DNA of 64,000 nt from an uncultured Desulfobacula sp. (GTDB lineage Bacteria > Desulfobacterota > Desulfobacteria > Desulfobacterales > Desulfobacteraceae). Positions 1 to 64,000 of the stretch are shown one piece after another. Location of the stretch: positions 19,718 through 83,717 of the forward strand of contig CAYFKW010000016.1 in the NCBI GenBank assembly GCA_964343845.1. Direction: 5' to 3'. The position numbers were made by a program, and so were the translations under genes. Position 1 is the stretch's first letter. Every line of letters starts with the position of its first letter. The notes below the pieces were generated by a model. That model searched no databases. It saw nothing but the letters and a program-made list of their open reading frames with translations, and had not been told where the DNA came from.

Positions 1-378
1 TTTATACTGATACCCGACAACGTCGTACCATCTGTTATTCAATGATAAATACTGCTGTGTTCTGAATTCTTTTCCGTTTTGTGCAACATCAGCATATTTT
101 TCAATCCAGTCAAAAGGATCGTTTTCAATTCCTGGAAAAGCTTCAGTTACCCGTTTGCCAACAGGGTTTACACCGGTTAGTTTTTGGAAGTTTTTGTTTG
201 CATCCAAAAAAAGATAGTCAATTGGTTTTCCTGAGTCATCATACACCATTTTATGATAGGCAACACCTATGGGCCCTTTTTCAAAAAGGGCTTTAAAGTT
301 TTGTTCACTCTCCTGCAGTTGAATCTCTAGTGTTTCAATTCTTTTTTCTAATTCTTCGTAACTGGGTTTTGTCAGCAT
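1..378 (-). CDS. PAS-domain sensor protein, N-terminal part (runs off the left edge)
   Basis: Not in the ORF track; translated by hand. ATG at 378 after GAGGG, open to position 1: MLTKPSYEELEKRIETLE...FKALFEKGPIGVAYHKMVYDDSGKPIDYLFLDANKNFQKLTG...WYDVVGYQYK. Coiled-coil leader plus PAS-like fold. Confidence 0.8.
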   Translation of the reverse strand, partial: MLTKPSYEELEKRIETLEIQLQESEQNFKALFEKGPIGVAYHKMVYDDSGKPIDYLFLDANKNFQKLTGVNPVGKRVTEAFPGIENDPFDWIEKYADVAQNGKEFRTQQYLSLNNRWYDVVGYQYK

Positions 379-745
379 AAGCCCTCAATATCTGTTGTAT
401 TCTTTAAGTTCAATATGTCAGTTAATTTTTATGGGACAGTTATAATTAAAATAATTTTGTGAAATTTCACGTTGCCTTAAGATTAATGGAAAAGTAAATT
501 TTTGCTGCGCTAGGTCTTAATATAATAAGCCAAAACTGGGAAATTATCAAAAGCTTTTTAAAAAGGTGCCGAAAATTCTGATTAAAATATCTGCGGGGTT
601 TTGAGCGGTTTTTTTGTTGAAAGGCAGTTTTAAGGCCGGGTTAAATCTTTTCTTCAACATTGGGGTTTACTCCTTGACAAAAATCTAATACGGTTGATTC
701 CTAAAAGGTATTTTTAAATGAAAGATTTTCACTGATATACGTTGG

Positions 746-3046
746 TTGACAGGTATGATCACTCATTTGATAAAGAAAACCTACAATAAGTTTAAATCCT
801 TTGAAATTCGATATAAATTCATCATCATTTTTTCTATTATTTTTTTCATGGCAATGCTGTTGTGCAGCCTGTTTATCTATATTTTTGTTAAAAATAATAT
901 TGAAGAAAATATTGAAAACGAACTTAACAATACAACCCATATGATCCTCAATATGGTTAAAACATCTGCAACGGTTTCTATTAAAAACCATTTGCGGGCA
1001 ATTGCAGAAAAGAATAAAGAAATTGTTCGAAGTCTTTTTCAATTGACACTGGAAGGAAAAATGACTGTTGCAGAGGCGAAAAAGCAAAGTGCAACCATTA
1101 TTTTAAGCCAGACCATTGGAATATCGGGATATGTGTATTGTCTGGACAGTGCAGGAACGGTGGTTGTCCATCCCCAATCAGGTCTTATCAATTCAAATAT
1201 TGAGCATTACAGGTTTGTCTCCCGGCAAATAGAGTCCAAAGAGGGTTATATTGAATACGAATGGAAAGACCCTGTAGAATCCAAAGAAGGGTACCTTGAA
1301 TATGAATGGAAAAATCCAGGAGAAGAAAAGCGTCTTCCCAAAGCCCTTTACATGACTTATTTTGAACCCTGGGACTGGATTATCTCTGCCAGCAGTTATC
1401 GGAATGAATTTGACAAGCTCATCAATGTGGAAGATTTTCGTAAAAGCATTCTATCGCTGAAATTTGGAGAAACAGGGTATTCTTATGTCATCGACAGCGC
1501 AGGCAACGCAGTCATCCACCCAAAACTTCAAGGTGTTAATATTCTGGATGATAAAGAACTGCCCAATCAATTTCTCAAAGATATGCTTGAAAGAAAAAAG
1601 GGAAAAATTACATACTTCTGGAAAAACCCGGATGAATCCAACCCCAGGAAAAAATTAGTCATGTTTAATTTTATCCCTGAATATCAATGGATCGTTGCAT
1701 CTTCCTGTTATTTTGATGAGATTTACAGCCCGCTTAAGACGGTTCGTAATTTTATCATAGGTGTGTCGGTTGCATTTCTTATTTTAATGCTGTCTCTTAC
1801 GGTAAAAATAAGTTCATCAATTACCAATCCGCTCCATGAGATGATGCGTCGGTTTGAGAGTGCTTCTCTTGGTGATTTTACGACCAGAATGAAAAGTGAA
1901 TCCCATGATCATGATGAAGTAGGGCAGCTGGCGCTTTATTTCAATCGGTTCATGGATCAACTTGAAACTTACAACAAAAAACTGCAGACCCAGATACAGG
2001 AACGCGTTGATGCACAGGAAGCACAGAGAGAAAGCCAGGAAAGATATTTTCTGTTAATGGAATCTGCACCAGATCCGATTGTTACCTATGATATTGAAGG
2101 AAACGTTGTCTACGTAAACCCTGCGTTTACCAAAGTATTCGGATGGACATCAGAAGAGTGTATCACCCACAGGCTGGACCACTTTGTACCTGAAGAAAAC
2201 TGGATTGAAACAAAAGCCGGGCTGTATAAACTTCTTTCAGGTGAAGCAGTGAACAATATCGAGACACAAAGATTTTCAAAACAGGGCGATATTGTCTATG
2301 TCAGTATCAGCGGCGCCCCGACAAGAGACAGAAACGGGCATCTGTCCGGAACGATTATCGTGCTCAGAGATATTACCAAATCCAAATTACTTGAAAAGCA
2401 ATTGATGAAAGTCGGCGATAAAGAGCGTCAGGAAATCGGACAGAATTTACATGATGATTTATGCCCGCATTTAATAGGAATTGCCGGATTGGTAACCGTG
2501 TTAAAGGATGCACTGGATAATGAAAACCAGGAGAGCATAGATCTTGCAGATAAAATAGTTCATTTGATTGACGATGCCATCGGTAAAACACGAATTCTGG
2601 CAAGGGGTTTATGCCCGGTTCATTTTGTGTCTCATGGGCTCAGTGCTGCATTGGAAGAATTGGTGCATTATTTTGATTATATCCGCGAACTTGAGTTTCA
2701 CGTTAGTGTAGATGGATCCATAGAGTTTCATGATAATACCATTGCAACCCATTTATATTATATTGCACGGGAGGCTGTATACAATGCTGTAAAACATTCT
2801 GGTGCAGGCATGATAAGGCTTTTCCTTCAAAAAGAGGCAGACGGCTTTATTCACTTAAGCATTCAAGACAATGGAAAAGGTATGGATACAGCTATGAGAT
2901 CAAGAGGGATAGGGTTGCAGATTATGGCATATCGTGCAAAGATTATTGACAGCCGGTTTGAAATTAATACGGATAAAAGTGGGTCAAGTATTGATATATT
3001 TTTAAGAAATCCATTTTCAATTGATAAGAAAGTGTCTTTAGTTTAA
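746..3046 (+). CDS. Cache-HAMP-PAS sensor histidine kinase (HisKA_3/NarX-UhpB type)
   Basis: Two TM segments flank Cache-like repeats (GYVYCLD, GYSYVID, YFWKNP). HAMP and PAS follow, then H-box ERQEIGQNLHDDLCPHL and ATPase motifs EAVYNAVKHS and DNGKG. Start may be ATG 755. Confidence 0.9.
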   Translation: MTGMITHLIKKTYNKFKSFEIRYKFIIIFSIIFFMAMLLCSLFIYIFVKNNIEENIENELNNTTHMILNMVKTSATVSIKNHLRAIAEKNKEIVRSLFQLTLEGKMTVAEAKKQSATIILSQTIGISGYVYCLDSAGTVVVHPQSGLINSNIEHYRFVSRQIESKEGYIEYEWKDPVESKEGYLEYEWKNPGEEKRLPKALYMTYFEPWDWIISASSYRNEFDKLINVEDFRKSILSLKFGETGYSYVIDSAGNAVIHPKLQGVNILDDKELPNQFLKDMLERKKGKITYFWKNPDESNPRKKLVMFNFIPEYQWIVASSCYFDEIYSPLKTVRNFIIGVSVAFLILMLSLTVKISSSITNPLHEMMRRFESASLGDFTTRMKSESHDHDEVGQLALYFNRFMDQLETYNKKLQTQIQERVDAQEAQRESQERYFLLMESAPDPIVTYDIEGNVVYVNPAFTKVFGWTSEECITHRLDHFVPEENWIETKAGLYKLLSGEAVNNIETQRFSKQGDIVYVSISGAPTRDRNGHLSGTIIVLRDITKSKLLEKQLMKVGDKERQEIGQNLHDDLCPHLIGIAGLVTVLKDALDNENQESIDLADKIVHLIDDAIGKTRILARGLCPVHFVSHGLSAALEELVHYFDYIRELEFHVSVDGSIEFHDNTIATHLYYIAREAVYNAVKHSGAGMIRLFLQKEADGFIHLSIQDNGKGMDTAMRSRGIGLQIMAYRAKIIDSRFEINTDKSGSSIDIFLRNPFSIDKKVSLV
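1232..1321 (+). repeat. In-frame 45-bp tandem duplication inside the Cache domain
   Basis: 1232-1276 encodes ESKEGYIEYEWKDPV and 1277-1321 encodes ESKEGYLEYEWKNPG. Confidence 0.9.
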
Positions 3047-3714
3047 TGAATAAACCTTTAAATAAACTCCATAAAATTTTAATTGTTGATGATCACCCTA
3101 TTTTTTGTCTTGGCATGGCAGAGTTAATTAACAAGGAACCTGACCTTATTGTCTGCGGCAGTGAAAGTACGGCAGCAGATGCCTGGGCAGCAATAAAAAA
3201 ACACAATCCAGATCTTGTCATTGTCGATATATCCTTAAAAGAGAGCAACGGGATAGATCTTGTGGAAGAAATTAAACAAGAGGACCCTGATTTACCGGTA
3301 TTGGTATTGTCTATGTATGATGAATCGTTATATGCTGAAAGAGCCCTGATGTCAGGAGCACGTGGCTATATCATGAAGGAAAAGGCAATCGGTCAGGTTG
3401 TCCAGGCTTTACGGAAAGTGTTATCCGGCGGTGTCTATGCAAGTCAGAAGATTAAGGACAAAGTATTTAACCGGCTGGTATCTTCGGGCAAACCACATGA
3501 TTCGTCTTCACTGGACAAACTGACAAACAGAGAATTAGAAGTATTCCGGCTTATTGGGGATGGCCTGGAATCCAAAGAAATTGCAAAACGACTTAATTTA
3601 AGTATTAAAACAGTGGGAACACATCGAGAGAATATTAAAGAAAAATTTAATTTAAAACACTATACTGAGCTTGTAAAATTTGCAGTTCACTGGTCTCAGA
3701 AAATTAGAAAATGA
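3046..3714 (+). CDS. NarL/FixJ-family response regulator (REC + LuxR HTH)
   Basis: IVDDHP, phospho-acceptor VIVDISL, C-terminal LTNRELEVFRLIGDG...LSIKTVGTHRENIKEK. Start overlaps the kinase stop (TAATG). Confidence 0.95.
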   Translation: MNKPLNKLHKILIVDDHPIFCLGMAELINKEPDLIVCGSESTAADAWAAIKKHNPDLVIVDISLKESNGIDLVEEIKQEDPDLPVLVLSMYDESLYAERALMSGARGYIMKEKAIGQVVQALRKVLSGGVYASQKIKDKVFNRLVSSGKPHDSSSLDKLTNRELEVFRLIGDGLESKEIAKRLNLSIKTVGTHRENIKEKFNLKHYTELVKFAVHWSQKIRK

Positions 3715-3742
3715 AACATTAAAAATTCGGCCCAAAGTAGTT

Positions 3743-3761
3743 TCTAGGTTCAGAACCTAGA
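3743..3761. promoter_or_regulatory. Perfect 19-bp palindrome TCTAGGTTC-A-GAACCTAGA, candidate transcription-factor site
   Basis: Read directly from sequence. Lies between the response regulator and the next gene; no U-tract follows. Confidence 0.45.
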
Positions 3762-3899
3762 TCCCCTCAGATCATCACCCTTATGAATACCCGGTATCAG
3801 CCGATTGTATCAGCGTCGCCTCATTGCTACAACATAATAAATGTACAGGTAGGCAAAAGGGTTAGTTGTTCTGTTTTAATTTTAAAAGGGGGGGCAGCC

Positions 3900-4424
3900 A
3901 TGAAACAAACAATCAATAATATCCTATACGATACAGACATCTCAACTCTAATGGTAAGCACAAATGCGGCCACGCTGAATGGTACGGTTTCTATTAATCT
4001 TTTTCGTACAACAAATGGTAACTGGTTCCAGACGGTCGGTCCGTCAACGGGTGCCACAGGGCAGTTACTGGAAACATCTGAGAATCGACTATTAAAGATC
4101 GCAAAAAAATGGCTGGAAAACAATAGAGAGGATTGTGTGAACCTGAGTGCTGAAAAGGCGAGACTCTGGTTAGAGAAACACGGTTTCTCAGAACAAATCA
4201 ATTACTACTTTAAAATGAATAATATCGAGTATCAGTTTAATGAGAAACATCTGGCGGCAGAATGGGAAGACCCTTGTTTCCCATCTGTTCTTGGCGGAAA
4301 ATATATAGAGCGCCTCTATTATGATCCTGATAACGGTTGGATTCTTTATAAAACAAAAGAGTCTGCACTCATACCGATAGACAATGAACAAATCGAAAAT
4401 ATAGAAGAGGTTCCGGTTTCATAA
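3900..4424 (+). CDS. Hypothetical protein with two tandem small domains
   Basis: ATG 3900 follows AAAGGGGGGG and is preferred over the track start 3783. The halves MKQTINNILYDT...LFRTTNGNWF...LSAEKARLWLE and MNNIEY...AEWE...ERLYYDPDNGWILY...LIPID resemble each other. Confidence 0.6.
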   Translation: MKQTINNILYDTDISTLMVSTNAATLNGTVSINLFRTTNGNWFQTVGPSTGATGQLLETSENRLLKIAKKWLENNREDCVNLSAEKARLWLEKHGFSEQINYYFKMNNIEYQFNEKHLAAEWEDPCFPSVLGGKYIERLYYDPDNGWILYKTKESALIPIDNEQIENIEEVPVS

Positions 4425-4427
4425 TTT

Positions 4428-4558
4428 ATAGTGATTGCCGGTAAGGTTTTCGTTTTGTAAAGATGATATATGTTAGATGACTGGCAGGGGCACGGCTGGA
4501 ATTTAATGACATGTATATCCCTGTCAATCATCGGCTGTACAGCAAGATCTTTCTGGCA
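4428..4558 (+). repeat. Dispersed ~130-nt inverted-repeat element, copy A (MITE/REPIN-like)
   Basis: Begins ATAGTGATTGCCGGTAAGGTTTTCGT and ends CAATCATCGGCTGTACAGCAAGATCTTTCTGGCA. Aligns by eye with copies near 24791, 33480 and 50110 (reverse). Confidence 0.75.
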
Positions 4559-4570
4559 GGTGTATCGTAT

Positions 4571-5239
4571 CTATTCAGCCCCGTACTGTTCAAGATAAGC
4601 ATCAATTTTAGCCAGCATTTGATTATCTATGAGCACTTTTCCATTTATTTTCCTGTTGTGAAGGTACTGTTTTATATCTGATATGGTAACAATAGAGTGA
4701 ATGGGAATACCAAGGGTTTGTTCGACTTCTTTTAACGCATTTTTATCTGTTTTGCCTTTCTCCTGACGATTTACACTGATAACAATACCAATGACCATTG
4801 GATTGCTGCAGGATTTAAGGACCTCAAGAGATTCTCTGATTGCCTTGCCCGATGTGATCACATCGTCCACCAGGATCAGTCGGGTGTCAGGTGTAAGGGG
4901 CATTCCCACGACCACACTTTTGTCAGCATAAGTTTTGGCTTCTTTCCGATTAAAGACATACCCTTTATCCATGCCGATATCAGATAAGGCTTGAGCAGCA
5001 GAAATACACAATGGAATGCCTTTGTATGCCGGCCCGTAGATGCCGTCAAACGTATCGGAGAAATGGTCTTGTAATGCTTTGGCGTAAAACATTCCCAGCT
5101 TTTTTATTTTTAGACCTGTATCAAACATGCCGGTGTTAATAAAATAGGGAGCGATTCTACCGCTTTTTAATTCAAATTCACCAAACCGTAATGCATCGCA
5201 TTCAATTAGAAATTCAATAAATTCATCTTTGTAAGTCAT
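4571..5239 (-). CDS. pyrE: Orotate phosphoribosyltransferase
   Basis: FELKSGRIAPYFIN, GPAYKGIP, FNRKEAK and PRPP-binding ILVDDVITSG; clustered with pyrD/pyrK. Confidence 0.95.
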   Translation of the reverse strand: MTYKDEFIEFLIECDALRFGEFELKSGRIAPYFINTGMFDTGLKIKKLGMFYAKALQDHFSDTFDGIYGPAYKGIPLCISAAQALSDIGMDKGYVFNRKEAKTYADKSVVVGMPLTPDTRLILVDDVITSGKAIRESLEVLKSCSNPMVIGIVISVNRQEKGKTDKNALKEVEQTLGIPIHSIVTISDIKQYLHNRKINGKVLIDNQMLAKIDAYLEQYGAE

Positions 5240-5281
5240 ACAGCGTTATTCCTTTGAGCTTTTTTATGTTGTTTTAATCCC

Positions 5282-6097
5282 TTATTTACACCGCCATGAG
5301 AAATACTGCAGCAAATCCACATGTCTGCCTGATTTTAACAAGGCTTTCTTATTAAAATCTTTCATTTCACGAAGCATACCAGAATCAAATACAGGTCCGT
5401 CTGTACAAACCACCTGATCCCCGCAGACACATGCACCGCATATCCCGAATCCGCACCTCATATATCTTTCCAGGGAGACCTGGCAGGGGATTTCGTATTC
5501 CTCACATATATTGAAGACATTGTACATCATGATTTCCGGTCCGCATGCGTAGACCATATCAAATTTTTTGCCGGATTTAATTTGTTTTTCAAGGATGTCG
5601 GTTACAAATCCTTTGTGGCCAAAACTTCCATCATCCGTACAAAACTGCCTTTCAATATCGAATCGGTCTGGATATAAAATAAAGTCTTTGGTCCTTGCTC
5701 CATGAATAAAGGTTGTGCCTTTACCCAACCTTTCCACGAGCGTACCTAAAGGGGCCATTCCACATCCGCCAGCCACAACGCACACAGCCTGATCGGGTCG
5801 AATATTAAAACCGTTTCCAAAAGGGCCCCTGATACCGACAACATCACCTTTTTCCAATGTAACGGCTTTTTTAGAAAAAATGCCTTTGGCTTCAATGGTG
5901 ACTGCAAACCTGTTTTTTGAATGATAGGAAATGGTATAGGGTTTTTCATCAATACCTGGAATCCATACCATGATGAACTGGCCTGGTTTAAACGGCATTT
6001 CATATTCAAAGAACAGGGTAGCAAATTCAGGGCTTTCAACCTGTTTTTTATGAACCCTTAATATCACCGGCTGCCGGTCAGTCGTCTTTTCTGTCAT
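5282..6097 (-). CDS. pyrK: Dihydroorotate dehydrogenase electron-transfer subunit
   Basis: FNR-like motifs KPGQFIMVW, RGPFGNGF, VAGGCGMAP, YACGPEIM and [2Fe-2S] motif RCGFGICGAC...CTDGPVF. Confidence 0.93.
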   Translation of the reverse strand: MTEKTTDRQPVILRVHKKQVESPEFATLFFEYEMPFKPGQFIMVWIPGIDEKPYTISYHSKNRFAVTIEAKGIFSKKAVTLEKGDVVGIRGPFGNGFNIRPDQAVCVVAGGCGMAPLGTLVERLGKGTTFIHGARTKDFILYPDRFDIERQFCTDDGSFGHKGFVTDILEKQIKSGKKFDMVYACGPEIMMYNVFNICEEYEIPCQVSLERYMRCGFGICGACVCGDQVVCTDGPVFDSGMLREMKDFNKKALLKSGRHVDLLQYFSWRCK

Positions 6098-7002
6098 TGT
6101 CCTTCCTTATGGGCGGCACCTTTTATATCTTCCATTCTCAGGTTATGATTTGAAAGCCAGGTATCCATTTCATCAGCCACTTTTTGAAAAACATCAATTC
6201 CTCTATATCGAACCGCACTCCCGATCCCGATGAGACTTGCTCCTGCCATCATCAGTTCGATGGCATCGCTGCCGGTTGTGACACCGCCAAGTCCAATAAT
6301 GGGGATATCAACCGCTTCATAAATGTCATAGACACAGCGGACGGCAACCGGTTTAATCATGGGGCCGGACAGTCCACCTTTTTTAAATGCCAGTACAGGG
6401 CGTTGAGACTCAATGTCAATCACCATTCCAGGTCCGGCCGTATTGATGGCACAGATTGCATCAGCACCAGCATCTTCGCATGTTTTAGCAATTTGTCCAA
6501 TATCCAGGGCCTGGGGAGTTAATTTTGCTATAAGAGGAACATGAATCACCTTTTTGACGGCAGACACAACATCATAGGAGGATTGAGGATTGACGCCGAA
6601 TATCATGCCATGTTTTTCAGAGTTGGGGCAGGAAATATTGATTTCTATATAATCCGGGTGTTTTGAGGACACAAATTCAGCCACCATTTGAAATTCATTA
6701 ATCGAACTTCCATAAATACTTGCAATTAATGGAAATTTTCTTTTTCCAAGCTCATCCCATTCATTTTCCATGTTTAAATACCCAGGGGACGGCAACCCAA
6801 CGGCATTAATCATCCCGTGCCCCAGGTCTATGACAGTGGGGTTTTTGTGACCATCCCTCGGCTCTGGACCAATAGATTTCATTGTAACAAGACCGCAGCC
6901 CTGCGCATATACTCTTTCAAGGATATCCTTGCTGTTCCCTAAAATGCCGGAAGCAAGAACAATTGGATTCTTCAATGTCTTTCCAAGGAACTGAACCGTC
7001 AT
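6094..7002 (-). CDS. pyrD: Dihydroorotate dehydrogenase (family 1B) catalytic subunit
   Basis: LASG, MINAVGL, EINISCPN, AKLTP, AINT, GGLSGPMIKP, IGLGG; overlaps pyrK by 4 nt. Confidence 0.95.
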   Translation of the reverse strand: MTVQFLGKTLKNPIVLASGILGNSKDILERVYAQGCGLVTMKSIGPEPRDGHKNPTVIDLGHGMINAVGLPSPGYLNMENEWDELGKRKFPLIASIYGSSINEFQMVAEFVSSKHPDYIEINISCPNSEKHGMIFGVNPQSSYDVVSAVKKVIHVPLIAKLTPQALDIGQIAKTCEDAGADAICAINTAGPGMVIDIESQRPVLAFKKGGLSGPMIKPVAVRCVYDIYEAVDIPIIGLGGVTTGSDAIELMMAGASLIGIGSAVRYRGIDVFQKVADEMDTWLSNHNLRMEDIKGAAHKEGQ

Positions 7003-7451
7003 GATGCCTATCCGCTTTATTGTAATTTTTTAAAACTCACAATTAGTACCATACTATGACAATTTGAGACAATGAAGTTTTTTTAATTTATTCACAAGGA
7101 ACCGGCCAGACCGTTAGAGACCCTTTTGGCCGTATGGTATTGAATTTATCCTTGTATGGAATGACAACTTTTCCAGAAAATGTATGGTCTGAATCCATCT
7201 GGGAGAACGGGGATGTAAAAATAATAAGCGGGTCAAAATAGATGGCTTTATCTGGATAAAGTATACTTTTAATCCAGCAGGAACAAGGCTGAATTTACCA
7301 TTCTTTGAATCATCTTCAGAATTTGCAGGCATACCGTCGTCAACATTTTATATGTCAAGCGCTTGTTTATTTACAGCAATGCGTTATTATATTTTTAAAG
7401 CCTGGAGCGTTCTAATGAAATGAAAAGCTGTTTAAAAGGATGTTATTAAGC

Positions 7452-7781
7452 ATGAAAAAAGATGGTGGATTGATTAGAAACTGGCAGCTTCATCACCTGA
7501 CCCTGCCGGATATAGAGGGCTTTAAAGAGCAGTTTTTAGCCACCTTCCCTGGCGTTCTGCTTGACCCGGGCCCAATGAAATTCAGTGGAACTGTCATTGA
7601 AGACTCAGCAGGAAGATTTAAACCTGGCTGGCATATAATTTCATCCTATATATGCTCAATTGATCGTGAAAGAGGCGTTATTGAAACTTTGAATACCATT
7701 TACAAGGTTATAGATGAAGGTAACGACAAGCTGCCCGATATGGGCAATCGAATTTTAAATGTAAGATACAAAGGATATTAA
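7452..7781 (+). CDS. Small hypothetical protein
   Basis: AAGGA upstream; start could be 7440. Motif DSAGRFKPGWHIISS...IETLNTIYKV recalls DUF6957-like proteins (from memory, unverified). Confidence 0.6.
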   Translation: MKKDGGLIRNWQLHHLTLPDIEGFKEQFLATFPGVLLDPGPMKFSGTVIEDSAGRFKPGWHIISSYICSIDRERGVIETLNTIYKVIDEGNDKLPDMGNRILNVRYKGY

Positions 7782-7854
7782 TCATCGCCATATCTTCACT
7801 CATCTTTGGAAAATTACTTTCTGACCCTTATCCATAGAGGAGCAATCTTTAGTA

Positions 7855-8703
7855 TTGGAAGAATTTCATGACACATTTCCTAATGGTATAGCGGTTCGAG
7901 GGAAAATTACTACTGATTCCAAGACTATTATTTTGATCCTTCCTGCTTTGGGGTCTCCAGCTAAACTTTATACACATTTTTTTAACGGCATATCAAAAAG
8001 AGGAATAAGTGTTGCTGTCATGAACTTAAGAGGGGATGGACTTTTAGAAAAAGACCAGCTTGTTTCCGAAGGGAACTTTGGTTATGTTGAACTTCTAGAA
8101 GACATAGATACTGTTATCCATTCTTTAATCAGAAGATATCCCGGTAGAAAAATCGTCACAATGGGGCATAGTTTAGGAGGACAGTTAGGATGTCTTTATC
8201 AGTGTCATGATAATTCAAAAACAAGTGCTTCCATTGTCATAGCAGGGGGCAGTGTTGGATATCAATCTTGGAAAGGTGTTGATAAACTGAAAACATATAC
8301 CGCCACTCAATTGTTTGGACTGATCGCAAAGCTGCTTGGGTGGTTTCCCGGAAAGAGAATTGGATTTGGGGGGAACCAGCCTAAAAATGTCATGATTGAC
8401 TGGTCAAGGAATGCACGTACAGGGATGTATCAATTGATAAATGAAAAAATTAAGTATGAAGCAAAAAGCAGAATCGTGACATCACTTTTTTTAGGAATAG
8501 TGATTGAGAATGATTATTTTGCCCCCTATGCCGCTGCAAAAAGCTTGTTTGAAAAATTTCCTTTGAGTGATTCTCAAATTTTTATTATCAATAAAAACAG
8601 GTTTAATAAAATTGTTCCAAACCATTTTCGATGGTTGAAAGAGCCTGACCCTGTGATTGATGTAATGGTTTTATGGCTGGAGAAAAAAGGGTTGAACCGG
8701 TAA
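7855..8703 (+). CDS. Alpha/beta-fold hydrolase
   Basis: Nucleophile elbow GHSLGGQ, LPALG, C-terminal ENDYFAP and NHFRW; TTG start after GAGGAG. Confidence 0.85.
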   Translation: MEEFHDTFPNGIAVRGKITTDSKTIILILPALGSPAKLYTHFFNGISKRGISVAVMNLRGDGLLEKDQLVSEGNFGYVELLEDIDTVIHSLIRRYPGRKIVTMGHSLGGQLGCLYQCHDNSKTSASIVIAGGSVGYQSWKGVDKLKTYTATQLFGLIAKLLGWFPGKRIGFGGNQPKNVMIDWSRNARTGMYQLINEKIKYEAKSRIVTSLFLGIVIENDYFAPYAAAKSLFEKFPLSDSQIFIINKNRFNKIVPNHFRWLKEPDPVIDVMVLWLEKKGLNR

Positions 8704-8715
8704 TAGTTCCTTATC

Positions 8716-9927
8716 TTAAAATTTATCAAAGAAAATCATATCGTCTTCAACGCCAAGGTCATAGAGCGCCTCGATAATGGCATTGATCATTGGGGGCGGT
8801 CCGCAGAGATAGTATTCTATTTCAGTCGGATCTTCACATTTACAGAGGTAGGAATCGCAGAGATGGGTGTGAATAAACCCTGTGAGACCTGTCCAGTTAT
8901 CATCTTCTTCAGGATTTGACAGCGCAATAAAATAACTGAAATTGTCATGCTTTTTATCAAGCGCTTTGAATTCATCATCGTAAAACATCTCTTTTCTGGA
9001 TCGTGCACCATACCAGAAAGAGATTCTGCGTTTTGAATGCACCCCTTCCAGTTGATGAAGAATGTGGCTTCTCAAGGGTGCCATTCCAGCACCGCCTCCG
9101 ATAAACACCATCTCATTGTCTGTATCCCTGGCCATAAAATCACCATATGGTCCGCTGACAGTGACGGTATCCCCGGGTTTCAATCCAAAGACATATGAAG
9201 AGCCAAATCCAGGGGGTATCCCCTCTGTCCCAGGGGGCGGTGTTGCAATTCTCACGTTCATTATCATGGTATCATTGTCATGCGGGGGATTGGCGAGTGA
9301 ATAGGCACGAAATCCTGGTTTGATTCCTTTTGATGTGAGTTCCAGTAAATTGTATTTTTTCCACTCGCTGACAAATTTACTTTCAATATGAAAGTCTTTA
9401 AATGTCAGAATATACTCAGGCACGTCAATCTGGATATAAGCTCCTGCTTTAAATTCCATAGGCGTTTCAGGCTTAATCACTAGCTCTTTAATAAAGGTGG
9501 CCACATTATGGTTGGAGATAACAGTTGCTTTTACTTTTTTAATACCAAAAATGGATTCAGGAATTTCAATTTCAAGGTCATTTTTTACCTTTAACTGGCA
9601 GGCCAATCGTTTGTTTGCCAGTTTGTCCTTACGGCTCAGGTGAGCAAGTTCTGTGGGCAGGATACTTCCACCGCCTTCCACTACCTGGCATTTACACATA
9701 CCGCAGGATCCGGACCCGCCACAAGCGGACGGCAGAAAAATATCTTTTTGTGATAAAGCTGATAAAAGCGAAGGGTTCCCTGAGATTTTCAGTTTTTCAT
9801 CTGTTTTATGATTGATGGTGATTTCAAAGTCACCTTTTGTGGTGACCATAGATTCGACAAAAAGCAGCACAGTAACAAGGATCAGAATCACACCGGAAAA
9901 AATCAATATGCTCAAAATATACAGCAA
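8716..9927 (-). CDS. nqrF: Na+-translocating NADH:quinone oxidoreductase subunit F
   Basis: N-terminal TM, [2Fe-2S] motif SACGGSGSCGMCKC...RLACQ, RAYSLAN, GGGAGMAP, YYLCGPPPM, FDKF; GGAGG upstream of TTG. Confidence 0.95.
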   Translation of the reverse strand: MLYILSILIFSGVILILVTVLLFVESMVTTKGDFEITINHKTDEKLKISGNPSLLSALSQKDIFLPSACGGSGSCGMCKCQVVEGGGSILPTELAHLSRKDKLANKRLACQLKVKNDLEIEIPESIFGIKKVKATVISNHNVATFIKELVIKPETPMEFKAGAYIQIDVPEYILTFKDFHIESKFVSEWKKYNLLELTSKGIKPGFRAYSLANPPHDNDTMIMNVRIATPPPGTEGIPPGFGSSYVFGLKPGDTVTVSGPYGDFMARDTDNEMVFIGGGAGMAPLRSHILHQLEGVHSKRRISFWYGARSRKEMFYDDEFKALDKKHDNFSYFIALSNPEEDDNWTGLTGFIHTHLCDSYLCKCEDPTEIEYYLCGPPPMINAIIEALYDLGVEDDMIFFDKF

Positions 9928-9942
9928 GTCGTGATCCTCCTT

Positions 9943-10551
9943 TTAAAGTGTGATACCTGAAAACATCATAAAGGTCATTGCCATCAGTCCTGCAATAATC
10001 ATGGTTATCCCAAATCCCTGGAGCCCTTCAGGAACATCTGAATATTTTACTTTCTTTCTTATGGCTGCCATGGAAACAATGGCCAGCATCCAGCCAGTTC
10101 CGGAGCCTGCACCAAATACAATGGATTCTATAAAGGTGTAATTTCTTTCCACCATGAATAAAGAAGTACCAAGGATGGCACAATTGACAGCAATTAAAGG
10201 CAGGAACACACCCAACGTTGTGTAAAGCAGGGGAGAATATTTGTCAATGATCATTTCAACAGCCTGGACAAAGGCGGCAATAACAGCAATAAAGGTTATG
10301 AATTTTAAAAAACTTAGATCAAGCTGAGGGTATCCGGCCCAGGATAATGCGCCCGGTGCCAGGAGTCCATGATAAATCATCCAGTTTATCGGGCTCGTCA
10401 GCGTTAAAACGAAAATGACAGCAAAGCCTAGCCCGGTAGCGGTTTCAACATTTTTTGAAACCGCAATAAATGAACACATTCCCAGAAAGTAGGCAAGCAG
10501 AATATTTCCAATAAAAACGGAATTTATGAATAAGCTTAACAGATCGCCCAT
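9943..10551 (-). CDS. nqrE: Nqr subunit E
   Basis: [23 protein letters not shown]; six TM segments; position in operon. Confidence 0.93.
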
Positions 10552-10560
10552 GACGATGTC

Positions 10561-11193
10561 CTACCTTTCTTCCTTTGATATGCCCGGCAGGCTGTTTTTC
10601 AACCACACCAGCAACCCGATAATAAAGAAAGCACCCGGTGCCAGAACCATCAGTCCCATGTTCTGGTACCCAGCGTCAACAAGGAACTGGGGGATGATGT
10701 TAACCCCCAGAATTTTGCCTGATCCCAGCAATTCTCTTAAAAAGGCAACAGATATCAATATCAGGCTGTATCCAAGACCGTTTCCAATTCCGTCAAAGAA
10801 TGAATCCAATGGTTTATTGGCCAATGCAAATGCTTCGGCCCGGCCCAGAACAATACAATTGGTAATGATTAAGCCGACAAAAATAGACAATTGTTTAGAG
10901 ATATCATAGAAAAACGCTTTTAAAATTTGATCTGTGACAATAACAAGAGATGCAATGACCGCAAGCTCTGCAATAATTCTGATATTAGATGGAATCTGTT
11001 TTCTGAGGCTTGATATGATCAGGCTTGAAAATGCAGTAACTGTTGTCAGGGCAATCCCCATGACAATAGCAGTTGACATTTTTACCGTCACAGCAAGGGC
11101 AGAACAAATCCCCAAAACCTGGTAGGCAACAGGATTTTCCTTCCAGATACCCTTGGTTAGGATTTTCAAATAATTTGCTTTTTCATCTGACAT
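10561..11193 (-). CDS. nqrD: Nqr subunit D
   Basis: [41 protein letters not shown]. Confidence 0.93.
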
Positions 11194-11215
11194 TTATATA
11201 ATCCTTTTATGCCGG

Positions 11216-11929
11216 CTATTTAGTCGTATTTATCTGTTTCTGCCTGAAACTAATGGATACTGAATCATACATTATCAGGGTCTCTTTTATGCCTTGGGAA
11301 AGGTATTGGCCTGTCAGGGTCGCCCCTGAGATACCATCGACATAATGATCTTGCAGATCCTTAGGTAAGTTTTTGACCTTGCCTTTTGCTATCCCGACAG
11401 AGACAAATTCATTATTAGAATTTAGAATTTTCTTCCCTTTAAAGTTTTTTTGAAACCAGGCACTTTCAATTTCACCACCAAGACCAGGGGTTTCTGAATG
11501 ATTGAAAACTGAAAAACCTGAAACTGTCTGCCCGTCAGTCTCAAACGCCAGGTAACCGTGTATTTTCCCCCATAACCCCCTGGTATTGAAAGGGAGGATG
11601 TACCCTTTTATGGTACCGTCTTCCTGATAGAAGTATAAATTCAAAGCATCCGGAGTCCAGGTGTCTATAATTTTTCCGGAGCTGTCTACGGTCACTTCTT
11701 TAATGTGTGTATTATACAAGGCATCAATGTTCTGCCTGGAGGGTTTTTTCCCCTGGATTAAATCAGCTGCTTTAAGGATATTGATTTTTTTATCAAGTTC
11801 CATGTTGGCAGTCTGAAACCCCTTTAGTCCAACCGCGGCAGCAGTAATTAACAGGCTGCAGATAACAGACAGTATTATGGCAAAAAGAATAACTTTCAGT
11901 TTGCTGTATATCGTGTTGTTATCAGACAT
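11216..11929 (-). CDS. nqrC: Nqr subunit C
   Basis: N-terminal TM, GLWGKI, HSETPGLGGEI and flavinylation motif DGISGATLT. Confidence 0.92.
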   Translation of the reverse strand: MSDNNTIYSKLKVILFAIILSVICSLLITAAAVGLKGFQTANMELDKKINILKAADLIQGKKPSRQNIDALYNTHIKEVTVDSSGKIIDTWTPDALNLYFYQEDGTIKGYILPFNTRGLWGKIHGYLAFETDGQTVSGFSVFNHSETPGLGGEIESAWFQKNFKGKKILNSNNEFVSVGIAKGKVKNLPKDLQDHYVDGISGATLTGQYLSQGIKETLIMYDSVSISFRQKQINTTK

Positions 11930-13085
11930 TGGGAATCCTTTTTGATAGTGTAACCTTTAATACTATATGATCCAGTAAAGGGGCAAAAACATTCATGAAG
12001 AGGATGGCAAGCATTGCACCTTCAACAAATGCGGGATTGGCCACCCTGATGGTAATTGTTAAAAATCCAATCAAGAAACCAAATATCCATCTGCCAATGT
12101 TTGTTCCCGGCGAACTGACCGGATCTGTGGCCATAAATGATATGCCAAATAGAAACCCGCCCGAACATAAATGATATAAAGGGCCGGCATTTGACCAGGA
12201 GTTGCTGCCCCCTGGAATCATGTAAAACAGGATAGATGTAAAAATGAGTCCAAAAATACCGCCTGCAATAACTCTAAAATTTGCGATTCTTGTGATGATA
12301 AGAAATACAGCGCCAATGATGCAGCATAATGCAGATGTCTCCCCTATACTGCCCGGTACAAACCCAAAAAAAAGTTTGGAAAGGGTAAATCCTGAGTTTG
12401 AAAGAGCGGTTGTTATTTTTTCACCCTCCGGTGCCATGATAGACAGCGCAGTTGCACCGCTGACACCATCAACAGCGTTGTTTCCAGCAACCCAGACATC
12501 ACCTGACATGGATACAGGGTATGAAAAGAACAAAAAAGCTCTTCCTGTCAGTGCGGGATTTAAAATATTTCTGCCTGTCCCGCCAAATACTTCTTTCCCT
12601 ATGACGATTCCGAATGAAAATCCTAACGCCACCTGCCATAAAGAAATAGTAGCCGGGAGGGTCAGGGGAAACAAAAGACCTGAAACCAGAAGCCCTTCAC
12701 TGATGTTGTGTTTCCTTACCGATGCAAAAAGCGTCTCCCAAAAAAAACCCACAGTATAGGTTACCAGTATCATTGGCAGGACAACGCCTGCACCTGCAGT
12801 GAAAGATTGAATAAGTGTATATGTCCGGCCCGCTGCCAGTCCAGCCTGAAACCCGGTATTGTACATACCAAAAAACAAGACAGGTAAAAGTGAGATGATG
12901 ACAAAGCTCATATAGCGTTTAACATCCAGATTGTCCCTGACAAATGGCGTTTGGGTGTTCCTTGGTGATGGGACGAAAAAAACTGTTTTTATGGCATCAT
13001 AAAGCGGCTCGATGGATTTAAACTTTCCTGACCCTGTAAAATGTTTATCACCTATGTCAAATATTTTCTTTATAGGATTCATCAT
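11922..13085 (-). CDS. nqrB: Nqr subunit B
   Basis: GKEVFGGTGRNILNPAL, flavinylation motif DGVSGAT, GSIGETS, FMATDPVS, EGAMLAILFMNVFAPLLD. Confidence 0.93.
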   Translation of the reverse strand: MMNPIKKIFDIGDKHFTGSGKFKSIEPLYDAIKTVFFVPSPRNTQTPFVRDNLDVKRYMSFVIISLLPVLFFGMYNTGFQAGLAAGRTYTLIQSFTAGAGVVLPMILVTYTVGFFWETLFASVRKHNISEGLLVSGLLFPLTLPATISLWQVALGFSFGIVIGKEVFGGTGRNILNPALTGRAFLFFSYPVSMSGDVWVAGNNAVDGVSGATALSIMAPEGEKITTALSNSGFTLSKLFFGFVPGSIGETSALCCIIGAVFLIITRIANFRVIAGGIFGLIFTSILFYMIPGGSNSWSNAGPLYHLCSGGFLFGISFMATDPVSSPGTNIGRWIFGFLIGFLTITIRVANPAFVEGAMLAILFMNVFAPLLDHIVLKVTLSKRIPNV

Positions 13086-14414
13086 CTATTCTTTGTCCTT
13101 GTAATACAAATCCATTCCATCACTTAATAGTTTTGTCAGTTCAATTTTTGAGGGGCATGTATAAGAGCAGAGACCGCATCTGATACAATCCAGGAGACCA
13201 TAATCTAAAGCGTCCTCAATGTCATCACTATGTAACGCTTTCATAATAAAATTGGGGGTAAGGTCAACCGGGCAGATCTTAATGCAATAGCCGCAATTGA
13301 TGCAGGCTCTTTCTTCTCCATGAAGATTGCAGTCAAGATCTTTTGGGGTGCGGGTCAGGCAGGAAAAGAAAGATTTTGACACGGTTGTTTTTTTAAATCC
13401 AGGCTGGAGAAAGGCACACATTTCCTTATCTTGATTATCTCTGATAATATTCAATGTGGTTTCGAAAAATCCAATGTGCGATTGAGGCTCAACCGCCCTG
13501 CCATTGAAGTACCCTGTAGTAATAAGATGCCGGCCGTTTATGTTTCCGACAAGATCTTTGATAGAAACCCCCTGCCTGGAAATAATATGCGGCTTTTTAT
13601 CGGATGATTTTATAACAGTAAAAATCCTGCTCACCGGGTATTTGCCAGAGAGTAAAAATTTTGCCACCAAAATCAGATGCTCTGCTGATATGGTCCAGGA
13701 TCGATTTTCTTTCTGGCTGGTTTTTAAATGGTACAAAACAGCACCAGGATCCCAGGCCGGGTAGAAATCAGGCACGGTATGGGTGATATGACGCCTGAGA
13801 CCATTGAGTCTTTCAATACTGCTTTTTCTTGAAGTCACAACGATACGGTTTGAAAATTTTTTTAACACCTTTAATCCGAATTCAAAATTCTGGATGTTAT
13901 CTTTAAGAACAATCTGCGGATGTGGTGAATAAAGATCATTTCCGTTTAAGGAGACAATGATAAGCGGGGGGGCAAGCGATTCATCTGCTGTGTCTTTTGA
14001 GGGAAATTGTCTGAAACACTGCCACAGACCACCTTCCTGAAGTAATTTGATGAGGGTTGATTTGGGTGTTGATTCAAGGGCGTTGCGTGGTATCGCCTCA
14101 AACTGAATAAACTCATCAGGTGTCTGCAAACGGATAATCACTTCTTTCAGCCGTCTTCTCTCTCCAAAAACAATTTGTTGAACTGTGCCAGTTCCAGGAG
14201 AAACGTAATGAATACTTTTGTTTCGTTTATCACAAAAAAGAGGTGTCCCCGTTTTAACCAAATCGTTTTCTTTAACCAGAAGTTTTGGTCGGATATAGGG
14301 GATGTCCATGGCAGATACGGCAATCGTTCTGGGTGTCAATAGTTGAATTACACTCATATCCGGCATTCCGGAAAGTGGTGTCTTAAATCCTTTTTGGAGT
14401 GCGATGTGTTCCAT
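13086..14414 (-). CDS. nqrA: Nqr subunit A with intact C-terminal 2x[4Fe-4S] domain
   Basis: NqrA-like N-terminus (PKLLVKENDLVKTGTPLFCDK, SPGTG, RRLKEV). C-terminus has CINCGYCIKICP and CIRCGLCSYTCP. Confidence 0.88.
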   Translation of the reverse strand: MEHIALQKGFKTPLSGMPDMSVIQLLTPRTIAVSAMDIPYIRPKLLVKENDLVKTGTPLFCDKRNKSIHYVSPGTGTVQQIVFGERRRLKEVIIRLQTPDEFIQFEAIPRNALESTPKSTLIKLLQEGGLWQCFRQFPSKDTADESLAPPLIIVSLNGNDLYSPHPQIVLKDNIQNFEFGLKVLKKFSNRIVVTSRKSSIERLNGLRRHITHTVPDFYPAWDPGAVLYHLKTSQKENRSWTISAEHLILVAKFLLSGKYPVSRIFTVIKSSDKKPHIISRQGVSIKDLVGNINGRHLITTGYFNGRAVEPQSHIGFFETTLNIIRDNQDKEMCAFLQPGFKKTTVSKSFFSCLTRTPKDLDCNLHGEERACINCGYCIKICPVDLTPNFIMKALHSDDIEDALDYGLLDCIRCGLCSYTCPSKIELTKLLSDGMDLYYKDKE

Positions 14415-14684
14415 AAAATAGAAGTTTAAAACCAGTACATTTAAATCAAGTAAACCGTTTTATCATTGTTATATTTTTTGTAATGCCAGGATCTAAAATA
14501 TCATAAAAGGCTTTGGGGTTCAATGAATTGGTCTTATTAAGATAGACATTGGAAAAATCTATGTTTTCCCGCATTCGTATTAAGTAAATCAATTTGATTC
14601 TATCCTGTTTTTTTACTAGTATGATGCAAAAAGAAAAGGGGATATAGTTGTTTTTTTTATAGGGATACAAAAAGATATGGTTTT

Positions 14685-15161
14685 ATGAAATTTTTGTTTT
14701 CATCAAAAAAAATATACACGATTGCAAGGGTCATCCTTGGGCTTATTTTTGCCGGATCCGGCCTTATAAAGATAAGTGACCTTATGTATTTTTCAAAAGT
14801 GATTGAAGCCTTTGCGATTTTACCTGAAGCGTATTCTTATCCACTAGCAGTAATGATCTCAGCAGCAGAACTTTTTTTCGGGATCGGGATAATTGTCGAT
14901 ATCAGAGGAAGCCTTGGTGCGGTAAGCCTTATGCTCTTGATGTTTCTGGCAGTCCTGTGCTGGGCCATTTATATGGGATATGATATTGATTGCGGCTGCT
15001 TTGGGCCGGAAGATCCCGAATCAGATGTCTTTCCTGGTTTAAAAGGATCTCTGTTCAGGGATATTTGTTTCATATTACAGGCATTGTATCTCTATCTCTG
15101 GCGTTATCATAATGATTATCGTCCGATATCACTAACGTTTACTAGAACAAAAAGGGGTTAA
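14685..15161 (+). CDS. MauE/DoxX-family membrane protein
   Basis: ARVILGLIF-like start, four TM segments, conserved DIDCGCFG. Confidence 0.85.
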   Translation: MKFLFSSKKIYTIARVILGLIFAGSGLIKISDLMYFSKVIEAFAILPEAYSYPLAVMISAAELFFGIGIIVDIRGSLGAVSLMLLMFLAVLCWAIYMGYDIDCGCFGPEDPESDVFPGLKGSLFRDICFILQALYLYLWRYHNDYRPISLTFTRTKRG

Positions 15162-15166
15162 CAGAA

Positions 15167-15703
15167 ATGAAGTTGGCAAAGAAATGGATCATAAGCTGTG
15201 TTGCTGTTTTAAGTGTGTTAATGTTTACTTTTCCTGTGAATGCAGGCTTTGGATCAGGCAAGTTTAAAAATGAAGTCGAAAAAGAACAGGGTGCTGTAAA
15301 GCTTGTCCGGGAGGTTTTACAAGGTGGTTATGATGTTATTACGGCAGCAGAATTAAAACAATGGCTCGACATGAAAAAAGAGATGGTTATTGTTGATACT
15401 ATGCCATATGAGGCCAGCTATAAAAAAGGTCATGTTCCAGGTGCGCTTCAGTTTTTATTCCCAATTCCGGAAATGCTGAACTGGAATTTAAAAGAAACCG
15501 ATCAAAAAACACAACAGGACTTTGAGAAATTGCTGGGCCCTGACAAGAATAAACCTGTCATTATTTATTGTGGATTTGTAAAATGCACCAGAAGCCATAA
15601 TGGCGCATTGTGGGCTAAAAAACTGGGATACAAAAATGTATATCGATTTTCAGGCGGCATATATGCCTGGAAAGGCTCTGATTATAAAATCGAGACCGAA
15701 TAA
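15167..15703 (+). CDS. Exported rhodanese-like domain protein
   Basis: Signal peptide, VIVDTMP, GHVPGA, active-site loop YCGFVKCTRS, GGIYAW. Confidence 0.88.
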   Translation: MKLAKKWIISCVAVLSVLMFTFPVNAGFGSGKFKNEVEKEQGAVKLVREVLQGGYDVITAAELKQWLDMKKEMVIVDTMPYEASYKKGHVPGALQFLFPIPEMLNWNLKETDQKTQQDFEKLLGPDKNKPVIIYCGFVKCTRSHNGALWAKKLGYKNVYRFSGGIYAWKGSDYKIETE

Positions 15704-15747
15704 CCGCATTTAAAAATCGCATTTGGTTCACTGAATCATCTTACACA

Positions 15748-15799
15748 GGGGCTGCAGCCGCAGAAATTCTTTTTGCCGGCTGCAGCCCCTTCCTTTTGA
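15748..15799 (+). terminator. Probable intrinsic terminator
   Basis: GGGGCTGCAGCCG (15748-15760) pairs with CGGCTGCAGCCCC (15777-15789), followed by TTCCTTTTG; downstream of the rhodanese gene. Confidence 0.65.
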
Positions 15800-16052
15800 T
15801 TTATATTTTTTTTCTTTGTATTGGATTTTTTTTAATACCAGCTTTATACTGTACCACTAGACTGGCATGTGTTTTTTTTATTTTGCTGAACCGAATCTGA
15901 TTGCAACGGGATAGGGTACAGCCAGACTCAGGGATTAAATAGTAGTAACACATTGAAATAATAAGGTAATAACAAACAGGCGGCTGCGATATTTTTTATA
16001 GTTAAATCGTAAGAATATGTCAGAATATCAAGACATTTTTTAAGGAGGCCTT

Positions 16053-18881
16053 TTGAAAATATCTATTCGTGGTGTTATCCTTATCGGATGTATGGTCCTT
16101 ATTTGGGGCACCCTTCTCATCACCACGCCGTTTTCCTATTTTTCAACAAAAAAGGTAATGCTCCTTCACACCATGGATATCATGGAAAATATCAGTGATC
16201 TGACAGTAAAAGAAACGCAGAATTTTTTTTCCATTGCAAGAGGTGCAGCCCATCTTACCAAACGACTCATTTCGTCGAAAGTTATCAATATTAAAAATGA
16301 ACATATTGGACAGTTAGAAAAGTATTTTTTGGACCAGCTTGAAATTTATACCCAGTTTGCCGGAATATATTTTGCCAATCCTAAAGGGGAATTCTACTAT
16401 GTAAGCCGGAATGAAACCCACACACCAGGGGGTTACCGAACAAAATTCATAGCAATATCTCCCCAGGGCCGTCAGGTGAAGCTGGGCTGGAGAGATAAGG
16501 ATTTAAACTTGGTTCATGAAAATTTAGATCCCAGTGATACATATGATCCCAGGAAAAGGCCCTGGTATAAAAAAGCGATAAAAGGCAGGCAGGTTATCTG
16601 GACAAATCCATATATTTTTTTTACATCCAAGAAACCAGGCATCACAACAGCTGGCCCAATATATGATGCCAATGATGAATTCCTCGGTGTTGTGGGTGTT
16701 GATATTGAATTGGATGTTTTGTCAAAGTTCATCGGCAGTTTAAGAGTGGGAAAAACCGGCACTGCATTCATGATTGATCAGGATAACAATGTGATTGCTT
16801 ATCCGGATCCTGAACAGCTAAAATATTCAGATCAGAAAAAAAATAAAAAGATCCGTCTTCCAAAACTTTGGGAACTGTCTAATCCTGTATGCAAATTGGC
16901 GTATGATTCTATAGAAGAAGCAAAAAGGTCAGGTAATGCACAGACGTTTAAAAACGATTCTGTCTTTGCCGCTTTTAAAGCAGATGAAAAAAAGTTTTAT
17001 ACCATGTTCACTCCGGTACAGGAGTCAAAAATATCATGGATGATCGGGGTATATATTCCAGAAAATGATTATTTTGGTAAAATTATCACGAACCGAAGAA
17101 TTAATCTGCTGCTAACTTTTTTCTTGTGTGGTGTTGCGACTGTTGTTGGACTTGTTGTCGCAAGAAACCTCATTAAACCTATTTTTGAACTCGATAAAGA
17201 AGCACAGGATATTACAAATCATATTTATGACCCCCTGCCAAAAATTAAAACAGCGTTCAAGGAAATCCAGCGTACGGCAGATACATTTTATGAAATGAAG
17301 ACAGCAGTTGTTACCTATAAAAAAGAGCTGAGAAAGAAAGAACAGATTCATCGGACAATTACGGATACGGCCAATGAAGCTATCCTGATGATTAATGCGA
17401 AAGATGAGATTTCTTACTGGAATTTTGCTGCAGAAACGATATTTGGTTATAAGAGTTCAGACGTCATAGGAAACAATATTTATGACCTTGTCCCGTTTCA
17501 GGAGAACAATCAAACAGATGAACTGTCATTATATACAGTTTTTAAAACGGCCTCGAACGATCAATTCCAGAAAAATATCGCATTGAATATTGTAAGCAGA
17601 GATGGCAGTAAATTTTATGTTGAAGTATCAATTGTAAATATTAAAATTGATCAACAGCAGCATACCATCTCCATCATTCATGACATTTCACAAAGGAAAA
17701 AACTGGAAAATGATAAAATAGCGGCCTTGAAACAGCTTCAGCAGGCCCAGAAGATGGAGGCCCTTGGCCTGATGGCAGGCGGTGTCGCCCACGATCTGAA
17801 TAATGTTCTGTCAGGAATTGTCAGTTATCCAGAGCTGCTGTTGATGGATCTGCCCAAAGACAGTCCTTTCCGACGGGCCATCCTCATGATACATGATTCC
17901 GGAAAAAAAGCAGCCTCTATTGTAGAGGATCTGCTGACCCTGGCCAGGAGAGGCGTGCCCAATGTTGACATCATCAACTTTAATGACATCATCAATAACT
18001 ATTTAAAATCGCCTGAATACAGGGCCTTGATTCATTATCACCGGAATATTTCTGTACACATCAGTCTGGCAGATGATTTGTTCAATATAACAGGGACATC
18101 GGTGCATTTAAACAAGACAGTCATGAACTTGATGTCCAATGCAGCAGAGGCAATGGCCAATGGCGGGAAAATTATGATTTCAACAAGAAATCAGTATATT
18201 GATACACCCATAAAAGGGTATAAAGAAATCAGGGAAGGTGATTTTGTTTTACTGACCATTCAAGACACCGGAACAGGCATCAGCCCTGAAGATCTTAAAA
18301 GAATTTTTGAGCCGTTTTATACAAGTAAAATTATGGGACGGAGTGGAACAGGGCTTGGTATGTCAGTTGTCTGGGGAACAGTTCAGGATCATAACGGCTA
18401 TATTGACATTGAAAGCTCTAAAGACAAAGGAACGAAATTCCTGCTCTATTTCCCTGCAACAAAAAAACAGGTTGAAGTCAAAAAAGAATCGATATCTGTT
18501 CAAGATTATACCGGCAATGGTGAATCCATATTAATTATAGATGATGTGCCGGAACAAAGAGAAATTGCAAAAGATTTGCTGACCCGATTAAATTACTCAG
18601 TCGATTCCGTATCAAGCGGTGAAGAAGCAATTGAGTATGTGAGCCATCATCAGCCAGACCTATTGCTGCTGGATATGATCATGGACCCGGGAATAGACGG
18701 CCTTAAGACCTATGTTGAGATTATAAAGATTCATCCCAGGCAAAAAGCAATTATCACCAGTGGGTTTTCAGACAACGACAGAGTAAAACAAGCCCAGAGA
18801 CTTGGGGCTGGGGAATATATTAAAAAGCCGTATTCATTCGAGAAAATAGGAATGGCTGTAAAAAAGGAGCTGATGCGATAA
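16053..18881 (+). CDS. dCache-HAMP-PAS hybrid histidine kinase/response regulator
   Basis: YDPRKRPWY and WTNPY (dCache_1), H-box AGGVAHDLNNVL, NLMSNAAEAM, DTGTG, GTGLGM and C-terminal REC; TTG after AAGGAGG. Confidence 0.93.
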   Translation: MKISIRGVILIGCMVLIWGTLLITTPFSYFSTKKVMLLHTMDIMENISDLTVKETQNFFSIARGAAHLTKRLISSKVINIKNEHIGQLEKYFLDQLEIYTQFAGIYFANPKGEFYYVSRNETHTPGGYRTKFIAISPQGRQVKLGWRDKDLNLVHENLDPSDTYDPRKRPWYKKAIKGRQVIWTNPYIFFTSKKPGITTAGPIYDANDEFLGVVGVDIELDVLSKFIGSLRVGKTGTAFMIDQDNNVIAYPDPEQLKYSDQKKNKKIRLPKLWELSNPVCKLAYDSIEEAKRSGNAQTFKNDSVFAAFKADEKKFYTMFTPVQESKISWMIGVYIPENDYFGKIITNRRINLLLTFFLCGVATVVGLVVARNLIKPIFELDKEAQDITNHIYDPLPKIKTAFKEIQRTADTFYEMKTAVVTYKKELRKKEQIHRTITDTANEAILMINAKDEISYWNFAAETIFGYKSSDVIGNNIYDLVPFQENNQTDELSLYTVFKTASNDQFQKNIALNIVSRDGSKFYVEVSIVNIKIDQQQHTISIIHDISQRKKLENDKIAALKQLQQAQKMEALGLMAGGVAHDLNNVLSGIVSYPELLLMDLPKDSPFRRAILMIHDSGKKAASIVEDLLTLARRGVPNVDIINFNDIINNYLKSPEYRALIHYHRNISVHISLADDLFNITGTSVHLNKTVMNLMSNAAEAMANGGKIMISTRNQYIDTPIKGYKEIREGDFVLLTIQDTGTGISPEDLKRIFEPFYTSKIMGRSGTGLGMSVVWGTVQDHNGYIDIESSKDKGTKFLLYFPATKKQVEVKKESISVQDYTGNGESILIIDDVPEQREIAKDLLTRLNYSVDSVSSGEEAIEYVSHHQPDLLLLDMIMDPGIDGLKTYVEIIKIHPRQKAIITSGFSDNDRVKQAQRLGAGEYIKKPYSFEKIGMAVKKELMR

Positions 18882-18902
18882 TTTGTTTTTCCTGATTGGA
18901 CA

Positions 18903-18932
18903 GATCGGCTGTACGGGAAACTCTTTCTTGCA
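18903..18932 (+). repeat. 3' fragment of the dispersed element (copy B)
   Basis: GATCGGCTGTACGGGAAACTCTTTCTTGCA resembles the 3' end of copy A. Confidence 0.5.
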
Positions 18933-19078
18933 AAGGCTAAAATTCTGCATGAAATTTTCTGTCTTTTCTTTGGAGCCTCTTGAAATATCAGGTATTTGAT
19001 CTTGATTTTCCTTTTAAGGTTTATTAAATAGAAATTTTAACCCTTGATAAAGTTTAGGTAAAAGGAAAAAGAATTATC

Positions 19079-19462
19079 ATGGATCAAGCTGTTGTAGACC
19101 AGATATCGACCCAAGAGTATTTAGACACACTTCTGCCAGTGGAAACCAGCGATCAGTTTTTTGATGCACTATATGGAGATTCAAAAGAGGGTGCATATGA
19201 TATCAGGCTTGAATTTATATCAGCAAATGATAATCGGATTGTATTGGCATTCAACCTCATCCAGAGACCGGGCAAATGCCTGGTGTGCAATTTGACCTAT
19301 GGCCTTCCCAATGTTTTTTCCCGTCACCCATTGATAAATATCAAGGGAATGATAAAGAAAATAGAAGAAACAGGCCTGAAGGTAAAGCGTTGGAGATTGG
19401 GTGACACAGAAGAACAGAGTTCTGAGTTCCATACCATCCCATTTTTTCTGGATTTAGAATAA
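19079..19462 (+). CDS. Conserved hypothetical protein with CxxC
   Basis: AAGGAAAA upstream; FFDALYGD, GAYDIRLEF, QRPGKCLVCNLTYGLP. No function assignable. Confidence 0.8.
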   Translation: MDQAVVDQISTQEYLDTLLPVETSDQFFDALYGDSKEGAYDIRLEFISANDNRIVLAFNLIQRPGKCLVCNLTYGLPNVFSRHPLINIKGMIKKIEETGLKVKRWRLGDTEEQSSEFHTIPFFLDLE

Positions 19463-19479
19463 AACATCCACTATACAAA

Positions 19480-19516
19480 CAAACGGCCGGACTTATCACA
19501 TTTGTCCAGCCGTTTG
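19480..19516. terminator. Hairpin between convergent genes, likely terminator
   Basis: CAAACGGCCGGAC ... GTCCAGCCGTTTG, one mismatch. Confidence 0.55.
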
Positions 19517-19546
19517 ATATTCAATAATCAAGTATGTTTAAAAATT

Positions 19547-20077
19547 TCAGGCTTTTGGTAAATGAGAAAACTGCTTGTTAATTATTTTGTTCCAGCCGTC
19601 CAGATCTGATTTTATTTTTTTGAAAAGAGACCCTGAATTGCCTTTAATGGTAATTTTTTCAATTGTATCGCCCTGGGCAATGCTGTCGACAACTTTTTGA
19701 TCTTCATCGCTTTCAACCGTACCAAAAACAGTATGCACGCCATCTAAATGCGGGGTGGGGCCGTGGGTGATAAAAAATTGACTCCCATTGGTTCCAGGTC
19801 CTGCATTGGCCATGGATAAAATTCCAGGTCTGTCATGTTTTAAATCTTTATTGAATTCATCTTTAAATTGATATCCCGGGCCACCCATACCGTTGCCGTA
19901 AGGGCATCCGCCCTGGATCATAAAATCTGCTATAACTCTGTGAAATGTCAGGCCATTATAGTATTCCCTTTTCGCAAGATTCGCAAAATTCCCACAGGTA
20001 ACTGGGGTTTGATCAGCGAATAATTTTATATTAATGGTTCCTTTGCTTGTCTCCATAACTGCTGTTAAGTCAGGCAT
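19547..20077 (-). CDS. Cyclophilin-type peptidyl-prolyl cis-trans isomerase
   Basis: [49 protein letters not shown] 20077 follows AAGGAG and is preferred over the track start 20143. Confidence 0.95.
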
Positions 20078-20186
20078 ATCGTTCTCCTTTAAAATTAAAA
20101 ACAAAATATGGTCAAAAACTAAGTGTTTGTTTGTATTTGTCAAATAAAAAAGAATTTCTCATAATTCACTGCAGATCTTGAGTATC

Positions 20187-20241
20187 AAATGACAATTACA
20201 CCCATTCCAATTATCGGCTGTATCTGAAAACCTTTCTGGCC
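20187..20241 (+). repeat. 3' half of the dispersed element (copy C)
   Basis: AAATGACAATTACACCCATTCCAATTATCGGCTGTATCTGAAAACCTTTCTGGC aligns with the 3' half of copies A and F. Confidence 0.65.
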
Positions 20242-20418
20242 ACCGCTATAATTAACAGGGTAGAAAATTTATTAAAAATTGATGTATGTCAAAGACTTGA
20301 ACGTTTTTTTATCTTAATTTTCATGCCATAATCTGAAAAGTAACAATGGATTTGCGACCAGCATGATTTTTAGCGGTTTTTTCAAAGATGATAATAAACA
20401 GTTAACTCAAGGAGATTC

Positions 20419-21012
20419 GTGGTGCCAAAACGCATGAACAAATGTATTCAGACCGTGACAGATGAAGATGTCTTAGAAGCAATGAAACGGATTCCAGGAT
20501 ACCTGGATATCACGCCATCTGATTTTCTGGAGGTTTATCGGGTTGCGTTTGATCATGCTTTATCCAGGATCAGAACGGCAGTACCGGCTGAGCATATTAT
20601 GACACGAAAAGTCATTTTTATCCATGAAGATACGCCATTGATTGAAGCTGTAATTAAAATGGCAGAACGTGAAATTTCCGGGCTTCCTGTCCTGAACAAC
20701 CAAAATAAGGTGGTGGGTGTAATATCTGAAAAAGATTTTCTTGTTCGAATGAATGAAAAGCATGCCCCCTCAATCATGCAGGTTCTTCTCCAATGCATGA
20801 ATACCAGCAGCTGTCTTGCCGTACCATTTAAACGGTTAAAAGCACGGGATATTATGTCATCGCCACCGGTCACTGTTAACAAAAATACACCCCTGATTGA
20901 TGTGGCAGATAAATTGGACCGTTTCAATATAAACCGGATTCCTGTGATCGATGATCACGAAAAACTGGTGGGGATCATTGCCAGATCAGACCTTCTTCAG
21001 GCTATGTGCTGA
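20419..21012 (+). CDS. CBS-domain protein
   Basis: IPGYLDITPSDF N-terminus, then two CBS motifs (ISGLPVL...VGVISEKD; INRIPVID...VGIIARSD); GTG after AAGGAG. Confidence 0.9.
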   Translation: MVPKRMNKCIQTVTDEDVLEAMKRIPGYLDITPSDFLEVYRVAFDHALSRIRTAVPAEHIMTRKVIFIHEDTPLIEAVIKMAEREISGLPVLNNQNKVVGVISEKDFLVRMNEKHAPSIMQVLLQCMNTSSCLAVPFKRLKARDIMSSPPVTVNKNTPLIDVADKLDRFNINRIPVIDDHEKLVGIIARSDLLQAMC

Positions 21013-21031
21013 TATGAAAAGGAGATTTGCA

Positions 21032-21571
21032 ATGACATCTTTACTGGAAAAAATGAGAGGTGGCGGCCAACGTCCTCCAAAAGTGGATACAGTAGAAATA
21101 TTTTGGTCATGGCTTGGTGCATTTTTAGGCATCGCACCTGTTGCCCTGATGAATTACAATTTATTATCAGGAACTGATTTCGTTTACATCATTGGCTCAT
21201 TTGGTGCTTCAGCTGTACTGATTTACGGTGCTGTCCGCAGCCCCCTGGCCCAGCCCCGGAATTTAATCGGCGGCCACATACTGTCAGCTTTTATAGGCGT
21301 ACTCGCTTTTCAACTGTTTCATCCGTTCCCCTGGTTTGCTGCTGCTTTTTCGGTTGCAACAGCCATTGCTGTTATGCACGCCACACAAACCCTTCATCCG
21401 CCAGGGGGAGCAACAGCTTTAATTGCGGTAATCGGCAGTGAAAGAATACACGGCCTGGGGTTTTGGTATCTTTTGTTTCCGGTAGGCTGCGGCGTGATGG
21501 TAATGCTGGTTGTGGCACTGGTAATCAATAATATAGCAAAAAACAGAAAATATCCTGAGTTCTGGTTTTAA
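21032..21571 (+). CDS. HPP-family membrane protein
   Basis: SFGASAVL, SPLAQPRNLIGGH, LHPPGGATAL; ATG 21032 after AAGGAG. Confidence 0.92.
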   Translation: MTSLLEKMRGGGQRPPKVDTVEIFWSWLGAFLGIAPVALMNYNLLSGTDFVYIIGSFGASAVLIYGAVRSPLAQPRNLIGGHILSAFIGVLAFQLFHPFPWFAAAFSVATAIAVMHATQTLHPPGGATALIAVIGSERIHGLGFWYLLFPVGCGVMVMLVVALVINNIAKNRKYPEFWF

Positions 21572-24057
21572 AGATCAGTTGAATCCAGGGTCTGATGAAT
21601 TTTAGCCAAAACAATGGTAATGTTGTCTTTGCCGCCTAAATCCAAAGCAGCCTGCCTTAATTCTTTTGCCTTGGACTCAATGGCGGACGCACTGTTTAAT
21701 ATTGCAAAAATTTGTTTTTGAGGGACCATTTTATGCAGCCCGTCTGTTGCCAGGATCAATAAATCATTCTTTTTGATTTTAAACGTCCCGGTCTGTGGCG
21801 CACAATCCCCATAACCAATACACTGGTCTAGAATGTCATATGAATAATGTTCTTTTGCCTTTTCTGGAGCCAGCTCTCCTTCTTCTACCAGAAATTTCGC
21901 AAGGGTTTGATCTTCACTGAGCTGGATTAATGTTTTGTCCCTTAATAGATACAAACGCGAATCTCCAACATTGATCCAGTGGAAATGGTCTTTTTTTAAT
22001 ATGGCACAAACCAGTGTTGTTGCCATTCCCTCAAGTTCACGCTGGGTCTGTGCTTTATCGCTTAAAATGGTATCAAGCTCATGAACCAGTTGTTTTAACT
22101 GAGTAATTTCATTTCCTGGATTTAACTTTTGAAGTCCCACGAGAGTTCCTTTTACGATTTCAGCAGCAAAATCACTGGAAACATCTCCTCCCAAACCGTC
22201 TGCTACAGCCAGAAGTAAAGACTTGTCCCCCATTTGACGAACCAGGTACCGATCTTCATTTGTCTTTTTTTTAAGCCCGGTATGTGTTAATCCGAAAATA
22301 TCAATATTATCAATTTTTAAATTGGTTTGACCTGATCCCTGGTTCACGTGTTTATAGAAACTGCATTCCATGCAGGAATCAATTTTTTCAGCAAATTTAC
22401 CCGAAATCGAGTTGCTGCAAAAAGTTCCTGCAACCAGCCAGCAAGCCCTGCCTGCGTTTTCACCTTCGTTGAGACCATCAAGTGAAGAGGTCTGGGTCGC
22501 AGGACATGTTTCGCATGCATCAGTGTCTGACCCATCCGGACCTCGGCCGCACTGCATAAATTCCCAACAGTTTTTTTTGCGGTCCTTTTTTATAAACAGC
22601 TCGGTTTCAGCTTTTTTTAAATCTTTGACAGCGTCTTCCATGTGTTTATATCTTTCTTCCGGGTTTATGCGGCAGGCTTTTATAATAAATCGGTTTAAAG
22701 AATCAGGAAGACCGGGTATCATATCACCAGGATCCGGGATCTGCTTTTGGCATCGCAATTTCAAGAATTTCGCAGGATCCGATTCAGGGTAGGGCCTTTT
22801 TCCTGACAGCATTTCAAAAGCTGCTGTCCCAAGGGAGTATATTTCACTTTGAATGCTGGCCGGCTCGCCGTTACAGATTTCTGGCGCAAGGTATGAAAAG
22901 GTACCGTCAAGCATATCATCTTCGTCATGGATAAAACTTGCCAGACCAAAATCCACGAGTTTCACAAGATGATTTTTTGTAACTACAAGGTTCTCAGGGT
23001 TGATATCCTTGTGCAAAACACCCATGTTATAAGCATACTGGATGGCCTTGCAGGCCTGATGCAGATAATTCAGGGCCGTTTCAGGGTCAATCTTTTTCTT
23101 CTTTTTTAACTTGGCAGCGATGGACTCGCCTTCCAGATATTCCATAATAATAAACGCAGTGCGAAATCTTTCTTTTACATCAAATACATTGATGATGTTC
23201 TCGTGGTTCAGGCTGGAAACAATTTTTGCCTCATTCCTGAATTTTTCCAGCAGATCAGAATCCGTAACCATATTGTGCCGCATCATTTTTATGGCCACTT
23301 CCCTCTCGTCCTTTGAATCCACCCCTTTGTATACGATGGAATATCCGCCCCGGCCAATAATATCCGTTGCAATATAACGCCCAATGGTCCGCTCTGAGAT
23401 AGGCCTTTTTGAATCGAATCTATCTGCTACAATTTCTGTAAGAAAATTAAACAGATCTGGATCATCCTCCGGTATTTTTTCAAACAGGTTTTTTTTCAGC
23501 ACCCAGAGCTCCATATCAGTTTCAGATTCAATATGAGAGTTTACCGGTTCTCCTGTAAACAGGGCAGACATATTTAATATATCGCCTTCACCACGGTGGT
23601 CAATTGGATGTAGAAGCCCTTTTTTTTCTACCAGAAGGAGACAGGAGCCTCTTCGGATGATATAGGCTTCAACAGGTGCCTGGCCCTGAACAATAAAACG
23701 GGTCGATTTATTAACCTTTTTCAATTCAAGGCCGTTTAAGATGGCATGTTTGGTGTGCGGTGGCAGAAAACGTAAAAATTTGGTTCTAAGGTTCAAAGTG
23801 CCTTCCTGTGCATTGACAATTTTAAAAAAATCACACTCCTGGCAGGTCGTCTGTTTATCAGCATATGACCCCTGGCTTTTCCCTTCACAGAAAGTCCCTG
23901 CCACGGCCCAGCAGAAACGGCCGGCACATATGCCAGAATTTATCCCGTCAAATGTTTTGTCCGCAGCAGCAGGGCAGACACCAAATTCTTTTGTGTTTTT
24001 CCCGCCCGGCTCACGCCCGCAATCATTGTATTCCCAGCAATTTAGCCGTTTTTGCAT
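21568..24057 (-). CDS. Multidomain signalling protein: Cys-rich (two-CW) - cNMP-like - Ser/Thr kinase - Cys-rich (two-CW) - PP2C phosphatase
   Basis: CWEYNDCGRE...GRFCWAVAGTFC...CQEC and CWEFMQCGRG...GRACWLVAGTFC...CMEC; cNMP-like segment FIVQG...YIIRRG; kinase GRGGYSIVY, VAIK, HKDINPEN, DFG, APE; PP2C NEDR, VADGLGG, NVGDSR, TDGL, GGKDNIT. Confidence 0.88.
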   Translation of the reverse strand: MQKRLNCWEYNDCGREPGGKNTKEFGVCPAAADKTFDGINSGICAGRFCWAVAGTFCEGKSQGSYADKQTTCQECDFFKIVNAQEGTLNLRTKFLRFLPPHTKHAILNGLELKKVNKSTRFIVQGQAPVEAYIIRRGSCLLLVEKKGLLHPIDHRGEGDILNMSALFTGEPVNSHIESETDMELWVLKKNLFEKIPEDDPDLFNFLTEIVADRFDSKRPISERTIGRYIATDIIGRGGYSIVYKGVDSKDEREVAIKMMRHNMVTDSDLLEKFRNEAKIVSSLNHENIINVFDVKERFRTAFIIMEYLEGESIAAKLKKKKKIDPETALNYLHQACKAIQYAYNMGVLHKDINPENLVVTKNHLVKLVDFGLASFIHDEDDMLDGTFSYLAPEICNGEPASIQSEIYSLGTAAFEMLSGKRPYPESDPAKFLKLRCQKQIPDPGDMIPGLPDSLNRFIIKACRINPEERYKHMEDAVKDLKKAETELFIKKDRKKNCWEFMQCGRGPDGSDTDACETCPATQTSSLDGLNEGENAGRACWLVAGTFCSNSISGKFAEKIDSCMECSFYKHVNQGSGQTNLKIDNIDIFGLTHTGLKKKTNEDRYLVRQMGDKSLLLAVADGLGGDVSSDFAAEIVKGTLVGLQKLNPGNEITQLKQLVHELDTILSDKAQTQRELEGMATTLVCAILKKDHFHWINVGDSRLYLLRDKTLIQLSEDQTLAKFLVEEGELAPEKAKEHYSYDILDQCIGYGDCAPQTGTFKIKKNDLLILATDGLHKMVPQKQIFAILNSASAIESKAKELRQAALDLGGKDNITIVLAKIHQTLDSTDL

Positions 24058-24083
24058 TATCAACCAACGCCTCTGCCATTTTT

Positions 24084-24647
24084 TTATTTTGTGCCTGTAT
24101 CTATTAAGGTCTGCATTTCATGGATTAATTCAAGGTTGTTTTTAATGGGGTTCTTTTTTTCTATTGTTTGTTTTTCAAGTTCAAATTGCGCCATCAGCAT
24201 TTTTTTTTCGTTATCAGACAATTCTTTTTCCACCATGGGAAAAAACAGATGGTCTTCCATAAATATGTGTCGGCATAAAACAGAAACAAACGAAGCCAGA
24301 TTTGTCAACAGGCTGGTTATGGCAATTTCATTTCCCATCTCATACCCTTTAATGGATTTTTCAATTTTTGTTAGAAATTGACGACCAATCTCATGCTGAT
24401 GGCGGAGAGACCCTATTTCAAGATCGAGAAGGCCCTTTTTTTTCGTAGCTAGGAAACCGAACATCAGAAATTCTTCTTTATAGTGATGGTAGTTATCTGC
24501 ATAATTTCTAAAAAAAGGTACTGCAGCCTGAAAAAATTCTTTTGGCGGGTGTAAATTTTTTTCAATATTGTTCCTTGCATCCTTTAAAAAATCCAACCCC
24601 TGTAGGATGAAGACATGCTCATCAATTAACGCCTGCGTGATTTTCAT
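24084..24647 (-). CDS. Hemerythrin (HHE) domain protein
   Basis: EHVFI, HHYKEEFLMF, HQHEIGR, HIFMEDHLFFP di-iron ligand pattern. Confidence 0.9.
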   Translation of the reverse strand: MKITQALIDEHVFILQGLDFLKDARNNIEKNLHPPKEFFQAAVPFFRNYADNYHHYKEEFLMFGFLATKKKGLLDLEIGSLRHQHEIGRQFLTKIEKSIKGYEMGNEIAITSLLTNLASFVSVLCRHIFMEDHLFFPMVEKELSDNEKKMLMAQFELEKQTIEKKNPIKNNLELIHEMQTLIDTGTK

Positions 24648-24790
24648 AGCGTCTTTTCCTTAAAAGATAATATTTTTGACAGGTTTCCAGCCGCATAATT
24701 ATAATTATATGTATTATACCGGTAATATGAAAGTTATTTCATTGATTCAGGTCAAGAATAAAAAAAGGAAAAAGAAGTCTGTGCTTTAAT

Positions 24791-24882
24791 ATAGTGACTG
24801 CCGGTAAACTTTTCGTATTGTACAGATGATTGACAGGCATACCCCTGCCAATCATCGGCTGTATAGCAAAACCTTTCTGGCA
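24791..24882 (+). repeat. Short, internally deleted copy of the dispersed element (copy D); near-continuous hairpin
   Basis: ATAGTGACTGCCGGTAAACTTTTCGTATTGTACAGATGATTGACAGG-CATACC-CCTGCCAATCATCGGCTGTATAGCAAAACCTTTCTGGCA. Confidence 0.75.
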
Positions 24883-25105
24883 AATGTTATAAATTCCCAT
24901 TGTGAATACCGTTAAAAAATGATATTAATTTCATAGTGATCTAATAGGAAATCGAATAAACAGAATCTATTCATTCTGAGCAGTTCCTGCATCCGTTATC
25001 AAGGTGCCCGTTGAAATTGAAAAGATACAATCAAGCCAAGTTCTATCTGGTTGGTAAACTGGTTTTGTGGTTTATGACTAATCTTTTTTAAAAGGAGGGT
25101 ATCAT

Positions 25106-25450
25106 ATGATTGCAAAAGTGATTATCAAAAGAGAAATTAAACAAGGGAAGGAGGGCGATTTTTTTTCACATTTGAGGAATCTCCGCTTCAAAGCAATGGG
25201 TCAGGAAGGTTATATTTCAGGAGAAACCCTGATTTGTGCTGAAAAACCCAGCAAGGTGCTGATCATCAGCAAATGGGAATCATTGGAACACTGGAGAGCA
25301 TGGGAATCAAATGAAACAAGAAAGGAGGCTGACATCCTCATTAATCAATTACAGGAAGTTCCGACAGAATATGAAGCCTATGTCTTTAGCAAGTATAAAG
25401 CTGCTGCCTCACAGGGGTTCCCACCCCCGCTGCAAAGAATAGACAGTTAG
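25106..25450 (+). CDS. Antibiotic biosynthesis monooxygenase (ABM)-family protein
   Basis: GYISGETL, VLIISKWESLEHWRAW; AAGGAGG RBS. Confidence 0.85.
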   Translation: MIAKVIIKREIKQGKEGDFFSHLRNLRFKAMGQEGYISGETLICAEKPSKVLIISKWESLEHWRAWESNETRKEADILINQLQEVPTEYEAYVFSKYKAAASQGFPPPLQRIDS

Positions 25451-25459
25451 AAAAAAAGG

Positions 25460-25498
25460 ATAAGGCCGGCTTCTTTGTTGTAGAAAATCCGGCCTTAT
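25460..25498. terminator. Hairpin between convergent genes, likely bidirectional terminator
   Basis: ATAAGGCCGG ... CCGGCCTTAT with an A-run on the left flank. Confidence 0.6.
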
Positions 25499-25525
25499 AT
25501 CAATTCTAACCTCTCATGTGAAACA

Positions 25526-28120
25526 TTATATTGGCATCACCTTTCGATAGACTTTATCAAACGGTAATGCAGTACCATCAATGGTTAAAAGATCATCTTC
25601 AACGGAAATGCCGAACAGTGCTTCATTCTCTTTTAAATATGGAAGAATGAGGTTCCAGTCTGCATCTGTGAGCTCAGCAAACTTGCCGCCATTCAGATGC
25701 TCATCAACTACCTTACATTCCGGGTCTCTTAAAAAGATGGCACCGCCTGATGCAAGTGAAAACAGGTTTGACCCCGGATACGGCATGTCAAGATCAATCA
25801 CATTTCCGTTATCATCAAATTTAATACCATTGACAATAACAAAGCCGCCGCCATTCAGGGGATCACCTGCCATAAACGATTCAGCAAGGTAATCTAGACA
25901 CGTACCATTAATCACAACCCTTGGGCCGCCTGTTGCATTTATCAGGGGACGACCCGCAGCATTGCCCAATATATAAACATCCCCGCCTTTAGCGCCATAC
26001 ATAAAGGTTTGACCGACATCTCCGTGGACGACGAATTTTCCGCGTTTCATGATCTGTCCCAATTGATCCTGGGCATTCCCGTGAACATGGATCTGCATAC
26101 CATCAATCCCGGATGCCATGTAATCGCCTGAACTGTCGTACACATCAAATCGTACATCATCTGTACCAGGTCCAAACCCGCAGCCTGTAAATCTCTGGCC
26201 TTTGTATCCATAGCAGATATATTGCTTCCAGCCCAATCGATAGGCGTTGTTAATCATCCTGGAATCGCAATCTTTGCCTTCGGGCTCGAATTCTCGGGCA
26301 TTTACAATGAGAATTTTTTCCTTACCTTCTGGTGCGCGTAAATCTTTTCTTGTTGCACGATCAATATATGCATACCGCTGGTTTTTACTGTCTCCAATTT
26401 TAGGTGAGGATTTAAATATGGATGTCAGGCTTTCTCTGATAATTTGGAGAACCGAACTCCTTTTCTTATTGCCTGTTGGAAACAATCTGTCGTTTAAATG
26501 GGAGAGAAGATCAATGCCCATTCTCTTTTTATCATCATTATCCTTGGCAAATCCTTCAATCAACCCGCAAAGCTGTTTTAATTCTTCAAAACTTAAACCG
26601 GCAATCTCAGAGATACAGGCTTGTTTTAACCCCTGCAGATCCTGTGCGTCAAAAAGTTCGGTTATCTTATCTGTCAACGCTTTGTTCTCTTTTGTCCGCC
26701 CTAAATCCAACGTTACATCAAAATGGATTTGACCTTCTGGTGTCTGCACAACCTCACCGAATTTATTCTGTGTAATGAGTTTTTTAGATCCATCCCCTTT
26801 TTCGGAATCTTTTACAGTAAATGTAAATGCACCGCCGTCAGTGGCACTTCCTCCTCTGGCATTCCAGTATTTATCTGCAATTGGACAAAATCTGCTGTCT
26901 TCTTCAGCAATACTCTGCAATGTGGCATCTATGGCCTGTTTTTCAGAACAGACAAGCCCGATTTGAACGTCATCTCTTTCCTGGAGTGCGAAGACCTGGG
27001 GTCTTAACATCGCTGTGTCTGTGATGCCGATCAGCTGAAGGAGGTCCTTGTAAGGATCATTCCTTGCAATAATAAAGAACCAGGGCCCGTCAGGTGAGCC
27101 TGTCATATGCTGGGATTGAATGTATTTATACACATCCTGTTTATGGGAGGGCAGGCAGTCAAAATCATACTCAGTCGTCGGTGCCAGGGCTTCAATAATA
27201 TATTCCAATGGATAGTTAAAGACGCGGTTATACAGATCCAGTAAAAGAATAGAGGTTTCCGTGTCTGTCAGAAACTGGGGATAGATATTATATTGATTCA
27301 GGTATTCACATACAGCATGATAATTTGCAAAATCACCATTATGCACCAACGCTTCGTGCATACCTGAGAAAGGATGTGCACCGCCTGGATGCCACAGCCT
27401 GCCCCTGGTGGGATACCGCTGATGGGCGATCCAGCCGTGGGCCCTGAAATCATCCAGACAATAATACTGTGTTGCCTGCTCAGCATAGCCAACCACTTTT
27501 AATATCATCACATTTCTTGCATGGGACATAACAAACGCCTGCTTATCACCAAGAGAGGCATAATACGTCTGATTTAACCGTGTTGAATTCTGAAAAACAA
27601 ATTCATCTTCTGCTTTTCGCGGGTCCATGCCATAGAAATCATTATATCGGATAAATTTCTCTAAAACATCTGGTTTGACACGTACAAAATACCGCCACAC
27701 ATCCGGTGGTTTTACATCAAGCCCGATAGAGGTGTAATCATCTATAGTGGGTGTTTTTTCTGATTTGTATATATCAAACATGGGGGTAATATTGGTGGAT
27801 TCAACCTGAGGGATGGCGTCATTATCCAGGTAGGCAACCTGCAGTAGATAATGGTCTTCCAGGACGTCCTGCGGTACGCCTAAATCACTGGCACTCAGTC
27901 CAACGGCAGCAATACCGCCGCCTTTACCATTCCCCCTGTTATGCATTTGGACAGAAGGTTCATAAATATGTTTGCCCGCAACAGGGATGTTGGCCATAAA
28001 ACCTGTTACACCGCATCCGCCTTCTTCATCACATTTGTTAACAGGTGTTTTGGTGTGGGGCAGCCGGCCCCTTGAAGCCAATATGTTGTTTATGATGTTA
28101 TCTGTATTTGTCTTCATCAT
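25526..28120 (-). CDS. Glutamate synthase-like protein: class II glutamine amidotransferase fused to GXGXG domain
   Basis: EEGGCGVTGF (Ntn Cys), HNRGNGKGGG, AHQRYPT, HPF, HNGDFAN, TDTE; C-terminal GXGXG repeats (GQRFTGCG, GNAQDQ, GDVGQTFMYGAKGG, GNAAGRP, ESFMAG). Confidence 0.88.
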   Translation of the reverse strand: MMKTNTDNIINNILASRGRLPHTKTPVNKCDEEGGCGVTGFMANIPVAGKHIYEPSVQMHNRGNGKGGGIAAVGLSASDLGVPQDVLEDHYLLQVAYLDNDAIPQVESTNITPMFDIYKSEKTPTIDDYTSIGLDVKPPDVWRYFVRVKPDVLEKFIRYNDFYGMDPRKAEDEFVFQNSTRLNQTYYASLGDKQAFVMSHARNVMILKVVGYAEQATQYYCLDDFRAHGWIAHQRYPTRGRLWHPGGAHPFSGMHEALVHNGDFANYHAVCEYLNQYNIYPQFLTDTETSILLLDLYNRVFNYPLEYIIEALAPTTEYDFDCLPSHKQDVYKYIQSQHMTGSPDGPWFFIIARNDPYKDLLQLIGITDTAMLRPQVFALQERDDVQIGLVCSEKQAIDATLQSIAEEDSRFCPIADKYWNARGGSATDGGAFTFTVKDSEKGDGSKKLITQNKFGEVVQTPEGQIHFDVTLDLGRTKENKALTDKITELFDAQDLQGLKQACISEIAGLSFEELKQLCGLIEGFAKDNDDKKRMGIDLLSHLNDRLFPTGNKKRSSVLQIIRESLTSIFKSSPKIGDSKNQRYAYIDRATRKDLRAPEGKEKILIVNAREFEPEGKDCDSRMINNAYRLGWKQYICYGYKGQRFTGCGFGPGTDDVRFDVYDSSGDYMASGIDGMQIHVHGNAQDQLGQIMKRGKFVVHGDVGQTFMYGAKGGDVYILGNAAGRPLINATGGPRVVINGTCLDYLAESFMAGDPLNGGGFVIVNGIKFDDNGNVIDLDMPYPGSNLFSLASGGAIFLRDPECKVVDEHLNGGKFAELTDADWNLILPYLKENEALFGISVEDDLLTIDGTALPFDKVYRKVMPI

Positions 28121-28135
28121 TTATTCAAGTCCTTA

Positions 28136-29680
28136 TTATAAAACCATTTTGTACTCAGGTGCCGGTTGGTATTTCTTTTTTTCTTCCTCATCCAGATAGT
28201 CAAGGTGAACCAGAAGATCTGAACGGCCGCGAAGCTCTTTAATACTTTTTAAACCATAGGTTCTTAAAATATCGCACCACTGTTTCCGCCAGGCCATATA
28301 CATATTGACCAGGCGCTGCTCAACATATTCTTCATCGGTCATATATCCGAGTTCCGGGTCTGTGGATGCGATACCACGTGCACAGCCGCGCCCGCTTTCA
28401 CAATTCCCGCATCTGACACATTCAACTGCAACAAGATCAGCAGTTCCGATGACACATCCATCAGCACCAAGCGCAATGGCTTTTGCAACATCGAGTCCGT
28501 TTCGGATTCCTCCGCTGGCAATCAAGGTAACCTTGTCTCTGGCGCCTTCTTCAACGAGAAATCTGTGGACTTTTGGAATAGCATATTCAATTGGCATTGC
28601 AATATTCTTTTTGGCGATATCAGGCGCAGCCCCTGTTCCGCCGTAACTGCCGTCTATATGAATAATATGGGCACCCGCGTAATAGGCACCAACTGCTACC
28701 ATGTCCACATCTGTCGGCGTAGACACTTTTATGGAGCATAATACATTGTTATTGATCTCTTTCATCCAGTCTACATGTTTTTTATGATCTTCAACTGAGT
28801 AAACAGAGTGGAATGGAAAGGGAGAAAAAAGAGAGGCGCCTACAACTGTTTCTCTCATTTTGGCAACGGCTTCAGTTACTTTTTCTCCTAAGAGATGTCC
28901 GCCCAATCCTGGCTTTGCCCCCTGGGCATATTTAAATTCCATGATGGGGCAGTGTTGTATTGTTTCCTCCCTGACGCCAAACAGTCCTGTTGCCACCTGT
29001 GTAATCACATGCTCTTTGTAGGGTAGGAATTCAGGCGGGTACCCACCTTCTCCTGTACAGGTGAGAGAATTAAGTCTTTTGGCTGCTCTTGCTCTGCCGA
29101 CAATGATAGATAACGCTGTAGACCCGTAAGACATACCGCCCCCATAACAGGGAATGGAAATGGTTTTTTCAGGTCTGCCGTCTCCTGTCTTGTTCAGTTC
29201 AATGCTGGTATCAATGTCTTCATCACTAATATCTATGGCAGTGCTGGGATCCGGTTCAATAAATCGCATTTTATCAAACCCGCCGCCAGAGTTGCCTAAA
29301 TTATACTCAAGATCTACATGGGGCAGCTCTCCGGTCTCTGCCATGGCAAAATGACCCAACAGCATATCTGGTGTCCACCGGTAATCTCCCATGGTGTCCA
29401 ATAAAGGGTTTTCTTTTAACACCATGGCATCTTCAGGGCAGTGTTCAATACAATAGTGATCGGTTTTTTTACAGTCAGGCCCCACGCAGTTGTGTTCAAC
29501 CGGTCGAAAGGGCGATTTATGATTGTCCGGCATGATGTGAACACCATGAGGGCAGAGCTCTGCACACTTACCGCAAGAAACGCATTTAGCATTTCTTTTG
29601 ACAATATATTTGCCGATGGTGTTTCGAAACCGTGAAGGTGTTTTTTTGATTTCAGGCAGTTTTATTTCTGAATTACTCAT
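28136..29680 (-). CDS. Glutamate synthase FMN-binding subunit (GltB2 type) with N-terminal ferredoxin
   Basis: CVSCGKCAELCP...CIEHCP; GGGMSYGS, TGEGG, QVATGLFGV, EFKYAQGAKPGLGGHL, SGGIR, ALGADG, CVRCGNC...C. Confidence 0.92.
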   Translation of the reverse strand: MSNSEIKLPEIKKTPSRFRNTIGKYIVKRNAKCVSCGKCAELCPHGVHIMPDNHKSPFRPVEHNCVGPDCKKTDHYCIEHCPEDAMVLKENPLLDTMGDYRWTPDMLLGHFAMAETGELPHVDLEYNLGNSGGGFDKMRFIEPDPSTAIDISDEDIDTSIELNKTGDGRPEKTISIPCYGGGMSYGSTALSIIVGRARAAKRLNSLTCTGEGGYPPEFLPYKEHVITQVATGLFGVREETIQHCPIMEFKYAQGAKPGLGGHLLGEKVTEAVAKMRETVVGASLFSPFPFHSVYSVEDHKKHVDWMKEINNNVLCSIKVSTPTDVDMVAVGAYYAGAHIIHIDGSYGGTGAAPDIAKKNIAMPIEYAIPKVHRFLVEEGARDKVTLIASGGIRNGLDVAKAIALGADGCVIGTADLVAVECVRCGNCESGRGCARGIASTDPELGYMTDEEYVEQRLVNMYMAWRKQWCDILRTYGLKSIKELRGRSDLLVHLDYLDEEEKKKYQPAPEYKMVL

Positions 29681-29683
29681 AAT

Positions 29684-31102
29684 TTATCCTACATCTATAG
29701 ATACTTTGCGTTCACCGAAAATTGGTGCAAAACTTTCTTTTTCAAGGTCTTCAAACCACATGGATCGTCCAACTTCTCCCCTTAACCGTCTGGCTTCCCT
29801 CAACCCCATGGCACCAAGCATTTCAAGCATTTGATTCCGCCAGGCACCCATAAGGTTTATGATCCGATTGCTGCCATATTCAGAATCAATAGATTCCATT
29901 TCAACGGGACAGGAAAGATCCATTTCACATCGGCCGCACAACCGGCATTCCATGGCAATAAGAAGCGGCAGGTCAATTGAAACGCCGTCAGCACCACAGA
30001 TAATGGATTTGTTGACATGTTCCGCCAAACAGATACCGCCTGAGGCAAGGATATTAATCTGCTGTCGGGTTGCTGCATCGATTAGTGCCAGGTGGATATC
30101 CCGCAGCATATCCTTGATAAACCTCGGGTTGTCAGATTCAAGTTCTCTTCCCTGGCTGTCCGCGTAAACGTGGAGGGTATCAATCTCTTCTTTTGAAAGG
30201 TCGACACAAATTTGTGCATAATCAAGATCTGCTTTTAACTCAAGTCCAACACTGATCACCAGGTTTTCATTCATAGCCTTAAGCTGTTTGAAACAGGTTT
30301 CAATGCCGGGCTCATATTCAATCTCAACCATGTCAACGATGGACAGAAGTTTTGGATAATTTCCAAAGTTCTCTTTTTTTACCATTGGAACGATAGATTT
30401 TGAAAAAGACATCATGTCTTCATAAACATCTGCTGCCTTTACAAACATCTTTGTCCCAATAGCCTGGGCAGCAGTTAACATCGAAGCAAGAACGGATTTG
30501 CTGAAAACACCAAAATTGGGTTGTTGAAACAGAATTGGAAGCGGGATTTCAAGTATGGGTTTAACATCTACAGCAAGTGAACCGTCTGAATTAAACGATA
30601 ATCTTTCAGGCCTTCTTGAAAGCTCTATGCAGGTATTGATGTATTCCCGGCCATGGATACCGTCCCGTGTGGGGCGAACAATTTCTGACATGTCTGTCCA
30701 CATGGAATCAAATCCCTTTCCCACAAAACGGCCTCGATACCCTGCGCCGGAAACAGGGATGCTTCCTGTATGCGCCTGGTACCAGGTTCGGTTGAGGACA
30801 TCAGGTGTCCAATAGTCATCTCCAATTTCTCTGTACTCCGGGTTGACCACTCTTGAAAAAATTCCTTTGGTACATTCCTGGATACATCTAAAGCACGAAT
30901 TACACGTATACAAATATTCGGGCTCCTCCATTTTGCTCATGTGAAGATAGTTGTCTTTGAAGATGTCATATACACATTTTTTCTTTACACACTCTTTACA
31001 GCTGCCGGCACAGTTTTCCCTGAATTCTATGGTTGAGTATTTCCCAACAGGGTAAAACCGTGGTGGTGCTGCCTTTGTGTGAATATGATATTTTTGAGGC
31101 AT
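29684..31102 (-). CDS. Degenerate glutamate synthase FMN-domain paralog with N-terminal Fe-S motifs
   Basis: CAGSCKECVKKKC and CNSCFRCIQEC; GFDSMWTD, SGGICLAEHVNKSIICGADG, CRLCGRC, REARRLRG. The GGMS, TGEGG and QGAKPG motifs are absent. Confidence 0.82.
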   Translation of the reverse strand: MPQKYHIHTKAAPPRFYPVGKYSTIEFRENCAGSCKECVKKKCVYDIFKDNYLHMSKMEEPEYLYTCNSCFRCIQECTKGIFSRVVNPEYREIGDDYWTPDVLNRTWYQAHTGSIPVSGAGYRGRFVGKGFDSMWTDMSEIVRPTRDGIHGREYINTCIELSRRPERLSFNSDGSLAVDVKPILEIPLPILFQQPNFGVFSKSVLASMLTAAQAIGTKMFVKAADVYEDMMSFSKSIVPMVKKENFGNYPKLLSIVDMVEIEYEPGIETCFKQLKAMNENLVISVGLELKADLDYAQICVDLSKEEIDTLHVYADSQGRELESDNPRFIKDMLRDIHLALIDAATRQQINILASGGICLAEHVNKSIICGADGVSIDLPLLIAMECRLCGRCEMDLSCPVEMESIDSEYGSNRIINLMGAWRNQMLEMLGAMGLREARRLRGEVGRSMWFEDLEKESFAPIFGERKVSIDVG

Positions 31103-31122
31103 ACGTACTTATCCTTAAATCT

Positions 31123-32031
31123 TTATTTTAGTCCAGCCTGTTCAACGATGCCGGCTACGGCGTCTTCCCACTCGATGGCCATAATATGAACCCCATGAAC
31201 CCCTTTAAGTTCTTTAAGTTCCTGTATGGTTTCAAGACAGATTTTAATGCCTTCACCTGCCTGATCCTTTTTATCAACACCGTCCATCCTTTGAATAATC
31301 TCTTCAGGCACATCCATGCCAGCCACTTTGCTGTTCATGTATTTTGCCATGCCGGCAGACCGAAGTGGTGTAACGCCACCTAAAATAAATACTTTTTCAG
31401 TTAACCCTTCTTCATTGGCCTGTCTGATCCACTCTTTAAACCTTGCCATGTTGTAAATACACTGGGTCTGGATGAAATCAACGCCGGCATCAATTTTTTT
31501 AGCAAGTCTGATAACTCTATATTCAAAAGGATCCGCAAAAGGGTTGGCTGCTGCACCAATAAACATCTGCGGGGCAACATCGAGATCAAATCCACTCATG
31601 TCTTTGCCTGTATCCCGCATATCACGAACCGTTCTAATCAGGTTTACAGAATCAATATCAAAAACATTCATGGCATCCGGCTGGCTGCCAAAATTTTGAT
31701 GATCCCCGGACAGGCATAGTATATTACGGATACCTAAAGAATAAGCACCCATAATATCGGATTGGATGGCAATGCGGTTCCTGTCCCTTACGACCATCTG
31801 CATCACAGGTTCTAAACCAGCCGAAACCAGATGGGCAGACGCAGCAATACTTGACATTCTTACGATAGCTGTCTGGTTATCGGTGACATTGACAGCATCA
31901 ACATGCCCATTTAATAATTTAATTTTTTTTTCAATGACCTCTTTATTTGCGCCCCTTGGAGGGCCGCATTCACCTGTTACTGCAAATTCGTTGTTAAGTA
32001 ATTTTTCGTGGAGTTTACTGATGGCATTCAT
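31123..32031 (-). CDS. metF: Methylenetetrahydrofolate reductase, FMN/FAD subunit
   Basis: ECGPPRG, VNVTDNQTA, CLSGDH, AKKIDAGVDFIQTQ, GVHIMA. Confidence 0.93.
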   Translation of the reverse strand: MNAISKLHEKLLNNEFAVTGECGPPRGANKEVIEKKIKLLNGHVDAVNVTDNQTAIVRMSSIAASAHLVSAGLEPVMQMVVRDRNRIAIQSDIMGAYSLGIRNILCLSGDHQNFGSQPDAMNVFDIDSVNLIRTVRDMRDTGKDMSGFDLDVAPQMFIGAAANPFADPFEYRVIRLAKKIDAGVDFIQTQCIYNMARFKEWIRQANEEGLTEKVFILGGVTPLRSAGMAKYMNSKVAGMDVPEEIIQRMDGVDKKDQAGEGIKICLETIQELKELKGVHGVHIMAIEWEDAVAGIVEQAGLK

Positions 32032-32696
32032 ATGATGTGGTCCTCCCTGATCAATTTTCTAGGTCCACCGGAAAGACTGGTATTCCAGTTTTTTGGAGGG
32101 ATATAGGTTTTTAAATTATCCATCTGGCCTAACGTACGAAGACGTTCAATTATCATGTGCCATGCACACTCTGTATTCGGGTCAATTTCGCAAAGCCCTT
32201 CCTGGGAACCGCCGCAGGGACCGTTTAAGAGTTTTTTGGAGCATCGGGTCACAGGGCAGACACCGCCAAAAGTTGCCAACTCACAGTTTCCGCACCCGGA
32301 ACATTCTTCAGTAAAAATACCGTGGCTCTCCTGTATGCCGATAAATGTGGTGTTTACACCAGGCAATACCACTTCTTTTTCAAATCGCTTGGCCATTGCC
32401 TGTACACCTGCACCGCAGGCAAGAGACAAAATAGCATCATTTCTTGCAATCGATTCCGCTGCTTCCTGAATAAATTCATTTTCGCATTGACGTTCGATGG
32501 TAAATTCTTCAATTTCAATGGGTCTTGCCATTTTGTTAAAACTCAGTCTCAGGGCAGATGCTAAAACAGCAACTTCGTCTTCACCGCCGGCAAAGCATGT
32601 TTTTACACAAGTGCCGCAGCCAAGAATCAAGACCTTTTTATAAGGTTCAACAAGTTCAATAATTTCGTTAATGGGTTTTTGACTACCGGTTATCAT
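32028..32696 (-). CDS. metV: MetV (MTHFR-associated Zn/Fe-S subunit)
   Basis: GCGTCVKTC, RQCE, ACGAGVQ, CSGCGNC...CPVTRCSKKLLNGPCGG...C...C; overlaps metF by 4 nt. Confidence 0.88.
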   Translation of the reverse strand: MITGSQKPINEIIELVEPYKKVLILGCGTCVKTCFAGGEDEVAVLASALRLSFNKMARPIEIEEFTIERQCENEFIQEAAESIARNDAILSLACGAGVQAMAKRFEKEVVLPGVNTTFIGIQESHGIFTEECSGCGNCELATFGGVCPVTRCSKKLLNGPCGGSQEGLCEIDPNTECAWHMIIERLRTLGQMDNLKTYIPPKNWNTSLSGGPRKLIREDHII

Positions 32697-32764
32697 TCTT
32701 TAACTCCGTTTTTTGGAAATATTTAAGAAAAGACCAGATTAAAGTAAGGTACGTTGCCATTATC

Positions 32765-32808
32765 TTTGATTTCATTGATTAGGGGAGTGATCAAACAATG
32801 AAATCAAA
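32765..32808. other. 13-bp perfect inverted repeat between mvhD and metV
   Basis: TTTGATTTCATTG (32765-32777) / CAATGAAATCAAA (32796-32808). Confidence 0.6.
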
Positions 32809-32866
32809 AATTAAACAATACCTCACTTTAAACCTGGCTTTTATAATAACATCAATAGGGATGGTA

Positions 32867-33271
32867 TTAATTAAAATGATTTAAAGCAGGATTCGGACCG
32901 ATCGTTTCAAGCGATGCTATTGTGTCCTGAATAATATCTTTAATCGACCCGCTGTCTTTCGCAGTTGTATTGAAAATGTTCAACCGCCCGCTGTCCATTC
33001 CAATGTCATCAAGGATAGTTTTTACATAATCAACCCGTTTCTTTGCCCGGATACTGCCTTCAGCATATCTGCAGCCCTTATTGGGACAAACAAGAACGAT
33101 GACAGCATCTGCACCCGCTTCAAAAGCTCTGAGCAGATGGACATCTTTTGTCATGGAGGAACAAGCCATTTTAACAGTTTTTGCTTCACAACCGTCAAAC
33201 ATCGAGGCTGTCTCTTCAAACGAGTTTAAACAATGAAACAGCGTAAGTTTTGGTGTTTTGTTAATGTTCAT
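32867..33271 (-). CDS. mvhD: MvhD-like [2Fe-2S] protein (methyl-viologen hydrogenase delta subunit family)
   Basis: Four Cys in MvhD spacing (FHC, MACSS, LVC, GCRY) and the motif AFEAGADAV...RAKKRV...IGMDSGRL; ATG 33271 preferred over TTG 33283. Confidence 0.85.
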   Translation of the reverse strand: MNINKTPKLTLFHCLNSFEETASMFDGCEAKTVKMACSSMTKDVHLLRAFEAGADAVIVLVCPNKGCRYAEGSIRAKKRVDYVKTILDDIGMDSGRLNIFNTTAKDSGSIKDIIQDTIASLETIGPNPALNHFN

Positions 33272-33291
33272 TTTTTTCCCCAAAATTAAAT

Positions 33292-33334
33292 AAAAAAAGG
33301 CATTCGCCCAGGTTAATATTGGGAAAACGCCTTT
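33292..33334 (-). terminator. Leader intrinsic terminator (attenuator) upstream of mvhD
   Basis: Minus strand reads AAAGGCGTTTTCCCA-ATATTAACC-TGGGCGAATGCCTTT-TTTT; its 5' arm is the loop and 3' arm of ANTAR hairpin P2. Confidence 0.85.
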
Positions 33335-33368
33335 GTTTTCTTTAATTTTGCTAATACGCCGTTGTATT
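33323..33368 (-). promoter_or_regulatory. ANTAR-binding dual-hexaloop RNA motif
   Basis: Minus strand: P1 AATAC-AACGGC-GTATT (33368-33353), 12-nt linker, P2 GAAAAC-AAAGGC-GTTTTC (33340-33323). Both loops have A at position 1 and G at position 4. Confidence 0.85.
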
Positions 33369-33381
33369 TAGCTGGATTCTC

Positions 33382-33410
33382 AGCTTAGTGGCAACGGTTA
33401 AAAATGTCAA
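33382..33410 (-). promoter_or_regulatory. sigma70-type promoter of the mvhD-metV-metF-glt operon
   Basis: TTGACA (33410-33405), 17-nt spacer, TAAGCT (33387-33382); P1 starts about 14 nt downstream. Confidence 0.75.
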
Positions 33411-33477
33411 GGGTTTTTTTGAATTGATGCGTCTTCTTCTGTTTTTCAAATGCTGGCGGATATAATCATGGCCATTG

Positions 33478-33586
33478 AATTTTTCGTGTTGTGAAGATTA
33501 TATGTCATGGAGGGCTGAAGGGGGGGTGAGTGAAGTTTAGTACCATGTACACCCCTTTCAGTTACCGGCTGTAACAGGAAATCTTT
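33478..33586 (+). repeat. Diverged copy of the dispersed element (copy E)
   Basis: TTTTCGTGTTGTGAAGATTATATGT...GAAGTTTAGTACCATGTACACCCCTTTCAGTTACCGGCTGTAACAGGAAATCTTT aligns co-linearly with copy A. Confidence 0.6.
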
Positions 33587-33746
33587 AAAGAATTTATATT
33601 CAGTTGAAGCCTTTAGTGTTGATTTCTGCTAAGATACGAATTATTTAAGCAACGGAACCCTGTGATATGAAATTGTCATTAAACGCTGTTTTAATCCTGT
33701 AATGGATACAATTGACTTTGATGCTGACAATTGACGTTTGAGAAAT

Positions 33747-34457
33747 ATGGACAAACAACCTGATACTCAAAAAAAAATCACCAATCGAGACCTGATTTTA
33801 CCATATGGACTTCCCTATTTTGCCTATGTGGGGATTGCCTCCCTGGGACAGGACAGGCTCCCTGTTGGAATAAATTACAGTTTAAAATTGATTATCGTTC
33901 CTCTATTATTATGGTGGGCGTGGAAATGGTATGTTCCCATAAAAGGGCCCAGGAAACCAATGGGCTCGGTTATTTTAGGTATTCTTTTCGGTCTTACAGG
34001 ACTTGTGCTCTGGTGTTTGTTGCTGGCACCATTTATAGATATCAGAGGAGAACCATGGGAATTATCCGGCTTTCTGCTGAGAATGGCTGCAGCGTCTTTA
34101 ATTGTGCCAGTGTTCGAAGAATTTTTTATCAGGGGCTATATTTTCAGGGCTGCCTATCAATGGGACAATAACCGGAAGAACAATGGTTTATCCGCGTTGA
34201 ATGAGACATTAGACAGGAACTGCATAAACAGTGTCAAACCCGGTGCCTGGAGCATCATGGCAATCGTGGTCTCAACCATTGCATTTACTGCAGGTCACCT
34301 GCCTGTTGAGTATCTGGCTGCCGCTGCCTACAGTATTTTGATATCGGTTTTGTGGATTATCCGCAAGGACCTTCTGTCATGCATGGTTGCCCATGGTGTG
34401 ACAAACCTGACACTGGGAATCTATGTATACTATTCCGGCCATTGGGGTTTCTGGTAG
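33747..34457 (+). CDS. CAAX prenyl protease-related (CPBP/Abi) intramembrane protease
   Basis: VPVFEEFFIRGY, FTAGH, AHGVTNL. Confidence 0.88.
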   Translation: MDKQPDTQKKITNRDLILPYGLPYFAYVGIASLGQDRLPVGINYSLKLIIVPLLLWWAWKWYVPIKGPRKPMGSVILGILFGLTGLVLWCLLLAPFIDIRGEPWELSGFLLRMAAASLIVPVFEEFFIRGYIFRAAYQWDNNRKNNGLSALNETLDRNCINSVKPGAWSIMAIVVSTIAFTAGHLPVEYLAAAAYSILISVLWIIRKDLLSCMVAHGVTNLTLGIYVYYSGHWGFW

Positions 34458-34492
34458 GAACAGACCGTTTAAAAAGGTATGGTTTTAATAAC

Positions 34493-35512
34493 TTAAGATT
34501 TTAAAGCAATACATCGTTTTAATAAGTCAACTGCCTCTTCGCTGTCTTTTTCTTCTGTTAAGTCGAAAACCGATATTTTTGTATCGTCGATCAACACATT
34601 AGGGTTGCTTAATATTAAGTCGATCTGATTTTTAGAAAAGTATTTAGATAATTGTCTGCCGAATGTGAAATCTAAGGGTGCTTTTATTTTTGAAGGCTGT
34701 GAAAAATCTGAGTTATATCTTATGAGTTCCACCAACCCTTCTACAGGACCGGCTGACAGGTGGACACCATTCATTCCCTGTGAAACTTCTGCCAACCCAA
34801 GATCATCCATATTGTCTAGGAACAATTTTCTTAAACTGCCTTCTTCTGCAGTCACCGGATTTGTGGAACCGATAAAATTATTTCGAGCGTTTGACCAGTT
34901 CATGTCACCTGTCAAATTGAATACGATAATGGACCTTCCCGGATTTGTAAAATGCACTAACTGCCTTGGATGAAATCCGTTCACCAGATATACCAGTTTA
35001 TCATCCAGTTTTATTTTTTCGCAGTATGCGCCGCCTGCCAGTTTAATGTTTTTTGAATTCTGCCATAAAAAATCAAGTGATTCTGCATTGAAACATTTAT
35101 ACGTTTCTAAAAATTCAAAACCGCCCAATATCCGGCTTTCTGAAAATTTAACCCCAAACCGGGCTTCAAATTCAGTTTGGGCTGCGTCTGAAATGTTTTC
35201 AGAAGCGCTGCAGGCATTTTTATTTATTACACCGTAATGATTTGCAATGATATCATATTCTTTCAGGTATTCAGCAGAAAGGACTCTCACTGATTGTATT
35301 TTCAGTTCATATTTATCGATTTGTTTAAAAATAAGATCTACAATCTCCTGTATGTTTATTGCGTCATTTGCCAGGGTGATTTCCGGTTTAACAAAAAACA
35401 AAAATTCATTTTTACAGGCTGAAGTAGTTTCAGCCTCATAGATATGAGAATTCGTGATCTTTGAGTTCTGCGCTTTTTTTACTGTATCAAGGATTTGAGA
35501 TTTTAGTTCCAT
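34493..35512 (-). CDS. Atypical long nucleoside-diphosphate-kinase-fold protein
   Basis: FFVKPE, IGSTNPVTAEEGSLR and NGVHLS parallel the NDK motifs IKP, GATNP...PGTIR and NxxHGS, in a 339-aa protein. Confidence 0.65.
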   Translation of the reverse strand: MELKSQILDTVKKAQNSKITNSHIYEAETTSACKNEFLFFVKPEITLANDAINIQEIVDLIFKQIDKYELKIQSVRVLSAEYLKEYDIIANHYGVINKNACSASENISDAAQTEFEARFGVKFSESRILGGFEFLETYKCFNAESLDFLWQNSKNIKLAGGAYCEKIKLDDKLVYLVNGFHPRQLVHFTNPGRSIIVFNLTGDMNWSNARNNFIGSTNPVTAEEGSLRKLFLDNMDDLGLAEVSQGMNGVHLSAGPVEGLVELIRYNSDFSQPSKIKAPLDFTFGRQLSKYFSKNQIDLILSNPNVLIDDTKISVFDLTEEKDSEEAVDLLKRCIALKS

Positions 35513-35668
35513 TCTTTAAGCCCTCTGTTAAAAAATACATAACACCACTTTCCAGCTCCCTGCCAAGATCCTATAACATAAAAAAAAAGTAATATTAAAT
35601 TAATTTTTATTTAATATGACATCATAAATAAAAAACATTCAATCTGTATGGAGTGTGAATGCTTTTTT

Positions 35669-38191
35669 TTAATTGGTCTTGTCCTTTGAATTCGACAAAA
35701 CTTTCCTGACAGCAGCGGCTAATTGTTTACGATTGAGCGGCTTTTCGACATATTTCCGTATTCCCATTTCATGTGAGGCACCACTGTCAATTTTATGGCT
35801 GAAGCCTGTACACAAAATAACAGGCATATCAGGATTAATTTCTAGTATCTTTTTTGTTAATTGATCTCCTGTCAAACCCGGCATGGTCATATCCGTAATA
35901 ACAAGGTCAAATTTATCGGGTTCATTTTTTATCAGATCCAGTGCATGAATAGAACTGGTATGGTAAACGACATCATACCCCATACGTTTAAGCATTTCTG
36001 CTCCCATTTTTGCCAAAGCTTCTTCATCGTCTATAAATAGTATTTTTTCACTGCCTGCAAGATTAATATCAGGTGATTTTTCTTCTTTAAAGGACGCTTC
36101 ATCAGCTGAAGGAAATAGTATCTTGAAGGTGGTACCCTTCAATGGCTCACTGTAAACATTAATTGAGCCATTATAACTTTTAACGATACCGTGGACTACA
36201 GCAAGTCCCATTCCGGATCCTTTACCCACTTCTTTTGTGGTGAAATACGGGTCAAAGATTTTATCAATAATTGAATCTTCAATGCCGGTACCCGTATCTG
36301 TGATCGTTAACTGAACATATTTTCCCGGTCCAATATCCTGGAATTCAAGCGGTGTCGGGTCGTCCAGTTCGATTTCAGATAAATGTATTGTCAGCGTGCC
36401 GCCGTCTTCATCCATGGCGTGTGCCGCATTTGTACACAAATTGATTAGAATCTGGTGTATCTGCGTTGGATCTGCATTGATGATTCCCTGTATATCCCCG
36501 GCATTCATTTTAATGTCGATGGTTGCTGGAATGGATGACCGGACGAGCTTTATAGATTCTTTAATGATGGGAAGTATACGGATATTTTTTTTGGTTTGTT
36601 CTGATTTTCTGCTAAAGCTTAACAGCTGGTTGACGATATCTTTAGCCCGCATACCAGCGGTCTTAATTTCCTGAAGATTATTGTATGCAGGGCTCCACTG
36701 TGGGATATCGTCAATTGCCAATTCAGTGTTCCCAATGATAATCCCGAGGATATTGTTGAAGTCATGTGCGATACCGCCGGAAATTGTACCAATAGATTCC
36801 ATTTTATGCGCCTGACGAAGTTCTTCTTCCATGCGTTTTAATTCGGTAATATCAGATGCAATTTGAAGCTTTACGATCCGGCCGTCAGTCCACTCAATCG
36901 CCCGGTCATAATTGATATACCATTTTTTTGTTTTTGGATTTTGAGTCTGCCAGACATGAACACCTTTTGGATTGCCATCTTTATCAACAAGCTTGGCATT
37001 TGGACAATGGGCGCATTGACTGGATTGTCCTCTATATGCATCCCAGCAGATTTCACCTGTCATGTCCCTGCCAAAGCTGTCGATCATATATTGATTCATG
37101 AAAAGAATTTTATGGGTCTGCATATCAACCACGTAGACAGTTGCATCAATACTGTTTAAAACAGTAAAAAATCTTTTATGGGAATCCTGTAACGCTTTTT
37201 CCGAATGTTTAAGTTCTGTGATATCGGTTACAATGCCTTCAATCGCAACCAGCCTGCCCTTGTCATCCCAGACACCGACGTTCCGCTGGTGAATCCACCT
37301 TGTTTCATTTCCTTTATAAAGGATCTGGTATTCGTAGCTGGGATCGAGTTCTCCTTTTAACAGCAGCGCCCATTTTTCTTTGAAATAACCATGATAATTG
37401 GGATGGATGATTTCCTGGATCAGGATCGGATTTTGATACCAGGTTTCAGGCGGAAAACCAAATATGGTGTCTGATGCCGGGCTCACATATTCATATTTCC
37501 CGTCTGGCAGCGACATCCGGTAGATCATATCCTTTGCATTTTCCGTGAACCTGCGGTACTTTTCTTCATTGTTTTTCAGTTCATTTCGCGTCTTTTGAAA
37601 ATAGATCATCAACATGCCCAGGGCCACAGTAAATTCAAGCATTGCCCCTAAAAGATATCCCCATGGCGCCAACCATTCAACAGGTCTTAAAAATGGATAG
37701 TCTGCTTTGTGGAGACCCCAGAGAATAAAAGCGCTGCCGACAATGGTGCGCTCTTTTTTTTCATGTCTGCCTGATTTGAGGAATAATATACCGGTCGAAA
37801 TGTAGATAAGGGCTAAAAATGAAAAAGTGGGCAGAGAGATATAAAGGAATGGAAAATTGTGCAGGATACTGATAACAATCCACCCAATGTTGATACCACA
37901 AAGATACAGCCACACTTTTGGAAATTTTTTATCAATATAACAATAGGTTCCCCATAGAAGTATGATGCCGCTTACAAGGGTGGCAACCTGATTCCCGATC
38001 AGAAAAACATGGCTTTTATATCCTTTAATTAAAAACAGCATAAAGATGAATCTGGAGATGTAGACAGTCCAGCTTATCGTCCAGATTCCGAGATACTTTT
38101 TACGATCCAGCAGGTATAGATAAAAATATGTGGACGATAAAAGGATCGTCCCGATCATTGTCGCTATAACTGATGGAAACAGCCAAGACAT
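35669..38191 (-). CDS. Membrane-bound PAS-PAS hybrid histidine kinase/response regulator
   Basis: About seven N-terminal TM segments, two PAS domains, SGGIAHDFNNIL, NLCTNAAHAM, DTGTG, GSGMGL and REC (FIDDE, VITDMTMP, KP). Confidence 0.93.
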   Translation of the reverse strand: MSWLFPSVIATMIGTILLSSTYFYLYLLDRKKYLGIWTISWTVYISRFIFMLFLIKGYKSHVFLIGNQVATLVSGIILLWGTYCYIDKKFPKVWLYLCGINIGWIVISILHNFPFLYISLPTFSFLALIYISTGILFLKSGRHEKKERTIVGSAFILWGLHKADYPFLRPVEWLAPWGYLLGAMLEFTVALGMLMIYFQKTRNELKNNEEKYRRFTENAKDMIYRMSLPDGKYEYVSPASDTIFGFPPETWYQNPILIQEIIHPNYHGYFKEKWALLLKGELDPSYEYQILYKGNETRWIHQRNVGVWDDKGRLVAIEGIVTDITELKHSEKALQDSHKRFFTVLNSIDATVYVVDMQTHKILFMNQYMIDSFGRDMTGEICWDAYRGQSSQCAHCPNAKLVDKDGNPKGVHVWQTQNPKTKKWYINYDRAIEWTDGRIVKLQIASDITELKRMEEELRQAHKMESIGTISGGIAHDFNNILGIIIGNTELAIDDIPQWSPAYNNLQEIKTAGMRAKDIVNQLLSFSRKSEQTKKNIRILPIIKESIKLVRSSIPATIDIKMNAGDIQGIINADPTQIHQILINLCTNAAHAMDEDGGTLTIHLSEIELDDPTPLEFQDIGPGKYVQLTITDTGTGIEDSIIDKIFDPYFTTKEVGKGSGMGLAVVHGIVKSYNGSINVYSEPLKGTTFKILFPSADEASFKEEKSPDINLAGSEKILFIDDEEALAKMGAEMLKRMGYDVVYHTSSIHALDLIKNEPDKFDLVITDMTMPGLTGDQLTKKILEINPDMPVILCTGFSHKIDSGASHEMGIRKYVEKPLNRKQLAAAVRKVLSNSKDKTN

Positions 38192-38400
38192 AAGGCGCCT
38201 TTATTTAAATTTTCAGCAGGAATTCATGAATTATTACAGGCGTATGATACTATAAAAATCAACCTGTTACAATAAATATTGTCAGAATTATATAGTTCCA
38301 GATTTATTAAACAGAAGAATTTGAAGCCTTTTTTACCAGTTGAGCTGATATCTTAAATTCCCCTTTGGGAAGGTGTCGTGTTTGTAATCCCTGTTACGGG

Positions 38401-39126
38401 TTAAGGAGAATTTTTGGTAAAAATTTCATCAGACAGAATGACAGCCTCTGCAACTTCACGAATTGATTTTCTCGAATCCATGCTTTTTTTACGAATCCAG
38501 CCATAGGCATCATCACCTGTCATTTTATGCTGGTCCATTAAAATTTCTTTTGCCTGTTCTATCTTTTTCCGCGCCTCTAATTCTTCCTGGATCACCCTTG
38601 TTTTCACCATGAGCTCTGTGTTTACAATCGCCACAGCGCTTTGATTGGCAACCGCTCTGAGAAGATTGACTTCAGTTGGAGAAAAATCATGAGGGGAAGC
38701 TGTAAAACAGTTTAAGACACCAATGACTTTCTCTTCTTTGGTGATCAAAGGAATGCCCACCATGGAGACAAGTCCCAGCTTTTTTGCCATTTCTTTTTCT
38801 TTAAATCGATCTGATTCCAGGACATCGTCTAATATCAGGGGCTTTTTGTGGGTTACAACATAACCGACAACCCCTTCATCCAGATTAAGTGCCCGGTCTT
38901 TTATATAGTCCGGAGAAATGGACTGGGTCGCTTTAAGCCGGATCTTTGGTGGTTTCTCATCTTCATTAACAATCCATAAAGAGCAGATCTCCACCCCTGT
39001 AACCTTAGCGGTTACCATGACAATCAGTTTCAACAGGTCTTCAATAAACAGATCTGATGTGATTGCCTGGCTGATATCAGTTAATGCTTTAATATACCCG
39101 TCATATGTCTGTTCTGATTTTTTCAT
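38401..39126 (-). CDS. GAF-ANTAR one-component RNA antiterminator
   Basis: GAF domain (EGVVGYV, SMVGIPL, IGVLNCFT, QSAVAI) followed by ANTAR (LEARKKIEQAKEILM...DAYGWIRKKSMDSRKSIREVAEAV). Confidence 0.92.
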   Translation of the reverse strand: MKKSEQTYDGYIKALTDISQAITSDLFIEDLLKLIVMVTAKVTGVEICSLWIVNEDEKPPKIRLKATQSISPDYIKDRALNLDEGVVGYVVTHKKPLILDDVLESDRFKEKEMAKKLGLVSMVGIPLITKEEKVIGVLNCFTASPHDFSPTEVNLLRAVANQSAVAIVNTELMVKTRVIQEELEARKKIEQAKEILMDQHKMTGDDAYGWIRKKSMDSRKSIREVAEAVILSDEIFTKNSP

Positions 39127-39200
39127 AGTACTTATATACTAATCAGAAATGATAATTCATCGTCAATAGGAAAAGTTATTTCACTTAAAATTTTTAAACG

Positions 39201-41531
39201 CTAAAATGCGTTGTTTGGTATTAAATCCCAGATTCCACAAGGGCAGGCACCTTTGCAGAAACCACACCCAATGCACAGGTCCGCGTCTACTTTATATTCA
39301 AAAGCATTTTTTTTGATACTGATTCTTTCAATGGCACCTTCCGGGCAGATGGCAACACAGATGCCACAATCCCTGCATTTCCCACAGGAAGCACAGTTCG
39401 CACCACAGTCAGCCAGGTTGTCTGCCGTCATTTTAGGATCATAATACTCAAGACTGATCCGTTGTTTATCCACCTGAACCGGATGGTCAATTTTGTCCAG
39501 ATTTTTGCCTTCAATGATTTTATCAATACTTTGTGCGGCTCTTCTACCCGCACCAATGGCATCTGTAATCAAACCCGGGCCCACAACATCCCCGATTGCA
39601 AAAATATTTCGATCTGAGGTCCGGTTGAACTCATCTACTTTGACAAACCCATTTTCAATTTGAATCGTGTCGTCCAGAAAATCAAGATCAGGAACATCGC
39701 CAATCGAGAGCACGATGGTGTCTGCCTTTAACAATTGACCATCCTGGAGTAAAACGCCTTTTTTAGTGATTTCTTTTGTGAAACAGGGCCATTTGAATTT
39801 TGCACCAACTGCTTCGGCGTCTTCTTTTTCTTTTCCAAAAGCCAGCGGTTTTTGAATATCAATCATGGTGATATCCCTGGCGCCCAGACGGTGCGCTTCG
39901 GTTGCCACATCACAACCGACATTGCCCGCGCCGATGATTACCATTGCCTTGCCTGGTTTTACTTTTCCCTTTTTTGATTTTTCCAGAAAATCATTTGCAA
40001 AAGTTGCCTGTTCAATGCCTGGAATCGGCAGGGATCTTGGTTTTTTTGCGCCAGCGGCAATGATGGTAAAATCGTAATCAAGTATGATTTTTGAGAATTT
40101 TTTTTGAGTGATTTTCTGTTTTACTTTGATGTTCGGAATGAACGCCTTAACACGATTGAGTTCAGTTTCAAGTGTCTCTTTTGGTATCCGTGAACCCGGT
40201 ATGACAGACGCAATTTTCCCGCCAATCTGCGAGCCTGTTTCAAATAAAGTAGCATCATGCCCCATAAGAGTTAAATGCCAGGCAGAAGAGATACCACCAG
40301 GCCCTGAACCGATAACTGCAATTTTCTTTTTACTTTTTTTACCAGGTTTTGGCAGTTTTACTTTTTCACCTGCTTTGCCTAAAAGCCTGACATCAATGGG
40401 CGACATATAATTTAAATTCCGGGTACAGGATGCCATACATGGACTTGGGCAGAGATATCCACAAACAGTTGCAGGAAACGGTGAATATTCAAGCCCCATA
40501 GAAATGGCTTCATCAATATTGTCCAGGCGGACCATATTCCATCTTTCCTGAACAGGAATGCCTGTGGGACAAGCCGCCTGGCAGGGCGCAATATATCTTC
40601 CCTGTTCCCAAACAGGGATGTATCGTCTCAGGTCTCCTCTGGTGATCACTGGAATGGTGCCCCTCTGTGTTTCCTGAAGGTCACCTATCAGACCGCCTGG
40701 CCCAAGCTCCCTGTCCCACACATCCGCTCTGAATTTTGCCATACTCATTCTTTCGGGCGCTTCTGTTTTCTCCTGGGGAGATTTTGCTTCAAGCAGCTGC
40801 CATTGAGTACGGTTTGAAAATGATGTCAGCAACTTGTCTTTTTTAATTTTGGCCAGAAAAATTTTAAGGCCTTTTTGAAGCCAGTTCCATTCCTCGTCTG
40901 TGAGTAAACTGAGTTTGGCATCCTTTTGGGAGAATTCATCAACACTGCCGTGAACAAAAATTTTACCACCCACCATCCCAATAAGGGGCCGATACCCGAG
41001 GATTTCGTCCCTGGGATCAATATTGTGACCGCAGATAACAGCGATGCCGCCCGCCATAAACTCACCAAAGTAATCTCCAGCAGATCCCAGCACCCAGAGT
41101 TCCGGCGGATCAAATCTTGGGTTCCTTTTTGTCATGGTCATGCCCCTGGCACCGATGGAACCTGCAATATACACTTTGCCCTGGGCCGCGCCATTCATTA
41201 CACCGTTGGAGGCGTTGCCATGAACGATAATCTCAGCACCTGCATTCAGCCATCCAACGTCATCTGATGCTGGTCCCATGATTTCGATCAAGGTATTTGC
41301 ACTCCCGAGAGATCCTGTTCTCTGCCCGGACTGGCCCGTGATTCTTATATGGGTGTTTTCTGAACCAGCATCCCAAAGACGTCCCCCGATACCGTGTTGG
41401 CCAAAGCCTTGTATTTCAATGTTTCTACGACCGTTTTTAATATGATGATGAATCATTTCTTCCAGGACGCGGGAAGGTATTCTTTTCCCATCCTTTTTTC
41501 CGGGCAGTTTTATAAATGCATCTTTTTTCAT
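39201..41531 (-). CDS. Glutamate synthase GXGXG domain fused to GltD-like NAD(P)H/FAD oxidoreductase and ferredoxin
   Basis: GQHGIGGR, GSAGDYFGEFMAGG; CQAACP, CGYLCPSPC; GSGPGG, GAGNVGCD, AIGDV; CASCGKCRDCGIC and CIGCGFCKGACP. Confidence 0.9.
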   Translation of the reverse strand: MKKDAFIKLPGKKDGKRIPSRVLEEMIHHHIKNGRRNIEIQGFGQHGIGGRLWDAGSENTHIRITGQSGQRTGSLGSANTLIEIMGPASDDVGWLNAGAEIIVHGNASNGVMNGAAQGKVYIAGSIGARGMTMTKRNPRFDPPELWVLGSAGDYFGEFMAGGIAVICGHNIDPRDEILGYRPLIGMVGGKIFVHGSVDEFSQKDAKLSLLTDEEWNWLQKGLKIFLAKIKKDKLLTSFSNRTQWQLLEAKSPQEKTEAPERMSMAKFRADVWDRELGPGGLIGDLQETQRGTIPVITRGDLRRYIPVWEQGRYIAPCQAACPTGIPVQERWNMVRLDNIDEAISMGLEYSPFPATVCGYLCPSPCMASCTRNLNYMSPIDVRLLGKAGEKVKLPKPGKKSKKKIAVIGSGPGGISSAWHLTLMGHDATLFETGSQIGGKIASVIPGSRIPKETLETELNRVKAFIPNIKVKQKITQKKFSKIILDYDFTIIAAGAKKPRSLPIPGIEQATFANDFLEKSKKGKVKPGKAMVIIGAGNVGCDVATEAHRLGARDITMIDIQKPLAFGKEKEDAEAVGAKFKWPCFTKEITKKGVLLQDGQLLKADTIVLSIGDVPDLDFLDDTIQIENGFVKVDEFNRTSDRNIFAIGDVVGPGLITDAIGAGRRAAQSIDKIIEGKNLDKIDHPVQVDKQRISLEYYDPKMTADNLADCGANCASCGKCRDCGICVAICPEGAIERISIKKNAFEYKVDADLCIGCGFCKGACPCGIWDLIPNNAF

Positions 41532-41544
41532 TCTTATACCTCAT

Positions 41545-43179
41545 TTAAACCACATATTTTATGCTGAGTCGTTCAGCGGCAGCAGGATCATCGATTCCAA
41601 GCGCGTCAGACATCCCAATTGGAAGGGATGTTGAACGGCCGAGCGGGGCGACTATTTTTTTAAGTTCAGTATCAAAGGAAAGATAAAGATCAACAATTCT
41701 CTGGGCAACATCTTCAGGGTCCAGTCGCCTGTACAGTCTTGGGTCCTGAGAGGTAATCCCTTTTGGACAGATGCCGACATTGCAGACATTGCAGCGGTCT
41801 TCTTCTGTTCCAACACAACCTGCAGCAGCCTGCATTGCATATTTTCCAATCTGGATCCCACTTGCACCCAGCATGATCAAAGCGGCTGCATTGGCAGCAA
41901 GATTGCCATTTTTACCAATACCCCCGCCGGCAAAAATCGGAATTTCATTTTGTTTGCCTATTTTTATCAGGTTTAAATAATTATCCCTGATGCAGGAGGC
42001 AATCGGGTGACCCATGTGGTCCATGGAAACAGTATAGGCAGCGCCCGTTCCGCCATCTTCCCCGTCAATGGCAAGGGCAGATGCGTAATCATTCCGGGTT
42101 AAATTATTCAACACAGCCAGTGAAGTAGAAGATGCGGATATTTTTGGATACACCGGTACCCTGAACCCCCATGCCATGGACATGGACAAAATCATTTTTG
42201 CCACTGACTCTTCGATTGAGTATTGGGTCTGGTGCGTTGGGGGACTGGGCAGACTGATGCCTTGAGGAACCCCACGGATGGCAGCGATAAGTTTATTGAC
42301 TTTGTGCCACATCAAAAGGCCGCCGTCTCCTGGTTTCGCCCCCTGACCATATTTGATTTCAATGGCGCAGGGATCTTCTTTCATGTGTGGAATCGCATGA
42401 ATAATCTCATCCCAGCCAAAATATCCGGATGCGATTTGCAGGATAACATATTTTAAAAACCTGGATTTCAGCAGCCGGGGCGGGCAGCCGCCTTCTCCTG
42501 TTGACATCCTGACCGGCATTCCCAACGTTTCATTTAAATAGGCAACCCCCATTTGAAGCCCTTCCCACATACTGGGAGACAAAGCACCAAAGGACATACC
42601 CCCTATGATTAAAGGATAGATTTCTCTAACAGGCGGAATCCACCCTTTTTCTTTCAATTGCTTCATGTTTTCTTTTGGAGAAAGAACTCTGCCCAGTAAT
42701 GTTCTCATTTCAAACTCATGGCGGCCGGCATCAAGTGCTGGATCTGTCAGCATGGAAATCCGGGTAAACTTGATTCTATCTAAAATTGAGCCGGAGACAT
42801 TTCTTCTGCCGCCGCGCCGCCTTGGGATACCCTGTTGATTGATATGAAATTTGAGACGATCCAAACCTGGATTTTTCACCGGTGTTATGGCATCATTGGG
42901 GCACACCATAGTGCACATGGCACAGCCGATACAGGCGTTTTCAACTTGCGTTTTCTGTTGTATCCCATAAAAAGTTCCATATTGGTTGGAATGGTCTGTC
43001 TCTTTATTTACAGAGGTTTTAATCTTCCTCTTTTGAAAAACAGACAGATCAATGGCCTTAACCGGGCACACAGCAGTGCACTGGCCGCACAATGTGCACC
43101 GGTCATTGCTGTAACGAATCTGCCAGGGCAGATCATTTAAGCTTAAAGCGGAAGGTTCAAGGCTTCTGTTTGACGACAT
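41545..43179 (-). CDS. Glutamate synthase FMN-binding subunit with N-terminal 2x[4Fe-4S]
   Basis: CTLCGQCTAVCP, CIGCAMCTMVCP, GGMSFGALS, STGEGG, QIASG, EIKYGQGAKPGDGG, C...CNVCNVGICP. Confidence 0.92.
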   Translation of the reverse strand: MSSNRSLEPSALSLNDLPWQIRYSNDRCTLCGQCTAVCPVKAIDLSVFQKRKIKTSVNKETDHSNQYGTFYGIQQKTQVENACIGCAMCTMVCPNDAITPVKNPGLDRLKFHINQQGIPRRRGGRRNVSGSILDRIKFTRISMLTDPALDAGRHEFEMRTLLGRVLSPKENMKQLKEKGWIPPVREIYPLIIGGMSFGALSPSMWEGLQMGVAYLNETLGMPVRMSTGEGGCPPRLLKSRFLKYVILQIASGYFGWDEIIHAIPHMKEDPCAIEIKYGQGAKPGDGGLLMWHKVNKLIAAIRGVPQGISLPSPPTHQTQYSIEESVAKMILSMSMAWGFRVPVYPKISASSTSLAVLNNLTRNDYASALAIDGEDGGTGAAYTVSMDHMGHPIASCIRDNYLNLIKIGKQNEIPIFAGGGIGKNGNLAANAAALIMLGASGIQIGKYAMQAAAGCVGTEEDRCNVCNVGICPKGITSQDPRLYRRLDPEDVAQRIVDLYLSFDTELKKIVAPLGRSTSLPIGMSDALGIDDPAAAERLSIKYVV

Positions 43180-44273
43180 ATTTTTACCTCCTGGCGGTCA
43201 GAGCCGACGATTGCTGTATCAATGTGCATGGGTTGAATATCTTTTGTCTTATCTCGATCCGGAATAATCGCATCAAGACCACACACTTCAGATGAAAATC
43301 CAAAAAATCCCGGTTTCCCGCCCACAATCCCCGGCCGAAGTTTTTTTCTATCCTGTACCATGAATAGAGAACGATCCGGCAGCGTACCGATAATACAATT
43401 GGGGCCATCAATAATCAGGGGCCTGCAGGTCTGCTTGAGATGTGATAAAAATTCTGCATTCGGGTGTTTTTGGAGATCGTCTTTCTGCAATGGTGTGATG
43501 ACATGTTTATAGGCATCGATTCCCAATTCAAGGCCCACCATTGAATAATGGAGAATATGTGCAAAGACTTCAGAGTCAGATTGATATCCCATATACCCGG
43601 GAAAATCTCTTGATAATAAAAAGTCTTTGATAGGGGTGAAGGCTGTATTTTCCCCATTGGTCATGGTGCAGTATCCCCTGATAAAGAATGGGTGGCAGGC
43701 ATACAGGTTAATAGCGTAATTTGTATTTTGGCGGCCTTGGGCCATAATAATTCTGGCATTCAGTTCTTTTCGGTCCAGTCCAAGGTATTCAGCCAGCTGC
43801 ATCGGATCGCCAATCTCTTTGATCATAATGGTATCCGGCCAGAAAGAGAACACGATCATATCATTTTTTTCTTCACCCATTTCTCTTATCTTTAATCGAA
43901 TATGCATCAGCCGTTTAGAAATTTCGTCCTGCGCCAGCGTATCCCAATCCTCTGGCAGCTCGTAGGCTCTTATCAAGTAAAGATCACGTTTTGGAATACC
44001 CTCAACAGGTTTTTTGGGTATTTTTAATGAAATTTTATACTTGGTGAGAAATCCCTGATCCATCATAAAAAGATCGAGGCGTCGTATCCCTTCCTCACTG
44101 AAGATTCCTGAAAGAATCGGTGCATCTTTCATCTCTTCAAACGGGCCGCCCAGGTCCTGGAGCAGAAGCCCCACGCCTGAACCGTCATGCCCTTCTTTCA
44201 TGACGTCAAGGGCTTTTATGGCCAGCATTGGAGATACAGGATCTTCACTGGTAAGCGCAAACAGACGACACAT
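43143..44273 (-). CDS. Glutamate synthase amidotransferase subunit (class II GATase)
   Basis: N-terminal MCRLF (catalytic Cys2), GHDGSG, GRQNT, CHPF, NGEN, SDSE, DGP, LRPG; AAGGAG RBS. Confidence 0.92.
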   Translation of the reverse strand: MCRLFALTSEDPVSPMLAIKALDVMKEGHDGSGVGLLLQDLGGPFEEMKDAPILSGIFSEEGIRRLDLFMMDQGFLTKYKISLKIPKKPVEGIPKRDLYLIRAYELPEDWDTLAQDEISKRLMHIRLKIREMGEEKNDMIVFSFWPDTIMIKEIGDPMQLAEYLGLDRKELNARIIMAQGRQNTNYAINLYACHPFFIRGYCTMTNGENTAFTPIKDFLLSRDFPGYMGYQSDSEVFAHILHYSMVGLELGIDAYKHVITPLQKDDLQKHPNAEFLSHLKQTCRPLIIDGPNCIIGTLPDRSLFMVQDRKKLRPGIVGGKPGFFGFSSEVCGLDAIIPDRDKTKDIQPMHIDTAIVGSDRQEVKICRQTEALNLPL

Positions 44274-44399
44274 TATAAGTTCTCCTTGTTTTAAAAATAT
44301 TACAGCATTCTGCTTGATTGTTTTTTTAGGAAAAGCGTTTCAAAGATAAACTTTCCAAATTTTAGCCTAAGTAAGATAATGATGGTTGTCAATCATTTT

Positions 44400-44957
44400 T
44401 TATTGCACAAGGTTTCCCAAAGGTATTGAAAATCCAGCGCTTTTATATAATTCTTTAATTTTTACCAAATCCTTTTCAAGTGTTTCACCAGGATGAATTT
44501 TTCCGATCCAGCGGGTTCTTTTCTGCTGATTATCAAGATACCAGCAGATAATCGGTACATTGGCACCCTTGGCGATATACCAGAATCCTGTTTTAACTGC
44601 TGGTACATTTTTTCTCGTTCCCTCAGGAACAAGGGCGATGACAAGATCTTGTCTTTTATCAAACTCTGCAACAGCGTTTCTCACAAATCCATGGGTTTTA
44701 TCTCTTTTAACAGGCAGCCCGCCAAGACGTTTCAGCAGTATTGACATGGGGAAAAAAAACCAATCAGATTTGATCAGCAACCGGGCATTCACGTTCGCAA
44801 TTTTAATGTAAGTAAGGGCCCTGACCGTATCCATGTTACCTGTGTGAGGGAAACCAATAACCACGCACCTGCTGGTCCAATAATCAGGTAATGTGTCATA
44901 CGTCCATCCCATGAGCAGATAGATCAGACGGCCAATAAAGCTGAAAATGAATCCCAT
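44400..44957 (-). CDS. 1-acyl-sn-glycerol-3-phosphate acyltransferase family protein
   Basis: PHTGNMD (HxxxxD), GGLPVKR, PEGTR, GFWYIA. Confidence 0.88.
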   Translation of the reverse strand: MGFIFSFIGRLIYLLMGWTYDTLPDYWTSRCVVIGFPHTGNMDTVRALTYIKIANVNARLLIKSDWFFFPMSILLKRLGGLPVKRDKTHGFVRNAVAEFDKRQDLVIALVPEGTRKNVPAVKTGFWYIAKGANVPIICWYLDNQQKRTRWIGKIHPGETLEKDLVKIKELYKSAGFSIPLGNLVQ

Positions 44958-44960
44958 TTG

Positions 44961-45350
44961 TTAGTGATGCCCGCAACCACCTTCTTTTTTGTTCTTTTTG
45001 GCCTGGCAGTAATCAAAAATGTGGAAGAGTTTAAGCTTATCTTTTTCGAATAGATCTAAATTTTCTAAAATAGTATCCTTCTGTGCTTGAAATACTTTGA
45101 TATTGGCGGATGAAAGGGTTTTGTTGGCACCGTCTCCCATACACTTCGTGACCACAGCATCAACCTGGTCTTTTGTTTTAAAAATTCCGGTTTTACATGT
45201 AGAGCTTTCTGCTGCCAGTTTCTGGTTTTCTTTTATTTCAACATCCCGGGTTTCCATGTCGACAACTAAAAAGGTTTTTGCAACACCAAAATGATCATCA
45301 ATAACACTCTCCAATCCTTTATTTTCTTTAACAGGAAAGGCTATTTTCAT
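44961..45350 (-). CDS. NifB/NifX-family (FeMo-cofactor-domain-like) small protein
   Basis: MKIAFP, HFGVAKTFLVVD, VTKCMGDGA, C-terminal GGCGHH; ATG 45350 after GGAG. Confidence 0.82.
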   Translation of the reverse strand: MKIAFPVKENKGLESVIDDHFGVAKTFLVVDMETRDVEIKENQKLAAESSTCKTGIFKTKDQVDAVVTKCMGDGANKTLSSANIKVFQAQKDTILENLDLFEKDKLKLFHIFDYCQAKKNKKEGGCGHH

Positions 45351-45661
45351 AATTACACTCCAAAATATATAAAAGTTTGTATCATCATACATAAAATTGA
45401 CAGAAAAGATAAGGGATTATTTCCTATTGGCAAGCCCTGCACAAAAAAAATGAAATAAAAAAAGATATACAATATCTCTAGTCATAGGAACCTGTAGTGG
45501 ATCCTCTTCAGAGGGCTCTCGGGTAGCAAGAAGGATCTAAATAAAACTTGAAAAGTCAATAAACTAAGGTAAAGATTTTTAAGAGTTTGATGAGTTGGGG
45601 GACGAATCAGCTTAAAAAGAGTTTGATTTAGATGCCAGTTCGATGGTCCTTTGTTGAACTG

Positions 45662-45701
45662 AAATGGCAGGATTGGAGATAAATCCTGCCATTTTTGTTT
45701 T
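45662..45701 (+). terminator. Strong intrinsic terminator in the long intergenic region upstream of trkH
   Basis: AAATGGCAGGATT-GGAGATA-AATCCTGCCATTT (13-bp perfect stem) followed by TTGTTTT. Confidence 0.75.
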
Positions 45702-45997
45702 CAATTTGATCCTGAATTGAAAAGGGACGTATTCCTGAGGTGTTTAACCGTCATTCTGGAAACAGAAATTCTCCATGTTGACACATCCGTCCTGATAAAT
45801 GATACAGGCAATACTCAAAATACTGTATTTGCATATCAAGGGAATCCCTTTTTTTAATTCAATAGTTGATCCTGCAGAAATTGTGTTGATCTACCGCCTT
45901 GTTTTAAGGTAAAGAATATGAACGATGCAATACCATGATTTAAATAAAAACAAAGCTTAATTTACAAGGACTGTCACTGGCTTGGATTTGGACGCTT

Positions 45998-47452
45998 ATG
46001 AATTATAAAACCATAGCAAATGTTCTTGGTAAATTACTGATTGTTACAGGAACTTCCATACTTTTTCCTATTATCTGTTCTTTGTATTATAAAGAAGATG
46101 ATTTATACGCACTTGCAGTTACGGCTTTAATTTCAATTGCAATGGGTATCCCACTATGGAGAGCGTTTCGCAGATCAGAAGACCTGAATTTAAAAGATGG
46201 TTTTTTTATCGCCGTATTCGGCTGGATATTAATCTCAGGGGTTTCTGCACTCCCCTTTATGATCCATGGCGCCATTCCATCGTTCACAGATGCTTTTTTT
46301 GAAATGATGTCAGGCTACACCACAAGCGGCGCAACAATTTTAACTGATATTGAAGTTGTCCCCAGGGGATTGTTGTTCTGGCGGAGCCAAACCCATTTAC
46401 TGGGGGGAATGGGCTTTTTAACATTAACCATTATCTTTCTGCCGCATGGCATGGGTGGTGTGAGAATTTTCAGGGCAGAATCCAGCCCGGGCCAGGTCAT
46501 TACCAAAGAAAAATTTATCCCTCGCAATCGAGACACAATGGTATGGTTGTGGGGTATTTATCTTACCCTGAATCTGCTGGAAACGATTTTATTATGTTTG
46601 GGGGATATGTCTGTGTTTGATGCATTGTGCCACTCTTTTGGAACTGTTTCAACATCAGGTTATTCACCGTACAATGCAAGTATCGGGCATTATAACAGTG
46701 CGTATTTCGACTGGATTGTCATCTTGTTTATGTTTCTGGGCGGCATGACGTTTATGCTGTTTTACCACATGGCAATGGGAAATTGGCATATCGTAAAAAT
46801 AAATACAGAGTTCAGATGGTACTTAGGCTTTATGTTTTTTTTCTGCGGCATCGTATCCTGGATCTTATGGAAGGAAAACACATATGGCCTGATGGACTCC
46901 ATTCGATATGCAACCTTTCAGGTGACCTCTATCCTGACAACCACAGGATTTACCACAGCAGACTATGAGCTCTGGCCTCAATCCAGCCAGATGTTTCTGT
47001 ATGCCGTCTGTTTTATCGGTGCCTGTGCCGGCTCAACAACCAGCGGCATCAAAGTCGTCCATTATGTGCTGATATGTAAATTTGGGGTTGCAGCGATTAA
47101 AAAAATTTTTTTCAGCCCCATGTCAGTGATGTCTGTCCGGTTGAATCAGCGGCCGGTTGACCGCCAGATCATTGATCTTGCCATCTGCTATTTTATTGTA
47201 AATATTTTTCTTATACTTTCAGGCGGATGTTTTATGACGCTCATTGACGATATGGATTTTACCACTGCCATGAGTTCAGTTATTGCGACTTTGATGAATA
47301 TTGGCCCTGGATTTGGAGATGTCGGTCCAACAGAAAATTATGCCTTTATTTCAGATACAGGTAAGTGGTTTTTGTCGTGGAATATGCTGGTCGGCAGGCT
47401 GGAAATGTTTTCTGCACTGGTGATATTTTACCCCTCTTTCTGGAAAAAATAA
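45998..47452 (+). CDS. trkH: Trk potassium uptake membrane protein
   Basis: Four pore-loop motifs (SGYTTSG, VSTSG, LTTTG, MNIGPG), GGMG, GSTTSGIK, GRLE. Confidence 0.95.
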   Translation: MNYKTIANVLGKLLIVTGTSILFPIICSLYYKEDDLYALAVTALISIAMGIPLWRAFRRSEDLNLKDGFFIAVFGWILISGVSALPFMIHGAIPSFTDAFFEMMSGYTTSGATILTDIEVVPRGLLFWRSQTHLLGGMGFLTLTIIFLPHGMGGVRIFRAESSPGQVITKEKFIPRNRDTMVWLWGIYLTLNLLETILLCLGDMSVFDALCHSFGTVSTSGYSPYNASIGHYNSAYFDWIVILFMFLGGMTFMLFYHMAMGNWHIVKINTEFRWYLGFMFFFCGIVSWILWKENTYGLMDSIRYATFQVTSILTTTGFTTADYELWPQSSQMFLYAVCFIGACAGSTTSGIKVVHYVLICKFGVAAIKKIFFSPMSVMSVRLNQRPVDRQIIDLAICYFIVNIFLILSGGCFMTLIDDMDFTTAMSSVIATLMNIGPGFGDVGPTENYAFISDTGKWFLSWNMLVGRLEMFSALVIFYPSFWKK

Positions 47453-47622
47453 TAAAACGTTTTCATATTTAAGAACCATAGAAAAGTGGAACAATAAAGA
47501 CAGCTTATTCTACCATGCTGGCAGTTTCGGTGACGATATTTCTTACTTCAGCGTCATTTTCAAGGGAAAGCCGGGAGCCTCATTTGTCAACAAAGCCGCT
47601 GATTTTTATTGTGTAATCGAGG

Positions 47623-49029
47623 TTAAGCCAGAAATAATTTTTGAACATCCTTTAAATGGTCTGACATACACACCACGATCACCCGTTCATCTTTCTGAAT
47701 ATGAGTATCACCCACAGCAACCTGCCAGATGCCATCTCGATGAATCCCGCCGATCATGATCTTCCCATTGTAAAAAGGATCCAGTTTAGACAGCGGCTTC
47801 CGGGTAATCGGTGAATTAGCAGCAGCAATGATTTCAACCATTTCCGCATCAAATCCATGCAGGTGGGCAACAGAGAGCAGCTCGCCCCGGCGGATAAATT
47901 TAAGGATTTTATTACTGGCTAAAATCTTTTTATTCAGGGCAATATCAGACCCCATTGAAGAGGCAAGAACGACGTAATCTTCTTTGTTCACAAGGGCAAT
48001 GCATTTGCTTTGCTTCCCATTTTTATTTTTCTTGTTAGATGACATCAGATGCTTGGCAAGGACACAACTCATGATGTTGGTTTCATTTTCTCCCGTGGTT
48101 GTGACAAAAGTATCCATGTCTAACAGGCCGGCAGCGACAAGCGAATCAGAGTCAGACCCGTCCCCGTTTAATATTTCAGTATTTTTTAATGCATGTGAAA
48201 GCTCCTGGGCAGAGTGTTTGTTTTTTTCAAGCAGCCTTACTTCTACAGATTTGTCCAGTAATTCTGCCAGTCGGGAGCCTACATTTCCTCCACCAATTAT
48301 CATAACGCGATGGCGCTTCTGCTGTTCAACACCTGTTAAGCCCATCAACTGGCTTAAGTTTTCCCTGCTGGCCATAAAAAAGGCCTGGTCATGTGGTAAT
48401 AACTGGTCATCCCCGCTGGGAATCATTGTGGTAATCCCCCTGGCAATCGCAACAATTCTGAAAGGAAAATCCCGGTATTCTTGGGAGATATCTTTTAATG
48501 TCCTGTTTACCAGCGGCGATGTCTCATGAATCCGCGTGGCCATGGCCTGAATCTGCCCCTTGGCCACATCGATAATATCATTTCCAGCCCTTAATTTGAT
48601 TAATCTGAAAATTTCCTGAGCAGCCAGTTCTTCAGGATGGATAATCAGATCAATTTTTAAATCATCAGAGTTTAAAAGAGAATCCTCACCGCCAAAGTCC
48701 ATGGATCTTACCCTGGCAATTTTCCGGTGAATTCCAAATCGGTCGCCAATTAGACAGCTCATCATATTGACGGCATCATTATTGGTAACCGCAATTAAAT
48801 AATCCATTTTTCCAGCATCAACTTCACGCCAGCATTCTATACTCATGGCATTGCCCTGGATCAAACGGGCATCTATATTTCCATCTGCATAACTGACCAA
48901 ATTCCTGTCCGCTTCAATGGCAGTAATTGCATACCCTTCATGAACAAGTCGCTTGGCAAGATAATATCCAACACCACCCAATCCAAGGATTAAAATATTC
49001 GTTGATTTTGCCGGCTTGTTTCCAATCAT
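47623..49029 (-). CDS. trkA: Trk potassium uptake NAD-binding regulatory subunit
   Basis: Two RCK_N (GLGGVG, GGGNVG) plus RCK_C domains, IARVR, IIHPE; ATG 49029 after AAGGA (track start 49056). Confidence 0.93.
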   Translation of the reverse strand: MIGNKPAKSTNILILGLGGVGYYLAKRLVHEGYAITAIEADRNLVSYADGNIDARLIQGNAMSIECWREVDAGKMDYLIAVTNNDAVNMMSCLIGDRFGIHRKIARVRSMDFGGEDSLLNSDDLKIDLIIHPEELAAQEIFRLIKLRAGNDIIDVAKGQIQAMATRIHETSPLVNRTLKDISQEYRDFPFRIVAIARGITTMIPSGDDQLLPHDQAFFMASRENLSQLMGLTGVEQQKRHRVMIIGGGNVGSRLAELLDKSVEVRLLEKNKHSAQELSHALKNTEILNGDGSDSDSLVAAGLLDMDTFVTTTGENETNIMSCVLAKHLMSSNKKNKNGKQSKCIALVNKEDYVVLASSMGSDIALNKKILASNKILKFIRRGELLSVAHLHGFDAEMVEIIAAANSPITRKPLSKLDPFYNGKIMIGGIHRDGIWQVAVGDTHIQKDERVIVVCMSDHLKDVQKLFLA

Positions 49030-49342
49030 ATGGTATATACGTCCTTTTTCTTTCAATTGCCGGGTGACACCATGCCGTTATAAAAGGCATGACCCCTGCT
49101 GGAAACAAATACTAAATCCATTGTTTATTGTCAACGCTGTCGGCGCAGCAGCCAGCAAAAAAAAAACATTTTCCAGTAGAATTGATAAACTGGAAATGCG
49201 GGTGGGTGGTGTTTGTAAAAACTGTTTGAAAAAGAGTTGAATTAAGCTCAAAATTGGTTAGGATACAAAACATGTGTATGTCGGTATCAATTAAGGATGA
49301 GATGGATTTGAAAACCATGATAATTTCTGAAAGAGGGCGAAA

Positions 49343-50077
49343 ATGAGACTGGCAGTTATTTCTGATATTCATGGGAACCTGGAAGCCTTTACAAGTGTCT
49401 GGGAAGATATTAAATGTCAGAAGATTGATGAGATTATGTCCCTGGGAGATAATATCGGGTATGGTGCTGACTCTGAAAAAATTATGCAGCGCATCATGGC
49501 CCATGACATTCCAAGTGTCTGTGGTAATCATGAAATGGCAGCCCTAAATCAAAAGGTCCTTAAATGGTTTACCGGGGATGTAAGAAAAGCAGTTGAGCTG
49601 TCTATTTCAAGTTTGTCAAACGCATCGTTACAATATCTGCAGACAATGAAAATCAGTGTGTCCGACTCAGGCTGCCTTTTTGTCCACGGATTTCCCCCGG
49701 ACTCCTATCGCCTTTACCTGAACCAGGTGGGCATACCACAAATAATTGATGCCTTTAATGAAATGGAAGAACCTGTCTGTTTCGTGGGCCATACCCATAA
49801 GCTTCATCTGGTCTATCCAGAAAAGGATGAGGTTGCCTTCCAGAAAATGGATAAAGACATTGTATCTCTTGATAGGAATAAACAATATATTATCAATGCC
49901 GGCAGCGTTGGCCAGACAAGAGACGGGACAGTAGATGCAACATATGTTATCTGGGATTCTTCAGCCGGTCAAATTGAAATAAGGCGCATCAAATATGACA
50001 ATATCACGGCAGCAGAAAAGATAATCGCTGCCGGCATTCCTGAAAGGTTTGCACGATTTTTAGATCAACGCCTGTAA
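49343..50077 (+). CDS. Calcineurin-like metallophosphoesterase
   Basis: SDIHGN, LGDNIGYG, GNHE, VHG, GHTH, NAGSVGQ. Confidence 0.92.
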   Translation: MRLAVISDIHGNLEAFTSVWEDIKCQKIDEIMSLGDNIGYGADSEKIMQRIMAHDIPSVCGNHEMAALNQKVLKWFTGDVRKAVELSISSLSNASLQYLQTMKISVSDSGCLFVHGFPPDSYRLYLNQVGIPQIIDAFNEMEEPVCFVGHTHKLHLVYPEKDEVAFQKMDKDIVSLDRNKQYIINAGSVGQTRDGTVDATYVIWDSSAGQIEIRRIKYDNITAAEKIIAAGIPERFARFLDQRL

Positions 50078-50109
50078 TCAGAATCACCCCATTTGATTTA
50101 TAAGATTTA

Positions 50110-50242
50110 CCAGAAAGCGTTTCCGGTCCAGCCGATAATTGAAAGAAATGCATTTGTCATTGATGCCGTTCCGGCCACGCTTCCTTTAATCATCTGTGAT
50201 ATAGCATCCCTGTAAAGCGAAAACCTTACCGACATTGAGCTA
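50110..50242 (-). repeat. Full-length copy of the dispersed element, reverse orientation (copy F)
   Basis: Reverse complement TGTCGGTAAGGTTTTCGCTTTACAGGGATGCTATATCACAGATGATT...AATGACAAATGCATTTCTTTCAATTATCGGCTGGACCGGAAACGCTTTCTGG aligns with copy A end to end. Confidence 0.75.
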
Positions 50243-51592
50243 AATGGTGCAAACCCCTTTTACAAAATAAGTATCTACAATATCACTGGATGTCACAAAT
50301 CCCATTTCCATATCTACGACCCATGCGGCCCTCCGGGAACGGGTATCACCGGTCCAGATCCATTTCTGGACAGCGGAGAACGGGGAATCAAAGCAGAAAT
50401 CTTCTCCCGGTGGAGGGGGGGTCAATACAGATAAGATTTCATTAACGGTGGGAAGCCGCCAATGGGAATACCCCCCCGGCTTCAGCATATTGAGCTGTTC
50501 GATAAATGTATGAGCATCGTTAAAATTAACCGGCAGAGAAGATCCAGACTGCTGCCATGCCAAATGAGTGGATTCATCTATGATGATTTTGCTGCTCTTT
50601 TTCTCAAACCTGTTTTCGAAGTATACACGTGGACGGTTAAATGCATCAATCTCAAAAACAGATCTGGCATGTTTTACAAGGATTCGTCCAGGTTTTGATC
50701 TCAAAATGGCAGGCGGCAGGCTTTTTTCCTTCCCATTTGTCAATAAATCCTTTTCCAAAATACGACAGTCCATTTCTTTTTTCTGCTGCGTTTTTTGATA
50801 AAGGGTTTCCAATTCATCAATCATTGATGCAGCCGTCTGAAACCGGTGTTCGGGTTTCGGGTCAATAAATTTTAAAATGCAGCTGTCCCAATTGTCGTCT
50901 AAATCAGGATTAAAATGACTTGGAAGCTGTCTTTTTTCTTGAGGCAGGACACCGGTCAGCATTCTATAAAGCATTACACCAACTGAATATAGATCAGATC
51001 GATGATCTGCTTTTTCAGGATTTTTAATTTGTTCGGGTGACGTATAAAATGGGGTTCCAATTGTAATATCCTTTGGGTGATTTGATGCTTCCCCTCTCCG
51101 TTTTGATAAACCAAAATCTGCGATTTTAATCGATCCAGTATCTGTCAGCATCATGTTAAAAGGTTTGATATCCCGATGGATAATACCTTCTTTGTGCAGC
51201 GCTGACAGTCCTTTCAACGATTCAATACAATACGCCACTGCTTTTTTAAGTGTCACTATCCTTGAAGGCCTGTCTGCCCAGTATGTTTCGCCGATTAACG
51301 TACCAAGATTGCGGCAGAAGTATTCCATTAAATAAAAGGGTGTCTGATGTTCTTTTTCAAGCGCCAGGACGGTTACAATGTTGGGATGGTGTATGTTGGC
51401 AATAATGGTTGCTTCATGAATAAATTGATCCAGAAGCCATCTGGCACCCATTTTATTGATCAGGGTTTGACTGGGCTTTAACAGCTTAAGTGCAGCTAAA
51501 GTCCCTGAATCCGGTATGATCACCTTATATACCTGGCCCATAGACCCTCTGCCGAGGATAGATCTGATTTGGTATTTCCCAATTGATTTTAT
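50240..51592 (-). CDS. Ser/Thr protein kinase with C-terminal DUF1566 (Lcl) domain; probable non-canonical ATA start
   Basis: ALK, HRDIKPFN, DFG, SPEQ, SDLYSVG, then LAWQQS...WRLPTVNE...WIWTG. The frame extends 5' of ATG 51541 as ATA-K-S-I-G-K-Y-Q-I-R-S-I-L-G-R-G-S-M, with AGGAAGGG upstream. Confidence 0.85.
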   Translation of the reverse strand: MKSIGKYQIRSILGRGSMGQVYKVIIPDSGTLAALKLLKPSQTLINKMGARWLLDQFIHEATIIANIHHPNIVTVLALEKEHQTPFYLMEYFCRNLGTLIGETYWADRPSRIVTLKKAVAYCIESLKGLSALHKEGIIHRDIKPFNMMLTDTGSIKIADFGLSKRRGEASNHPKDITIGTPFYTSPEQIKNPEKADHRSDLYSVGVMLYRMLTGVLPQEKRQLPSHFNPDLDDNWDSCILKFIDPKPEHRFQTAASMIDELETLYQKTQQKKEMDCRILEKDLLTNGKEKSLPPAILRSKPGRILVKHARSVFEIDAFNRPRVYFENRFEKKSSKIIIDESTHLAWQQSGSSLPVNFNDAHTFIEQLNMLKPGGYSHWRLPTVNEILSVLTPPPPGEDFCFDSPFSAVQKWIWTGDTRSRRAAWVVDMEMGFVTSSDIVDTYFVKGVCTI

Positions 51593-51847
51593 GATATATT
51601 CCCTTCCTGTGCCAATGACTGGTTAATCAAATTTATTTCAATTATCTTTTTTGGTTTTGTTTATTTTAGCGGATGGGGTTTTTTTATTCAAGCTTGTAAA
51701 GCGTTATATGGCCGAACAGCGGGTAGTATGAGGTTTGATCAGGGTGTTTTATCAAACACTAAATTTGACTTTACTGAACAATGGATTATTTTTTTGAATA
51801 AGATTCTTACTTTTTTCCAATCGACACATCAACCATAAGGAGGAATC

Positions 51848-52078
51848 ATGACAACATATACGTGTAAAACATGCGGGAAAATATCAGATGAAGGCGGTCA
51901 CCTGTGCGATCCGACTGAAGCCGGTGATCTATATACATGTGAAAGCTGCGGCCAGCAGGCAAAAAAGAAAAAACATCTCTGCAAACCTCAGGTAGCCAAG
52001 TTTGAGTTTTACTGCGGCGGATGCGGCAGAGGGTCTGTTGATAAAGACAAATTATGTGATCCAAAACAGATGAAATAG
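51848..52078 (+). CDS. Small Cys-rich protein with three CxxCG-x7-LCxP repeats
   Basis: CKTCGKISDEGGHLCDP, CESCGQQAKKKKHLCKP, CGGCGRGSVDKDKLCDP; AAGGAGGA RBS. Confidence 0.88.
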   Translation: MTTYTCKTCGKISDEGGHLCDPTEAGDLYTCESCGQQAKKKKHLCKPQVAKFEFYCGGCGRGSVDKDKLCDPKQMK

Positions 52079-52147
52079 CAGGAGATGTTTAAAGGCTTTA
52101 GACGTAAATATTAATTCAGACAGGCCTGTTTTCAATCAGATTGTGAT

Positions 52148-53221
52148 ATGACAGAAAACCTTTGGTACCTTTGCGGCAGAAAAGCCTTTAACCATATTAA
52201 AGAAAAAGGACTGTCACAGGAAGATGTAAGTATTTGCATTGGTGCGTCCGGTGCTGCCAAGTGGCTGGTGTTATGCGGACTTGATAAGGCTGTTTATTCA
52301 GAGTGGTTTAAAAATCGCACATCACCCCTATATCTGTATGGTACATCAATTGGTGCGTGGAAATTGGCAGCAGCAGCCCAGAAAAACTGTGCAGACGCCT
52401 TTGACAGGCTTGCGTATGCCTATGCCCATCAGGTATATAAAGGAAAAATCACCCCTCAGAAAATATCATTAGAATCAGGCAGGATTATCAACCGTTTCCT
52501 TTCCCGGAAAAATATTCAGGAGATTTTGTCTCACCCTTTCATGAGATTGAGTTTCAGTGCTGTAAGATGCAAAAGTCTGATGGCCAGCGAAAATCCCTTT
52601 TTACTGTCTGCAGGGATGCTTGCGGCATTTTTAATAAATTTGAAAAACAGGCGCCTGCAAAAAATTTTTTTTGAACGAACGCTTTTCCGGGACGCCAGAA
52701 GTCAGATTGATCTGTTGAACATGAAAGATTTTGTTCTGAACTCCGTTGTTCTGTGCCAGGAGAATTTTAAACAGGCACTGCTTGCAAGCGGGTCTATCCC
52801 ATTAATCATGGATGGTATAAAACAGATACCTGATGCTCCCAAAGGAATATACAGGGATGGCGGTGTGCTGGATTATCATCCTGTTTTTCCTTTTTCTGAA
52901 AAATCAGAAAACAAGATTATGCTGTATCCTCATTTTTATCCCTCTCTAATACCGGGCTGGTTTGATAAAAAACTGGTTAAACGGCGGGCGCAGGGAGATC
53001 TTTTAGACAATGTCCTGATCCTTACCCCATCACCTGAATTTATCTCACAACTTCCCTATGGCAGGATTCCTGACCGCAAGGATTTTCACCGAATGGAAGG
53101 TAAAGATAAAGAACGGATACGGTTTTGGATGAAAGTTGTCCACATGAGCCATTGCCTGGGGGAAGACTTTCTCAACGCGGTCGAAACAGGAAAAATAAAA
53201 TCAAAAATTAAAAAAATATGA
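52148..53221 (+). CDS. Patatin-like phospholipase family protein
   Basis: GASGAAK, GTSIG (GxSxG), ASGSIP, RDGG. Confidence 0.85.
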   Translation: MTENLWYLCGRKAFNHIKEKGLSQEDVSICIGASGAAKWLVLCGLDKAVYSEWFKNRTSPLYLYGTSIGAWKLAAAAQKNCADAFDRLAYAYAHQVYKGKITPQKISLESGRIINRFLSRKNIQEILSHPFMRLSFSAVRCKSLMASENPFLLSAGMLAAFLINLKNRRLQKIFFERTLFRDARSQIDLLNMKDFVLNSVVLCQENFKQALLASGSIPLIMDGIKQIPDAPKGIYRDGGVLDYHPVFPFSEKSENKIMLYPHFYPSLIPGWFDKKLVKRRAQGDLLDNVLILTPSPEFISQLPYGRIPDRKDFHRMEGKDKERIRFWMKVVHMSHCLGEDFLNAVETGKIKSKIKKI

Positions 53222-53266
53222 ACAAATGTTCGTTTTGTTGATTCTGGAGTTTATACATGGTATGGT
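53218..53266 (+). promoter_or_regulatory. Promoter and putative operator of the tetR gene
   Basis: ATGAACAAATGTTCGT (53218-53233), then TTGATT (53238-53243), 17 nt, TATGGT (53261-53266). Confidence 0.6.
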
Positions 53267-53326
53267 CCTTTTAAATCTACGGGATCGTAAGGTCCAATTA
53301 TCAGCATAAAAGAGAAATAAAAGCGA

Positions 53327-54016
53327 ATGGACTATAAGGAATTTAAGAAAAAATACGGTGCGTCACGCCGGGAAATAGCCAGAGCAGTATTTTTGGAAAA
53401 CCAAAATGCCATGCAGATCAAAAAGGAAAAGACAGCTATACAGAATTTGGAAAAAATTTTTAATGCTGTTTTCAGCATTACATATAAAAAAGGCTTTCAG
53501 GCAATGAGCATGAGGGACCTAAGCCAGAAAACAGGCATGAGTCTTGGCGCACTTTATGCGTACTTCCCAAGCAAGGAAAAACTGCTGGGGATCATCCAGA
53601 AACAAGGGTGGGCTTTGATAAAAAGCAAATTAAATCCTGCTGCTTTAAGCCATAACGATTGTCTGGAAAAATTAAAGGCAGTGATTAAAGCACATGTCTA
53701 TCTTTCTGAAATGTTCAGGCCCTGGTTTTATTTTACCTTCATGGAAGCAAGGCAGCTTAAACCGGCAGAGTTTGAATCTGTCAAATCTATGGAGAGATAC
53801 ACTCAGAAAACGCTGAAAGATATTCTGGTGCTTGGCGAAAATCAAAAGGTTTTCAGCTCCGGAAACCACGACTTAACAGCAAGCTTAATCAAATCCATGC
53901 AGCAGGACTGGTACTTGAAACGCTGGAAATACCGGAAAATGAAAGTGACCCCAGATCAATTCGCAGACCATTTGATTTCCATGGTCACACCTTTGGTTCT
54001 CAGGCCAGGCGCTTAA
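53327..54016 (+). CDS. TetR/AcrR-family transcriptional regulator
   Basis: HTH KGFQAMSMRDLSQKTGMSLGALYAYFPSKEKLL. Confidence 0.93.
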   Translation: MDYKEFKKKYGASRREIARAVFLENQNAMQIKKEKTAIQNLEKIFNAVFSITYKKGFQAMSMRDLSQKTGMSLGALYAYFPSKEKLLGIIQKQGWALIKSKLNPAALSHNDCLEKLKAVIKAHVYLSEMFRPWFYFTFMEARQLKPAEFESVKSMERYTQKTLKDILVLGENQKVFSSGNHDLTASLIKSMQQDWYLKRWKYRKMKVTPDQFADHLISMVTPLVLRPGA

Positions 54017-54030
54017 TTGTTTAAAAAATA

Positions 54031-54082
54031 ATGAACGTTCGTTCATGTTTTCCTTGACATGGCTTTTCTCACTGCATAAGAT
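54031..54082 (+). promoter_or_regulatory. Palindromic operator and sigma70 promoter of the acyl-CoA dehydrogenase operon
   Basis: ATGAACG-TT-CGTTCAT (54031-54046), TTGACA (54054-54059), 17 nt, TAAGAT (54077-54082). Confidence 0.75.
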
Positions 54083-54123
54083 ATTTCTATTCTTATTTGG
54101 GAAACGCAACAGAGGAGAAACCA

Positions 54124-55323
54124 TTGGATTTTACAATTTCAGATAACATTAAGACCATCGTGGGCAGGATCGATGAATTTGTAGACAAAGAACTGATCCC
54201 CCTGGAACCGGAATTCTTGACAAAAGATTTTAAAGACCTGTTACCTGTTCTCAGGGAAAAACAGGATATGGTAAGAAAAATGGGGCTTTGGGCTCCAAAC
54301 TTCCCTTCTGAATGCGGGGGGATGGGCCTGTCTCTTCTTGAACATGGTTTTGTGTCCGAAGCCCTGGGCCGGTCTCCTCTCGGGCATTACGTGTTCTGGA
54401 GTCAGGCACCGGATGCGGGTAATGTTGAAATTCTGTACAGCCACGGGACCAGAGAACAGAAAGAAAAATTTCTTAATCCATTGGTTAAAGGAAATATCCG
54501 CTCCTGTTTTGCGATGACAGAGGTTGATATGCCAGGTTCCAATCCTGTAATGATGGAAACAACAGCCGTAAAAGATGGTGACGATTACATCATTAATGGC
54601 CATAAGTGGTATACCACAGGAGCAGATGGATCAGATTTTGCCATAACCATGGCCATCACCAATCCGGATGCACCCGCTTATTCGCAGGCCAGTATGATTA
54701 TTGTCCCAACACAGACCCCGGGGTTCAGGCTGATCCGAAATATCCCTTTTATGGGACATTCAGGCAGTGACTGGGAAAGTCATGGTGAAGTCATTTTTGA
54801 ATCCTGTCGAGTTCCGCAAAAGAACCTTCTAGGGACAGAGGGCAACGGATTTATCATTGCCCAGGACCGGCTGGGACCCGGTCGGATCCACCATTGCATG
54901 CGATGGATTGGTATCTGCAAAAGGGCTTTTGAGCTGATGTGCAGACGGGCGAATCAAAGGGTCATCACTCCGGAAGGTAAAACATTGGGTTCCCGTCAGA
55001 CAATACAAAACTGGATAGCCGAATCTTCGGCAGAGTTGGAATCTGCGAGGCTTTTAACCTTAAATGCCGCCTGGCAGATCGATCGTTCCGGTGCTGCAGC
55101 AGCGCGAAATGCCATTTCAATGATCAAGTTTATGGTTGCCAATACAATGGGGAAAATTATTGATCGATCCTTGCAGGTCCATGGCGGACTTGGTATGACA
55201 GATGATACTATTTTAGCGTTTTTATATCGTTTCGAGCGGGCAGCCAGAATTTACGACGGAGCTGATGAGGTCCACAAAACAGCTTTGGCAAAGCGAATAT
55301 TGAAAACCTATCAGCAGGGTTAG
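54124..55323 (+). CDS. Acyl-CoA dehydrogenase (ACAD11/LvaC-like group)
   Basis: APDAGNVEIL, FAMTE, GHKWYTTG, GPGRIHHCMR, RIYDGADEVH; TTG 54124 after GAGGAG (track start 54097). Confidence 0.92.
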   Translation: MDFTISDNIKTIVGRIDEFVDKELIPLEPEFLTKDFKDLLPVLREKQDMVRKMGLWAPNFPSECGGMGLSLLEHGFVSEALGRSPLGHYVFWSQAPDAGNVEILYSHGTREQKEKFLNPLVKGNIRSCFAMTEVDMPGSNPVMMETTAVKDGDDYIINGHKWYTTGADGSDFAITMAITNPDAPAYSQASMIIVPTQTPGFRLIRNIPFMGHSGSDWESHGEVIFESCRVPQKNLLGTEGNGFIIAQDRLGPGRIHHCMRWIGICKRAFELMCRRANQRVITPEGKTLGSRQTIQNWIAESSAELESARLLTLNAAWQIDRSGAAAARNAISMIKFMVANTMGKIIDRSLQVHGGLGMTDDTILAFLYRFERAARIYDGADEVHKTALAKRILKTYQQG

Positions 55324-55369
55324 AATTTACGATGAAGGCATAAGATATTCAACTATAAAGGAAATCATT

Positions 55370-56434
55370 ATGCACCAGACAGATACTGCTGTACCTGTCC
55401 GGCAGGGAGAAGAAATAGATCCGCTGGCAGTCAAAGATTTTCTGCAGAAAAAAATCGGCCTTGATGGTGATATTGCCATCTCCCAGTTCCCATACGGGTA
55501 TTCTAATTTAACCTATCAGATTGCTCTGGGGAACAAAATGCTGGTTTTGAGAAGGCCTCCCATCGGTGTGAATGTTGAAAAAGGCCATGATATGGACCGG
55601 GAATATAACGTGCTGAAGGCACTTCATCCTGTATTCCCCTACTGCCCGGAACCGCTTGTATTTACGAACGATACATCGATTATCGGTGCCCCTTTTTTTA
55701 TCATGGAGAAACAATCCGGCATTATCCTCAGAAAAGATCTGCCCAGAGGATTAAATTTTTCAGCCAGACAGGCACATGAGTTATGCGGCTGCCTGACAGA
55801 TGTTTTTGCGGATATCCATGGTATTGATGTTAAAAAGCTGGGGCTGGATTTTTTAGGAAAGCCCGAAGGGTATGCAGAACGCCAGGTGAAAGGGTGGATA
55901 CACCGGTATCAAAAATCTGTCACAAAAGATGCGCCCGACTTTGAAACAGTGATGGAGTGGCTGATCGATAAACTGCCGGAGGACACAAAAAATCCGACCA
56001 TTGTTCATAATGATTACAAATTTGACAATGTTGTCCTTGACCCTGTGCATCCTGAAAAGATCATTGGTGTGCTCGACTGGGAAATGGCAACCTATGGAGA
56101 TCCGCTGATGGATCTTGGCAATTCTCTAGCGTACTGGGTGGAAAAAGATGATCCGGATGATATGCAGGCGATCCGGTCGATGCCTACCAACATGACGGGT
56201 GCGATGACCAGGAAACAAATCTTGGATCACTATGAAAAAAAGACAGGCAGAAGTACGCGCCAGTTTGATTTTTATTATATCTTTGGCTTGTTTCGGCTGG
56301 CAGTAATTGCGCAGCAGATCTATTATCGGTATTTTCATAAAATTACCAGAAACAAACGGTTTGCCATGTTGATTTTTGCAGTCATCATTCTTGAAAAAAC
56401 AGCTGTGAAGGCAATGGCGTCGTCAGATCTATAA
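55370..56434 (+). CDS. APH-family phosphotransferase (ACAD10/11- and LvaA-like)
   Basis: QFPYGYSNLTY, VLRRPP, HDMDREY, HNDYKFDN, VLDWEMAT, GDPLMDLG. Confidence 0.92.
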   Translation: MHQTDTAVPVRQGEEIDPLAVKDFLQKKIGLDGDIAISQFPYGYSNLTYQIALGNKMLVLRRPPIGVNVEKGHDMDREYNVLKALHPVFPYCPEPLVFTNDTSIIGAPFFIMEKQSGIILRKDLPRGLNFSARQAHELCGCLTDVFADIHGIDVKKLGLDFLGKPEGYAERQVKGWIHRYQKSVTKDAPDFETVMEWLIDKLPEDTKNPTIVHNDYKFDNVVLDPVHPEKIIGVLDWEMATYGDPLMDLGNSLAYWVEKDDPDDMQAIRSMPTNMTGAMTRKQILDHYEKKTGRSTRQFDFYYIFGLFRLAVIAQQIYYRYFHKITRNKRFAMLIFAVIILEKTAVKAMASSDL

Positions 56435-56455
56435 TTACGGGGGAGGAAAATAAAA

Positions 56456-57208
56456 ATGCAGGACTTTAACCTTGACGGAAGGGTCGCAGTTATTACAGGG
56501 GCCAGCAGGGGAATCGGGTTTGCAGCAGCAAGGAAACTGGCCCAATATGGCGCCCGGTGTGTCCTGGTAAGCAGAAAGCTGCAGGATCTTGAAACAGCAG
56601 CACAACAGATTAATGATACAGGCGGACAGGCGCAGGCCATGGCCTGCCACACAGGATATCAGGATCAGATTGAGGCTATGTACAACAGGGTTGCTGAGTC
56701 ATATGGCAGGCTGGATATACTTGTCAACAATGCTGCCACAAATCCTCATTTTGGCGAGATGCTTTCTGCAGATGAAGGGATCTGGGACAAAACACTGGAT
56801 GTAAACCTGAAAGGCCCTTTCTTTATGATCAAACATGCGGTTCCGATAATGAAAGATAAAGGTGCGGTTGTAAATGTTTCTTCTGTTAATGCGGTAAGCC
56901 CCGGCATTTTTCAGGGGATCTATTCTGCAACAAAAGCAGCATTAGTGAATATGACACAAACACTGGCCAGGGAACTGGCACCAAAAGGTATTCGTGTAAA
57001 TGCCCTGTTACCAGGCCTTACAGATACAAAATTTTCCAGTGCTATCATATCGTCTGAAGAGATCTGTCAGTTTGCCGTGTCCCAGATTCCCATGGGGCGG
57101 TACGCAAGCCCGGAAGAGATGGCAGGCGCCGTATTATACCTTGTATCCGATGCATCATCGTTTACCACTGGGGCCAGTCTGGTTTGTGACGGCGGCATGC
57201 TGGTTTAG
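56456..57208 (+). CDS. Short-chain dehydrogenase/reductase
   Basis: TGASRGIG, NNAATNP, S...YSATK, IRVN...PG. Confidence 0.93.
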   Translation: MQDFNLDGRVAVITGASRGIGFAAARKLAQYGARCVLVSRKLQDLETAAQQINDTGGQAQAMACHTGYQDQIEAMYNRVAESYGRLDILVNNAATNPHFGEMLSADEGIWDKTLDVNLKGPFFMIKHAVPIMKDKGAVVNVSSVNAVSPGIFQGIYSATKAALVNMTQTLARELAPKGIRVNALLPGLTDTKFSSAIISSEEICQFAVSQIPMGRYASPEEMAGAVLYLVSDASSFTTGASLVCDGGMLV

Positions 57209-57238
57209 ATATAAATCACTATATTTAGAGGAAGCAAA

Positions 57239-59050
57239 ATGGCTCAACTCATTGCTGATAGAAAAGAAATAGACTTTATCCTGTACGACCTTTTAGATGC
57301 AGAGACATTAACAACCTGTAAAAAATTTAAAGATTTTTCAAAAAAAATGTTTGATATGGTCATCTCCGAGGCCCGAAAACTTTCCATAAAAGAGATTTTA
57401 CCGACATTGGCGGAAAGCGATAAAAATGGTGTCCGGTACGAAAACGGACAAGTGAAACCACCCAGATCTTTTTACAGGGCAAAGCAATTGATAAGAGAAT
57501 CTGAATTTGTTTCTACCATGGAGGATCCTGAATGGGGCGGGCAGGGGCTCCCATATGTTGTTTCTACTGCAATAATGGAATATGTCGTGGGTGCCAATTA
57601 TGCTTTGAGCGGATACGTTCACATGGGGCACGGAACCGGGAAGATGATAGAACTTTACGGGACTGATCAGCAAAAACAACTATTTCTCAAAAATTTATAT
57701 ACGGCAAAATGGTCAGGCACCATGGTGCTCACAGAACCGGAAGCAGGGTCTGATGTCGGCGCCTTGACAACGTCTGCCAGAAAAAATGATGACGGGACAT
57801 ACTCGATCACAGGTAACAAAATTTTTATTACGGCCGGTGATCATGATCTTTCAGAAAACATCATTCACCCGGTTCTGGCCAGAGTAGAAGGTGCACCAAA
57901 GGGCAGCAAGGGGATCTCTATTTTTATTGTCCCTAAAATATGGGTCAACGAAGATAAGACACTGGGGGAACCCAATGATGTACAATGCACAGGAATTGAA
58001 GATAAAATGGGAATGCACGGCTCAGCCACGTGTTCGTTGTCTTTTGGCGCGAACGGGACGTGCAGAGGTTTTTTGCTCGGTAAAGAAAACCAGGGCCTTG
58101 AGATCATGTTTCACATGATGAATGAGGCCCGTTTGAATGTAGGGTTTCAGGGCAGTACAGCCGCTTCCCTGGCGTATCTTTATGCGCTTGAATATGCGAA
58201 GACTAGAGTCCAGGGCAAGGAGATTGCCTGTATAAAAGACCCGGATGCAGCATCAATTCCCATTATCCGGCATCCGGATGTCCGGCGGATGCTGACCTGG
58301 ATGAAGGCCCATGTGGATGGAATGCGAAGCCTGATTTTTTATGTAAGTGACTGTTTTGACAAAAAAGAGGTCGCAGAAAATGAAGAAAGCCGTATTTTTT
58401 CAGAAGATATGCTGGGGCTTTTAACACCTGTTGTGAAGGCCTATTGTGCCGAAAGAGGATTTCAAGTGTGTGTTGAAGCCATCCAGGTGTTTGGCGGATA
58501 TGGATTTACGCGTGAATTCCCGGTAGAACAACTGGCACGTGATGTAAAAATTGCATCCATATATGAAGGAACCGACGGGATTCAGGCAATGGACCTCCTG
58601 GGGCGTAAACTGGGATTGAAAAAAGGGATGGTCTACACTAATTTTTTAGGTGAAATCAATAAAATTATTGCTCTGGCCAAAGAAAAAGACACCCTGATAC
58701 CCCTTGCAGAAGCACTTGAAAAAAACGTACAGGCCTTAGGGTTGACAGCCATGACAATTGGCGGTGCTGCCATGTCGGAAAATTATAATACGGCTTTTGT
58801 GAACGCGCATCCTTTTTTAGAGGTGACCGGAGATATTGCCTTAGGCTGGATGCATTTATGGCGGGCGCTCAAGGCAACCTGTGCACTTGAAAAAAATCCG
58901 AAACAGAAGGATCGCGTGTTCTATAACGGTATTATTATCATTGCCAGGTTTTATATAGAGACAGTTTTACCGGTTACATTTGGAAAGATGAAATCAGTCC
59001 AGGCACTCAGCAGTGCAGCCCTGGAAGTTGAAGAAGCTGCATTTGGTTAG
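57239..59050 (+). CDS. Acyl-CoA dehydrogenase (long, ~600 aa class)
   Basis: GTMVLTEPEAGSDVG, GNKIFIT, KMGMHG, MFHMMNEARL, QVFGGYG, IYEGTDGIQA. Confidence 0.95.
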   Translation: MAQLIADRKEIDFILYDLLDAETLTTCKKFKDFSKKMFDMVISEARKLSIKEILPTLAESDKNGVRYENGQVKPPRSFYRAKQLIRESEFVSTMEDPEWGGQGLPYVVSTAIMEYVVGANYALSGYVHMGHGTGKMIELYGTDQQKQLFLKNLYTAKWSGTMVLTEPEAGSDVGALTTSARKNDDGTYSITGNKIFITAGDHDLSENIIHPVLARVEGAPKGSKGISIFIVPKIWVNEDKTLGEPNDVQCTGIEDKMGMHGSATCSLSFGANGTCRGFLLGKENQGLEIMFHMMNEARLNVGFQGSTAASLAYLYALEYAKTRVQGKEIACIKDPDAASIPIIRHPDVRRMLTWMKAHVDGMRSLIFYVSDCFDKKEVAENEESRIFSEDMLGLLTPVVKAYCAERGFQVCVEAIQVFGGYGFTREFPVEQLARDVKIASIYEGTDGIQAMDLLGRKLGLKKGMVYTNFLGEINKIIALAKEKDTLIPLAEALEKNVQALGLTAMTIGGAAMSENYNTAFVNAHPFLEVTGDIALGWMHLWRALKATCALEKNPKQKDRVFYNGIIIIARFYIETVLPVTFGKMKSVQALSSAALEVEEAAFG

Positions 59051-59251
59051 CTTAAGAGACCTTCAAGGCCAGGCAGAATAATAGGACACAAATATAAAAT
59101 GAGCATGCCGCAGTGTTGAAACTATATGCAGGAAAATAAAATTCAGACGTAAAAACAGGCAACGGCGTAAATCAATATCCAGACCCGCCTATGTAAAACC
59201 TGAATTTATGGAAGGCATTCATTAAACTGAAAATACAGTAAAGGAAATATC

Positions 59252-61051
59252 ATGGCCAATCGATTCATGAGCATGAAAAATCTCAAGTTTACCTTGCAAA
59301 CAAAAATGGAAGGTTTGGGAAATGAAAAATCAACCGTTCTCAAGGGGCATGATACAAAATCAATTGGAATGGTATTGGATGCAGCATATGATTTCGCCAA
59401 AAAAGAACTGCACCCTATTTTTGAAGACATGGACCGGAACCCTCCCACATTATCAAATGGCAGTATAAACGTTCATCCAAATGTAAAAAAGATATTGAGC
59501 ACCCTAGGAAGTGATGGGTGGATATCCTCAGTTTTTCCTGAAAAATGGGGCGGAGAAAACATGCCCGTGTCAATCCTTCACTGTATTAATTTTATTTTTG
59601 CAGCAGCCAATTATTCGGCTTCAGTTTATTCAGGACTCACCACAGGTGCGGCCAAATTGATTTTAAGTTTTGGATCTGAATCGCTTCAACAAAGTTATCT
59701 CCCCTCCATGCTGTCGGGCAAATGGCAGGGCACGATGGCGTTGACAGAACCTGAAGCGGGAAGTTCATTGGGTGATCTTACAACAAAAGCATATCCTGTA
59801 TCAGAAGGGTGTTATAAAATAAGTGGTGAAAAGATATTTATTTCAGCTGGTGATCATGACGGGGTGGAAAATATCGTTCACTTGATGCTGGCGAGGATAG
59901 ACGGGGCTCCCAGGGGAATTAAAGGAATTTCATTGTTTGTGGTTCCAAAATTCAGACCGGATGCTGAAGGAAACCTCGTGGAAAACGATGTCACGGTTAC
60001 CCAGATATTTCATAAACTGGGGTATAGAGGCGCCCCCATTGCAGGGATACGGTTAGGGGAAAAAGACAATTGTTTCGGATACCTGGTGGGCAGGGAAAAC
60101 AAAGGCCTTTTTTACATGTTCCAGATGATGAATGGTGCCCGTCTGGAAGTGGGAATGGGGGCAACAGCAATAGCGACAGCAGCATACCATGCAGCGCTTG
60201 ACCATTGCAGAACCCGAAGGCAGGGTCGTAGAATTACAGATCATAAAAATGCACCGCCGGTGCCGATTATCGAACACACGGATGTGAAGCGAATGCTGCT
60301 GTTTCAACGGGCTGTGTCAGAAGGAGCGCTGTCGTTGATTCTGCAGTGCGGCGTCTGGGAAGATATCCTTGAAAAATACCCTGAGCAAAAGGATTTCCAT
60401 CTGCTGCTGGAGCTGTTAACCCCAGTTGCCAAAACGTTCCCATCAGAAGCCGGGATACACTCTACAAGCCAGAGTATTCAATGTTTTGGCGGATATGGAT
60501 ATTGTGAGGATTATCCTGTGGAACAGCATTTTCGAGATATGCGTATTCATCCCATCCATGAAGGGACAACAGGTATTCAGGGGCTGGATTTGCTGGGACG
60601 GAAGATCTCCATGGAAAACGGGAAAGCCATGGTGCTGCTAAAGCAGGAAATATTAACTGTAATAGAAGCTGCAAAACAGTATACCCGGACAGAAGAAATG
60701 GCATCTGACCTTTTATCCAGTATGGATCTGCTTGAGAAAACGACAATAGATCTTGGTGTACTGGCTTCCGAGAAAGGTGTACCCTCCTATCTGGCAGATG
60801 CCGCGCTTTACCTGGAAATGTTCGGTATAATTGTCATTGCCTGGCAGTGGCTTGGCATGGCCTTGTCAGCAGCCAGGGAATTGGAGAAAAATACTGTAAA
60901 AAAGAAAGATGTGCTGTTTTATAAAGGAAAGGTTCAAGTGGCCAGGTATTTCTTTAATTATGAACTGCCTAAAGCCAGAAGCCTTTCCATCACACTGGCA
61001 AACAGGGAAAAGATAACTTTGGCAATGCCCGGGGATTGTTTTACAAACTAA
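59252..61051 (+). CDS. Acyl-CoA dehydrogenase (long, ~600 aa class), paralog
   Basis: GTMALTEPEAGSSLG, GEKIFIS, MFQMMNGARL, QCFGGYG, IHEGTTGIQ. Confidence 0.95.
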   Translation: MANRFMSMKNLKFTLQTKMEGLGNEKSTVLKGHDTKSIGMVLDAAYDFAKKELHPIFEDMDRNPPTLSNGSINVHPNVKKILSTLGSDGWISSVFPEKWGGENMPVSILHCINFIFAAANYSASVYSGLTTGAAKLILSFGSESLQQSYLPSMLSGKWQGTMALTEPEAGSSLGDLTTKAYPVSEGCYKISGEKIFISAGDHDGVENIVHLMLARIDGAPRGIKGISLFVVPKFRPDAEGNLVENDVTVTQIFHKLGYRGAPIAGIRLGEKDNCFGYLVGRENKGLFYMFQMMNGARLEVGMGATAIATAAYHAALDHCRTRRQGRRITDHKNAPPVPIIEHTDVKRMLLFQRAVSEGALSLILQCGVWEDILEKYPEQKDFHLLLELLTPVAKTFPSEAGIHSTSQSIQCFGGYGYCEDYPVEQHFRDMRIHPIHEGTTGIQGLDLLGRKISMENGKAMVLLKQEILTVIEAAKQYTRTEEMASDLLSSMDLLEKTTIDLGVLASEKGVPSYLADAALYLEMFGIIVIAWQWLGMALSAARELEKNTVKKKDVLFYKGKVQVARYFFNYELPKARSLSITLANREKITLAMPGDCFTN

Positions 61052-61088
61052 AACAGGTCCATGTGATTTTCAAAAAGGATGAGGAACA

Positions 61089-61859
61089 ATGAATCGGAAA
61101 AAAGAGGCCCCACCGTTTAAATTTAAAACAGAAAAAGAAATTGGATACTTAACCCTGAACAGGAAAGACACCTATAATGCATTTGATCTTTCCATGGTTG
61201 AAGCTTTTGAGAATTTTTTAAAGGAACGCCGCTATGACGAAAAAACACGGGTCATCATTCTTGATGGGGGTGATGCAAAAGGGTTTTGTGCCGGATTAGA
61301 TACCAAACAGTATGCCAGTGAAATTTTTAATATGGAGCCTTCAACCGCCTATAATCACCAGGCCCGGATGAGCCGCCTTTTCCTTGGTATGCGTCAACTG
61401 CCCCAGCCGATTATTGCCTGCATACATGGCGCAGCTGCCGGCATTGGCTTTTCGCTTGCCATGGCATCTGACATCCGGATACTGACCGAAGATGCGAGGT
61501 TTTCTGCTGCATATATTAACATAGGCCTGGGGGGTGCTGATATGGCATCCTCCTATTTTTTACCCCGTCTTATTGGTGCTGGAAGAGCCTATGAATACCT
61601 TCTGACAGGGAATTGGATGGACGCGGATACGGCTTTAACACTCGGGTTTGCTTCACAAATCGTACCCAGAAGCAGAATGATAGAAACAGCACGGCAGCTT
61701 GCACAGACCATGGTAGAGAAAAACCCAATGGGAATTCGCATGACAAAAGAAGCGATCAACAGCAACCTGGATTGTGCCGGACTTGAGGCTGCATTGAATA
61801 TGGAGGACAGGAATCAGATGATGATTGCCTATACATACAGGATGAAGCCTGGACAGTAG
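61089..61859 (+). CDS. Enoyl-CoA hydratase/isomerase family protein
   Basis: FCAGLD, PQPIIACIHGAAAGIGFSLAMASDIR, GLGGADMA. Confidence 0.92.
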   Translation: MNRKKEAPPFKFKTEKEIGYLTLNRKDTYNAFDLSMVEAFENFLKERRYDEKTRVIILDGGDAKGFCAGLDTKQYASEIFNMEPSTAYNHQARMSRLFLGMRQLPQPIIACIHGAAAGIGFSLAMASDIRILTEDARFSAAYINIGLGGADMASSYFLPRLIGAGRAYEYLLTGNWMDADTALTLGFASQIVPRSRMIETARQLAQTMVEKNPMGIRMTKEAINSNLDCAGLEAALNMEDRNQMMIAYTYRMKPGQ

Positions 61860-62042
61860 GATCGGCATGAAAGTATGACACAGCATTCTGTCCTGCTGAT
61901 GATTGAAACACAGACAGCTTTTTCCAGGACCGTACAGACAATTCCATTTCCGATTGTCTGCAGGCATATCCGCACAAGGGATACGGTGCTTGAAACAGAT
62001 GGCGTTATCATACAGATGAACATTTAAATAAGGAGGGTATGC

Positions 62043-63794
62043 ATGATGGATCAAAGCAACCGGTCAGACCGGAACTGGAACACCCCATTCTGGCCTGATG
62101 GCGTTTCCCGTACAATAGATGATTATGCCTTCCCGTTATTTAAATTATTGGATGATTCTGCACAAAAATACCCCCATAGTGTATTTACCATTTTTAACGG
62201 TGCTGTAAAGACATATGCCCAGGTCAAGGATACAGCAGATCGAATTGCAAATTTTTTAGATAACAAGGGGATTAAAAAAGGGGATAAAGTTGCTATCTTC
62301 CTGCCAAATCTGCCTCAGTTTCCTGAAATTCTTTTTGGTATTACAAAAACAGGCGCTGTAGCAGTCAATTGCAATCCGGTTTACACAGCAAATGAGCTCA
62401 AACACCAGTTAAAGGATTCACAGTCAAAAATGGTATTCTGCATGGACCATCAGCAGTTTTATACCAATACGGTAAATGCTGCCAAAGGCACTGATGTTGA
62501 AACGATAATCGTCTGTAACATCAAATCATATCTGCCAAAATTCAAAGCATTTTTAGGCGGGCTGCTGGGAAAACTCCCTAAAGCCGATGCCATAGAACCC
62601 GGGCATTTAATGTTTGATGATATTGTCTCTCAATCATCACCGAATCCGCCGGCCGTGGATATCGATCCTGAAAACGATACGGCTGTGATGCTGTATACAG
62701 GCGGAACTACAGGGCTTCCAAAAGGGGCTGAACTCACCCACATTAATTTTACTTATGATACAATGGCATTGCACGAGTGGTGCCGTGTTGTACATCATGA
62801 GGGAAAACCGCCTGAAAAACTGGTCACAGGAGATTATCACTGTGTTCTGGGGGTTCTCCCCTGGTATCATAGTTTTGGTTTGACAGGGGCACTTTTGATT
62901 ACCTGCCTTTTAGGCGCAAAAATAGTTTGCATCCCGGACCCAAGAGCAGGCAGACCGCCATTTACAGAAGTGCTCAAGTCCGTTGAAAAATATCGCCCGA
63001 CCACCATGTCAGCAGTTCCAACGATCTTTGTCGCTTTTGCCAACCATCCGGATATAACAAAGTATGACATCTCTTCTTTTATCGGATGTTTTTCAGGCGG
63101 TGCTCCACTGCCGCCGCAGGTCTGCCGGCAGTTTGAAAGAAAAACAGGGTCTATTATTTTTGAAGCATATGGGTTAACTGAAACAGCACCGGCATTGTGT
63201 ATCAATCCCACATTTAAAGAAACCAGAAAGATAGGGTCTATTGGATTTCCTCTGCCGGAAACAGATATTAAAATATTAAATATAGAAGATTCATCAAAAG
63301 AGATGCCAAAGGGTGAAGATGGAGAACTGGCTGCCTGCGGTCCCCAGGTTATGAAGGGGTACTGGAATCGGCCCGACGCAAGTGATGCCGCATTTGTTCA
63401 TATAGATGGGAAGCGGTATTTTCTTACAGGTGATATCGGCCATATTGATGAAAATGGATATGTGACCATCACAGATCGTAAAAAAGATATGATTATTGTG
63501 GGAGGGTTTAATGTGTATCCAAGGGATGTGGAAGATGTTATCTACACCCACCCGAAAGTTGAACTGGCAGCAGTGATTGGAATTCCAGATGAAAAAAGCG
63601 GGGAAAAGGTAAAGGCATTTATCAAGCTTAAAGACGGACAGAGTGCTGCGGTAGAAGAAATGCATGCTTTCTGTAAAGAAAATATGGCTGGATATAAACG
63701 CCCGAAAGATATTGAATTCAGAGATGAAATACCGGTTTCAAATGTTGGGAAAGTTCTTCGAAGGGTATTAAGGGATGAAGAGCTTGCTGAATAA
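62043..63794 (+). CDS. fadD: Long-chain fatty acid-CoA ligase
   Basis: YTGGTTGLPKG, EAYGLTET, MKGYWN, TGDIG, DRKKDMI, YKRP...GKVLRR. Confidence 0.93.
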   Translation: MMDQSNRSDRNWNTPFWPDGVSRTIDDYAFPLFKLLDDSAQKYPHSVFTIFNGAVKTYAQVKDTADRIANFLDNKGIKKGDKVAIFLPNLPQFPEILFGITKTGAVAVNCNPVYTANELKHQLKDSQSKMVFCMDHQQFYTNTVNAAKGTDVETIIVCNIKSYLPKFKAFLGGLLGKLPKADAIEPGHLMFDDIVSQSSPNPPAVDIDPENDTAVMLYTGGTTGLPKGAELTHINFTYDTMALHEWCRVVHHEGKPPEKLVTGDYHCVLGVLPWYHSFGLTGALLITCLLGAKIVCIPDPRAGRPPFTEVLKSVEKYRPTTMSAVPTIFVAFANHPDITKYDISSFIGCFSGGAPLPPQVCRQFERKTGSIIFEAYGLTETAPALCINPTFKETRKIGSIGFPLPETDIKILNIEDSSKEMPKGEDGELAACGPQVMKGYWNRPDASDAAFVHIDGKRYFLTGDIGHIDENGYVTITDRKKDMIIVGGFNVYPRDVEDVIYTHPKVELAAVIGIPDEKSGEKVKAFIKLKDGQSAAVEEMHAFCKENMAGYKRPKDIEFRDEIPVSNVGKVLRRVLRDEELAE

Positions 63795-63856
63795 AATTGT
63801 TGAAAGTTAAATGATCATTATTTCAGGAACATTAATGTGAGAAGTGTTATAACTGG

Positions 63857-64000
63857 TTAATTTTTTAATTCTTCCTTAACAGCAATACCCAGTTTTTCAA
63901 GCGTATACGGCTTTTTAATATACTTGCCAGCGCCTAATTTTTGCGCATTTTTAACCAGGGAGGTCTCGGAAAATCCACTGGCAATGATGGCTTTCTGCTT
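63857..64000 (-). CDS. C-terminal REC domain of a hybrid kinase/response regulator (starts beyond the right edge)
   Basis: Not in the track; translated by hand: [47 protein letters not shown]. Closely resembles the C-terminus of 16053-18881. Confidence 0.85.

Follow-up and report, generated by a model that had tools for sequence, protein, structure and literature searches.

Known ANTAR systems and glutamate synthases

The antitermination mechanism considered here is already known, and its closest described example is EutV of Enterococcus faecalis with the eutP, eutG, eutS and eutA leaders (PMC3369931, PMC8934654; PDB 6WSH/6WW6). These leaders carry two hairpins with six-base loops that hold A1 and G4, the second hairpin (P2) lies within a terminator, and the sensor of EutV is a phosphorylated receiver. 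ANTAR regulons are mainly nitrogen-related, and a 2012 study already predicted ANTAR leaders for glutamate synthase genes (Ramesh et al., PMC3369931). In the predicted nitrogen regulons of Desulfotomaculum reducens and D. acetoxidans, one sulfate reducer has several glutamate synthase genes with ANTAR RNAs; there, response regulators are listed as the controlling proteins, and glnA, amt, and PII are among the targets (PMC3369931). NasR of Klebsiella (NIT-ANTAR, PDB 4AKK) is a one-component nitrogen antiterminator with a known ligand and a sensor fold other than GAF. Mycobacterial ANTAR RNAs, which act by translational repression (bioRxiv 10.1101/660928), show that an ANTAR site can do without a terminator. 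At the time the ANTAR RNA motif was defined, no GAF-ANTAR protein had been characterised (PMC3369931). No later study of them was found in the literature searched.

Two gene sets of D. vulgaris, DVU3290-3292 and DVU1821-1823, are what we take to be split glutamate synthases (GOGATs). Both have been listed within a predicted sigma54 nitrogen regulon (PMC4641369). The bacterial GltBD enzymes (PDB 1EA0/2VDC, 7MFM) and the split archaeal-type GltB1/B2/B3 are built from an amidotransferase, an FMN barrel, a GXGXG domain, and a GltD-like reductase. Searches of the literature returned no biochemical study of the three-subunit enzyme or of the FMN-only family described below.

The window is a 64,000-nucleotide stretch of a contig from an uncultured Desulfobacula sp. 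It contains a three-gene GOGAT (cluster B), a GAF-ANTAR gene, and a MetF-linked GOGAT (cluster A). Cluster B and the GAF-ANTAR gene are probably two separable units that lie side by side, the former an unattenuated GOGAT and the latter a regulator of alternative glutamate routes.

The three-gene glutamate synthase

The genes of cluster B encode a GltB1-type class II amidotransferase subunit (43143..44273, minus strand; 376 aa, with Cys2 as the nucleophile), a GltB2-type synthase subunit of 2x[4Fe-4S]-FMN layout (41545..43179, minus strand; 544 aa), and a fusion of GXGXG (GltB3), a GltD-like FAD/NAD(P)H reductase, and 2x[4Fe-4S] (39201..41531, minus strand; 776 aa). The first two overlap by 37 nt. 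Open reading frame calls, all on the minus strand, and domains agree with an earlier note on this DNA, which had described four genes with a gap of 74 nt before GAF-ANTAR; the gap spans 39200-39127. Pfam and NCBIfam give no match for the 376-aa protein; its Cys2, GRQNT, TNGENT, and SDSE are class II amidotransferase motifs, invariant in the 26-27 homologues compared, and in the Atlas it lies next to GATase_2/GltB1 clusters. The 544-aa protein, previously termed FMN-ferredoxin, does hold both domains, in the reverse order: an N-terminal 2x[4Fe-4S] module precedes the Glu_synthase FMN barrel (PF01645, 199 bits). Aligned to GltB, it has GEGG, QGAKPG, the Lys/Arg 2-oxoglutarate positions, and the Cys cluster, which presumably provide the 2-oxoglutarate contacts and the [3Fe-4S] cysteines. 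The 776-aa protein comprises GXGXG (PF01493, 50.8 bits), Fer4_20, Pyr_redox_2, and C-terminal 2x[4Fe-4S] domains. Judged by sequence, the three chains of cluster B make up a glutamate synthase with intact catalytic motifs and predicted activity.

Compared with GltBD, cluster B has three chains instead of two, GXGXG on GltD, two additional 2x[4Fe-4S] modules, and no detected central domain, and it scores far under the NCBIfam GltB and GltD cut-offs (NF008730, 103.7 vs 1047 bits). Its reductase carries a GAGNVG motif with an Asp at the strand end, as in the NADH type; the corresponding IDI aligns with the NADPH-type YRR of NfnA/Nfn, and the Asp is conserved in all homologues compared. The dependence on NAD(P)H proposed earlier can thus be narrowed to a probable preference for NADH.

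A sigma70-like promoter (TTGACA-17-TAGGCT; 44364..44392, minus strand) is predicted 119 nt upstream of the start of cluster B. The form TTGACA-16/17-TAnnCT is also present in 9 related loci; a generic promoter scan, for which this promoter is too weak, gave nothing above shuffles. Neither a sigma54 motif nor ANTAR hairpins were found at the promoter. Upstream of 44273, where the earlier note had likewise seen no ANTAR hairpin pair, the best covariance-model score was 6.5 bits (E=5); the leader at 33374-33321 scored 61 bits. Folding, pattern, and unfiltered model searches found no ANTAR leader 5' of cluster B or inside the 74-nt gap, and none of 18 related loci had a match at this position. The label "housekeeping" holds within the genus but not beyond it, as cluster B is missing in some relatives and stands behind an ANTAR leader in others.

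The GAF-ANTAR regulator

The neighbouring gene (38401..39126, minus strand) encodes a predicted one-component RNA-binding regulator of 241 aa, with a GAF domain at residues 28-167 and an ANTAR domain at 179-230 (PF03861, 70.9 bits; cut-off 27.3). In this protein the sensor is a GAF domain, not the phosphorylated receiver of EutV, and no kinase partner is evident. Seven of the 11 EutV RNA contacts are identical: R186, K187, K193, Y208, R212, M216, and R219 correspond to EutV R142, K143, K149, Y164, R168, M172, and R175, so that the equivalents of Tyr164 and Met172 are conserved. Binding of the leader by a different ANTAR protein had been named as a refuting result; the GAF-ANTAR protein is the sole PF03861 match in the assembly, which is 96.5% complete. 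A second GAF-ANTAR paralogue occurs in two relatives, and the Desulfobacula assembly itself is incomplete.

Immediately before the regulator, 9 nt 5' of its ATG, lies a separate promoter-like element (TTGACG, a long spacer, TAGTAT; 39136..39166, minus strand). There is no Shine-Dalgarno sequence before this ATG, and the transcript is possibly leaderless. Of 31 close loci, 23 have this putative promoter, among them 10 of the 15 without cluster B upstream. Since both genes lie on the same strand, 74 nt apart with no strong terminator between them, read-through co-transcription from cluster B is likely; the regulator is nevertheless not simply the last gene of that operon, given this conserved element and a distribution independent of the three-gene GOGAT.

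That distribution was followed in 121 genomes of the class, 75 with the regulator and 46 without. Cluster B occurs in 54/75 and 36/46 of them, respectively, and is not linked to the regulator. Among 80 regulator neighbourhoods, an FMN-only GltB-like gene lies downstream within 1 kb in 35, and cluster B lies upstream in 16, all close kin. With the FMN-only gene as its usual neighbour and a promoter-like element of its own, the position of the regulator beside cluster B mostly reflects lineage history. The leader, in contrast, co-occurs with GAF-ANTAR, as had been anticipated: it was found in 45 of the 75 genomes with the regulator and in 1 of the 46 without, although the P value overstates the association, since loci next to the regulator supplied the leader pattern and related genomes are not independent samples. 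Two fragmented genomes, G001 and G019 (430 and 660 contigs), have the regulator and cluster B; cluster A, the FMN-only gene, and the leader were not found in them.

RNA leaders and their genes

Cluster A (25526..33283, minus strand) comprises mvhD, metV, metF, a degenerate FMN subunit, a ferredoxin-FMN subunit, and a GATase-GXGXG fusion, and has no GltD. The domain splits of the two clusters differ, as previously noted: GXGXG is joined to GltD in cluster B, whereas in cluster A GXGXG (654-804) is joined to the amidotransferase. Upstream lie a sigma70-like promoter (TTGACA-17-TAAGCT; 33382..33410, minus strand) and, with its earlier coordinates exact, a predicted ANTAR target (33323..33368, minus strand) formed by hairpins P1 (loop AACGGC) and P2 (loop AAAGGC). 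An intrinsic terminator (33292..33334, minus strand; -17.3 kcal/mol, z -4.3) shares the loop and 3' arm of P2 and is followed by a U run. By its predicted folds, the segment 33368-33292 is a textbook dual-hexaloop antiterminator leader, with P2 within the terminator as in the EutV system.

Unrelated inserted genes for a hybrid histidine kinase, an NDK-like protein, and an Rce1-like protease (33738..38191) separate this leader from the regulator. They are absent in the cultured relative D. toluolica Tol2, and GCA_900105645 has Rce1 only. In D. toluolica, cluster B, regulator, leader, and cluster A are contiguous, and the only leader detected precedes cluster A. The gap of 5 kb between regulator and cluster A is thus a later insertion.

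A covariance-model search of the whole genome returned two matches, of 61 and 58 bits, the next scoring 17.9. A strict upstream screen selected 3 of 3,848 regions, each 5' of a glutamate-forming gene: cluster A, a distant FMN-only GltB-like gene (contig C2), and gdhA (contig C1). Only this strict screen is informative, since relaxed versions without the C-G closing pair were at background level; the AA condition was set after the first leaders had been seen. The cluster A and C2 leaders both have two stems of at least 3 bp and six-base loops with A1 and G4, and folding makes the terminator mutually exclusive with P2 in each. In an alignment of 45 leaders, 94% of cells are paired and two-sided changes number 87 (0/500 shuffles). 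Neither NCBIfam nor PDB gave a match for the FMN-only protein, and no amidotransferase partner is encoded nearby.

Six genus members carry the gdhA element, each of them together with the regulator; among genomes without the regulator it occurs in 0/8. Like the other two leaders, the element has two stems of at least 3 bp and six-base loops. Its stems covary, and the P2 loops hold A1 and G4 and vary at positions 3, 5, and 6, although the model score of the site in this genome is weak (12.4 bits). P1, P2, and a third hairpin coexist in the minimum-energy fold, and the U run is weak or offset; folding gave no support to a terminator overlapping P2. The hairpins stop about 50 nt 5' of the start codon and leave the ribosome site uncovered, unlike in mycobacterial ANTAR RNAs. 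In the gdhA leader of genome G040, a third hairpin covers that site.

On these grounds, cluster A and the C2 gene are firm predicted targets and gdhA is a probable third. The earlier claim that GAF-ANTAR licenses the MetF-linked system 5 kb away is borne out in that the regulator is the sole candidate binder and co-occurs with the leader, but there are more targets than cluster A. These are glutamate-forming enzymes on three contigs, a range different from that of EutV. The upstream screen found no ANTAR sites at glnA, glnK, amt, nifH, the second GDH, or other metVF loci, in contrast to the Desulfotomaculum regulons with their sites at glnA, amt, and PII; here, amt and glnK have sigma54 motifs.

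The sensor domain and the proposed mechanism

The GAF domain of PtsP binds glutamine or 2-oxoglutarate. That of A. vinelandii NifA is a 2-oxoglutarate binder (PMC8219145). PtsP (EI-Ntr; PDB 3CI6, 3TRC) and NifA are the nearest relatives of the sensor domain: PtsP GAF domains are its closest structures and the NifA GAF also matches, while cyclic-nucleotide (cAMP/cGMP) GAFs score nearly as high among the top structural matches. Identity to such ligand-characterised domains is about 25%, and the pocket lid differs, with the RFxY segment of PtsP replaced by an invariant FKEKEMA. By homology, a role of 2-oxoglutarate or glutamine as the ligand is plausible.

In the mechanism we propose, glutamine would be hydrolysed at Cys2 of the first cluster B subunit and the ammonia transferred to 2-oxoglutarate at the FMN barrel, with electrons probably passing from NADH through the fused GltD-like flavin domain to the Fe-S chain. 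In Desulfobacula, cluster B would serve as the default enzyme, its plain sigma70-like promoter giving constitutive expression that no attenuator interrupts. The GAF domain would take up a metabolite that most likely reports carbon/nitrogen status, for instance 2-oxoglutarate or glutamine, and its occupancy would decide whether the ANTAR dimer binds the hexaloop hairpins; binding would block the overlapping terminators before cluster A and the FMN-only gene and permit read-through. The regulator probably acts on the gdhA leader too. With these three proposed targets, the regulon would cover all glutamate-forming routes except cluster B, separate from the ammonium-scavenging genes amt and glnK with their sigma54 motifs.

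The GAF domain might instead read no nitrogen or carbon metabolite and respond to redox state, to a cyclic nucleotide, or to a protein partner, or merely dimerise, so that the switch would track electron-donor supply and not nitrogen status. The targets differ chiefly in electron input (MvhD/MetVF-linked, no reductase, NADP-GDH), amt, glnK, glnA, and nifH have no ANTAR sites, and both the cAMP/cGMP matches and the altered lid fit such a sensor. We nevertheless find it doubtful, as PtsP and NifA are among the best sequence and structure matches, all targets consume 2-oxoglutarate, and ANTAR regulons are mostly nitrogen-related (PMC3369931). A narrower form of the metabolite reading, in which GAF-ANTAR reads the 2-oxoglutarate/glutamate balance and combines antitermination before cluster A and the FMN-only gene with a terminator-independent effect at gdhA, seems unlikely as a whole. 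The gdhA effect would then be on translation or RNA stability, possibly with the opposite sign, and GAF-ANTAR would select at the RNA level among four routes to glutamate that draw on different electron donors, apart from the sigma54 regulon for ammonium scavenging.

It is improbable that the products of cluster A and the FMN-only gene belong to the related amine/C1 enzymes, such as N-methylglutamate synthase-like ones in keeping with the metVF link, which would leave cluster B as the sole GOGAT. Cluster A does have a degenerate second FMN subunit, C1 genes, and no GltD, and the FMN-only protein lacks a nearby amidotransferase partner and a solved relative. However, the amidotransferase Cys is conserved in cluster A, whose match to GltB is stronger than that of cluster B (E 3e-50 vs 5e-25), the motif is also found at gdhA, and four well-assembled genus members without cluster B have cluster A and/or the FMN-only gene, though most of them have GDH. 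A dedicated two-GOGAT circuit, as first proposed, with the regulator as the last gene of the housekeeping operon licensing the MetF-linked system only, is very unlikely: the shared strand, the short gap without a strong terminator, and the contiguous order and single leader of D. toluolica would suit it, but the C2 leader is equally strong and gdhA a probable third, the promoter-like element of the regulator persists without cluster B, and the two occur independently.

Significance

The preferred reading thus remains that of two neighbouring units: GAF-ANTAR very probably acts at a distance as the switch for the alternative genes of glutamate formation, and the adjoining GOGAT carries none. 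Neither the mechanism nor the split enzyme is in itself surprising, as both are widespread in the class. The preferred reading also points to two predicted enzyme types, an MvhD-MetVF-linked GOGAT and the FMN-only protein. With one regulator, three named target RNAs, and D. toluolica Tol2 in culture, ligand and mechanism are directly testable, and the answer would reveal how sulfate reducers pick among their routes to glutamate.

Predicted target leaders of the GAF-ANTAR regulator

The GAF-ANTAR regulator (39126-38401, minus strand) probably controls glutamate-forming genes at a distance, with the adjacent three-gene glutamate synthase (cluster B, 44273-39201, minus strand) outside its regulon. 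No other ANTAR match was found in the genome (96.5% complete), and alignment to EutV, the Enterococcus faecalis ANTAR antiterminator, showed that the equivalents of R142, K143, K149, Y164, R168, M172 and R175 are kept. A sigma70-like promoter precedes the hexaloop hairpins P1 and P2 at 33368-33323, upstream of the metF-containing cluster A (25526-33283, minus strand), and a terminator of -17.3 kcal/mol includes P2. Strong covariation was found across 45 leaders of this type, and a covariance model built from them gave exactly two strong sites genome-wide, 33368-33323 and C2:94266-94319 on contig C2. The latter also overlaps a terminator and precedes an FMN-only GltB-like gene (with leader, G000:C2:92511-94319, minus strand; L001:8509-10320). 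Its 552-aa product is without an amidotransferase partner, and no solved relative was found; if glutamate-forming, it would need free ammonia. Judged from sequence, both terminator leaders are very probably targets of the regulator. Directly upstream of the C2 leader are cuyB and cuyA (L001:10531-12269; cysteate racemase and D-cysteate sulfo-lyase, above NCBIfam cut-offs). A KaiC-like/HTH/cupin regulator-type gene adjoins the FMN-only gene (L001:7153-8451), and similar genes occur near that gene or the regulator at loci of other genomes (L168, L169 and L170).

When 3,848 upstream regions were screened for paired C-AAnGnn-G hairpins, with shuffles as the control, three matches were obtained against 0-2 in shuffles: the cluster A leader, the C2 leader and gdhA at C1:370283. 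The count alone is modest, and the weight rests on all three preceding glutamate-forming genes. The gdhA region (G000:C1:370180-371632; L002:4180-5633) has a conserved dual hexaloop plus a third hairpin. This gdhA element is kept in six genus members with the regulator and absent in eight genomes without it. The P1 stem covaries, and in the P2 loop A1 and G4 are constant whereas the other positions vary. Because folding gave no clear overlapping terminator and the leader model scored the element weakly, gdhA carries only a probable site; we consider it a rather likely target. Terminator-independent ANTAR action has been described in mycobacteria (bioRxiv 10.1101/660928). In the gdhA leader at L161 (genome G040), the third of three hexaloop hairpins covers the Shine-Dalgarno sequence, a possible means of repression. 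At L155 (G038), regulator, leader and terminator directly precede gdhA. In this genome, the upstream regions of amt, glnK, glnA and nifH contained no ANTAR sites; sigma54 motifs are present upstream of amt and glnK. The earlier note had proposed a two-GOGAT circuit in which the regulator licenses cluster A. That leader-regulator link is supported, but the predicted circuit is not limited to it, as the C2 leader and the probable gdhA site are included too.

Regulator and cluster B

Four minus-strand ORFs at the coordinates given earlier, the last gap being 74 nt, were confirmed. Such an order could make the regulator part of cluster B. Cluster B is upstream of the regulator in 16/80 neighbourhoods, all at identities of at least 83%, and a distant genome (G140) has the same order; the FMN-only gene lies within 1 kb downstream of the regulator in 35/80, usually behind the same type of leader. 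A promoter-like element just 5' of the regulator start codon, without a Shine-Dalgarno sequence, is kept in 23/31 close loci, 10 of which are without cluster B. The regulator thus appears mostly not to be part of cluster B, although read-through from cluster B may still occur, as no strong terminator separates the two.

The co-occurrence check proposed earlier gave a leader in 45/75 genomes with the regulator versus 1/46 without, and cluster B in 54/75 versus 36/46, in a class sample whose kin are not independent, with a leader pattern derived from loci next to the regulator. Of the genus members, the five well-assembled genomes that lack the regulator all contain cluster B, without cluster A or the leaders. 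No target was found in the fragmented assemblies G001 and G019, which have both regulator and cluster B; G107 has leaders and no close regulator match. In D. toluolica Tol2, cluster B, regulator, leader and cluster A are contiguous, and one gene in a second species and three in this genome are inserted between regulator and cluster A. This indicates that the 5-kb distance is recent and the link to cluster A real. One inserted gene (34493-35512) encodes a 339-aa protein whose sole match, a weak one, is to nucleoside diphosphate kinase. Immediately downstream of cluster A (21568-24647), a hemerythrin gene is followed by a cNMP-binding/Ser-Thr kinase/PP2C phosphatase fusion; at 50240-51541, an Lcl C-terminal domain is fused to a Ser/Thr kinase.

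A TTGACA-17-TAGGCT element 119 nt upstream of cluster B recurs in relatives. As previously reported, no ANTAR hairpin pair precedes 44273, and none was found at 18 related loci. In Desulfobacula, the leader of cluster B has a conserved GGAAAG...CTTTTCC hairpin, not an ANTAR motif, at its 5' end (44325-44357, minus strand). The housekeeping role once assigned to cluster B stands as an unattenuated default in Desulfobacula, but not as a fixed property of the enzyme: no match to cluster B was obtained in four genus members of 92-99% completeness, which have cluster A and/or the FMN-only gene, and outside the family three genomes (G060, G104, G107) have an ANTAR leader directly before cluster B.

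The cluster B enzyme

Cluster B occurs in 90/121 well-assembled genomes of the class. Pfam confirmed the ferredoxin-FMN, GXGXG-GltD-ferredoxin and GAF-ANTAR proteins, and the different split in cluster A, which consists of mvhD, metV, metF, two FMN subunits and a GATase-GXGXG fusion, without GltD. The first, 376-aa protein of cluster B had no family match in the domain search; Cys2, GRQNT, TNGENT and SDSE place it among class II amidotransferases. The FMN subunits of the two clusters share only 28% identity. That of cluster B aligns with GltB, keeping GEGG, QGAKPG and the 2-oxoglutarate-binding Lys and Arg. A second FMN-barrel paralogue in cluster A (29684-31102) lacks GAKPG and is probably a non-catalytic electron-transfer subunit.

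The nearest structures to the reductase domain are NfnA/Nfn/GltD. After GAGNVG, it has IDI where these have the NADPH motif YRR, and the Asp is present in all homologues examined. Because Asp at this position of Rossmann folds usually favours NADH, the proposed NAD(P)H dependence narrows toward NADH as the favoured donor. In the GltD part (39201-41531, residues about 313-370), the usual N-terminal cluster motif is missing its first CxxC, and an extra CxxC lies ahead of the C-terminal ferredoxin (residues about 705-770), possibly a permuted cluster. The IPxxR motif retains its Arg; with the extra ferredoxins, this makes electron bifurcation conceivable.

Ligand and implications

Besides the GAF domain and the ANTAR bundle, the predicted regulator structure (pLDDT 82) contains a helix of 50 residues. 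PtsP GAFs are nearest both by profile and by fold; those of NifA and cyclic-nucleotide type are only slightly more distant. As the related A. vinelandii NifA GAF binds 2-oxoglutarate (PMC8219145), the suggested ligand, 2-oxoglutarate or glutamine, is reasonable by homology (about 25% identity), with even chances. Two relatives have a second paralogue (47% identity) near a GDH paralogue (G014:C1:4740697-4744030, G004:C421:51630-55308).

Ramesh et al. (2012), who defined the ANTAR RNA motif, noted that no GAF-ANTAR protein had yet been characterised and predicted ANTAR sites upstream of distinct glutamate synthase genes in Desulfotomaculum reducens (PMC3369931). New at this locus are a predicted regulon of three sites, controlled at a distance by one regulator and covering glutamate-forming genes only, a gdhA site for which no clear terminator was found, and evidence placing the adjacent glutamate synthase outside the regulon.
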